From Camelus dromedarius (Eukaryota): a stretch of 64,000 nucleotides of DNA. The translations under genes were made by a program, and so were the position numbers. The stretch's first letter is position 1. Every line of letters starts with the position of its first letter. The notes under the pieces are model-generated. The model saw only the letters and a list, made by a program, of their open reading frames with translations, was not told the DNA's origin and did no database searches. Of the stretch, positions 1 through 64,000 are shown one piece after another. The DNA is taken from NCBI RefSeq assembly GCF_036321535.1, contig NC_087436.1:3100001-3164000 (forward strand), given 5' to 3'.

Positions 1-3000
1 GAAGGACGGCTTTCACACACAGTTAACTCTCAGAACTGAGCATGTGGAGAGACGCTCTTTCATCTAGCACAAAGGAAAATTGTTGCAGGTGATACTTTAA
101 CTCTGGTTTCTCAGTCTGTTTCCTGTTGCCGTTTTGAAGTTCCTGCAGTTTTCACTGTAAAACAGAGTTGGAGCTAGTACCTCCCCATATATATGTAGGG
201 AGTGGATTTGGCAAATGAAAAGAAACTTTGTATTCCAAACCAGCTAGTTGAAGGACGGCTTTCACACACACTAATATCTCAGAAATGAGCATGTGGAGAG
301 ACGTTCGTTCATCTAGCACAAAGTATACGGGTTGCAGGAGAAACTTTTATTCTGGTTTCTCAGTCTGTTTCCTGTTGCCGTTTTGAAGTTCCTGTAGTTT
401 TCACTGTAAAACAGAGTTGTAGCTAGTACCTCCCCATATATATGTATGGAGTGGTGTTTGCAACTGAATAGAAACTTTCTGTTCCCAACAATCTAGGTGA
501 AATACGGCTTACACACACACTTATCTCTCAGAAATGGTCATGTGGAGAGACGTTCGTTCATCTAGCACAAAGGGAACGGGTTGCAGGGGAAACTTTTACT
601 CTGGTTTCTCAGTCTGTTTCCTAGTGCCGGAGTGAAGTTCCTGCAGTTTTCACTGTAAAACCGAGTTGGAGCTAGAACCACCCCATATATATGTATGGAG
701 TGGAGTTTGCAAGTGAAAAGAAACTTTGTGTTCCCAACATGCTAGGTGAAGGACGGCTTTCACACACACTTATCTCTCAGAACTGAGCATGTGGAGAGAC
801 GTTCGTTCATCTAGCACAAAGAGAACGGGTTGCAACAGAAACTTTTACTCTGGTTTCTCAGTTTCCTAGTGCCGGTTTGAAGTTCCTGCAGTTTGCACTG
901 CAAAACCGATTTGGAGCTATAACATCCCCATATATATGTATGGAGTGGAGTTTGCAAGTGAAAAGAAATTTTGTGTTCCCAACAAGCTAGGTGAAGGACG
1001 GCTTTCACACACACTTATCACTCATAACTGAGCAAGTGGAGAGACGTTCGTTCATCTTTCACAAATGGAACGGGTTGCAATAGAATCTTTTACTCTGGTT
1101 TCTCAGTCTGTTTCCTAGTGCCGGTTTAAAATTCCTGCAGTTTTCACTGTAAAACCGAGTTGGAGCTAGTACCTAACCATATATATGTATGGAGTGGTGT
1201 TTGCAAGTGAAAAGAATCTTTGTGTTCCCCACAAGCTAGGTGAAGGACGGCTTTCACACACACTTATCTCTGAGAACTGAGCATGTGTAGAGACGTTCGT
1301 TCATCTTGCAAAAAGGGAACGGTTTGCAGGAGAAATTTTACTCTGGTTTCTCAGTCTGTTTCCTAGTACCGGTTTGTTGTTCCTGCAGTTTTCACTGTAA
1401 AACCGAGTTGGAGCTAGTACCTCCCCATATATATGTATGGAGTGGAGTTTGCAAATGAAAAGAAACTTTTTGTTCCCAAGAAGCTTTGTGAAAGACGGCT
1501 TTCACACACACTTATCTCTCAGAACTGAGCATGTGGAGAGACGTTCATTCATCTAGCACAAAGAGAACGGGTTGCAGGGGAAACTTTTACTCTGGTTTCT
1601 CAGACTATTTCCTAGTGCCGGTTTGAAGTTCCTGCAGGTTTCACTGTAAAACCGAGTTGGAGCTAGTACCTCCCCATATATATGTATGGAGTGGAGTTTG
1701 CAAATGAAAAGAAATTTGTTTTCCCAAGAAGCTATGTGAAAGACGGCCTTCACACACACTTATCTCTCAGAACTGAGCATGTGCAGAGACGTTCGTTCAT
1801 CTAGCACAAAAGAACGGGTTGCAGGAGAAACTTTTTCTCTGGTTTCTAAGTCTGTTTCCTAGTGCCGGTTTGAAGTTCCTGCAGTTTTCACTGTAAAACC
1901 GAGTTGGAGATAGTACCTCCCCATATATATGTATGGAGTGGAGTTTGCAACTGAAAAGAAACTTTGTGTTCCAAACAAGCTAGGTGAAGGACGGCTTTCA
2001 CACACAGTTAACTCTCAGAACTGAGCATGTGGAGAGACGCTCTTTCATCTAGCACAAAGGAAAATTGTTGCAGGTGATACTTTAACTCTGGTTTCTCAGT
2101 CTGTTTCCTGTTGCCGTTTTGAAGTTCCTGTAGTTTTCACTGTAAAACAGAGTTGTAGCTAGTACCTCCCCATATATATGTATGGAGTGGTGTTTGCAAC
2201 TGAATAGAAACTTTCTGTTCCCAACAATCTAGGTGAAATACGGCTTACACACACACTTATCTCTCAGAAATGGTCATGTGGAGAGACGTTCGTTCATCTA
2301 GCACAAAGGGAACGGGTTGCAGGGGAAACTTTTACTCTGGTTTCTCAGTCTGTTTCCTAGTGCCGGAGTGAAGTTCCTGCAGTTTTCACTGTAAAACCGA
2401 GTTGGAGCTAGTACCACCCCATATATATGTATGGAGTGGAGTTTGCAAGTGAAAAGAAACTTTGTGTTCCCAACATGCTAGGTGAAGGACGGCTTTCACA
2501 CACACTTATCTCTCAGAACTGAGCATGTGGAGAGACGTTCGTTCATCTAGCACAAAGAGAACGGGTTGCAACAGAAACTTTTACTCTGGTTTCTCAGTTT
2601 CCTAGTGCCGGTTTGAAGTTCCTGCAGTTTGCACTGCAAAACCGATTTGGAGCTATAACATCCCCATATATATGTATGGAGTGGAGTTTGCAAGTGAAAA
2701 GAAATTTTGTGTTCCCAACAAGCTAGGTGAAGGACGGCTTTCACACACACTTATCTCTCATAACTGAGCAAGTGGAGAGACGTTCGTTCATCTTTCACAA
2801 ATGGAACGGGTTGCAATAAAATCTTTTACTCTGGTTTCTCAGTCTGTTTCCTAGTGCCGGTTTAAAATTCCTTCAGTTTTCACTGTAAAACCGAGTTGGA
2901 GCTAGTACCTAACCATATATATGTATGGAGTGGTGTTTGCAAGTGAAAAGAATCTATGTGTTCCCCACAAGCTAGGTGAAGGACGGCTTTCACACACACT

Positions 3001-3419
3001 TATCTCTGAGAACTGAGCATGTGTAGAGACGTTCGTTCATCTAGCAAAAAGGGAACAGTTTGCAGGTGAAACTTTTACTCTGGTTTCTCAGTCTGTTTCC
3101 TAGTGCCGGTTTGTTGTTCCTGCAGTTTTCACTGTAAAACCGGCTTGGAGCTAGTACCTCCCCATATATTTGTATAGAGTGGAGTTTGCAACTGAAAAGA
3201 AACTTTGTCTTCCCAACAAGCTAGGTGAAGAACGGCTTTCACACACACTTATCTCTGAGAACTGAGCATGTGGAGAGACGTTCGTTCATCTAGCACAAAT
3301 GGAACAGTTTGCCGGAGAAACTTTTACTCTGGTTTCTCAGTCTGATTCCTAGGGCCGGTTTGAAGTTCCTGCAGTTTTCACTGTAAAACCGAGTTGGAGC
3401 TAGTACCTCCCCATATATT

Positions 3420-5410
3420 TGTATGGAGTGGAGTTTGCAACTGAAAAAAAACTTTGTATCCCAACAAGCTAGGTGAAGAACGGCTTTTAAACACACTTAT
3501 CTCTGAGAACTGAGCATGTGGAGAGACGTTCGTTCATCTAGCACAAAGGGAACAGTTTGCGGGAGAAAATTTTACTCTGGTTTCTCAGTCTGATTCCTAG
3601 TGCCGGTTTGAAGTTCCTGCAGTTTTCACTGTAAAACCGAGTTGGAGCTAGTACTTCACCATATATTTGTATGAAGTGGAGTTTGCAACTGAAAAGAAAC
3701 TTTGTGTTCCCAACAAGCTAGTTGAAGGACGGCTTTTACACACACTTATCTCTCAGAACTGAGCATGTGGAGAGACGTTCGTTCATCTAGCACAAAGGGA
3801 ACGGGTTGCAACAGAAACTTTTACTCTGGTTTCTCAGTCTGTTTCCTAGTGCCGCTTTGAAGTTCCTGCACTTTTCACTGTAAAACCGTGTTGGAGCTAG
3901 TACCTCCCCATATATACGTATGGAGTGGAGTTTGCAAGTGAAAAGAAACTTTGTGTTCCCAACAAGCTAGGTGAAGGACGGCTTTCACACACAATTATCT
4001 CTCAGAACTGAGCATGTGGAGAGACGTTCGTTCATCTAGCACAAAGGTAACGGATTGCAGGAGAAACTTTTAAACTGGTTTCTCAGTCTGTTTCCTAGTG
4101 CCGATTTGAAGTTCCTGCAGTTTTCACTGTAAAACCGAGTTGGAGCTAGTACCTCCCATATATATATTTATGGATTGGAGTTTGCAAGTGAAAAGAAACT
4201 TTGTGTTCCCAACAAGCTAGGTGAAGGACGGCTTACACACACTTATCTCTCAGACCTGAGCATGTGGAGAGACTTTCTTTCATCTAGCACAAAGGGAACG
4301 GGTGCAGGAGAAACTTTTACTCTGGTTTCTCAGTCTGTTTTCTAGTGCCGGTTTAAGTTCCTGCAGTATTCACTGTAAAACATATTTGGAGCTAGTACCT
4401 CCCCATATATATGTATGGAGTGGAGTTTGCAACTGAAAAAAAACTTTGTATCCCAACAAGCTAGGTGAAGAACGGCTTTTAAACACACTTATCTCTGAGA
4501 ACTGAGCATGTGGAGAGACGTTCGTTCATCTAGCACAAAGGGAACAGTTTGCGGGAGAAAATTTTACTCTGGTTTCTCAGTCTGATTCCTAGTGCCGGTT
4601 TGAAGTTCCTGCAGTTTTCACTGTAAAACCGAGTTGGAGCTAGTACTTCACCATATATTGTATGAAGTGGAGTTTGCAACTGAAAAGAAACTTTGTGTTC
4701 CCAACAAGCTAGTTGAAGGACGGCTTTTACACACACTTATCTCTCAGAACTGAGCATGTGGAGAGACGTTCGTTCATCTAGCACAAAGGGAACGGGTTGC
4801 AACAGAAACTTTTACTCTGGTTTCTCAGTCTGTTTCCTAGTGCCGCTTTGAAGTTCCTGCAGTTTTCACTGTAAAACCGTGTTGGAGCTAGTACCTCCCC
4901 ATATATACGTATGGAGTGGAGTTTGCAAGTGAAAAGAAACTTTGTGTTCCCAACAAGCTAGGTGAAGGACGGCTTTCACACACACTTATCTCTCAGAACT
5001 GAGCATGTGGAGAGACGTTCTTTCATCTAGCACAAAGGTAACGGATTGCAGGAGAAACTTTTAAACTGGTTTCTCAGTCTGTTTCCTAGTGCCGATTTGA
5101 AGTTCCTGCAGTTTTCACTGTAAAACCGATTTGGAGCTAGTACCTCCCATATATATATTTATGGATTGGAGTTTGCAAGTGAAAAGAAACTTTGTGTTCC
5201 CAACAAGCTAGGTGAAGGACGGCTTTCACACACACTTATCTCTCAGACCTGAGCATGTGGAGAGACTTTCTTTCATCTAGCACAAAGGGAACGGTTGCAG
5301 GAAAAACTTTTACTCTGGTTTCTCAGTCTGTTTTCTAGTGCCGGTTTAAGTTCCTGCAGTATTCACTGTAAAACATATTTGGAGCTAGTACCTCCCCATA
5401 TATATGTATG
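3420..5410 (+). repeat. Local 4-monomer tandem duplication (period ~992 bp; types H-I-J-K twice), also present in the second 38-mer copy (~12860-14850)
   Basis: The diagnostic GCGGGAGAAAATT occurs at ~3559 and ~4551. GGTAACGGATT and CAGACCTGAG monomers repeat in the same order. Confidence 0.9.
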
Positions 5411-5849
5411 GAGTGGAGTTTGCAAGTGAAAAGAAACTTTGTGTTCCCAACAAGCTAGGTGAAGGGCGGCTTTCACACACACTTATCTATGAGAACTTAG
5501 CATGTGGAGAGACGTTCGTTCTCTAGCACAAAAGGAACAGTTTGCAGGAGAAACTTTAACTCTGGTTTCTCAGTCTGTTTCCTAGTTCCGGTTGAAGTTC
5601 CTGCAGTTTTCACTGTATAACCGAGTTGGAGCTATACCTCCCCATATATATATATGGAGTGGAGTTTGCAAGTGAAAAGAAACTTTGTCTTCCCAACAAG
5701 CTATGTGAAGAACGGCTTTCACACACAATTATCTCTGAGAACTGAGAATGTGGAGAGACGTTCGTTCATCTAGCACAAAGGGAAGAGTTTGCTGGAAAAA
5801 CTTTTACTCTTGTTTCTCAGTCTGTTTCCTAGTGCCGGTTGAAGTTCCT

Positions 5850-8800
5850 GCAGGTTTCACTGTAAAACCGAGTTGGAGCTAGTACCTCCCCATATATTTG
5901 TATGGAGTGGAGTTTGCAACTGAAAAGAAACTTTGTGTTCCCAACATGCTAGGTGAAGGACGGCTTTTAAACACACTTTTCTCTCAGAACTGAGCATGTG
6001 GAGAGACGTTCGTTCATCTAGAACAAAGGGAAAGGTTTGCAACAGAAACTATTACTCTGGTTTCTCAGTCTATTTCCAAGTGCCGGTTTGAAGTTCCTGC
6101 AGGTTTCACTATAAAACCGATTTGGAGCTAGTACCTCCCCATATATATGTATGGAGTGGAGATTGCAACTGAAAAGAAACTTTGTGTTCCCAACAAGCTA
6201 GTTGAAGGACGGCTTTCACACACAGTTTAATCTCAGAACTGAGCATGTGGAGAGACGTTCGTTCATCTAGCACAAAGGAAACGTGTTGCAGGTTAAACTT
6301 TTACTCTGGTTTCTCAGTCTGTTTCCTAGTACCGGTTTGAAGTTCCTTTAGTTTTCACTGTAAAACCGATTTGGAGCTAGTACCTCCCCATATATAAGTA
6401 TGGAGTGGAGTTTGCAACTGAAAAGAAACTTTGAGTTTCCAACAAGGTAGGTGAAGGACGGCTTTCACACACAGTTAACTCTCAGAACTGAGCATGTGGA
6501 GAGACGTTCGTTCATCTAGCACGAAGGAAACGGGTTGCAGGGGAAAGTTTTACTCTGGATTCTCAGTCTGTTTCCTAGTGCCCGTTTGAAGTTCCTGTAG
6601 TTTTCACTGTAAACCGTGTTGGAGATAGTACCTCCCATATATATATGTATGGAATGTAGTTTGAAAGTGAAAAGAAACTTTGTGTTCCCAAGAAGCTAGG
6701 TGAAGGACGGCTTTCACACACACTTATCTCTCAGAACTGAGCATGTGGAAAGACGTTCCCTCATCTAGCACGAAGAGAACGGGTTGCAGGAGAAACTTTT
6801 CTCTGGTTTCTCAGTATATTTCCTAGTGCCGGTTTGAAGTTCCTGCATGTTTCACTGTAAAACCGAGTTGGAGCTAGTACTTCCCCATATATATTTATGG
6901 AGTGGAGTTTGCAACTGAAAATAAACTTTGTGTTCCCAACAAGCTACGTTAAGAACGGCTTTCACACACACATATATCTCAGAACTGAGCATATGGAGAG
7001 ACTTTCGTTCATCTAGCACATAGGGAACTGGTTGCAGGAGAAACTTTTACTCTGGTTTCTCAGTATGTTTCCTGTTGCCGCTTTGAAGTTCCTGCAGTTT
7101 TCACTGTAAAACCGAGTTGGAGCTAGTACATCCCCATAAATATGTATGGAGTGGAGTTTGCAACTGTAAAGAAACTTTGTGTTCCCAACAAGCTAGGTGA
7201 AGGACGGCTTTCACACACTATTATCTCTCAGAACTGAGCATGTGGAGAGACGTTCGTTCATCTAGCACAAAGGGAACGGGTTGCAGTAGAAACTTTTACC
7301 CTGGTTTCTCAGTCTGTTTCCTAGTGCCTGTTTGAAGTTCCTGAAGGTTTCACTGTAAAACCGAGTTGGAGTTAGTACCTCCCCATATATATGTATGGAG
7401 TGGAGATTGCAATTGAAGAGAAAATTTGTGTTCCCAAAAAGCTATGTGAAGGACGGCTTTCACACACAGTTAACTCTCAGATATGAGCATGTGGAGAGAC
7501 GTTCGTTCATCTTGCAAAAATGGAACGGTTTGCAGGAGAAATTTTACTCTGGTTTCTCAGTCTGTTTCCTAGTACCGGTTTGAAGTTCCTGCAGGTTTCA
7601 CTGTAAAACCGAGTTGGAGCTAGTACCTCCCCATATATTTGTATGGAGTGGAGTTTGCAACTGAAAAGAAACTTTGTGTTCCCAACATGCTAGGTGAAGT
7701 ACGGCTTTTAAACACACTTTTCTCTAAGAACTGAGCATGTGGAGAGACGTTCGTTCATCTAGAACAAAGGGAAAGGTTTGCAACAGAAACTATTACTCTG
7801 GTTTCTCAGTCTATTTCCAAGTGCCGGTTTGAAGTTCCTGCAGGTTTCACTATAAAACCGATTTGGAGCTAGTACCTCCCCATATATATGTATGGAATGG
7901 AGATTGCAACTGAAAAGAAACTTTGTGTTCCCAACAAGCTAGTTGAAGGACGGCTTTCACACACAGTTTAATCTCAGAACTGAGCATGTGGAGAGACGTT
8001 CGTTCATCTAGCACAAAGGAAACGTGTTGCAGGTTAAACTTTTACTCTGGTTTCTCAGTCTGTTTCCTAGTACCGGTTTGAAGTTCCTTTAGTTTTCACT
8101 GTAAAACCGATTTGGAGCTAGTACCTCCCCATATATAAGTATGGAGTGGAGTTTGCAACTGAAAAGAAACTTTGAGTTTCCAACAAGGTAGGTGAAGGAC
8201 GGCTTTCACACACAGTTAACTCTCAGAACTGAGCATGTGGAGAGACGTTCGTTCATCTAGCACAAAGGAAACGGGTTGCAGGGGAAAGTTTTACTCTGGA
8301 TTCTCAGTCTGTTTCCTAGTGCCCGTTTGAAGTTCCTGTAGTTTTCACTGTAAACCGTGTTGGAGATAGTACCTCCCATATATATATGTATGGAATGGAG
8401 TTTGAAAGTGAAAAGAAACTTTGTGTTCCCAAGAAGCTAGGTGAAGGACGGCTTTCACACACACTTATCTCTCAGAACTGAGCATGTGGAAAGACGTTCC
8501 CTCATCTAGCACGAAGAGAACGGGTTGCAGGAGAAACTTTTCTCTGGTTTCTCAGTATATTTCCTAGTGCCGGTTTGAAGTTCCTGCATGTTTCACTGTA
8601 AAACCGAGTTGGAGCTAGTACTTCCCCATATATATTTATGGAGTGGAGTTTGCAACTGAAAATAAACTTTGTGTTCCCAACAAGCTAGGTTAAGAACGGC
8701 TTTCACACACACATATATCTCAGAACTGAGCATGTGGAGAGACTTTCGTTCATCTAGCACAAAGGGAACTGGTTGCAGGAGAAACTTTTACTCTGGTTTC

Positions 8801-9340
8801 TCAGTATGTTTCCTGTTGCCGCTTTGAAGTTCCTGCAGTTTTCACTGTAAAACCGAGTTGGAGCTAGTACATCCCCATAAATATGTATGGAGTGGAGTTT
8901 GCAACTGTAAAGAAACTTTGTGTTCCCAACAAGCTAGGTGAAGGACGGCTTTCACACACAATTATCTCTCAGAACTGAGCATGTGGAGAGACGTTCGTTC
9001 ATCTAGCACAAAGGGAACGGGTTGCAGGAGAAACTTTTACCCTGGTTTCTCAGTCTGTTTCCTAGTGCCGGTTTGAAGTTCCTGAAGGTTTCACTGTAAA
9101 ACCGAGTTGGAGCTAGTACCTCCCCATATATATGTATGGAGTGGAGATTGCAATTGAAGAGAAAATTTGTGTTCCCAAAAAGCTATGTGAAGGACGGCTT
9201 TCACACACAGTTAACTCTCAGATATGAGCATGTGGAGAGACGTTCGTTCGTCTTGCAAAAATGGAACGGTTTGCAGGAGAAATTTTACTCTGGTTTCTCA
9301 GTCTGTTTCCTAGTACCGGTTTGAAGTTCCTGCAGGTTTC
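5850..9340 (+). repeat. Local 7-monomer tandem duplication (period 1,741 bp; types N-O-P-Q-R-S-T twice), also at ~15290-18780
   Basis: ORF pairs 7395/9136, 15298/17039 and 16836/18577 are all offset by 1741. Diagnostic motifs recur in order (GAAACTATTAC, GTTTAATCTC, GCCCGTTT, GTTCCCTCATC, TTAAGAACGG, TTTTACCCTGG, GATATGAG). Confidence 0.92.
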
Positions 9341-12300
9341 ACTGTAAACCCGAGTTGGAGCTAGTACCTCACCATATATATGTATGGAGTGGAGTTTGCA
9401 ACTGAAAAGAAACTTTGTGTTCCCAACAAGCTAGGTGAAGGACGGCTTTCACACACAATTATCTCTCAGAACTGAGCATGTGGAGAGACGTTCGTTCATC
9501 TAGCACTAAGGAAACTGTTTGCAGGAGAAACTTTTACTCTGGGTTCTCATTCTGTTTCCTAGTGCCAGTTTGAAGTTCCTGCAGTTTTCACTGTAAAACC
9601 GAGTTGGAGCTAGTACCTCCCCATATATATGTATGGAGTGGAGTTTGCAAATGAAGAGAAACTTTGTGTTCCCAACAAGCTATGTGAAGGACGGCTTTCA
9701 CACACAGTTAACTCTCAGAAGTGAGCATGTGGAGAGACGTTCGTTCATCTAGCACAAAGGAAACGGTTTGCAGGAGAAACTTTTACTCTGGTTTCTCATT
9801 CTATTTCCTAGTGCCAGTTTGAAGTTCCTGCAGTTTTCACTGTAAAAACGAATTGGAGCTAGTACCTCCCCATATATAAGTATGGAGTGTAGTTTGCAAA
9901 TGAAAAGAAACTTTGTGTTCCCAACAAGCAATGTGAAGGACGGCTTTCACACACAGTTAACTCTCAGATCTGAGCATGTGGAGACACGTTCGTTCATCTA
10001 GCACAAAGGAAACGTTTTGCAGGGGAAACTTTTACTCTGGTTTCTCAGTCTGTTTCCTAGTACCGGTTTGAAGTTCCTTTAGTTTTCACTGTAAAACCGA
10101 GTTGGAGCTAGTACCTCCCCATATATATGTATGGAGTGGAGTTTGCAACAGAAAAGAAGCTTTGTGTTCCAAACAAGCTAGGTGAAGAACGGCTTTCACA
10201 CACACTTATCTCTCAGAACTGAGCATGTGGAGAGACGTTCGTTCATCTTGCACAAAAGGAACGGTTTGCAGGAGAAATTTTACTCTGGTTTCTCAGTCTT
10301 TTTCCTAGTACCGGATTGTTGTTCCTGCAGTTTTCACTGTAAAACCGAGTTGGAGCTATTACCTCCCCATATATATGTATGGAGTGGAGTTTGCAAATGA
10401 AAAGAAACTTTGTGTTCCCAAGAAGCTATGTGAAAGACGGCTTTCACACACACTTATCTCTCAGAACTGAGCATGTGGAGAGACGTTCATTCATTCTGCA
10501 CAAAGAGAAAGTTTTGCAGGAGAAACTTTTACTCTGTTTTCTCAGTCTATTTCCAAGTGCCGGTTTGAAGTTCCTGCAGGTTTCACTGTAAAACCGATTT
10601 GGAGCTAGATCCTCCCCATATATATGTATGGAGTGGAGTTTGCAACTGAAAAGAAACTTTGTGTTCCCAACAAGCTAGTTGAAGGACGGCTTTCACACAC
10701 AGTTATCTCTCAGAACTGAGCATGTGGAGAGACTTTCGTTCATCTAGCACAAAGGAAACGTGTTGCAGGGGAAACTTTTACTCAGGTTTCTCAGTCTGTT
10801 TCCTAGTACCGGTTTGAAGTTCCTTTAGTTTTCACTGTAAAACCGAGTTGGAGCTAGTACTTCACCATATATTTGTATGAAGTGGAGTTTGCAACTGAAA
10901 AGAAACTTTGTGTTCCCAACAAGCTAGTTGAAGGACGGCTTTTACACACACTTATCTCTCAGAACTGAGCATGTGGAGAGACGTTCGTTTATCTAGCACA
11001 AAGGGAACGGGTTGCAACAGAAACTTTTACTCTGGTTTCTCAGTCTGTTTCCTAGTGCCGCTTTGAAGTTCCTGCAGTTTTCACTGTAAAACCGTGTTGG
11101 AGCTAGTACCTCCCCATATATACGTATGGAGTGGAGTTTGCAAGTGAAAAGAAACTTTGTGTTCCCAACAAGCTAGGTGAACGACGGCTTTCACACACAC
11201 TTATCTCTCAGAACTGAGCATGTGGAGAGACGTTCGTTCATCTAGCACAAAGGTAACGGATTGCAGGAGAAACTTTAAACTGGTTTCTCAGTCTGTTTCC
11301 TAGTGCCGATTTGAAGTTCCTGCAGTTTTCACTGTAAAACCGAGTTGGAGCTAGTACCTCCCATATATATATTTATGGATTGGAGTTTGCAAGTGAAAAG
11401 AAACTTTGTGTTCCCAACAAGCTAGGTGAAGGACGGCTTTCACACACACTTATCTCTCAGACCTGAGCATGTGGAGAGACTTTCTTTCATCTAGCACAAA
11501 GGGAACGGGTGCAGGAGAAACTTTTACTCTGGTTTCTCAGTCTGTTTTCTAGTGCCGGTTTAAGTTCCTGCAGTTTTCACTGTAAAACATATTTGGAGCT
11601 AGTACCTCCCCATATATATGTATGGAGTGGAGTTTGCAAGTGAAAAGAAACTTTGTGTTCCCAACAAGCTAGGTGAAGGGAGGCTTTCACACACACTTAT
11701 CTATGAGAACTTAGCATGTGGAGAGACGTTCGTTCTCTAGCACAAAAGGAACAGTTTGCAGGAGAAACTTTTACTCTGGTTTCTCAGTCTGTTTCCTAGT
11801 TCCGGTTGAAGTTCCTGCAGTTTTCACTGTATAACCGAGTTGGAGCTATACCTCCCCATATATATATATGGAGTGGAGTTTGCAAGTGAAAAGAAACTTT
11901 GTCTTCCCAACAAGCTATGTGAAGAACGGCTTTCACACACACTTATCTCTGAGAACTGAGAATGTGGAGAGACTTTCGTTCATCTAGCACAAAGGGAAGA
12001 GTTTGCTGGAAAAACTTTTACTCTTGTTTCTCAGTCTGTTTCCTAGTGCCGGTTGAAGTTCCTGCAGTTTTCACTGTAAAACCGAGTTGGAGCTAGTACC
12101 TCCCCATATATTTGTATGGAGTGGAGTTTGCAACTGAAAAGAAACTTTGTGTTCCCAACAAGCTAGGTGAAGGACGGCTTTTAAACACACTTTTCTCTCA
12201 GAACTGAGCATGTGGAGAGACGTTCGTTCATCTAGAACAAAGGGAAACGTTTGCAACAGAAACTATTACTCTGGTTTCTCTGTCTATTTCCAAGTGCCGG

Positions 12301-15300
12301 TTTGAAGTTCCTGCAGGTTTCACTATAAAACAGATTTGGAGCTAGTACCTCCCCATATATATGTATGGAGTGGAGATTGCAACTGAAAAGAAACTTTGTG
12401 TTCCCAACAAGCTAGTTGAAGGACGGCTTTCACACACAGTTTAATCTCAGAACTGAGCATGTGGAGAGACGTTCGTTCATCTAGCACAAAGGAAACGTGT
12501 TGCAGGAGAAACTTTTACTCTGGTTTCTCAGTCTGTTTCCTAGTACCGGTTTGAAGTTCCTTTAGTTTTCACTGTAAAACCGATTTGGAGCTAGTACCTC
12601 CCCATATATTTGTATAGAGTGGAGTTTGCAACTGAAAAGAAACTTTGTGTTCCCAAGAAGCTAGGTGAAGAACGGCTTTCACACACACTTATCTCTGAGA
12701 ACTGAGCATGTGGAGAGACGTTCGTTCATCTAGCACAAATGGAACAGTTTGCCGGAGAAACTTTTACTCTGGTTTCTCAGTCTGATTCCTAGGGCCGGTT
12801 TGAAGTTCCTGCAGTTTTCACTGTAAAACCGAGTTGGAGCTAGTACCTCCCCATATATTTGTATGGAGTGGAGTTTGCAACTGAAAAAAAACTTTGTATC
12901 CCAACAAGCTAGGTGAAGAACGGCTTTTAAACACACTTATCTCTGAGAACTGAGCATGTGGAGAGACGTTCGTTCATCTAGCACAAAGGGAACAGTTTGC
13001 GGGAGAAAATTTTACTCTGGTTTCTCAGTCTGATTCCTAGTGCCGGTTTGAAGTTCCTGCAGTTTTCACTGTAAAACCGAGTTGGAGCTAGTACTTCACC
13101 ATATATTTGTATGAAGTGGAGTTTGCAACTGAAAAGAAACTTTGTGATCCCAACAAGCTAGTTGAAGGACGGCTTTTACACACACTTATCTCTCAGAACT
13201 GAGCATGTGGAGAGACGTTCGTTCATCTAGCACAAAGGGAACGGGTTGCAACAGAAACTTTTACTCTGGTTTCTCAGTCTGTTTCCTAGTGCCGCTTTGA
13301 ATTTCCTGCACTTTTCACTGTAAAACCGTGTTGGAGCTAGTACCTCCCCATATATACGTATGGAGTGGAGTTTGCAAGTGAAAAGAAACTTTGTGTTCCC
13401 AACAAGCTAGGTGAAGGACGGCTTTCACACACACTTATCTCTCACAACTGAGCATGTGGAGAGACGTTCGTTCATCTAGCACAAAGGTAACGGATTGCAG
13501 GAGAAACTTTTAAACTGGTTTCTCAGTCTGTTTCCTAGTGCCGATTTGAAGTTCCTGCAGTTTTCACTGTAAAACCGAGTTGGAGCTAGTACCTCCCATA
13601 TATATATTTATGGATTGGAGTTTGCAAGTGAAAAGAAACTTTGTGTTCCCAACAAGCTAGGTGAAGGACGGCTTACACACACTTATCTCTCAGACCTGAG
13701 CATGTGGAGAGACTTTCTTTCATCTAGCACAAAGGGAACGGGTGCAGGAGAAACTTTTACTCTGGTTTCTCAGTCTGTTTTCTAGTGCCGGTTTAAGTTC
13801 CTGCAGTATTCACTGTAAAACATATTTGGAGCTAGTACCTCCCCATATATATGTATGGAGTGGAGTTTGCAACTGAAAAAAAACTTTGTATCCCAACAAG
13901 CTAGGTGAAGAACGGCTTTTAAACACACTTATCTCTGAGAACTGAGCATGTGGAGAGACGTTCGTTCATCTAGCACAAAGGGAACAGTTTGCGGGAGAAA
14001 ATTTTACTCTGGTTTCTCAGTCTGATTCCAAGTGCCGGTTTGAAGTTCCTGCAGTTTTCACTGTAAAACCGAGTTGGAGCTTGTACTTCACCATATATTT
14101 GTATGAAGTGGAGTTTGCAACTGAAAAGAAACTTTGTGTTCCCAACAAGCTAGTTGAAGGACGGCTTTTACACACACTTATCTCTCAGAACTGAGCATGT
14201 GGAGAGACGTTCGTTCATCTAGCACAAAGGGAACGGGTTGCAACAGAAACTTTTACTCTGGTTTCTCAGTCTGTTTCCTAGTGCCGCTTTGAAGTTCCTG
14301 CAGTTTTCACTGTAAAACCGTGTTGGAGCTAGTACCTCCCCATATATACGTATGGAGTGGAGTTTGCAAGTGAAAAGAAACTTTGTGTTCCCAACAAGCT
14401 AGGTGAAGGACGGCTTTCACACACACTTATCTCTCAGAACTGAGCATGTGGAGAGACGTTCGTTCATCTAGCACAAAGGTAACGGATTGCAGGAGAAACT
14501 TTTAAACTGGTTTCTCAGTCTGTTTCCTAGTGCCGATTTGAAGTTCCTGCAGTTTTCACTGTAAAACCGAGTTGGAGCTAGTACCTCCCATATATATATT
14601 TATGGATTGGAGTTTGCAAGTGAAAAGAAACTTTGTGTTCCCAACAAGCTATGTGAAGGACGGCTTTCACACACACTTATCTCTCAGACCTGAGCATGTG
14701 GAGAGACTTTCTTTCATCTAGCACAAAGGGAACGGTTGCAGGAGAAACTTTTACTCTGGTTTCTCAGTCTGTTTTCTAGTGCCGGTTTAAGTTCCTGCAG
14801 TATTCACTGTAAAACATATTTGGAGCTAGTACCTCCCCATATATATGTATGGAGTGGAGTTTGCAAGTGAAAAGAAACTTTGTGTTCCCAACAAGCTAGG
14901 TGAAGGACGGCTTTCACACACACTTATCTATGAGAACTTAGCATGTGGAGAGACGTTCGTTCTCTAGCACAAAAGGAACAGTTTGCAGGAGAAACTTTAA
15001 CTCTGGTTTCTCAGTCTGTTTCCTAGTTCCGGTTGAAGTTCCTGCAGTTTTCACTGTATAACCGAGTTGGAGCTATACCTCCCCATATATATATATGGAG
15101 TGGAGTTTGCAAGTGAAAAGAAACTTTGTCTTCCCAACAAGCTATGTGAAGAACGGCTTTCACACACAATTATCTCTGAGAACTGAGAATGTGGAGAGAC
15201 GTTCGTTCATCTAGCACAAAGGGAAGAGTTTGCTGGAAAAACTTTTACTCTTGTTTCTCAGTCTGTTTCCTAGTGCCGGTTGAAGTTCCTGCAGTTTTCA

Positions 15301-18300
15301 CTGTAAAACCGAGTTGGAGCTAGTACCTCCCCATATATTTGTATGGAGTGGAGTTTGCAACTGAAAAGAAACTTTGTGTTCCCAACATGCTAGGTGAAGG
15401 ACGGCTTTTAAACACACTTTTCTCTCAGAACTGAGCATTTGGAGAGACGTTCGTTCATCTAGAACAAAGGGAAAGGTTTGCAACAGAAACTATTACTCTG
15501 GTTTCTCAGTCTATTTCCAAGTGCCGGTTTGAAGTTCCTGCAGGTTTCACTATAAAACCGATTTGGAGCTAGTACCTCCCCATATATATGTATGGAGTGG
15601 AGATTGCAACTGAAAAGAAACTTTGTGTTCCCAACAAGCTAGTTGAAGGACGGCTTTCACACACAGTTTAATCTCAGAACTGAGCATGTGGAGAGACGTT
15701 CGTTCATCTAGCACAAAGGAAACGTGTTGCAGGGGAAACTTTTACTCTGGTTTCTCAGTCTGTTTCCTAGTACCGGTTTGAAGTTCCTTTAGTTTTCACT
15801 GTAAAACCGATTTGGAGCTAGTACCTCCCCATATATAAGTATGGAGTGGAGTTTGCAACTGAAAAGAAACTTTGAGTTTCCAACAAGGTAGGTGAAGGAC
15901 GGCTTTCACACACAGTTAACTCTCAGAACTGAGCATGTGGAGAGACGTTCGTTCATCTAGCACAAAGGAAACGGGTTGCAGGGGAAAGTTTTACTCTGGA
16001 TTCTCAGTCTGTTTCCTAGTGCCCGTTTGAAGTTCCTGTAATTTTCACTGTAAACCGTGTTGGAGATAGTACCTCCCATATATATATGTATGGAATGGAG
16101 TTTGAAAGTGAAAAGAAACTTTGTGTTCCCAAGAAGCTAGGTGAAGGACGGCTTTCACACACACTTATCTCTCAGAACTGAGCATGTGGAAAGACGTTCC
16201 CTCATCTAGCACGAAGAGAACGGGTTGCAGGAGAAACTTTTCTCTGGTTTCTCAGTATATTTCCTAGTGCCGGTTTGAAGTTCCTGCATGTTTCACTGTA
16301 AAACCGAGTTGGAGCTAGTACTTCCCCATATATATTTATGGAGTGGAGTTTGCAACTGAAAATAAACATTGTGTTCCCAACAAGCTAGGTTAAGAACGGC
16401 TTTCACACACACATATATCTCAGAACTGAGCATGTGGAGAGACTTTCGTTCATCTAGCACAAAGGGAACTGGTTGCAGGAGAAACTTTTACTCTGGTTTC
16501 TCAGTATGTTTCCTGTTGCCGCTTTGAAGTTCCTGCAGTTTTCACTGTAAAACCGAGTTGGAGCTAGTACATCCCCATAAATATGTATGGAGTGGAGTTT
16601 GCAACTGTAAAGAAACTTTGTGTTCCCAACAAGCTAGGTGAAGGACGGCTTTCACACACAATTATCTCTCAGAACTGAGCATGTGGAGAGACGTTCGTTC
16701 ATCTAGCACAAAGGGAACGGGTTGCAGGAGAAACTTTTACCCTGGTTTCTCAGTCTGTTTCCTAGTGCCGGTTTGAAGTTCCTGAAGGTTTCACTGTAAA
16801 ACCGAGTTGGAGTTAGTACCTCCCCATATATATGTATGGAGTGGAGATTGCAATTGAAGAGAAAATTTGTGTTCCCAAAAAGCTATGTGAAGGACGGCTT
16901 TCACACACAGTTAACTCTCAGATATGAGCATGTGGAGAGACGTTCGTTCATCTTGCAAAAATGGAACGGTTTGCAGGAGAAATTTTACTCTGGTTTCTCA
17001 GTCTGTTTCCTAGTACCGGTTTGAAGTTCCTGCAGGTTTCACTGTAAAACCGAGTTGGAGCTAGTACCTCCCCATATATTTGTATGGAGTGGAGTTTGCA
17101 ACTGAAAAGAAACTTTGTGTTCCCAACATGCTAGGTGAAGGTCGGCTTTTAAACACACTTTTCTCTCAGAACTGAGCATGTGGAGAGACGTTCGTTCATC
17201 TAGAACAAAGGGAAAGGTTTGCAACAGAAACTATTACTCTGGTTTCTCAGTCTATTTCCAAGTGCCGGTTTGAAGTTCCTGCAGGTTTCACTATAAAACC
17301 GATTTGGAGCTAGTACCTCCCCATATATATGTATGGAGTGGAGATGGCAACTGAAAAGAAACTTTGTGTTCCCAACAAGCTAGTTGAAGGACGGCTTTCA
17401 CACACAGTTTAATCTCAGAACTGAGCATGTGGAGAGACGTTCGTTCATCTAGCACAAAGGAAACGTGTTGCAGGTTAAACTTTTACTCTGGTTTCTCAGT
17501 CTGTTTCCTAGTACCGGTTTGAAGTTCCTTTAGTTTTCACTGTAAAACCGATTTGGAGCTAGTACCTCCCCATATATAAGTATGGAGTGGAGTTTGCAAC
17601 TGAAAAGAAACTTTGAGTTTCCAACAAGGTAGGTGAAGGACGGCTTTCACACACAGTTAACTCTCAGAACTGAGCATGTGGAGAGACGTTCGTTCATCTA
17701 GCACAAAGGAAACGGGTTGCAGGGGAAAGTTTTACTCTGGATTCTCAGTCTGTTTCCTAGTGCCCGTTTGAAGTTCCTGTAGTTTTCACTGTAAACCGTG
17801 TTGGAGATAGTACCTCCCATATATATATGTATGGAATGGAGTTTGAAAGTGAAAAGAAACTTTGTGTTCCCAAGAAGCTAGGTGAAGGACGGCTTTCACA
17901 CACACTTATCTCTCAGAACTGAGCATGTGGAAAGACGTTCCCTCATCTAGCACGAAGAGAACGGGTTGCAGGAGAAACTTTTCTCTGGTTTCTCAGTATA
18001 TTTCCTAGTGCCGGTTTGAAGTTCCTGCATGTTTCACTGTAAAACCGAGTTGGAGCTAGTACTTCCCCATATATATTTATGGAGTGGAGTTTGCAACTGA
18101 AAATAAACTTTGTGTTCCCAACAAGCTAGGTTAAGAACGGCTTTCACACACACATATATCTCAGAACTGAGCATGTGGAGAGACTTTCGTTCATCTAGCA
18201 CAAAGGGAACTGGTTGCAGGAGAAACTATTACTCTGGTTTCTCAGTATGTTTCCTGTTGCCGCTTTGAAGTTCCTGCAGTTTTCACTGTAAAACCGAGTT

Positions 18301-21300
18301 GGAGCTAGTACATCCCCATAAATATGTATGGAGTGGAGTTTGCAACTGTAAAGAAACTTTGTGTTCCCAACAAGCTAGGTGAAGGACGGCTTTCACACAC
18401 AATTATCTCTCAGAACTGAGCATGTGGAGAGACGTTCGTTCATCTAGCACAAAGGGAACGGGTTGCAGGAGAAACTTTTACCCTGGTTTCTCAGTCTGTT
18501 TCCTAGTGCCGGTTTGAAGTTCCTGAAGGTTTCACTGTAAAACCGAGTTGGAGCTAGTACCTCCCCATATATATGTATGGAGTGGAGATTGCAATTGAAG
18601 AGAAAATTTGTGTTCCCAAAAAGCTATGTGAAGGACGGCTTTCACACACAGTTAACTCTCAGATATGAGCATGTGGAGAGACGTTCGTTCATCTTGCAAA
18701 AATGGAACGGTTTGCAGGAGAAATTTTACTCTGGTTTCTCAGTCTGTTTCCTAGTACCGGTTTGAAGTTCCTGCAGGTTTCACTGTAAACCCGAGTTGGA
18801 GCTAGTACCTCACAATATATATGTATGGAGTGGAGTTTGCAACTGAAAAGAAACTTTGTGTTCCCAACAAGCTAGGTGAAGGACGGCTTTCACACACAAT
18901 TATCTCTCAGAACTGAGCATGTGGAGAGACGTTCGTTCATCTAGCACTAAGGAAACTGTTTCCAGGAGAAACTTTTACTCTGGGTTCTCATTCTGTTTCC
19001 TAGTGCCAGTTTGAAGTTCCTGCAGTTTTCACTGTAAAACCGAGTTGGAGCTAGTACCTCCCCATATATATGTATGGAGTGGAGTTTGCAATTGAAGAGA
19101 AACTTTGTGTTCCCAACAAGCTATGTGAAGGACGGCTTTCACACACAGTTAACTCTCAGAAGTGAGCATGTGGAGAGACGTTCGTTCATCTAGCACAAAG
19201 GAAACGGTTTGCAGGAGAAACTTTTACTCTGGTTTCTCATTCTATTTCCTAGTGCCAGTTTGAAGTTCCTGCAGTTTTCACTGTAAAAACGAATTGGAGC
19301 TAGTACCTCCCCATATATAAGTATGGAGTGGAGTTTGCAAATGAAAAGAAACTTTGTGTTCCCAACAAGCAATGTGAAGGACGGCTTTCACACACAGTTA
19401 ACTCTCAGATCTGAGCATGTGGAGACACGTTCGTTCATCTAGCACAAAGGAAACGTTTTGCAGGGGAAACTTTTACTCTGGTTTCTCAGTCTGTTTCCTA
19501 GTACCGGTTTGAAGTTCCTTTAGTTTTCACTGTAAAACCGAGTTGGAGCTAGTACCTCCCCATATATATGTATGGAGTGGAGTTTGCAACAGAAAAGAAG
19601 CTTTGTGTTCCAAACAAGCTAGGTGAAGAACGGCTTTCACACACACTTATCTCTCAGAACTGAGCATGTGGAGAGACGTTCGTTCATCTTGCACAAAAGG
19701 AACGGTTTGCAGGAGAAATTTTACTCTGGTTTCTCAGTCTTTTTCCTAGTACCGGATTGTTGTTCCTGCAGTTTTCACTGTAAAACCGAGTTGGAGCTAT
19801 TACCTCCCCATATATATGTATGGAGTGGAGTTTGCAAATGAAAAGAAACTTTGTGTTCCCAAGAAGCTATGTGAAATACGGCTTTCACACACACTTATCT
19901 CTCAGAACTGAGCATGTGGAGAGACGTTCATTCATTCTGCACAAAGAGAAAGTTTTGCAGGAGAAACTTTTACTCTGGTTTCTCAGTCTATTTCCAAGTG
20001 CCGGTTTGAAGTTCCTGCAGGTTTCACTGTAAAACCGATTTGGAGCTAGATCCTCCCCATATATATGTATGGAGTGGAGTTTGCAACTGAAAAGAAACTT
20101 TGTGTTCCCAACAAGCTAGTTGAAGGATGGCTTTCACACACAGTTATCTCTCAGAAATGAGCATGTGGAGAGACTTTCGTTCATCTAGCACAAAGGAAAC
20201 GTGTTGCAGGGGAAACTTTTACTCAGGTTTCTCAGTCTGTTTCCTAGTACCGGTTTGAAGTTCCTTTAGTTTTCACTGTAAAATCGAGTTGGAGCTAGTA
20301 CTTCACCATATATTTGTATGAAGTGGAGTTTGCAACTGAAAAGAAACTTTGTGTTCCCAACAAGTTAGTTGAAGGACGGCTTTTACACACACTTATCTCT
20401 CAGAACTGAGCATGTGGAGAGACGTTCGTTTATCTAGCACAAAGGGAACGGGTTGCAACAGAAACTTTTACTCTGGTTTCTCAGTCTGTTTCCTAGTGCC
20501 GCTTTGAAGTTCCTGCAGTTTTCACTGTAAAACCGTGTTGGAGCTAGTACCTCCCCATATATACGTATGGAGTGGAGTTTGCAAGTGAAAAGAAACTTTG
20601 TGTTCCCAACAAGCTAGGTGAAGGACGGCTTTCACACACACTTATCTCTCAGAACTGAGCATGTGGAGAGACGTTCGTTCATCTAGCACAAAGGTAACGG
20701 ATTGCAGGAGAAACTTTAAACTGGTTTCTCAGTCTGTTTCCTAGTGCCGATTTGAAGTTCCTGCAGTTTTCACTGTAAAACCGAGTTGGAGCTAGTACCT
20801 CCCATATATATATTTATGGATTGGAGTTTGCAAGTGAAAAGAAACTTTGTGTTCCCAACAAGCTAGGTGAAGTACGGCTTTCACACACACTTATCTCTCA
20901 GACCTGAGCATGTGGAGAGACTTTCTTTCATCTAGCACAAAGGGAACGGGTGCAGGAGAAACTTTTACTCTGGTTTCTCAGTCTGTTTTCTAGTGCCGGT
21001 TTAAGTTCCTGCAGTTTTCACTGTAAAACATATTTGGAGCTAGTACCTCCCCATATATATGTATGGAGTGGAGTTTGCAAGTGAAAAGAAACTTTGTGTT
21101 CCCAACAAGCTAGGTGAAGGGCGGCTTTCACACACACTTATCTATGAGAACTTAGCATGTGGAGAGACGTTCGTTCTCTAGCACAAAAGGAACAGTTTGC
21201 AGGAGAAACTTTTACTCTGGTTTCTCAGTCTGTTTCCTAGTTCCGGTTGAAGTTCCTGCAGTTTTCACTGTATAACCGAGTTGGAGCTATACCTCCCCAT

Positions 21301-24300
21301 ATATATATATGGAGTGGAGTTTGCAAGTGAAAAGAAACTTTGTCTTCCCAACAAGCTATGTGAAGAACGGCTTTCACACACACTTATCTCTGAGAACTGA
21401 GAATGTGGAGAGACTTTCGTTCATCTAGCACAAAGGGAAGAGTTTGCTGGAAAAACTTTTACTCTTGTTTCTCAATCTGTTTCCTAGTGCCGGTTGAAGT
21501 TCCTGCAGTTTTCACTGTAAAACCGAGTTGGAGCTAGTACCTCCCCATATATTTGTATGGAGTGGAGTTTGCAACTGAAAAGAAACTTTGTGTTCCCAAC
21601 AAGCTAGGTGAAGGACGGCTTTTAAACACACTTTTCTCTCAGAACTGAGCATGTGGAGAGACGTTCGTTCATCTAGAACAAAGGGAAACGTTTGCAACAG
21701 AAACTATTACTCTGGTTTCTCAGTCTATTTCCAAGTGCCGGTTTGAAGTTCCTGCAAGTTTCACTATAAAACAGATTTGGAGCTAGTACCTCCCCATATA
21801 TATGTATGGAGTGGAGATTGCAACTGAAAAGAAACTTTGTGTTCCCAACAAGCTAGTTGAAGGACGGCTTTCACACACAGTTTAAACTCAGAACTGAGCA
21901 TGTGGAGAGACGTTCGTTCATCTAGCACAAAGGAAACGTGTTGCAGGAGAAACTTTTACTCTGGTTTCTCAGTCTGTTTCCTAGTACCGGTTTGAAGTTC
22001 CTTTAGTTTTCACTGTAAAACCGATTTGGAGCTAGTACCTCCCCATATATAAGTATGGAGTGGAGATTGCAACTGAAAAGAAACTTTGTGTTCCCAACAA
22101 GCTAGTTGAAGGACGGCTTTCACACACACTTATCTCTCAGAACTGAGCATGTGGAAAGACGTTCCCTCATCTAGCACAAAGAGAACGGGTTGCAGGAGAA
22201 ACTTTTCTCTGGTTTCTCAGTCTATTTCCTAGTGCCGGTTTGAAGTTCCTGCATGTTTCACTGTAAAACCGAGTTGGAGCTAGTACTTCCCCATATATAT
22301 TTATAGAGTGGAGTTTGCAACTGAAAATAAACTTTGTGTTCCCAACAAGCTAGGTTAAGAACGGCTTTCACACACACATATATCTCAGAACTGAGCTTGT
22401 GGAGAGACTTTCGTTCATCTAGAACAAAGGGAACTGGTTGCAGGAGAAACTTTTACTCTGGTTTCTCAGTATGTTTCCTGTTGCCGCTTTGAAGTTCCTG
22501 CAGTTTTCACTGTAAAACCGAGTTGGAGCTAGTACCTCCCCATAAATATGTATGGAGTGGAGTTTGCAACTGTAAAGAAACTTTGTGTTCCCAACAAGCT
22601 AGGTGAAGGACGGCTTTCACACACAATTATCTCTCAGAACTGAGCATGTGGAGAGACGTTCGTTCATCTAGCACAAAGGGAACGGGTTGCAGGAGAAACT
22701 TTTACCCTGGTTTCTCAGTCTGTTTCCTAGTGCCGGTTTGAAGTTCCTGAAGGTTTCACTGTAAAACCGAGTTGGAGCTAGTACCTCCCCATATATATGT
22801 ATGGAGTGGAGATTGCAATTGAAGAGAAAATTTGTGTTCCCAAAAAGCTATGTGAAGGACGGCTTTCACACACAGTTAACTCTCAGATTTGAGCATGTGG
22901 AGAGACGTTCGTTCATCTAGCACAAAGGAAACGTGTTGCAGGGGAAACTATTATTCTGGTTTCTCAGTCTGTTTCCTAGTACCGGTTTGAAGTTCCTTTA
23001 GTTTTCACTGTAAAACCGAGTTGGTGCTAGTACCACCCCATATATATGTATGGAGTGGAGTTTGCAACTGAAAAGAAGCTTTGTGTTCCAAACAAGCTAG
23101 GTGAAGGACGGCTTTCACACACACTTATCTCTCAGAACTGAGCATGTGGAGAGACGTTCGTTCATCTTGCAAAAATGGAACAGTTTGCAGGAGAAATTTT
23201 ACTCTGGTTTCTCAGTCTGTTTCCTAGTACCGGTTTGAAGTTCCTGCAGGTTTCACTGTAAAACCGAGTTGGAGCTAGTTCCTCACCATATATATGTATG
23301 GAGTGGAGTTTGCAACTGAAAAGAACCTTTGTGTTCCCAACAAGCTAGGTGAAGGACGGCTTTCACACACAATTATCTCTCAGAACTGAGCATGTGGAGA
23401 GACGTTCGTTCATCTAGCACTAAAGAAACTGTTTGCAGGAGAAACTTTTACTCTGGGTTCTCATTCTGTTTCCTAGTGCCAGTTTGAAGTTCCTGCAGTT
23501 TTCACTGTAAAACCGAGTTGGAGCTAGTACCTCCCCATATATATGTATGGAGTGGAGTTTGCAATTGAAGAGAAACTTTGTGTTCCCAACAAGCTATGTG
23601 AAGGACGGCTTTCACACACAGTTAACTCTCAGAACTGAGCATGTGGAGAGACGTTCGTTCATCTAGCACAAAGGAAACGGTTTGCAGGAGAAACTTTTAC
23701 TCTGGTTTCTCATTCTATTTCCTAGTGCCAGTTTGAAGTTCCTGCAGTTTTCACTGTAAAAAAGAATTGGAGCAAGTACCTCCCCATATATAAGTATGGA
23801 GTGGAGTTTGCAAATGAAAAGAAACTTTGTGTTCCCAACAAGCAATGTGAAGGACGGCTTTCACACACAGTTAACTCTCAGAACTGAGCATGTGGAGACA
23901 CGTTCGTTCATCTAGCACAAAGGAAACATTTTGCAGGGGAAACATTTACTCTGGTTTCTCAGTCTGTTTCCTAGTACCGGTTTGAAGTTCCTTTAGTTTT
24001 CACTGTAAAACCGAGTTGGAGCTAGTACCTCCCCATATATATGTATGGAGTGGAGTTTGCAACAGAAAAGAAGCTTTGTGTTCCAAACAAGCTAGGTGAA
24101 GAACGGCTTTCACACACACTTATCTCTCAGAACTGAGCATGTGGAGAGACGTTCGTTCATCTTGCAGAAAAGGAACGGTTGGCAGGAGAAATTTTACTCT
24201 GGTTTCTCAGTCTTTTTCCTAGTACCGGATTGTTGTTCCTGCAGTTTTCACTGTAAAACCGAGTTGGAGCTATTACCTCCCCATATATATGTATGGAGTG

Positions 24301-25590
24301 GAGTTTGCAAATGAAAAGAAACTTTGTGTTCCCAAGAAGCTATGTGAAAGACGGCTTTCACACACACTTATCTCTCAGAACTGAGCATGTGGAGAGACGT
24401 TCATTCATTCTGCACAAAGAGAAAGGTTTGCAGGAGAAACTTTTACTCTGGTTTCTCAGTCTATTTCCAAGTGCCGGTTTGAAGTTCCTGCAGGTTTCAC
24501 TGTAAAACCGATTTGGAGCTAGATCCTCCCCATATATATGTATGGAGTGGAGTTTGCAACTGAAAAGAAACTTTGTGTTCCCAACAAGCTAGTTGAAGGA
24601 CGGCTTTCACACACAGTTATCTCTCAGAACTGAGCATGTGGAGAGACTTTCGTTCATCTAGCACAAAGGAAACGTGTTGCAGGGGTAACTTTTACTCAGG
24701 TTTCTCAGTCTGTTTCCTAGTACCGGTTTGAAGTTCCTTTAGTTTTCACTGTAAAACCGAGTTGGAGCTAGTACCTCCCCATATATATGTATGGAGTGGA
24801 GTTTGCAACTGAAAAGAAGCTTTGTGTTCCCAACAAGCTTGGTGAAGTACGGCTTTCACACACACTTATCTCTCAGAACTGAGCATGTGGAGAGACGTTC
24901 GTTCATCTAGAACAAAGGGAACGGGTTGCAGGAGAAACTTTTATTCTGATTTCTCATTCTGTTTCCTAGTTCCGGTTTTAAGTTCCTGCAGTTTTCATTG
25001 TAAAACCGATTTGGAGCTAGAACCTACCCATATATAAGTATGGAGTGGAGTTTGCAACTGAAAAGAAACTTTGAGTTTCCAACAAGCTAGATGAAGGACG
25101 GCATTCACACACATTTAACTCTCAGAACTGAGCATGTGGGGAGACGTTCGTTCATCTAGCACAAAGGAAACGCGTTGCAGGGGAAAGTTTTACTCTGGAT
25201 TCTCAGTCTGTTTCCTAGTGCCCGTTTGAAGTTCCTGTAGTTTTCACTGTAAAACCGAGTTGGAGATAGTACCTCCCATATATATATGTATGGAGTTGAG
25301 TTTGAAAGTGAAAAGAAACTTTGTGTTCCCAAGAAGCTAGGTGAAGGACGGCTTTCACACACAATTATCTCTCAGAACTGAGCATGTGGAGAGACGTTCC
25401 CTCATCTAGCACAAAGAGAACGGGTTGCAGGAGAAACTTTTCTCTGGTTTCTCAGTCTATTTCCTAGTGCCGGTTTGAAGTTCCTGCATGTTTCACTGTA
25501 AAACCGAGTTGGAGCTAGTACATCCCCATAAATATGTATGGAGTGGAGTTTGCAACTGTAAAGAAACTTTGTGTTCCCAACAAGCTAGGT

Positions 25591-28500
25591 GAAGGACGGC
25601 TTTCACACACACTTATCTCTCAGAACTGAGCATGTGGAGAGACGTTCGTTCATCAAGCACAAAGGGAACGGGTTGAAGGAGAAACTTTTCTCTGGTTTCT
25701 CAGTCTATTTCCTAGTGCCGGTTTGAAGTTCCTGCAGTTTTCACTGTAAAACCGAGTTGGAGCTAGTACCAACCCATATATATGTATGGAGTGGAGATTG
25801 CAATTGAAGAGAAACTTTGTGTTCCCAACAAGCTATGTGAAGGACGGCTTTCACACACAGTTAACTCTCAGATCTGAGCATGTGGAGAGACGTTCGTTCA
25901 TCTAGCACAAAGGAAACGTGTTGCAGGGGAAACTTTTACTCTGGTTTCTCAGTCTGTTTCCTAGTACCGGTTTGAAGTTTCTTTAGTTTTCACTGTAAAA
26001 CCGAGTTGGTGCTAGTACCACCCCATATATATGTATGGAGTGGAGTTTGCAACTGAAAAGAAGCTTTGTTTTCCAAAGAAGCTAGGTGAAGGACGGCTTT
26101 CACACACACTTATCTCTCAGAACTGAACATGTGGAGAGACGTTCGTTCATCTTGCAAAAAGGGAACGGTTTGCAGGAGAAATTTTACTCTGGTTTCTCAG
26201 TCTGTTTCCTAGTCCGGTTTGTTGTTCCTGCAGATTTCACTGTAAAACTAAGTTGGAGCTAGTACCTCCCCATATATATGTATGGAGTGGGGTTTGCAAA
26301 TGAAAAGAAACTTTTTGTTCCCAAGAAGCTTTGTGAAAGACGGCTTTCACACACACTTATCTCTCAGAACTGAGCATGTGGAGAGACGTTCATTCATCTA
26401 GCACAAAGAGAAAGGTTTGCAGGAGAAACTTTTACTCTGGTTTCTCAGACTATTTCCTAGTGCCGGTTTGAATTTCCTGCAGGTTTCACTGTAAAACCGA
26501 GTTGGAGCTTGTACTTCCCCTTATATATGTATGGAGTGGAGTTTGCAAATGAAAAGAAATTTGTTATCCCAAGAAGCTATGTGAAAGACGGCCTTCACAC
26601 ACACTTATCTCTCAGAACTGAGCATGTGCAGAGACGTTCGTTCATCTAGCACAAAAGAACGGGTTGCAGGAGAAACTTTTTCTCTGGTTTCTCAGTCTGT
26701 TTCCTAGTGCCGGTTTGAAGTTCCTGCAGTTTTCACTGTAAAACCGAGTTGGAGCTAGTACTTCCCCATATATATTTATGGAGTGTAGTTTGCAACTGAA
26801 AATAAACTTTGTGTTCCCAACAAGCTAGGTTAAGAAAGGCTTTCACACACACATATATCTCAGAACTGAGCATGTGGAGAGACTTTCGTTCATCTAGCAC
26901 AAAGGGAACTGGTTGCAGGAGAAACTTTTACTCTGGTTTCTCAGTATGTTTCCTGTTGCCGCTTTGAAGTTCCTGCAGTTTTCACTGTAAAACCGAGTTG
27001 GAGCTAGTACATCCCCATAAATATGTATGGAGTGGAGTTTGCAACTGTAAAGAAACTTTGTGTTCCCAACAAGCTAGGTGAAGGACGGCTTTCACACACA
27101 ATTATCTCTCAGAACTGAGCATGTGGAGAGACGTTCGTTCATCTAGCACAAAGGGAACGGGTTGCAGGAGAAACTTTTACCCTGGTTTCTCAGTCTGTTT
27201 CCTAGTGCCGGTTTGAAGTTCCTGAAGGTTTCACTGTAACACCGAGTTGGAGCTAGTACCTCCCCATATATATGTATGGAGTGGAGATTGCAATTGATGA
27301 GAAAATTTGTGTTCCCAAAAAGCTATGTGAAGGACGGCTTTCACACACAGTTAACTCTCAGATATGAGCATGTGGAGAGACGTTCGTTCATCTAGCACAA
27401 AGGAAACGTGTTGCAGGGGAAACTTTTATTCTGGTTTCTCAGTCTGTTTCCTAGTACCGGTTTGAAGTTCCTTTAGTTTTCACTGTAAAACCGAGTTGGT
27501 GCTAGTACCACCCCATATATATGTATGGAGTGGAGTTTGCAACTGAAAAGAAGCTTTGTGTTCCAAACAAGCTAGGTGAAGGACGGCTTTCACACACACT
27601 TATCTCTCAGAACTGAGCATGTGGAGAGACGTTCGTTCATCTTGCAAAAATGGAACGGTTTGCAGGAGAAATTTTACTCTGGTTTCTCAGTCTGTTTCCT
27701 AGTACCGGTTTGAAGTTACTGCAGGTTTCACTGTAAAAACGAGTTGGAGTTGTACCTTCCCATATATAAGTATGGAGTGGAGTTTGCAACTGAAAAGAAA
27801 CTTTGTGTTCCCAAAAAGCTAAGTGAAGGACGGCTTTCACACACAGTTAACTCTCAGAACTGAGCATGTGGAGAGACGTTCGTTCATCTAGCACAAAGGA
27901 AACGTGTTGCAGGGGAAACTTTAACTCTGGTTTCTCAGTCTGTTTCCTAGTACCGGTTTGAAGTTCCTTTAGTTTTCACTGTAAACCCGAGTTGGGGCTA
28001 GTACATCCCCATATATTTGTATGGAGTGGAGTTTGCAACTGAAAAGAAGCTTTGTGTTCCAAACAAGCTAGGTGAAGGACGGCTTTCACACACACTTATC
28101 TCTCAGAATTGAGCATGTGGAGAGACGTTCGTTCATCTTGCACAAAGGGAACGTTTTGCAGGAGAAACTTTTACTCTGGTTTCTCAGTATGTTTCCTGTT
28201 GCCGCTTTGAAGTTCCTGCAGTTTTCACTGTAAAACCGAGTTGGAGCTAGTACATCCCCATATATTTGTATGGAGTGGAGTTTGCAACTGAAAATAAACT
28301 TTGTGTTCCCAACAAGCTAGGTTAAGAACGGCTTTCACACACACATATATCTCAGAACTGAGCATGTGGAGAGACTTTCGTTCATCTAGCACAAAGGGAA
28401 CTGGTTGCAGGAGAAACTTTTACTCTGGTTTCTCAGTATGTTTCCTGTTGCCGCTTTGAAGTTCCTGCAGTTTTCACTGTAAAACCGAGTTGGAGCTAGT

Positions 28501-31500
28501 ACATCCCCATAAATATGTATGGAGTGGAGTTTGCAACTGTAAAGAAACTTTGTGTTCCCAACAAGCTAGGTGAAGGACGGCTTTCACACACAATTATCTC
28601 TCAGAACTGAGCATGTGGAGAGACGTTCGTTCATCTAGCACAAAGGGAACGGGTTGCAGGAGAAACTTTTACCCTGGTTTCTCAGTCTGTTTCCTAGTGC
28701 CGGTTTGAAGTTCCTGAAGGTTTCACTGTAACACCGAGTTGGAGCTAGTACCTCCCCATATATATGTATGGAGTGGAGATTGCAATTGATGAGAAAATTT
28801 GTGTTCCCAAAAAGCTATGTGAAGGTCGGCTTTCACACACAATTAACTCTCAGATATGAGCATGTGGAGAGACGTTCGTTCATCTAGCACAAAGGAAACG
28901 TGTTGCAGGGGAAACTTTTATTCTGGTTTCTCAGTCTGTTTCCTAGTACCGGTTTGAAGTTCCTTTAGTTTTCACTGTAAAACCGAGTTGGTGCTAGTAC
29001 CACCCCATATATATGTATGGAGTGGAGTTTGCAACTGAAAAGAAGCTTTGTGTTCCAAACAAGCTAGGTGAAGGACGGCTTTCACACACACTTATCTCTC
29101 AGAACTGAGCATGTGGAGAGACGTTCGTTCATCTTGCAAAAATGGAACGGTTTGCAGGAGAAATTTTACTCTGGTTTCTCAGTCTGTTTCCTAGTACCGG
29201 TTTGAAGTTCCTGCAGGTTTCACTGTAAAAACGAGTTGGAGTTGTACCTTCCCATATATAAGTATGGAGTGGAGTTTGCAACTGAAAAGAAACTTTGTGT
29301 TCCCAAAAATCTAAGTGAAGAACGGCTTTCACACACAGTTAACTCTCAGAACTGAGCATGTGGAGAGACGTTCGTTCATCTAGCACAAAGGAAACGTGTT
29401 GCAGGGGAAACTTTAACTCTGGTTTCTCAGTCTGTTTCCTAGTACCGGTTTGAAGTTCCTTTAGTTTTCACTGTAAACCCGAGTTGGGGCTAGTACATCC
29501 CCATATATTTGTATGGAGTGGAGTTTGCAACTGAAAAGAAGCTTTGTGTTCCAAACAAGCTAGGTGAAGGACGGCTTTCACACACACTTATCTCTCAGAA
29601 TTGAGCATGTGGAGAGACGTTCGTTCATCTTGCACAAAGGGAACGTTTTGCAGGAGAAACTTTTACTCTGGTTTCTCAGTCTGTTTCCTAGTACCGGTTT
29701 GATGTTCCTGCCGTTTTCACTGTAAAACCGAGTTGGAGCTAGTACCTCCCCATATATATGTATGGAGTGGAGTTTGCAAGTGAAAAGAAACTTTGTGTTC
29801 CCAAAAAGCTAGGTGAAGGACGGCTTTCACACACACTTATCTCTCAGAACTGAGCATGTGGAGAGACGTTCGTTCATCAAGCACAAAGGGAACGGGTTGA
29901 AGGAAAAACTTTTACTCTGGTTTCTCAGTCTGTTTCCTAGTGCCGGTTTGAAGTTCCTGCAGTTTTCACTGTAAAACCGAGTTGGAGCTAGTACCAACCC
30001 ATATATATGTATGGAGTGGAGATTGCAATTGAAGAGAAACTTTGTGTTCCCAACAAGCTATGTGAAGGACGGCTTTCACACACAGTTAACTCTCAGATCT
30101 GAGCATGTGGAGAGACGTTCGTTCATCTAGCACAAAGGAAACGTGTTGCAGGGGAAACTTTTACTCTGGTTTCTCAGTCTGTTTCCTAGTACCGGTTTGA
30201 AGTTTCTTTAGTTTTCACTGTAAAACCGAGTTGGTGCTAGTACCACCCCATATATATGTATGGAGTGGAGTTTGCAACTGAAAAGAAGCTTTGTTTTCCA
30301 AAGAAGCTAGGTGAAAGACGGCTTTCACACACACTTATCTCTCAGAACTGAACATGTGGAGAGACGTTCGTTCATCTTGCAAAAAGGGAACGGTTTGCAG
30401 GAGAAATTTTACTCTGGTTTCTCAGTCTGTTTCCTAGTCCGGTTTGTTGTTCCTGCAGATTTCACTGTAAAGCTAAGTTGGAGCTAGTACCTCCCCATAT
30501 ATATGTATGGAGTGGGGTTTGCAAATGAAAAGAAACTTTTTGTTCCCAAGAAGCTTTGTGAAAGACGGCTTTCACACACACTTATCTCTCAGAACTGAGC
30601 ATGTGGAGAGACGTTCATTCATCTAGCACAAAGAGAAAGGTTTGCAGGAGAAACTTTTACTCTGGTTTCTCAGACTATTTCCTAGTGCCGGTTTGAATTT
30701 CCTGCAGGTTTCACTGTAAAACCGAGTTGGAGCTTGTACTTCCCCTTATATATGTATGGAGTGGAGTTTGCAAATGAAAAGAAATTTGTTATCCCAAGAA
30801 GCTATGTGAAAGACGGCCTTCACACACACTTATCTCTCAGAACTGAGCATGTGCAGAGACGTTCGTTCATCTAGCACAAAAGAACGGGTTGCAGGAGAAA
30901 CTTTTTCTCTGGTTTCTCAGTCTGTTTCCTAGTGCCGGTTTGAAGTTCCTGCAGTTTTCACTGTAAAACCGAGTTGGAGCTAGTACTTCCCCATATATAT
31001 TTATGGAGTGTAGTTTGCAACTGAAAATAAACTTTGTGTTCCCAACAAGCTAGGTTAAGAACGGCTTTCACACACACATATATCTCAGAACTGAGCATGT
31101 GGAGAGACTTTCGTTCATCTAGCACAAAGGGAACTGGTTGCAGGAGAAACTTTTACTCTGGTTTCTCAGTATGTTTCCTGTTGCCGCTTTGAAGTTCCTG
31201 CAGTTTTCACTGTAAAACCGAGTTGGAGCTAGTACATCCCCATAAATATGTATGGAGTGGAGTTTGCAACTGTAAAGAAACTTTGTGTTCCCAACAAGCT
31301 AGGTGAAGGACGGCTTTCACACACAATTATCTCTCAGAACTGAGCATGTGGAGAGACGTTCGTTCATCTAGCACAAAGGGAACGGGTTGCAGGAGAAACT
31401 TTTACCCTGGTTTCTCAGTCTGTTTCCTAGTGCCGGTTTGAAGTTCCTGAAGGTTTCACTGTAACACCGAGTTGGAGCTAGTACCTCCCCATATATATGT

Positions 31501-32547
31501 ATGGAGTGGAGATTGCAATTGATGAGAAAATTTGTGTTCCCAAAAAGCTATGTGAAGGACGGCTTTCACACACAGTTAACTCTCAGATATGAGCATGTGG
31601 AGAGACGTTCGTTCATCTAGCACAAAGGAAACGTGTTGCAGGGGAAACTTTTATTCTGGTTTCTCAGTCTGTTTCCTAGTACCGGTTTGAAGTTCCTTTA
31701 GTTTTCACTGTAAAACCGAGTTGGTGCTAGTACCACCCCATATATATGTATGGAGTGGAGTTTGCAACTGAAAAGAAGCTTTGTGTTCCAAACAAGCTAG
31801 GTGAAGGACGGCTTTCACACACACTTATCTCTCAGAACTGAGCATGTGGAGAGACTTTCGTTCATCTTGCAAAAATGGAACGGTTTGCAGGAGAAATTTT
31901 ACTCTGGTTTCTCAGTCTGTTTCCTAGTACCGGTTTGAAGTTCCTGCAGGTTTCACTGTAAAAACGAGTTGGAGTTGTACCTTCCCATATATAAGTATGG
32001 AGTGGAGTTTGCAACTGAAAAGAAACTTTGTGTTCCCAAAAAGCTAAGTGAAGGACGGCTTTCACACACAGTTAACTCTCAGAACTGAGCATGTGGAGAG
32101 ACGTTCGTTCATCTAGCACAAAGGAAACGTGTTGCAGGGGAAACTTTAACTCTGGTTTCTCAGTCTGTTTCCTAGTACCGGTTTGAAGTTCCTTTAGTTT
32201 TCACTGTAAACCCGAGTTGGGGCTAGTACATCCCCATATATTTGTATGGAGTGGAGTTTGCAACTGAAAAGAAGCTTTGTGTTCCAAACAAGCTAGGTGA
32301 AGGACGGCTTTCACACACACTTATCTCTCAGAATTGAGCATGTGGAGAGACGTTCGTTCATCTTGCACAAAGGGAACGTTTTGCAGGAGAAACTTTTACT
32401 CTGGTTTCTCAGTCTGTTTCCTAGTACCGGTTTGATGTTCCTGCCGTTTTCACTGTAAAACCGAGTTGGAGCTAGTACCTCCCCATATATATGTATGGAG
32501 TGGAGTTTGCAAATTAAAAGAAACTTTGTGTTCCCAAGAAGCTATGT
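25591..32547 (+). repeat. Distinct subdomain built on an 11-monomer unit (~2,733 bp), two copies; the first carries an internal 6-monomer (1,492 bp) tandem duplication
   Basis: CATCAAGCAC...GGTTGAAGG monomers start at 25591 and 29815 (4224 bp, 17 monomers = 11+6). ORF copies at 27637, 29129 and 31862 are offset by 1492 and 2733. Private motifs include GAGTTGTACCTTCC, TTGGGGCTAG and GAATTGAG. Confidence 0.88.
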
Positions 32548-33850
32548 GAAAGACGGCCTTCACACACACTTATCTCTCAGAACTGAGCATGTGGAGAGAC
32601 TTTCGTTCATCTAGCACAAAGGGAACGGGTTGCAGGAGAAACTTTTACTCTGGTTTCTCAGTCTATTTCCTAGTGCCGGTTTGAAGTTCCTGCAGGTTTC
32701 ACTCTAAAACCGATTTGGAGCTAGTACCTACCCATATATATGTATGGAGTGCAGTTTGCAACTGAAAAGAAACTTTGTGTTCCCAAAAAGCTAGGTGAAG
32801 TTCGGCTTTCACACACACTTATCTCTCAGAAATGAGCATGTGCAGAGACGTTCGTTCATCTAGCACAAAAGAACGGGTTGCAGGAGAAACATTTTCTCTG
32901 GTTTCTCAGTCTGTTTCCTAGTGCCTGTTTGAAGTTCCTGCAGTATTCACTGTAAAACCGAGTTGGAGCTAGTACCTCCCCATATATATGTATGGAGTGG
33001 AGTTTGCAACTGAAAAGAAACTTTGTGTTCCCAAAAAGCTAAGTGAAGGACGGCTTTCACACACAGTTAACTCTCAGAACTGAGCATGTGGAGAGACGTT
33101 CGTTCATCTAGCACAAAGGAAACGTGTTGCAGGGGAAACTTTAACTCTGGTTTCTCAGTCAGTTTCCTAGTACCGGTTTGAAGTTCCTTTAGTTTTCACT
33201 GTAAACCCGAGTTGGGGCTAGTACATCCCCATATATTTGTATGGAGTGGAGTTTGCAACTGAAAAGAAGCTTTGTGTTCCAAACAAGCTAGGTGAAGGAC
33301 GGCTTTCACACACACTTATCTCTCAGAATTGAGCATGTGGAGAGACGTTCGTTCATCTTGCACAAAGGGAACAGTTTGCAGGAGAAACTTTTACTCTGGT
33401 TTCTCAGTCTGTTTCCTAGTACCGGTTAGTTGTTCCTGCCGTTTTCACTGTAAAATCGAGTTGGAGCTAGTACCTCCCCATATATATGTATGGATTGGAG
33501 TTTGCAAATGAAAAGAAACTTTGTGTTCCCAAGAAGCTATGTGAATGACGGCATTCACACACACTTATCTCTCAGAACTGAGCATGTGGAGAGACGTTCA
33601 TTCATCTAGCACAAAGGGAACGGGTTGCAGAAGAAACTTTTACTCTGGTTTCTCAGCCTATTTCCTAGTGCCGGTTTGAAGTTCCTGCAGGTTTCACTGT
33701 AAAACCGATTTGGAGCTAGTACCTACCCATATATATGTATGGAGTGCAGTTTGCAACTGAAAAGAAACTTTGTGTTCCCAAAAAGCTAGGTGAAGGTCGG
33801 CTTTCACACACACTTATCTCTCAGAAATGAGCATGTGCAGAGACTTTCGT
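32050..33850 (+). repeat. Local ~4-monomer duplication (period ~995 bp)
   Basis: CCCGAGTTGGGGCTAGTACATC occurs at 32211 and 33206. It is followed in both copies by the GAATTGAG monomer, the CCTACCCAT...GAGTGCAG monomer and GAAATGAGCATGTGCAG. Confidence 0.8.
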
Positions 33851-36800
33851 TCATCTAGCACAAAGGGAACTGGTTGCAGGAGAAACTTTTACTCTGGTTT
33901 CTCAGTATGTTTCCTGTTGCCGCTTTGAAGTTCCTGCAGTTTTCACTGTAAAACCGAGTTGGAGCTGGTACATCCCCATAAATATGTATGGAGTGGAGTT
34001 TGCAACTGTAAAGAAACTTTGTGTTCCCAACAAGCTAGGTGAAGTACGGCTTTCACACACAATTATCTCTCAGAACTGAGCATGTGGAGAGACGTCCGTT
34101 CATCTAGCACAAAGGGAACTGGTTGCAGGAGAAACTTTTACCCTGGTTTCTCAGTCTGTTTCCTAGTGCCGGTTTGAAGTTCCTGAAGGTTTCACTGTAA
34201 AACCGAGTTGGAGCTTGTACCTCCCCATATATATGTATGGAGTGGAGATTGCAACTGAAGAAAAACTTTGTGTTCCCAAAAAGCTATGTGAAAGACGGCT
34301 TTCACACACAGTTTACTCTCAGATATGAGCATGTGGAGAGACGTTCGTTCATCTAGCACAAAGGAAACTTGTTGCAGGGGAAACTTTTACTCTGGTTTCT
34401 CAGTCTTTTTCCTAGTACCGGTTTGAAGTTCCTTTAGTTTTCACTGTAAAACCGAGTTGGTGCTAGTACCTCCCCATATATATGTATGGAGTGGAGTTTG
34501 CAACTGAAAAGAAACTTTGTGTTCCCAACAAGCTAGGTGAAGGACGGCTTTCACACACACTTATCTCTCAGAACTGAGCATGTGGAGAGACGTTCGTTCA
34601 TCTAGCACTAAGGAAACTGTTTGCAGGAGAAACTTTTACTCTGGGTTCTCATACTGTTTCCTAGTGCCGGTTTGAAGTTCCTGCAGTTTTCACTGTAAAA
34701 CCGTGTTGGAGCTAGTACCTCCCCATATATATGTATGGAGTGGAGTTTGCAATTGAAGAGAAACTTTGTGTTCCCAACCAGCTATGTGAAGGACGGCTTT
34801 CACACACAGTTAACTCTCAGAACTGAGCATGTGGAGAGACGTTCGTTCATCTAGCACAAAGGAAACCGTTTGCAGGAGAAATTTTTACTCTGGATTCTCA
34901 CTCTATTTCCTAGTGCCAGTTTGAAGTTCCTGCAGTTTTCACTGTAAAAACGAATTGGAGCTAGTACCTCCCCATATATAAGTATGGAGTGGAGTTTGCA
35001 AATGAAAAGAAACTTTGTGTTCCCAACAAGCAATGTGAAGGACGGCTTTCACACACAGTTAACTCTCAGAACTGAGCATGTGGAGACACGTTCGTTCATC
35101 TAGCACAAAGGAAACGTTTTGCAGGGGAAACTTTTACTCTGGTTTCTCAGTCTGTTTCCTAGTACCGGTTTGAAGTTCCTTTAGTTTTCACTGTAAAACC
35201 GAGTTGGAGCTAGTACATCCCCATATATATGTATGGAGTGGATTTTGCAACTGAAAAGAAGCTTTGTTTTCCAAACAAGCTAGGTGAAGGACGGCTTTCA
35301 CACACACTTATCTGTCAGAACTGAGCATGTGGAGAGACGTTCGTTCATCTTGCACAAAAGGAACGGTTTGCAGGAGAAATTTTACTCTGGTTTCTCAGTC
35401 TTTTTCCTAGTACCGTTTTGTTGTTCCTGCAGTTTTCACTGTAAAACCGAGTTGGAGCTAGTACCTCCCCATATATATGTATGGAGTGGAGTTTGCAAAT
35501 GAAAAGAAACTTTGTGTTCCCAAGAAGCTATGTGAAAGACGGCTTTCACACACACTTATCTCTCTGAACTGAGCATGTGGAGAGACGTTCATTCATCTAG
35601 CACAAAGAGAAAGGTTTGCAGGAGAAACTTTTACTCTGGTTTCTCAGTCTATTTCCAAGTGCCGGTTTGAAGTTCCTGCAGGTTTCACTGTAAAACCGAT
35701 TTGGAGCTAGTACCTCCCCATATATATGTATGGAGTGGAGTTTGCAACTGAAAAGAAGCTTTGTGTTCCCAACAAGCTTGGTGAAGTACGGCTTTCACAC
35801 ACACTTATCTCTCAGAACTGAGCATGTGGAGAGACGTTCGTTCATCTAGAACAAAGGGAACGGGTTGCAGGAGAAACTTTTACTCTGGTTTCTCATTCTG
35901 TTTCCTAGTGCCGGTTTGAAGTTCCTGCAGTTTTCATTGTAAAACCGTGTTGTAGCTAGAACCTACCCATATATAAGTATGGAGTGGAGTTTGCAACTGA
36001 AAAGAACCTTTGAGTTTCCAACAAACTAGGTGAAGGACGGCTTTCACACACAGTTAACTCTCAGAACTGAGCATGTGGGGAGACGTTCGTTCATCTAGCA
36101 CAAAGGAAACGGGTTGCAGGGAAAAGTTTTACTCTGGATTCTTAGTCTGTTTCCTAGTGCCCGTTTGAAGTTCCTGTAGTTTTCACTGTAAAACCGAGTT
36201 GGAGATAGTAATTAACATATAAATATGTATGAAGTGGAGTTTGAAAGTGAAAAGAAACTTTGTGTTCCCAAGAAGTTAGGTGAAGGACGGCTTTCACACA
36301 CAATTATCTCTCAGAACTGAGCATGTGGAGAGACGTTCGTTCATCTTGCAAAAAGGGAACGGTTTGCAGGAGAAATTTTACTCTGGTTTCTCAGTCTGTT
36401 TCCTAGTACCGGTTTGTTGTTCCTGCAGTTTTCACTGTAAAACCGAGTTGGAGCTAGTACCTCCCCATATATATGTATGGAGTGGAGTTTGCAAATGAAA
36501 AGAAACTTTTTGTTCCCAAGAAGCTTTGTGAAAGACGGCTTTCACACACACTTATCTCTCAGAACTGAGCATGTGGTGAGACGTTCATTCATCTAGCACA
36601 AAGAGAACGGGTTGCAGGGGAAACTTTTACTCTGGTTTCTCAGACTATTTCCTAGTGCCGGTTTGAAGTTCCTGCAGGTTTCACTGTAAAACCGAGTTGG
36701 AGCTAGTACCTCCCCATATATATGTATGGAGTGGAGTTTGCAAATGAAAAGAAATTTGTTTTCCCAAGAAGCTATGTGAAAGACGGCATTCACACACACT

Positions 36801-39399
36801 TATCTCTCAGAACTGAGCATGTGCAGAGACGTTCGTTCATCTAGCACAAAAGAACGGGTTGCAGGAAAAAGTTTTTCTCTGGTTTCTCAGTCTGTTTCCT
36901 AGTGCCGGTTTGAAGTTCCTGCAGTTTTCACTGTAAAACCGAGTTGGAGATAGTACCTCCCCATATATATGTATGGAGTGGAGTTTGCAACTGAAAAGAA
37001 ACTTTGTGTTCCAAACAAGCTAGGTGAAGGACGGCTTTCACACACAGTTAACTCTCAGAACTGAGCATGTGGAGAGACGTTCTTTCATCTAGCACAAAGG
37101 AAAATTGTTGCAGGTGATACTATAACTCTGGTTTCTCAGTCTGTTTCCTGTTGCCGTTTTGAAGTTCCTGCAGTTTTCACTGTAAAACAGAGTTGGAGCT
37201 AGTACCTCCCCATATATATGTAGGGAGTGGATTTGGCAAATGAAAAGAAACTTTGTATTCCAAACCAGCTAGTTGAAGGACGGCTTTCACACACACTAAT
37301 ATCTCAGAAATGAGCATGTGGAGAGACGTTCGTTCATCTAGCACAAAGTATACGGGTTGCAGGAGAAACTTTTACTCTGGTTTCTCAGTCTGTTTCCTGT
37401 TGCCGTTTTGAAGTTCCTGTAGTTTTCACTGTAAAACAGAGTTGTAGCTAGTACCTCCCCATATATATGTATGGAGTGGTGTTTGCAACTGAATAGAAAC
37501 TTTCTGTTCCCAACAATCTAGGTGAAATACGGCTTACACACACACTTATCTCTCAGAAATGGTCATGTGGAGAGACGTTCGTTCATCTAGCACAAAGGGA
37601 ACGGGTTGCAGGGGAAACTTTTACTCTGGTTTCTCAGTCTGTTTCCTAGTGCCGGAGTGAAGTTCCTGCAGTTTTCACTGTAAAACCGAGTTGGAGCTAG
37701 TACCTCCCCATATATATGTATGGAGTGGAGTTTGCAAGTGAAAAGAAACTTTGTGTTCCCAACATGCTAGGTGAAGGACGGCTTTCACACACACTTATCT
37801 CTCAGAACTGAGCATGTGGAGAGACGTTCGTTCATCTAGCACAAAGAGAACGGGTTGCAACAGAAACTTTTACTCTGGTTTCTCAGTTTCCAAGTGCCGG
37901 TTTGAAGTTCCTGCAGTTTGCACTGTAAAACCGAGTTGGAGCTAGTACCTCCCCATATATTTGTATGGAGTGGAGTTTGCAACTGAAAAAAAACTTTGTA
38001 TCCCAACAAGCTAGGTGAAGAACGGCTTTTAAACACACTTATCTCTGAGAACTGAGCATGTGGAGAGACGTTCGTTCATCTAGCACAAAGGGAACAGTTT
38101 GCGGGAGAAAATTTTACTCTGGTTTCTCAGTCTGATTCCTAGTGCCGGTTTGAAGTTCCTGCAGTTTTCACTGTAAAACCGAGTTGGAGCTAGTACTTCA
38201 CCATATATTTGTATGAAGTGGAGTTTGCAACTGAAAAGAAACTTTGTGTTCCCAACAAGCTAGTTGAAGGACGGCTTTTACACACACTTATCTCTCAGAA
38301 CTGAGCATGTGGAGAGACGTTCGTTCATCTAGCACAAAGGGAACGGGTTGCAACCGAAACTTTTACTCTGGTTTCTCAGTCTGTTTCCTAGTGCCGCTTT
38401 GAAGTTCCTGCAGTTTTCACTGTAAAACCGTGTTGGAGCTAGTACCTCCCCATATATACGTATGGAGTGGAGTTTGCAAGTGAAAAGAAACTTTGTGTTC
38501 CCAACAAGCTAGGTGAAGGACGGCTTTCACACACACTTATCTCTCAGAACTGAGCATGTGGAGAGACGTTCGTTCATCTAGCACAAAGGTAACGGATTGC
38601 AGGAGAAACTTTTAAACTGGTTTCTCAGTCTGTTTCCTAGTGCCGATTTGAAGTTCCTGCAGTTTTCACTGTAAAACCGAGTTGGAGCTAGTACCTCCCA
38701 TATATATATTTATGGATTGGAGTTTGCAAGTGAAAAGAAACATTGTGTTCCCAACAAGCTAGGTGAAGGACGGCTTTCACACACACTTATCTCTCAGACC
38801 TGAGCATGTGGAGAGACTTTCTTTCATCTAGCACAAAGGGAACGGGTGCAGGAGAAACTTTTACTCTGGTTTCTCAGTCTGTTTTCTAGTGCCGGTTTAA
38901 GTTCCTGCAGTATTCACTGTAAAACATATTTGGAGCTAGTACCTCCCCATATATATGTATGGAGTGGAGTTTGCAAGTGAAAAGAAACTTTGTGTTCCCA
39001 ACAAGCTAGGTGAAGGGCGGCTTTCACACACACTTATCTATGAGAACTTAGCATGTGGAGAGACGTTCGTTCTCTAGCACAAAAGGAACAGTTTGCAGGA
39101 GAAACTTTTACTCTGGTTTCTCAGTCTGTTTCCTAGTTCCGGTTGAAGTTCCTGCAGTTTTCACTGTATAACCGAGTTGGAGCTATACCTCCCCATATAT
39201 ATATATGGAGTGGAGTTTGCAAGTGAAAAGAAACTTTGTCTTCCCAACAAGCTATGTGAAGAACGGCTTTCACACACAATTATCTCTGAGAACTGAGAAT
39301 GTGGAGAGACGTTCGTTCATCTAGCACAAAGGGAAGAGTTTGCTGGAAAAACTTTTACTCTTGTTTCTCAGTCTGTTTCCTAGTGCCGGTTGAAGTTCC

Positions 39400-41420
39400 T
39401 GCAGTTTTCACTGTAAAACCGAGTTGGAGCTAGTACCTCCCCATATATTTGTATGGAGTGGAGTTTGCAACTGAAAAGAAACTTTGTGTTCCCAACATGC
39501 TAGGTGAAGGACGGCTTTTAAACACAATTTTCTCTCAGAACTGAGCATGTGGAGAGACGTTCGTTCATCTAGAACAAAGGGAAAGGTTTGCAACAGAAAC
39601 TATTACTCTGGTTTCTCAGTCTATTTCCAAGTGCCGGTTTGAAGTTCCTGCAGGTTTCACTATAAAACCGATTTGGAGCTAGTACCTCCCCATATATATG
39701 TATGGAGTGGAGATTGCAACTGAAAAGAAACTTTGTGTTCCCAACAAGCTAGTTGAAGGACGGCTTTCACACACAGTTTAATCTCAGAACTGAGCATGTG
39801 GAGAGACGTTCGTTCATCTAGCACAAAGGAAACGTGTTGCAGGGGAAACTTTTACTCTGGTTTCTCAGTCTGTTTCCTTGTACCGGTTTGAAGTTCCTTT
39901 AGTTTTCACTGTAAAACCGATTTGGAGCTAGTACCTCCCCATATATAAGTATGGAGTGGAGTTTGCAACTGAAAAGAAACTTTGAGTTTCCAACAAGGTA
40001 GGTGAAGGACGGCTTTCACACACAGTTAACTCTCAGAACTGAGCATGTGGAGAGACGTTCGTTCATCTAGCACAAAGGAAACGGGTTGCAGGGGAAAGTT
40101 TTACTCTGGATTCTCAGTCTGTTTCCTAGTGCCCGTTTGAAGTTCCTGTAATTTTCACTGTAAACCGTGTTGGAGATAGTACCTCCCATATATATATGTA
40201 TGGAATGGAGTTTGAAAGTGAAAAGAAACTTTGTGTTCCCAAGAAGCTAGGTGAAGGACGGCTTTCACACACACTTATCTCTCAGAACTGAGCATGTGGA
40301 AAGACGTTCCCTCATCTAGCACGAAGAAATGGTTGCAGGGGAAACTTTTCTCTGGTTTCTCAGTATATTTCCTAGTGCCGGTTTGAAGTTCCTGCATGTT
40401 TCACTGTAAAACCGAGTTGGAGCTAGTACCTCCCCATCTATTTGTATGGAGTGGAGTTTGCAACTGAAAAGAAACTTTGTGTTCCCAACATGCTAGGTGA
40501 AGGACGGCTTTTAAACACACTTTTCTCTCAGAACTGAGCATGTGGAGAGACGTTCGTTCATCTAGAACAAAGGGAAAGGTTTGCAACAGAAACTATTACT
40601 CTGGTTTCTCAGTCTATTTCCAAGTGCCGGTTTGAAGTTCCTGCAGGTTTCACTATAAAACCGATTTGGAGCTAGTACCTCCCCATATATATGTATGGAG
40701 TGGAGATTGCAACTGAAAAGAAACTTTGTGTTCCCAACAAGCTAGTTGAAGGACGGCTTTCACACACAGTTTAATCTCAGAACTGAGCATGTGGAGAGAC
40801 GTTCGTTCATCTAGCACAAAGGAAACGTGTTGCAGGGGAAACTTTTACTCTGGTTTCTCAGTCTGTTTCCTAGTACCGGTTTGAAGTTCCTTTAGTTTTC
40901 ACTGTAAAACCGATTTGGAGCTAGTACCTCCCCATATATAAGTATGGAGTGGAGTTTGCAACTGAAAAGAAACTTTGAGTTTCCAACAAGGTAGGTGAAG
41001 GACGGCTTTCACACACAGTTAACTCTCAGAACTGAGCATGTGGAGAGACGTTCGTTCATCTAGCACAAAGGAAACGGGGTGCAGGGGAAAGTTTTACTCT
41101 GGATTCTCAGTCTGTTTCCTAGTGCCCGTTTGAAGTTCCTGTAGTTTTCACTGTAAACCGTGTTGGAGATAGTACCTCCCATATATATATGTATGGAATG
41201 GAGTTTGAAAGTGAAAAGAACCTTTGTGTTCCCAAGAAGCTAGGTGAAGGACGGCTTTCACACACACTTATCTCTCAGAACTGAGAATGTGGAAAGACGT
41301 TCCCTCATCTAGCACGAAGAGAACGGGTTGCAGGAGAAACTTTTCTCTGGATTCTCAGTATATTTCCTAGTGCCGGTTTGAAGTTCCTGCATGTTTCACT
41401 GTAAAACCGAGTTGGAGCTA
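39400..41420 (+). repeat. Local 4-monomer tandem duplication (period ~993 bp; types N-O-P-Q twice)
   Basis: ORF pair 39408/40401. The order GAAACTATTAC, GTTTAATCTC, GCCCGTTT, GTTCCCTC repeats, with the junction monomer near 40430. Confidence 0.85.
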
Positions 41421-42736
41421 GTACTTCCCCATATATATTTTGGAGTGGAGTTTGCAACTGAAAATAAACTTTGTGTTCCCAACAAGCTAGGTTAAGAACG
41501 GCTTTCACACACACATATATCTCAGAACTGAGCATGTGGAGAGACTTTCGTTCATCTAGCACAAAGGGAACTGGTTGCAGGAGAAACTTTTACTCTGGTT
41601 TCTCAGTATGTTTCCTGTTGCCGCTTTGAAGTTCCTGCAGTTTTCACTGTAAAACCGAGTTGGAGCTAGTACATCCCCATAAATATGTATGGAGTGGAGT
41701 TTGCAACTGTAAAGAAACTTTGTGTTCCCAACAAGCTAGGCGAAGGACGGCTTTCACACACAATTATCTCTCAGAACTGAGCATGTGGAGAGACGTTCGT
41801 TCATCTAGCACAAAGGGAACGGGTTGCAGGAGAAACTTTTACCCTGGTTTCTCAGTCTGTTTCCTAGTGCCGGTTTGTAGTTCCTGAAGGTTTCACTGTA
41901 AAACCGAGTTGGAGCTAGTACCTCCCCATATATATGTATGGAGTGGAGATTGCAATTGAAGAGAAAATTTGTGTTCCCAAAAAGCTATGTGAAGGACGGC
42001 TTTCACACACAGTTAACTCTCAGATATGAGCATGTGGAGAGACGTTCGTTCATCTTGCAAAAATGGAACGGTTTGCAGGAGAAATTTTACTCTGGTTTCT
42101 CAGTCTGTTTCCTAGTACCGGTTTGAAGTTCCTGCAGGTTTCACTGTAAACCCGAGTTGGAGCTAGTACCTCACCATATATATGTATGGAGTGGAGTTTG
42201 CAACTGAAAAGAAACTTTGTGTTCCCAACAAGCTAGGTGAAGGACGGCTTTCACACACAATTATCTCTCAGAACTGAGCATGTGGAGAGACGTTCGTTCA
42301 TCTAGCACTAAGGAAACTGTTTGCAGGAGAAACTTTTACTCTGGGTTCTCATTCTGTTTCCTAGTGCCAGTTTGAAGTTCCTGCAGTTTTCACTGTAAAA
42401 CCGAGTTGGAGCTAGTACCTCCCCATATATAAGTGTGGAGTGGAGTTTGCAAATGAAAAGAAACTTTGTGTTCCCAACAAGCAATGTGAAGGACGGCTTT
42501 CACACACAGTTAACTCTCAGATCTGAGCATGTGGAGAGACTTTCGTTCATCTAGCACAAAGGAAACGTGTTGCAGGGGAAACTTTTACTCAGGTTTCTCA
42601 GTCTGTTTCCTAGTACCGGTTTGAAGTTCCTTTAGTTTTCACTGTAAAACCGAGTTGGAGCTAGTACTTCACCATATATTTGTATGAAGTGGATTTTGCA
42701 AATGAAAAGAAACTTTGTGTTCCCAACAAGCTAGTT

Positions 42737-45700
42737 GAAGGACGGCTTTTACACACACTTATCTCTCAGAACTGAGCATGTGGAGAGACGTTCATTCATT
42801 CTGCACAAAGAGAAAGGTTTGCAGGAGAAACTTTTACTCTGGTTTCTCAGTCTATTTCCAAGTGCCGGTTTGAAGTTCCTGCAGGTTTCACTGTAAAACC
42901 GATTTGGAGCTAGATCCTCCCCATATATATGTATGGAGTGGAGTTTGCAACTGAAAAGAAACTTTGTGTTCCCAACAAGCTAGTTGAAGGACGGCTTTCA
43001 CACACAGTTATCTCTCAGAACTGAGCATGTGGAGAGACTTTCGTTCATCTAGCACAAAGGAAACGTGTTGCAGGGGAAACTTTTACTCAGGTTTCTCAGT
43101 CTGTTTCCTAGTACCGGTTTGAAGTTCCTTTAGTTTTCACTGTAAAACCGAGTTGGAGCTAGTACTTCACCATATATTTGTATGAAGTGGATTTTGCAAC
43201 TGAAAAGAAACTTTGTGTTCCCAACAAGCTAGTTGAAGGACGGCTTTTACACACACTTATCTCTCAGAACTGAGCATGTGGAGAGACGTTCGTTCATCTA
43301 GCACAAAGGGAACGGGTTGCAACAGAAACTTTTACTCTGGTTTCTCAGTCTGTTTCCTAGTGCCGCTTTGAAGTTCCTGCAGTTTTCACTGTAAAACCGT
43401 GTTGGAGCTAGTACCTCCCCATATATACGTATGGAGTGGAGTTTGCAAGTGAAAAGAAACTTTGTGTTCCCAACAAGCTAGGTGAAGGACGGCTTTCACA
43501 CACACTTATCTCTCAGAACTGAGCATGTGGAGAGACGTTCGTTCATCTAGCACAAAGGTAACGGATTGCAGGAGAAACTTTAAACTGGTTTCTCAGTCTG
43601 TTTCCTAGTGCCGATTTGAAGTTCCTGCAGTTTTCACTGTAAAACCGAGTTGGAGCTAGTACCTCCCATATATATATTTATGGATTGGAGTTTGCAAGTG
43701 AAAAGAAACTTTGTGTTCCCAACAAGCTAGGTGAAGTACGGCTTTCACACACACTTATCTCTCAGACCTGAGCATGTGGAGAGACTTTCTTTCATCTAGC
43801 ACAAAGGGAACGGGTGCAGGAGAAACTTTTACTCTGGTTTCTCAGTCTGTTTTCTAGTGCCGGTTTAAGTTCCTGCAGTTTTCACTGTAAAACATATTTG
43901 GAGCTAGTACCTCCCCATATATATGTATGGAGTGGAGTTTGCAAGTGAAAAGAAACTTTGTGTTCCCAACAAGCTAGGTGAAGGGCGGCTTTCACACACA
44001 CTTATCTATGAGAACTTAGCATGTGGAGAGACGTTCGTTCTCTAGCACAAAAGGAACAGTTTGCAGGAGAAACTTTTACTCTGGTTTCTCAGTCTGTTTC
44101 CTAGTTCCGGTTGAAGTTCCTGCAGTTTTCACTGTATAACCGAGTTGGAGCTATACCTCCCCATATATATATATGGAGTGGAGTTTGCAAGTGAATAGAA
44201 ACTTTGTCTTCCCAACAAGCTATGTGAAGAACGGCTTTCACACACACTTATCTCTGAGAACTGAGAATGTGGAGAGACTTTCGTTCATCTAGCACAAAGG
44301 GAAGAGTTTGCTGGAAAAACTTTTACTCTTGTTTCTCAGTCTGTTTCCTAGTGCCGGTTGAAGTTCCTGCAGTTTTCACTGTAAAACCGAGTTGGAGCTA
44401 GTACCTCCCCATATATTTGTATGGAGTGGAGTTTGCAACTGAAAAGAAACTTTGTGTTCCCAACAAGCTAGGTGAAGGACGGCTTTTAAACACACTTTTC
44501 TCTCAGAACTGAGCATGTGGAGAGACGTTCGTTCATCTAGAACAAAGGGAAACGTTTGCAACAGAAACTATTACTCTGGTTTCTCAGTCTATTTCCAAGT
44601 GCCGGTTTGAAGTTCCTGCAGGTTTCACTATAAAACGGATTTGGAGCTAGTACCTCCCCATATATATGTATGGAGTGGAGATTGCAACTGAAAAAAAACT
44701 TTGTGTTCCCAACAAGCTAGTTGAAGGACGGCTTTCACACACAGTTTAATCTCAGAACTGAGCATGTGGAGAGACGTTCGTTCATCTAGCACAAAGGAAA
44801 CGTGTTGCAGGAGAAACTTTTACTCTGGTTTCTCAGTCTGTTTCCTAGTACCGGTTTGAAGTTCCTTTAGTTTTCACTGTAAAACCGATTTGGAGCTAGT
44901 ACCTCCCCATATATAAGTATGGAGTGGAGTTTGCAACTGAAAAGAAACTTTGAGTTTCCAACAAGGTAGGTGAAGGACGGCTTTCACACACAGTTAACTC
45001 TCAGAACTGAGCATGTGGAGAGACGTTCGTTCATCTAGCACAAAGGAAACGGGTTGCAGGGGAAAGTTTTACTCTGGATTCTCAGTCTGTTTCCTAGTGC
45101 CCGTTTGAAGTTCCTGTAGTTTTCACTGTAAAATCGTGTTGGAGATAGTACCTCCCATATATATATGTATGGAATGGAGTTTGAAAGTGAAAAGAAACTT
45201 TGTGTTCCCAAGAAGCTAGGTGAAGGACGGCTTTCACACACACTTATCTCTCAGAACTGAGCATGTGGAAAGACGTTCCCTCATCTAGCACAAAGAGAAC
45301 GGGTTGCAGGAGAAACTTTTCTCTGGTTTCTCAGTCTATTTCCTAGTGCCGGTTTGAAGTTCCTGCATGTTTCACTGTAAAACCGAGTTGGAGCTAGTAC
45401 TTCCCCATATATATTTATAGAGTGGAGTTTGCAACTGAAAATAAACTTTGTGTTCCCAACAAGCTAGGTTAAGAACGGCTTTCACACACACATATATCTC
45501 AGAACTGAGCATGTGGAGAGACTTTCGTTCATCTAGCACAAAGGGAACTGGTTGCAGGAGAAACTTTTACTCTGGTTTCTCAGTATGTTTCCTGTTGCCG
45601 CTTAGAAGTTCCTGCAGTTTTCACTGTAAAACCGAGTTGGAGCTAGTACATCCCCATAAATATGTATGGAGTGGAGTTTGCAACTGAAAAGAAACTTTGT

Positions 45701-48700
45701 GTTCCCAACAAGCTAGGTGAAGGACGGCTTTCACACACAATTATCTCTCAGAACTGAGCATGTGGAGAGACGTTCGTTCATCTAGCACAAAGGGAACGGG
45801 TTGCAGGAGAAACTTTTACCCTGGTTTCTCAGTCTGTTTCCTAGTGCCGGTTTGAAGTTCCTGAAGGTTTCACTGTAAAACCGAGTTGGAGCTAGTACCT
45901 CCCCATATATATGTATGGAGTGGAGATTGCAATTGAAGAGAAAATTTGTGTTCCCAAAAAGCTATGTGAAGGACGGCTTTCACACACAGTTAACTCTCAG
46001 ATTTGAGCATGTGGAGAGACGTTCGTTCATCTAGCACAAATGAAACGTGTTGCAGGGGAAACTTTTATTCTGGTTTCTCAGTCTGTTTCCTAGTACCGGT
46101 TTGAAGTTCCTTTAGTTTTCACTGTAAAACCGAGTTGGTGCTAGTACCACCCCATATATATGTATGGAGTGGAGTTTGCAACTGAAAAGAAACTTTGTGT
46201 TCCCAACAAGCTATGTGAAGGACGGCTTTCACACACAGTTAACTCTCAGAAGTGAGCATGTGGAGAGACGTTCGTTCATCTAGCACAAAGGAAACGGTTT
46301 GCAGGAGAAACTTTTACTCTGGGTTCTCATTCTGTTTCCTAGTGCCAGTTTGAAGTTCCTGCAGTTTTCACTGTAAAACCGAGTTGGAGCTAGTACCTCC
46401 CCATATATATGTATGGAGTGGAGTTTGCAATTGAAGAGAAACTTTGTGTTCCCAACAAGCTATGTGAAGTACGGCTTTCACACACAGTTAACTCTCAGAA
46501 GTGAGCATGTGGAGAGACGTTCGTTCATCTAGCACAAAGGAAACGGTTTGCAGGAGAAATTTTTACTCTGGTTTCTCATTCTATTTCCTAGTGCCAGTTT
46601 GAAGTTCCTGCATTTTTCACTGTAAAAACGAATTGGAGCTAGTACCTCCCCATATATAAGTATGGAGTGGAGTTTGCAAATGAAAAGAAACTTTGTGTTC
46701 CCAACAAGCAATGTGAAGGACGGCTTTCACACACAGTTAACTCTCAGAACTGAGCATGTGGAGAGACGTTCGTTCATCTAGCACAAAGGAAACGGGTTGC
46801 AGGGGAAAGTTTTACTCTGGATTCTCAGTCTGTTTCCTAGTGCCCGTTTGAAGTTCCTGTAGTTTTCACTGTAAAATCGTGTTGGAGATAGTACCTCCCA
46901 TATATATATGTATGGAATGGAGTTTGAAAGTGAAAAGAAACTTTGTGTTCCCAAGAAGCTAGGTGAAGGACGGCTTTCACACACACTTATCTCTCAGAAC
47001 TGAGCATGTGGAAAGACGTTCCCTCATCTAGCACAAAGAGAACGGGTTGCAGGAGAAACTTTTCTCTGGTTTCTCAGTCTATTTCCTAGTGCCGGTTTGA
47101 AGTTCCTGCATGTTTCACTGTAAAACCGAGTTGGAGCTAGTACTTCCCCATATATATTTATAGAGTGGAGTTTGCAACTGAAAATAAACTTTGTGTTCCC
47201 AACAAGCTAGGTTAAGAACGGCTTTCACACACACATATATCTCAGAACTGAGCATGTGGAGAGACTTTCGTTCATCTAGCACAAAGGGAACTGGTTGCAG
47301 GAGAAACTTTTACTCTGGTTTCTCAGTATGTTTCCTGTTGCCGCTTAGAAGTTCCTGCAGTTTTCACTGTAAAACCGAGTTGGAGCTAGTACATCCCCAT
47401 AAATATGTATGGAGTGGAGATTGCAAATGAAAAGAAACTTTGTGTTCCCAACAAGCAATGTGAAGGACGGCTTTCACACACAGTTAACTCTCAGATCTGA
47501 GCATGTGGAGACACGTTCGTTCATCTAGCACAAATGAAACGTTTTGCAGGGGAAACTTTTACTCTGGTTTCTCAGTCTGTTTCCTAGTACCGGTTTGAAG
47601 TTCCTTTAGTTTTCACTGTAAAACCGAGTTGGAGCTAGTACCTCCCGATATATATGTATGGAGTGGAGTTTGCAACAGAAAAGAAGCTTTGTGTTCCAAA
47701 CAAGCTAGGTGAAGAACGGCTTTCACACACACTTATCTCTCAGAACTGAGCATGTGGAGAGACGTTCGTTCATCTTGCACAAAAGGAACGGATTGCAGGA
47801 GAAATTTTACTCTGGTTTCTCAGTCTTTTTCCTAGTACCGGATTGTTGTTCCTGCAGTTTTCACTGTAAAACCGAGTTGGAGCTATTACCTCCCCATATA
47901 TATGTATGGAGTGGAGTTTGCAAATGAAAAGAAACTTTGTGTTCCCAAGTAGCTATGTGAAAGACGGCTTTCACACACACTTATCTCTCAGAACTGAGCA
48001 TGTGGAGAGACGTTCATTCATTCTGCACAAAGAGAAAGGTTTGCAGGAGAAACTTTTACTCTGGTTTCTCAGTCTATTTCCAAGTGCCGGTTTGAAGTTC
48101 CTGCAGGTTTCACTGTAAAACCGATTTGGAGCTAGATCCTCCCCATATATATGTATGGAGTGGAGTTTGCAACTGAAAAGAAACTTTGTGTTCCCAACAA
48201 GCTAGTTGAAGGACGGCTTTCACACACAGTTATCTCTCAGAACTGAGCATGTGGAGAGACTTTCGTTCATCTAGCACAAAGGAAACGTGTTGCAGGGGAA
48301 ACTTTTACTCAGGTTTCTCAGTCTGTTTCCTAGTACCGGTTTGAAGTTCCTTTAGTTTTCACTGTAAAACCGAGTTGGAGCTAGTACTTCACCATATATT
48401 TGTATGAAGTGGAGTTTGCAACTGAAAAGAAACTTTGTGTTCCCAACAAGCTAGTTGAAGGACGGCTTTTACACACACTTATCTCTCAGAACTGAGCATG
48501 TGGAGAGACGTTCGTTCATCTAGCACAAAGGGAACGGGTTGCAACAGAAACTTTTACTCTGGTTTCTCAGTCTGTTTCCTAGTGCCGCTTTGAAGTTCCT
48601 GCAGTTTTCACTGTAAAACCGTGTTGGAGCTAGTACCTCCCCATATATACGTATGGAGTGGAGTTTGCAAGTGAAAAGAAACTTTGTGTTCCCAACAAGC

Positions 48701-51700
48701 TAGGTGAAGGACGGCTTTCACACACACTTATCTCTCAGAACTGAGCATGTGGAGAGACGTTCGTTCATCTAGCACAAAGGTAACGGATTGCAGGAGAAAC
48801 TTTAAACTGGTTTCTCAGTCTGTTTCCTAGTGCCGATTTGAAGTTCCTGCAGTTTTCACTGTAAAACCGAGTTGGAGCTAGTACCTCCCATATATATATT
48901 TATGGATAGGAGTTTGCAAGTGAAAAGAAACTTTGTGTTCCCAACAAGCTAGGTGAAGGACGGCTTTCACACACACTTATCTCTCAGACCTGAGCATGTG
49001 GAGAGACTTTCTTTCATCTAGCACAAAGGGAACGGGTGCAGGAGAAACTTTTACTCTGGTTTCTCAGTCTGTTTTCTAGTGCCGGTTTAGGTTCCTGCAG
49101 TTTTCACTGTAAAACATATTTGGAGCTAGTACCTCCCCATATATATGTATGGAGTGGAGTTTGCAAGTGAAAAGAAACTTTGTGTTCCCAACAAGCTAGG
49201 TGAAGGGCGGCTTTCACACACACTTATCTATGAGAACTTAGCATGTGGAGAGACGTTCGTTCTCTAGCACAAAAGGAACAGTTTGCAGGAGAAACTTTTA
49301 CTCTGGTTTCTCAGTCTGTTTCCTAGTTCCGGTTGAAGTTCCTGCAGTTTTCACTGTATAACCGAGTTGGAGCTATACCTCCCCATATATATATATGGAG
49401 TGGAGTTTGCAAGTGAAAAGAAACTTTGTCTTCCCAACAAGCTATGTGAAGAACGGCTTTCACACACACTTATCTCTGAGAACTGAGAATGTGGAGAGAC
49501 TTTCGTTCATCTAGCACAAAGGGAAGAGTTTGCTGGAAAAACTTTTACTCTTGTTTCTCAGTCTGTTTCCTAGTGCCGGTTGAAGTTCCTGCAGTTTTCA
49601 CTGTAAAACCGAGTTGGAGCTAGTACCTCCCCATATATTTGTATGGAGTGGAGTTTGCAACTGAAAAGAAACTTTGTGTTCCCAACAAGCTAGGTGAAGG
49701 ACGGCTTTTAAACACACTTTTCTCTCAGAACTGAGCATGTGGAGAGACGTTCGTTCATCTAGAACAAAGGGAAACGTTTGCAACAGAAACTATTACTCTG
49801 GTTTCTCAGTCTATTTCCAAGTGCCGGTTTGAAGTTCCTGCAGGTTTCACTATAAAACCGATTTGGAGCTAGTACCTCCCCATATATATGTATGGAGTGG
49901 AGATTGCAACTGAAAAAAAACTTTGTGTTCCCAACAAGCTAGTTGAAGGACGGCTTTCACACACAGTTTAATCTCAGAACTGAGCATGTGGAGAGACGTT
50001 CGTTCATCTAGCACAAAGGAAACGTGTTGCAGGAGAAACTTTTACTCTGGTTTCTCAGTCTGTTTCCTAGTACCGGTTTGAAGTTCCTTTAGTTTTCACT
50101 GTAAAACCGATTTGGAGCTAGTACCTCCCCATATATAAGTATGGAGTGGAGTTTGCAACTGAAAAGAAACTTTGAGTTTCCAACAAGGTAGGTGAAGGAC
50201 GGCTTTCACACACAGTTAACTCTCAGAACTGAGCATGTGGAGAGACGTTCGTTCATCTAGCACAAAGGAAACGGGTTGCAGGGGAAAGTTTTACTCTGGA
50301 TTCTCAGTCTGTTTCCTAGTGCCCGTTTGAAGTTCCTGTAGTTTTCACTGTAAAATCGTGTTGGAGATAGTACCTCCCATATATATATGTATGGAATGGA
50401 GTTTGAAAGTGAAAAGAAACTTTGTGTTCCCAAGAAGCTAGGTGAAGGACGGCTTTCACACACACTTATCTCTCAGAACTGAGCATGTGGAAAGACGTTC
50501 CCTCATCTAGCACAAAGAGAACGGGTTGCAGGAGAAACTTTTCTCTGGTTTCTCAGTCTATTTCCTAGTGCCGGTTTGAAGTTCCTGCATGTTTCACTGT
50601 AAAACCGAGTTGGAGCTAGTACTTCCCCATATATATTTATAGAGTGGAGTTTGCAACTGAAAATAAACTTTGTGTTCCCAACAAGCTAGGTTAAGAACGG
50701 CTTTCACACACACATATATCTCAGAACTGAGCATGTGGAGAGACTTTCGTTCATCTAGCACAAATGGAACTGGTTGCAGGAGAAACTTTTACTCTGGTTT
50801 CTCAAGATGTTTCCTGTTGCCGCTTAGAAGTTCCTGCAGTTTTCACTGTAAAACCGAGTTGGAGCTAGTACATCCCCATAAATATGTATGGAGTGGAGTT
50901 TGCAACTGTAAAGAAACTTTGTGTTCCCAACAAGCTAGGTGAAGGACGGCTTTCACACACAATTATCTCTCAGAACTGAGCATGTGGAGAGACGTTCGTT
51001 CATCTAGCACAAAGGGAACGGGTTGCAGGAGAAACTTTTACCCTGGTTTCTCAGTCTGTTTCCTAGTGCCGGTTTGAAGTTCCTGAAGGTTTCACTGTAA
51101 AACCGAGTTGGAGCTTGTACCTCCCCATATATATGTATGGAGTGGAGATTGCAATTGAAGAGAAAATTTGTGTTCCCAAAAAGCTATGTGAAGGACGGCT
51201 TTCACACACAGTTAACTCTCAGATTTGAGCATGTGGAGAGACGTTCGTTCATCTAGCACAAATGAAACGTGTTGCAGGGGAAACTTTTATTCTGGTTTCT
51301 CAGTCTGTTTCCTAGTACCGGTTTGAAGTTCCTTTAGTTTTCACTGTAAAACCGAGTTGGTGCTAGTACCAACCCATATATATGTATGGAGTGGAGTTTG
51401 CAACTGAAAAGAAACTTTGTGTTCCCAACAAGCTAGGTGAAGGACGGCTTTCACACACAATTATCTCTCAGAACTGAGCATGTGGAGAGACGTTCGTTCA
51501 TCTAGCACTAAGGAAACTGTTTGCAGGAGAAACTTTTACTCTGGGTTCTCATTCTGTTTCCTAGTGCCAGTTTGAAGTTCCTGCAGTTTTCACTGTAAAA
51601 CCGAGTTGGAGCTAGTACCTCCCCATATATATGTATGGAGTGGAGTTTGCAATTGAAGAGAAACTTTGTGTTCCCAACAAGCTATGTGAAGGACGGCTTT

Positions 51701-54700
51701 CACACACAGTTAACTCTCAGAAGTGAGCATGTGGAGAGACGTTCGTTCATCTAGCACAAAGGAAACGGTTTGCAGGAGAAACTTTTACTCTGGTTTCTCA
51801 TTCTATTTCCTAGTGCCAGTTTGAAGTTCCTGCAGTTTTCACTGTAAAAACGAATTGGAGCTAGTACCTCCCCATATATAAGTATGGAGTGGAGTTTGCC
51901 AATGAAAAGAAACTTTGTGTTCCCAACAAGCAATGTGAAGGACGGCTTTCACACACAGTTAACTCTCAGATCTGAGCATGTGGAGACACGTTCGTTCATC
52001 AAGCACAAAGGAAACGTTTTGCAGGGGAAACTTTTACTCTGGTTTCTCAGTCTGTTTCCTAGTACCGGTTTGAAGTACCTTTAGTTTTCACTGTAAAACC
52101 GAGTTGGAGCTAGTACCTCCCGATATATATGTATGGAGTGGAGTTTGCAACAGAAAAGAAGCTTTGTGTTCCAAACAAGCTAGGTGAAGAACGGCTTTCA
52201 CACACACTTATCTCTCAGAACTGAGCATGTGGAGAGACGTTCGTTCATCTTGCAGAAAAGGAACGGTTTGCAGGAGAAATTTTACTCTGGTTTCTCAGTC
52301 TTTTTCCTAGTACCGGACTGTTGTTCCTGCAGTTTTCACTGTAAAACCGAGTTGAAGCTATTACCTCCCCATATATATGTATGGAGTGGAGTTTGCAAAT
52401 GAAAAGAAACTTTGTGTTCCCAAGTAGCTATGTGAAAGACGGCTTTCACACACACTTATCTCTCAGAACTGAGCATGTGGAGAGACGTTCATTCATTCTG
52501 CACAAAGAGAAAGGTTTGCAGGAGAAACTTTTACTCTGGTTTCTCAGTCTATTTCCAAGTGCCGGTTTGAAGTTCCTGAAGGTTTCACTGAAAAACCGAT
52601 TTGGAGCTAGATCCTCCCCATACATATGTATGGAGTGGAGTTTGCAACTGAAAAGAAACTTTGTGTTCCCAACAAGCTAGTTGAAGGACGGCTTTCACAC
52701 ACAGTTATCTCTCAGAAATGAGCATGTGGAGAGACTTTCGTTCATCTAGCACAAAGGAAACGTGTTGCAGGGGAAACTTTTACTCAGGTTTCTCAGTCTG
52801 TTTCCTAGTACCGGTTTGAAGTTCCTTTAGTTTTCACTGTAAAACCGAGTTGGAGCTAGTACTTCACCATATATTTGTATGAAGTGGAGTTTGCAACTGA
52901 AAAGAAACTTTGTGTTCCCAACAAGCTAGTTGAAGGACGGCTTTTACACAAACTTATCTCTCAGAACTGAGCATGTGGAGAGACGTTCGTTCATCTAGCA
53001 CAAAGGGAACGGGTTGCAACAGAAATTTTACTCTGGTTTCTCAGTCTGTTTCCTAGTGCCGCTTTGAAGTTCCTGCAGTTTTCACTGTAAAACCGTGTTG
53101 GAGCTAGTACCTCCCCATATATACGTATGGAGTGGAGTTTGCAAGTGAAAAGAAACTTTGTGTTCCCAACAAGCTAGGTGAAGGACGGCTTTCACACACA
53201 CTTATCTCTCAGAACTGAGCATGTGGAGAGACGTTCGTTCATCTAGCACAAAGGTAACGGATTGCAGGAGAAACTTTAAACTGGTTTCTCAGTCTGTTTC
53301 CTAGTGCCGATTTGAAGTTCCTGCAGTTTTCACTGTAAAACCGAGTTGGAGCTAGTACCTCCCATATATATATTTATGGATTGGAGTTTGCAAGTGAAAA
53401 GAAACTTTGTGTTCCCAACAAGCTAGGTGAAGGACGGCTTTCACACACACTTATCTCTCAGACCTGAGCATGTGGAGAGACTTTCTTTCATCTAGCACAA
53501 AGGGAACGGGTGCAGGAGAAACTTTTACTCTGGTTTCTCAGTCTGTTTTCTAGTGCCGGTTTAAGTTCCTGCAGTTTTCACTGTAAAACATATTTGGAGC
53601 TATTACCTCCCCATATATATGTATGGAGTGGAGTTTGCAAGTGAAAAGAAACTTTGTGTTCCCAACAAGCTAGGTGAAGGGCGGCTTTCACACACACTTA
53701 TCTATGAGAACTTAGCATGTGGAGAGACGTTCGTTCTCTAGCACAAAAAGAACAGTTTGCAGGAGAAACTTTTACTCTGGTTTCTCAGTCTGTTTCCTAG
53801 TTCCGGTTGAAGTTCCTGCAGTTTTCACTGTATAACCGAGTTGGAGCTATACCTCCCCATATATATATATGGAGTGGAGTTTGCAAGTGAAAAGAAACTT
53901 TGTCTTCCCAACAAGCTATGTGAAGAACGGCTTTCACACACACTTATCTCTGAGAACTGAGAATGTGGAGAGACTTTCGTTCATCTAGCACAAAGGGAAA
54001 CGTTTGCAACAGAAACTATTACTCTGGTTTCTCAGTCTATTTCCAAGTGCCGGTTTGAAGTTCCTGCAGGTTTCACTATAAAACCGATTTGGAGCTAGTA
54101 CCTCCCCATATATATGTATGGAGTGGAGATTGCAACTGAAAAAAATCTTTGTGTTCCCAACAAGCTAGTTGAAGGACGGCTTTCACACACAGTTTAATCT
54201 CAGAACTGAGCATGTGGAGAGACGTTCGTTCATCTAGCACAAAGGAAACGTGTTGCAGGAGAAACTTTTACTCTGGTTTCTCAGTCTGTTTCCTAGTACC
54301 GGTTTGAAGTTCCTTTAGTTTTCACTGTAAAACCGATTTGGAGCTAGTACCTCCCCATATATAAGTATGGAGTGGAGTTTGCAACTGAAAAGAAACTTTG
54401 AGTTTCCAACAAGGTAGGTGAAGGACGGCTTTCACACACAGTTAACTCTCAGAACTGAGCATGTGGAGAGACGTTCGTTCATCTAGCACAAAGGAAACGG
54501 GTTGCAGGGGAAAGTTTTACTCTGGATTCTCAGTCTGTTTCCTAGTGCCCGTTTGAAGTTCCTGTAGTTTTCACTGTAAAATCGTGTTGGAGATAGTACC
54601 TCCCATATATATATGTATGGAATGGAGTTTGAAAGTGAAAAGAAACTTTGTGTTCCCAAGAAGCTAGGTGAAGGACGGCTTTCACACACACTTATCTCTC

Positions 54701-55668
54701 AGAACTGAGCGTGTGGAAAGACGTTCCCTCATCTAGCACAAAGAGAACGGGTTGCAGGAGAAACTTTTCTCTGGTTTCTCAGTCTATTTCCTAGTGCCGG
54801 TTTGAAGTTCCTGCATGTTTCACTGTAAAACCGAGTTGGAGCTAGTACTTCCCCATATATATTTATAGAGTGGAGTTTGCAACTAAAAATAAACTTTGTG
54901 TTCCCAACAAGCTAGGTTAAGAACGGCTTTCACACACACATATATCTCAGAACTGAGCATGTGGAGAGACTTTCGTTCATCTAGCACAAAGGGAACTGGT
55001 TGCAGGAGAAACTTTTACTCTGGTTTCTCAAGATGTTTCCTGTTGCCGCTTAGAAGTTCCTGCAGTTTTCACTGTAAAACCGAGTTGGAGCTAGTACATC
55101 CCCATAAATATGTATGGAGTGGAGTTTGCAACTGTAAAGAAACTTTGTGTTCCCAACAAGCTAGGTGAAGGACGGCTTTCACACACAATTATCTCTCAGA
55201 ACTGAGCATGTGGAGAGACGTTCGTTCATCTAGCACAAAGGGAACGGGTTGCAGGAGAAACTTTTACCCTGGTTTCTCAGTCTGTTTCCTAGTGCCGGTT
55301 TGAAGTTCCTGAAGGTTTCACTGTAAAACCGAGTTGGAGCTAGTACCTCCCCATATATATGTATGGAGTGGAGATTGCAATTGAAGAGAAAATTTGTGTT
55401 CCCAAAAAGCTATGTGAAGGACGGCTTTCACACACAGTTAACTCTCAGATTTGAGCATGTGGAGAGACGTTCGTTCATCTAGCACAAATGAAACGTGTTG
55501 CAGGGGAAACTTTTATTCTGGTTTCTCAGTCTGTTTCCTAGTACCGGTTTGAAGTTCCTTTAGTTTTCACTGTAAAACAGAGTTGGAGCTAGTACCTCCC
55601 CATATATATGTATGGAGTGGAGTTTGCAATTGAAGAGAAACTTTGTGTTCCCAACAAGCTATGTGAAG
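42737..55668 (+). repeat. Higher-order-repeat domain: ~3 copies of an 18-monomer HOR (4,475 bp), with 21-mer and 17-mer structural variants
   Basis: CATTCTGCAC (Y-type) monomers start at ~42737, 47959 and 52434 (spacings 5222 and 4475). ORF offsets are 5222 (44376/49598, 45035/50257), 4475 (47709/52184) and 4226 (50257/54483). Domain-specific SNPs are AAATCGTGTTGG and CTTAGAAG. Confidence 0.9.
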
Positions 55669-56279
55669 GACGGCTTTCACACACAGTTAACTCTCAGAAC
55701 TGAGCATGTGGAGAGACGTTCGTTCATCTAGCACAAAGGAAACGGTTTGCAGGAGAAACTTTTACTCTGGTTTCTCATTCTATTTCCTAGTGCCAGTTTG
55801 AAGTTCCTGCAGTTTTCACTGTAAAAAAGAATTGGAGCTAGTACCTCCCCATATATAAGTATGGAGTGGAGTTTGCAAATGAAAAGAAACTTTGTGTTCC
55901 CAACAAGCAATGTGAAGGACGGCTTTCACACACAGTTAACTCTCAGAACTGAGCATGTGGAGACACGTTCGTTCATCTAGCACAAAGGAAACGTTTTGCA
56001 GGGGAAACTTTTACTCTGGTTTCTCAGTCTGTTTCCTAGTACCGGTATGAAGTTCCTTTAGTTTTCACTGTAAAACCGAGTTGGAGCTAGTACCTCCCCA
56101 TATATATGTATGGAGTGGAGTTTGCAACAGAAAAGAAGCTTTGTGTTCCAAACAAGCTAGGTGAAGAACGGCTTTCACACACACTTATCTCTCAGAACTG
56201 AGCATGTGGAGAGACGTTCGTTCATCTTGCAGAAAAGGAACGGTTTGCAGGAGAAATTTTACTCTGGTTTCTCAGTCTG

Positions 56280-59200
56280 TTTCCTAGTCCGGTTTGTTGT
56301 TCCTGCAGATTTCACTGTAAAACTGAGTTGGAGCTAGTACCTCCCCATATATATGTATGGAGTGGGGTTTGCAAATGAAAAGAAACTTTTTGTTCCCAAG
56401 AAGCTTTGTGAAAGACGGCTTTCACACACACTTATCTCTCAGAACTGAGCATGTGGAGAGACGTTCATTCATCTAGCACAAAGAGAAAGGTTTGCAGGAG
56501 AAACTTTTACTCTGGTTTCTCAGACTATTTCCTAGTGCCGGTTTGAAGTTCCTGCAGGTTTCACTGTAAAACCGAGTTGGAGCTTGTACTTCCCCATATA
56601 TATGTATGGAGTGGAGTTTGCAAATGAAAAGAAATTTGGTATCCCAAGAAGCTATGTGAAAGTGGCCTTCACACACACTTATCTCTCAGAACTGAGCATG
56701 TACAGAGACGTTCGTTCATCTAGCACAAAAGAACGGGTTGCAGGAGAAACTTTTTCTCTGGTTTCTCAGTCTGTTTCCTAGTGCCGGTTTGAAGTTCCTG
56801 CAGTTTTCACTGTCAAACCGAGTTGGAGCTAGTACTTCCCCATATATATTTATGGAGTGGAGTTTGCAACTGAAAATAAACTTTGTGTTCCCAACAAGCT
56901 AGGTTAAGAACGGCTTTCACACACACATATATCTCAGAACTGAGCATGTGGAGAGACTTTCGTTCATCTAGCACAAAGGGAACTGGTTGCAGGAGAAACT
57001 TTTACTCTGGTTTCTCAGTATGTTTCCTGTTGCCGCTTTGAAGTTCCTGCAGTTTTCACTGTAAAACCGAGTTGGAGCTAGTACATCCCCATAAATATGT
57101 ATGGAGTGGAGTTTGCAACTGTAAAGGAACTTTGTGTTCCCAACAAGCTAGGTGAAGGACGGCTTTCACACACAATTATCTCTCAGAACTGAGCATGTGG
57201 AGAGACGTTCGTTCATCTAGCACAAATGGAACGGGTTGCAGGAGAAACTTTTACCCTGGTTTCTCAGTCTGTTTCCTAGTGCCGGTTTGAAGTTCCTGAA
57301 GGTTTCACTGTAACACCGAGTTGGAGCTAGTACCTCCCCATATATATGTATGGACTGGAGATTGCAATTGATGAGAAAATTTGTGTTCCCAAAAAGCTAT
57401 GTGAAGGACGGCTTTCACACACAGTTAACTCTCAGATATGAGCATGTGGAGAGACGTTCGTTCATCTTGCACAAAGGAAACGTGTTGCAGGGGAAACTTT
57501 TATTCTGGATTCTCAGTCTGTTTCCTAGTACCGGTTTGAAGTTCCTTTAGTTTTCACTGTAAAACCGAGTTGGTGCTAGTACCACCCCATATATATGTAT
57601 GGAGTGGAGTTTGCAACTGAAAAGAAGCTTTGTGTTCCAAACAAGCTAGGTGAAGGACGGCTTTCACACACACTTATCTCTCAGAACTGAGCATGTGGAG
57701 AGACGTTCGTTCATCTTGCAAAAATGGAACGGTTTGCAGGAGAAATTTTACTCTGGTTTCTCAGTCTGTTTCCTAGTACCGGTTTGAAGTTCCTGCAGGT
57801 TTCACTGTAAAACCGAGTTGGAGCTAGTACCTCACCATATATTTGTATGGAGTGGAGTTTGCAACTGAAAAGAAACTTTGTGTTCCCAACAAGCTAGGTG
57901 AAGGACGGCTTTCACACACAATTATCTCTCAGAACTGAGCATGTGGAGAGACGTTCGTTCATCTAGCACTAAAGAAACTGTTTGCAGGAGAAACTTTTAC
58001 TCTGGGTTCTCATTCTGTTTCCTAGTGCCAGTTTGAAGTTCCTGCAGTTTTCACTGTAAAACCGATTTGGAGCTAGTACCTCCCCATATATATGTATGGA
58101 GTGGAGTTTGCAATTGAAGAGAAACTTTGTGTTCCCAACAAGCTATGTGAAGGACGGCTTTCACACACAGTTAACTCTCAGAACTGAGCATGTGGAGAGA
58201 CGTTCGTTCATCTAGCACAAAGGAAACGGTTTGCAGGAGAAACTTTTACTCTGGTTTCTCATTCTATTTCCTAGTGCCAGTTTGAAGTTCCTGCAGTTTT
58301 CACTGTAAAAACGAATTGGAGCTAGAACCTCCCCATATATAAGTATGGAGTGGAGTTTGCAAATGAAAAGAAACTTTGTGTTCCCAACAAGCAATGTGAA
58401 GGACGGCTTTCACACACAGTTAACTCTCAGAACTGAGCATGTGGAGACACGTTCGTTCATCTAGCACAAAGGAAACGTTTTGCAGGGGAAACTTTTACTC
58501 TGGTTTCTCAGTCTGTTTCCTAGTACCGGTTTGAAGTTCCTTTAGTTTTCACTGTAAAACCGAGTTGGAGCTAGTACCTCCCTATATATATGTATGGAGT
58601 GGAGTTTGCAACAGAAAAGAAGCTTTGTGTTCCAAACAAGCTAGGTGAAGAACGGCTTTCACACACACTTATCTCTCAGAACTGAGCATGTGGAGAGACG
58701 TTCGTTCATCTTGCAGAAAAGGAACGGTTTGCAGGAGAAATTTTACTCTGGTTTCTCAGTCTTTTTCCTAGTACCGGACTGTTGTTCCTGCAGTTTTCAC
58801 TGTAAAACCGAGTTGGAGCTAGTACCTCCCCATATATATGTATGGAGTGGAGTTTGCAAATGAAAAGAAACTTTGTGTTCCCAAGAAGCTATGTGAAAGA
58901 CGGCTTTCACACACACTTATCTCTCAGAACTGAGCATGTGGAGAGACGTTCATTCATTCTGCACAAAGAGAAAGGATTGCAGGAGAAACTTTTACTCTGG
59001 TTTCTCAGTCTATTTCCAAGTGCCGGTTTGAAGTTCCTGCAGGTTTCACTGTAAAACCGATTTGGAGCTAGATCCTCCCCATATATATGTATGGAGTGGA
59101 GTTTGCAACTGAAAAGAAACTTTGTGTTCCCAACAAGCTAGTTGAAGGACGGCTTTCACACACAGTTATCTCTCAGAACTGAGCATGTGGAGAGACTTTC

Positions 59201-62200
59201 GTTCATCTAGCACAAATGAAACGTGTTGCAGGGGAAACTTTTACTCAGGTTTCTCAGTCTGTTTCCTAGTACCGGTTTGAAGTTCCTTTAGTTTTCACTG
59301 TAAAACCGAGTTGGAGCTAGTACCTCCCCATATATATGTATGGAGTGGAGTTTGCAACTGAAAAGAAGCTTTGTGTTCCCAACAAGCTTGGTGAAGTACG
59401 GCTTTCACACACACTTATCTCTCAGAACTGAGCATGTGGAGAGACGTTCGTTCATCTAGAACAAAGGGAACGGGTGGCAGGAGAAACTTTTACTCTGATT
59501 TCTCATTCTGTTTCCTAGTGCCGGTTTGAATTTCCTGCAGTTTTCATTGTAAAACCGATTTGGAGCTAGAACCTACCCATATATAAGTATGGAGTGGAGT
59601 TTGCAACTGAAAAGAAACTTTGAGTTTCCAACAAGCTAGGTGAAGGACGGCTTTCACACACAGTTAACTCTCAGAACTGAGCATGTGGGGAGACGTTCGT
59701 TCAACTAGCACAAAGGAAACGCGTTGCAGGGGAAAGTTTTACTCTGGATTCTCAGTCTGTTTCCTAGTGCCCGTTTGAAGTTCCTGTAGTTTTCACTGTA
59801 AAACCGAGTTGGAGATAGTACCTCCCATATATATATGTATGGAGTTGAGTTTGAAAGTGAAAAGAAACTTTGTGTTCCCAAGAAGCTATGTGAAGGACGG
59901 CTTTCACACACAATTATCTCTCAGAACTGAGCATGTGGAGAGACGTTCCCTCATCTAGCACAAAGAGAACGGGTTGCAGGAGAAACTTTTCTCTGGTTTC
60001 TCAGTCTATTTCCTAGTGCCGGTTTGAAGTTCCTGCATGTTTCACTGTAAAACCGAGTTGGAGCTAGTACCAACCCATATATATGTATGGAGTGGAGATT
60101 GCAACTGAAAAGAAGCTTTGTTTTCAAAAGAAGCTAGGTGAAGGACGGCTTTCACACACACTTATCTCTCAGAAATGAGCATGTGGAGAGACGTTCGTTC
60201 ATCTTGCAAAAAGGGAACGGTTTGCAGGAGAAATTTTACTCTGGTTCCTCAGTCTGTTTCCTAGTCCGGTTTGTTGTTCCTGCAGATTTCACTGTAAAAC
60301 TGAGTTGGAGCTAGTACCTCCCCATATATATGTATGGAGTGGAGTTTGCAAATGAAAAGAAACTTTTTGTTCCCAAGAAGCTTTGTGAAAGACGGCTTTC
60401 ACACACACTTATCTCTCAGAACTGAGCATGTGGAGAGACGTTCATTCATCTAGCACAAAGAGAAAGGTTTGCAGGAGAAACATTTACTCTGGTTTCTCAG
60501 ACTATTTCCTAGTGCCGGTTTGAAGTTCCTGCAGGTTTCACTGTAAAACAGAGTTGGAGCTAGTACCTCCCCATATATATGTATGGAGTGGTGTTTGCAA
60601 CTGAATAGATACTTTCTGTTCCCAACAATCTAGGTGAAAGACGGCTTACACACACACTTATCTCTCAGAAATGAGCATGTGGAGAGACGTTCGTTCATCT
60701 AGCACAAAGGGAACGGGTTGCAGGGGAAACTTTTACTCTGGTTTCTCAGTCTGTTTCCTAGTGCCGGATTGAAGTTCCTGCAGTTTTCACTGTAAAACCG
60801 AGTTGGTGCTAGTACCTCCCCATATATATGTATGGAGTGGAGTTTGCAAGTGAAAAGAAACTTTGTGTTCCCAACATGCTAGGTGAAGGACGGCTTTCAC
60901 ACACACTTATCTCTCAGATCTGAGCATGTGGAGAGACGTTCGTTCATCTAGCACAAAGTGAACGGGTTGCAACAGAAACTTTTACTCTGGTTTCTAAGTT
61001 TCCTAGTGCCGGTTTGAAGTTCCTGCAGTTTGCACCGCAAAACCGATTTGGTGCTATTACCTACACCATATATATGTATGGAGTGGAGTTTGCAAGTGAA
61101 AAGAAATTTTGTGTTCCCAACAAGCTAGGTGAAGTACGGCTTTCACACACACTTATCTCTTATAACTGAGCAAGTGGAGAGACGTTCGTTCATCTTTCAC
61201 AAATGGAACGGGTTGCAATAGAATCTTTTACTCTGGTTTCTCAGTCTGTTTCCTATTGCCGGTTTGAAATTCCTGCAGTTTTCACTGTAAAACCGAGTTG
61301 GAGCTAGTACCTAACCATATATATGTATGGAGTGGTGTTTGCAAGTGAAAAGAATCTTTGTGTTCCCCACAAGCTAGGTGAAGGACGGCTTTCACACACA
61401 CTTATCTATGAGAACTGAGCATGTGTAGAGACGTTCGTTCATCTAGCAAAATGGGAAGAGTTTGCAGGTGAAACTTTTACTCTGGTTTCTCAGTCTGTTT
61501 CCTAGTGCCGGTTTGAAGTTCCTGCAGTTTTCACTGTAAAACCGGCTTGGAGCTAGTACCTCCCCATATATTTGTATAGAGTGGAGTTTGCAACTGAAAA
61601 GAAACTTTGTCTTCCCAACAAGCTAGGTGAAGAACGGCTTTCACACACACTTATCTCTGAGAACTGAGCATGTGGAGAGACGTTCGTTCATCTAGCACAA
61701 ATGGAACAGTTTGCCGGAGAAACTTTTACTCTGGTTTCTCAGTCTGATTCCTAGTGCCGGTTTGAAGTTCCTGCAGTTTTCACTGTAAAACCGAGTTGGA
61801 GCTAGTACCTCCCCATATATTTGTATGGAGTGGAGTTTGCAACTGAAAAGAAACTTTGTGTTCCCAACAAGCTAGGTGAAGAACGGCTTTTAAACACACT
61901 TATCTCTGAGAACTGAGCATGTGGAGAGACGTTCGTTCATCTAGCACAAAGGGAACAGTTTGCGGGAGAAAATTTTACTCTGGTTTCTCAGTCTGATTCC
62001 TAGTGCCGGTTTGAAGTTCCTGCAGTTTTCACTGTAAAACCGAGTTGGAGCTAGTACTTCACCATATATTTGTATGAAGTGGAGTTTGCAACTGAAAAGA
62101 AACTTTGTGTTCCCAACAAGCTAGTTGAAGGACGGCTTTTACACACACTTATCTCTCAGAACTGAGCATGTGGAGAGACGTTCGTTCATCTAGCACAAAG

Positions 62201-64000
62201 GGAACGGGTTGCAACAGAAACTTTTACTCTGGTTTCTCAGAGTATTTCCTAGTGCCGCTTTGAAGTTCCTGCAGTTTTCACTGTAAAACCGTGTTGGAGC
62301 TAGTACATCCCCATATATAGGTATGGAGTGGAGTTTGCAAGTGAAAATAAACTTTGTGTTCCCAACAAGCTAGGTGAAGGACGGCTTTCACACACACTTA
62401 TCTCTCAGAACTGAGCATGTGGAGAGACGTTCGTTCATCTAGCACAGAGGTAACGGATTGCAGGAGAAACTTTTACTCTGGTTTCTCAGTCTGTTTCCTA
62501 GTACCGGTTTGAAGTTTCTTTAGTTTTCACTGTAAAACCGAGTTGGTGCTAGTACCACCCCATATATATGTATGGAGTGGAGTTTGCAACTGAAAAGAAG
62601 CTTTGTTTTCCAAAGAAGCTAGGTGAAGGACGGCTTTCACACACACTTATCTCTCAGAACTGAACATGTGGAGAGACGTTCGTTCATCTTGCAAAAAGGG
62701 AACGGTTTGCAGGAGAAATTTTACTCTGGTTTCTCAGTCTGTTTCCTAGTCCGGTTTGTTGTTCCTGCAGATTTCACTGTAAAACTGAGTTGGAGCTAGT
62801 ACCTCCCCATATATATGTATGGAGTGGGGTTTGCAAATGAAAAGAAACTTTTTGTTCCCAAGAAGCTTTGTGAAAGACGGCTTTCACACACACTTATCTC
62901 TCAGAACTGAGCATGTGGAGAGACGTTCATTCATCTAGCACAAAGAGAAAGGTTTGCAGGAGAAACTTTTACTCTGGTTTCTCAGACTATTTCCTAGTGC
63001 CGGTTTGAAGTTCCTGCAGGTTTCACTGTAAAACCGAGTTGGAGCTTGTACTTCCCCATATATATGTATGGAGTGGAGTTTGCAAATGAAAAGAAATTTG
63101 GTATCCCAAGAAGCTATGTGAAAGACGGCCTTCACACACACTTATCTCTCAGAACTGAGCATGTGCAGAGACGTTCGTTCATCTAGCACAAAAGAACGGG
63201 TTGCAGGAGAAACTTTTTCTCTGGTTTCTCAGTCTGTTTCCTAGTGCCGGTTTGAAGTTCCTGCAGTTTTCACTGTAAAACCGAGTTGGAGCTAGTACTT
63301 CCCCATATATATTTATGGAGTGGAGTTTGCAACTGAAAATAAACTTTGTGTTCCCAACAAGCTAGGTTAAGAACGGCTTTCACACACACATATATCTCAG
63401 AACTGAGCATGTGGAGAGACTTTCGTTCATCTAGCACAAAGGGAAATGGTTGCAGGAGAAACTTTTATTCTGGTTTCTCAGTATGTTTCCTGTTGCCGCT
63501 TTGAAGTTCCTGCAGTTTTCACTGTAAAACCGAGTTGGAGCTAGTACATCCCCATAAATATGTATGGAGTGGAGTTTGCAACTGTAAAGAAACTTTGTGT
63601 TCCCAACAAGCTAGGTGAAGGACGGCTTTCACACACAATTATCTCTCAGAACTGAGCATGTGGAGAGACGTTCGTTCATCTAGCACAAATGGAACGGGTT
63701 GCAGGAGAAACTTTTACCCTGGTTTCTCAGTCTGTTTCCTAGTGCCGGTTTGAAGTTCCTGAAGGTTTCACTGTAACACCGAGTTGGAGCTAGTACCTCC
63801 CCATATATATGTATGGAGTGGAGATTGCAATTGATGAGAAAATTTGTGTTCCCAAAAAGCTATGTGAAGGACGGCTTTCACACACAGTTAACTCTCAGAT
63901 ATGAGCATGTGGAGAGACGTTCGTTCATCTAGCACAAAGGAAACGTGTTGCAGGGGAAACTTTTATTCTGGTTTCTCAGTCTGTTTCCTAGTACCGGTTT
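56280..64000 (+). repeat. Dispersed duplicate block of ~5 monomers: ~56280-57550 recurs at ~62740-64000 (offset ~6.46 kb, 26 monomers)
   Basis: ORF pair 56473/62935. The two blocks share private variants AATTTGGTATCCC and CACAAATGGAACGGGTTGCAGGAGAAACTTTTACCC, plus GTAACACC. Confidence 0.8.

Follow-up and report, generated by a model that had tools for sequence, protein, structure and literature searches.

A split CENP-B box core in a camelid 249-bp satellite array is probably a chance by-product of one monomer type

Results

The window, by which we mean the whole stretch of 64,000 nucleotides that was analyzed, consists entirely of a 249-bp satellite repeated head to tail without interruption (1..64000, + strand), in an array that amounts to 257.5 copies and has a flat GC content of approximately 42%. 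From this array, 257 whole monomers of 244–250 bp were cut, with a mean identity of 94.4% to the window consensus and a mean divergence of 9.2% from one another. There were 207 distinct monomer sequences, and a cut of 3.5% resulted in 59 types, which radiated from the consensus by 6–23 changes. That the monomer might itself be a dimer or tetramer of an internal sub-repeat was considered and rejected (autocorrelation, p 0.15; half versus half, p 0.54), and an Rfam scan of 7000–12000 gave a lone match with an E value of 0.78, which was below threshold. On a larger scale, a recent tandem block duplication with a period of 38 monomers (about 9.4 kb) was found at 3260..22140 on the + strand, the copies starting at 3260 and 12700 and the end being approximate, in which 37 consecutive monomers showed a mean divergence of 0.5%. 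A 16-monomer block at a lag of 21 (42770–52000) and irregular units of 17–21 monomers were also present. Block repeats were detected in the window at lags of 38 and 17–21, and there was no single clean higher-order period in it.

In the public runs X1, X7, and X2, which represent two organisms (A and B), one monomer collected 380,106, 199,264, and 287,860 contigs, respectively, numbers that are not copy numbers and that fit a major satellite. A 248-nt repeat with 45% GC has been reported in Lama glama, where it makes up 2.9% of the genome (Melters et al, 2013, PMC4053949). This llama repeat is colinear with the window satellite over the whole monomer, differing from the consensus by about 13 substitutions and a gap of one base (approximately 94% identity, aligned by eye), and the window satellite appears by this alignment to be its homolog. 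The satellite family is already catalogued through the llama entry, which lists no higher-order repeat, whereas the window has block duplications. The tandem repeat of highest abundance was taken as candidate centromere DNA in that survey, so that centromeric status was assumed from abundance, and it is likewise from its abundance that the window satellite would be a candidate for a centromeric location. No camelid CENP-A data were found in the literature searched, and the alpaca satellites described in the available part of another study are kilobase-size and non-centromeric (PMC13751797).

The differences of the monomers from the consensus comprised 96 transition and 214 transversion column-alleles, counts that saturate per column, and were led by G>T, T>A, and A>T, with no transition bias. 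The six CpG sites of the monomer showed little change to TG, and the public runs exhibited a mix of changes similar to that of the window. The absence of such a bias is unusual in mammalian DNA. Variants at 8236 (T>A) and 8264 (A>C) accounted for 20–27% of the summed run depth and were nearly or wholly missing in the window, which points to other satellite subfamilies elsewhere in the genome.

The monomer at 8227..8475 (+ strand), which is of the P type (type T3) and has 14 differences from the consensus, contains in their order, in two parts, the 15 core letters of the canonical CENP-B box known from the alpha satellite of great apes and the minor satellite of mouse. The 5' half, TTCGTT, lies at 8248..8253 (consensus columns 22–27), the 13-nt spacer at 8254..8266 (columns 28–40), and the 3' half, GGAAACGGG, at 8267..8275 (columns 41–49), all on the + strand, as is the A at 8269 (column 43) that matches the essential central A of the box. 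The original prediction had reported these strings, with further copies near 15967, 40077, and 50267, and both the strings and the coordinates proved correct, as did its statement that TTCGTT is present in most monomers (214 occurrences on the + strand). The perfect split 15-mer was found in 11 of the 257 monomers, starting at 6507, 8248, 15948, 17689, 36086, 40058, 41051, 45026, 46769, 50248, and 54474, and the consensus matches 14 of the 15 letters. Because ten of these copies were within 1.2% of each other and the remaining one was a mosaic, the 11 amount to approximately one event, spread by block duplication; the 38-monomer duplication explains two pairs of them. The common one-mismatch form that had also been described, GGGAACGGG, was indeed present, 42 times on the + strand, but its mismatch sits on the essential A. 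When the 17-mer was considered, its outer positions were mismatched in all 11 copies, position 1 being G and position 17 being T in ten and G in one. Unlike the canonical box, the match is split by 13 nt, lacks the essential A in the consensus, is mismatched at position 1, and is not conserved across the array.

The essential pattern of the box was defined as TTCG-N4-A-N2-CGGG, in accordance with two studies (PMC5889037, PMC11804003). As predicted, there was no intact pattern on either strand of the window, even with one mismatch allowed (0 one-mismatch boxes observed versus 3.64 expected from shuffles, both strands), and the best unsplit match had two mismatches, at essential bases. All nine essential bases, spacing aside, were present in 13/257 monomers and were absent from the consensus, which has G for the central A. 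Column 43 was A in 76, G in 170, and T in 11 of the 257 monomers and was G in 42 of the 59 types, and G represented 91.4%, 92.6%, and 91.1% of the summed contig depth at 8269 in X1, X7, and X2, respectively, these values being depths and not copy numbers. The central A has been described as important for binding, and box positions 1 and 17 as having little effect on it, in a preprint (bioRxiv 10.64898/2026.05.25.727640). When deletions of 1–30 nt were tried singly, only that of 13 nt yielded the essential pattern, and it did so in 13/257 monomers; since the essential A is replaced by G in the consensus, no single deletion can turn the consensus into a box. Furthermore, columns 41–49 ranked first in variability among 249 windows (0.194 versus 0.057 for the whole monomer, with types that are not independent), indicating that many variants have been sampled exactly there, and the essential CGGG columns varied in 15–39% of the types. 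With no 9-nt window of the monomer more variable than its 3' half, the box is not conserved above the monomer background within the array. The window satellite is without a CENP-B site. The earlier expectation that the split form should not bind CENP-B as written is backed by the TTCG–CGGG spacing of 20 nt, and CENP-B would not be expected to bind this satellite, judging from its sequence.

The split match was compared with four nulls, in which both strands were searched, the split point being free and the gap being ≤13 or ≤50 nt. In shuffled single monomers, the perfect 15-mer was found in 0/4000 and the essential nine bases were found in 96/4000 (gap ≤13) and 219/4000 (gap ≤50). Scrambled motifs, which were run against the 207 distinct monomers, gave for the two gaps, respectively, the perfect 15-mer in 1/1500 and 6/1500, the 14/15 consensus match in 6/1500 and 21/1500, the 17-mer with ≤2 mismatches in 96/800 and 257/800, and the essential nine in 292/800 and 501/800. 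In column-shuffled arrays (n = 1223), which preserve the dinucleotides and the real variation, the 15-mer was found in 2/1223 and 5/1223 and the 14/15 consensus match in 0/1223 and 9/1223, the 17-mer in 156/1223 and 396/1223 (consensus, 155/1223 and 359/1223), and the essential nine in 302/1223 and 651/1223 (consensus, 696/1223 and 1082/1223). The concern that split matches of equal quality might be common in shuffled sequences was hence justified for the 17-mer and the essential nine but not for the 15-mer, for which they were rare. The match exceeds chance only under the 15-mer definition, by virtue of six non-essential middle letters and with the mismatched ends left out. Given the small effect of positions 1 and 17 on binding, the 15-mer can fairly be taken as the target, and its nominal p of 0.002–0.004 stands as such, with the gap allowed post hoc, and is tempered by the finding having been picked from a large scan by virtue of its match. 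A 14/15 consensus match would be expected in about one family per 70–250, which a scan as large as this one could come across. The human box and the horse box, the sole laurasiatherian one considered, differ at five non-essential positions, as counted here from the sequences in PMC11804003, so that a laurasiatherian box need not equal the human and mouse boxes in its middle, and degenerate boxes have been reported to turn up randomly in the arms of human chromosomes (bioRxiv 10.64898/2026.05.25.727640).

The spacer was present in every monomer, with a type-level variability of 0.035 compared with 0.057 for the whole monomer. It is not copied from the adjoining sequence, being identical to the flanking bases at only 2/13 and 1/13 positions, which argues that it is no slippage copy, and no microhomology or duplication was found at its ends. 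None of the 257 monomers was without it, the longest gap in any monomer being 4 nt, and columns 22–52 measured 31 nt in 231 monomers, 30 nt in 25, and 29 nt in one. The original prediction had held that a genuine box would be called into question if no homologous satellite lacked the spacer, and none lacking it was found among the 257 monomers, in the llama entry, or in the rows listed for the three runs. In those rows, no 13-nt deletion at ≥1% was listed, in an indel table that is insensitive (known single-base deletions were missing from it and some differences were uncounted), and of the joints (15 of 140) and loose ends (18 of 994) that were listed, none fell at 8253–8267. The llama repeat has the spacer with 12 of its 13 letters (PMC4053949, by eye). 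As camels and South American camelids split 11–25 million years ago (PMC13751797), a camel origin of the window would put the age of the spacer at no less than 11–25 million years. A gapped-motif scan of metagenomes (spacer of 0–20) gave two hits, L001 and L002 (1001–1031 in each), which matched the 23-base gapped motif with an 8-nt gap; they were the same high-GC sequence, were unlike the satellite beyond 15 query bases, and were rejected as chance.

The ancestral state at column 43 was considered from the monomer types. The possibility that GGAAACGGG is a recent derived state of the P type, which had been raised beforehand, was borne out in part: it is a minority state, found in 2/59 types, and is probably derived, although the llama repeat also permits an alignment with the A state. 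The A at column 43 travels with other minority alleles, C113T being present in 12/15 A types compared with 1/44 others, which suggests a derived sub-lineage, and within this sub-lineage CGGG was kept by types T3 and T52 only. On a tree of the 59 types (midpoint root, no outgroup, bootstrap unsettled), the A state needed four changes, and a single origin is possible. The 3' half of the llama repeat is unlike that of the window in being one base shorter, without the C of CGGG, and by eye a single step separates it from the P type, compared with two steps from the window consensus. A second route to the llama form is provided by loss of a G together with C46A; because both kinds of change occur in the window, the llama is compatible with both the A and the G state. 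The direction at column 43 would be G to A.

An imperfect inverted repeat of approximately 100 bp is centered on every monomer junction. At the split match, its left (mirror) arm lies in the preceding monomer at 8176..8199, where GTTTCC faces GGAAAC, and in near-consensus monomers the same quasi-palindrome spans 8922..9018, with ungapped arms of 24 nt (8922–8945 and 8995–9018) that are 71% complementary. Between consensus columns 199–230 and columns 14–46 of the next monomer, 23/32 aligned pairs were complementary. In the mirror arm, the counterparts of the two halves are likewise 13 nt apart, and the G at column 43 is paired with a C of this arm; should the arm represent an old inverted duplication, the spacer would be as old as the arm and G would be ancestral. 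Support for the inverted repeat is moderate: the arm alignment was equalled by 74, 32, and 86 of 700 shuffles when the arms were scored once, an earlier score having given 5/300. The consensus folded with a z of −3.0 to −3.7 in four rotations, and its best 106-nt window was beaten by 4/150 shuffles, whereas real monomers folded weakly (mean z −1.2, with 4/26 sampled monomers below −2). Paired columns were no more conserved than others (variability of 0.064 versus 0.056 elsewhere), the compensatory pair types numbered 4 compared with a shuffle mean of 3.98, and the result for broken pairs, 7/1000, rests on non-independent copies. The stem looks like a decaying trace and not like a maintained structure. 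The first 8 bases of the spacer are complementary to the mirror arm at 7/8 positions and its length is suitable, so that the spacer may have been templated from the mirror arm, but its last five bases match at 0/5, which argues against such templating. In 12/12 monomers with T at column 202, the next monomer has A at column 43, restoring the outer-stem pair (8176–8181 and 8267–8272). This pairing is not evidence of selection, since it probably goes back to one ancestral junction and about 30% of the monomers carry that A.

Discussion

Among the three readings offered in the original prediction, a relic box, a precursor, and a coincidence, the last is the best supported. We consider it very probable that the split box is a chance by-product of one monomer type in a box-free camelid satellite of 248–249 bp. 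The consensus would merely happen to hold TTCGTT and, 13 bases on, GGGAACGGG; a G-to-A change at column 43 would then have occurred in one monomer sub-lineage, most of which would subsequently have altered CGGG, with one type retaining it. This type would have been copied approximately ten times in the window via block duplications, and it would read as a perfect box core once 13 bases are removed post hoc, the spacer being an ordinary part of the monomer. The array has been maintained and reshaped by block duplication, presumably through unequal exchange. If centromeric, the satellite would act as box-free satellites do elsewhere, for instance horse 37cen and Old World monkey alpha satellite (PMC11804003, PMC5889037).

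It is unlikely, in our estimation, that an ancestral camelid box was split by a 13-nt insertion before the camel-llama divergence, after which the split form spread, with the P type as its oldest form. The rarity of the 15-mer match under all nulls speaks for such an event, as do the Mus spretus and gorilla entries, whose intact boxes share the 15 core letters and are identical to the match in the middle bases (PMC4053949), whereas the match at the essential bases is at chance level. The llama repeat can be aligned with the A state, but the essential A is the minority state, and the mirror arm, which is marginally significant, shares the 13-nt spacing and is complementary to G at column 43. 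A relic could persist in a family that changes as slowly as this one (about 14 differences between the llama repeat and the window consensus, by eye); however, the spacer-less form from which it would have arisen is absent from the window, from the llama entry, and from the rows listed for the three runs. Loss of the box from major satellites has been described in equids, although boxes there decay by point changes (PMC11804003). More doubtful still is the fuller form of this scenario, in which a true ancestral box was split by the 13-nt insertion, possibly templated by the mirror arm, and the split form swept the family before the camel-llama split and turned it from a CENP-B-bound satellite into a box-free satellite of the dyad type, with the P type as the least changed trace.

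It may also be supposed that the match arose by chance and that a functional box already exists at some place in the genome through the loss of 13 nt from a P-type monomer. One such deletion gives the essential pattern in a small set of monomers, as no other length of 1–30 nt does, and rearranged monomers (joints) occur in the runs. The event would require exactly 13 bases to be lost from a type that makes up about 4% of monomers, at spacer ends that have neither microhomology nor duplication, and no such joint or loose end was among the 15 of 140 and 18 of 994 listed, so we regard it as very improbable. Least credible of all is that CENP-B or another protein binds both halves with the spacer looped out and the quasi-palindrome assisting, because, although the consensus folds better than shuffles, the predicted stem would have the upstream arm paired with the two halves and the greater part of the spacer and would not bring the halves together, real monomers fold weakly, paired columns are not extra conserved, compensatory types equal the shuffle mean, and the essential CGGG columns vary widely among the types.

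Understood as a box-free satellite with a chance match, the window satellite has counterparts in other mammals. Like equid 37cen, it is a major satellite without the box, and the equid CENPB-sat provides a precedent for a box that resides in another repeat or is decaying (PMC11804003). The equid box is unlike the window match in that it is contiguous and its binding has been demonstrated by ChIP-seq, and no insertion-split box is described in the available part of that study. The satellite also resembles the dyad-rich, box-free centromeric satellites (Kasinathan & Henikoff, 2018, PMC5889037) in lacking the box and in having a consensus that folds above shuffles, whereas its signal is one long imperfect inverted repeat that is weak in real monomers; a term search of the accessible text of that paper gave no match for the llama. 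No report of a camelid satellite with a CENP-B box, whether intact or split, was found in the literature searched, which leaves out most subscription journals, the older papers on camelid satellites among them.

The case shows how the definition of a motif can shift p from approximately 0.002 to approximately 0.25–0.5. If the relic were true, it would document, in a rare and dated case, how a mammalian centromeric repeat lost CENP-B binding through a single insertion instead of point decay, and the native and 13-nt shorter forms would provide a natural pair for asking why CENP-B has been conserved when its box has been gained and lost. As they stand, the results are modest: they tie the window to the known llama repeat, and they reveal in the array block duplications that are unlisted for the llama.
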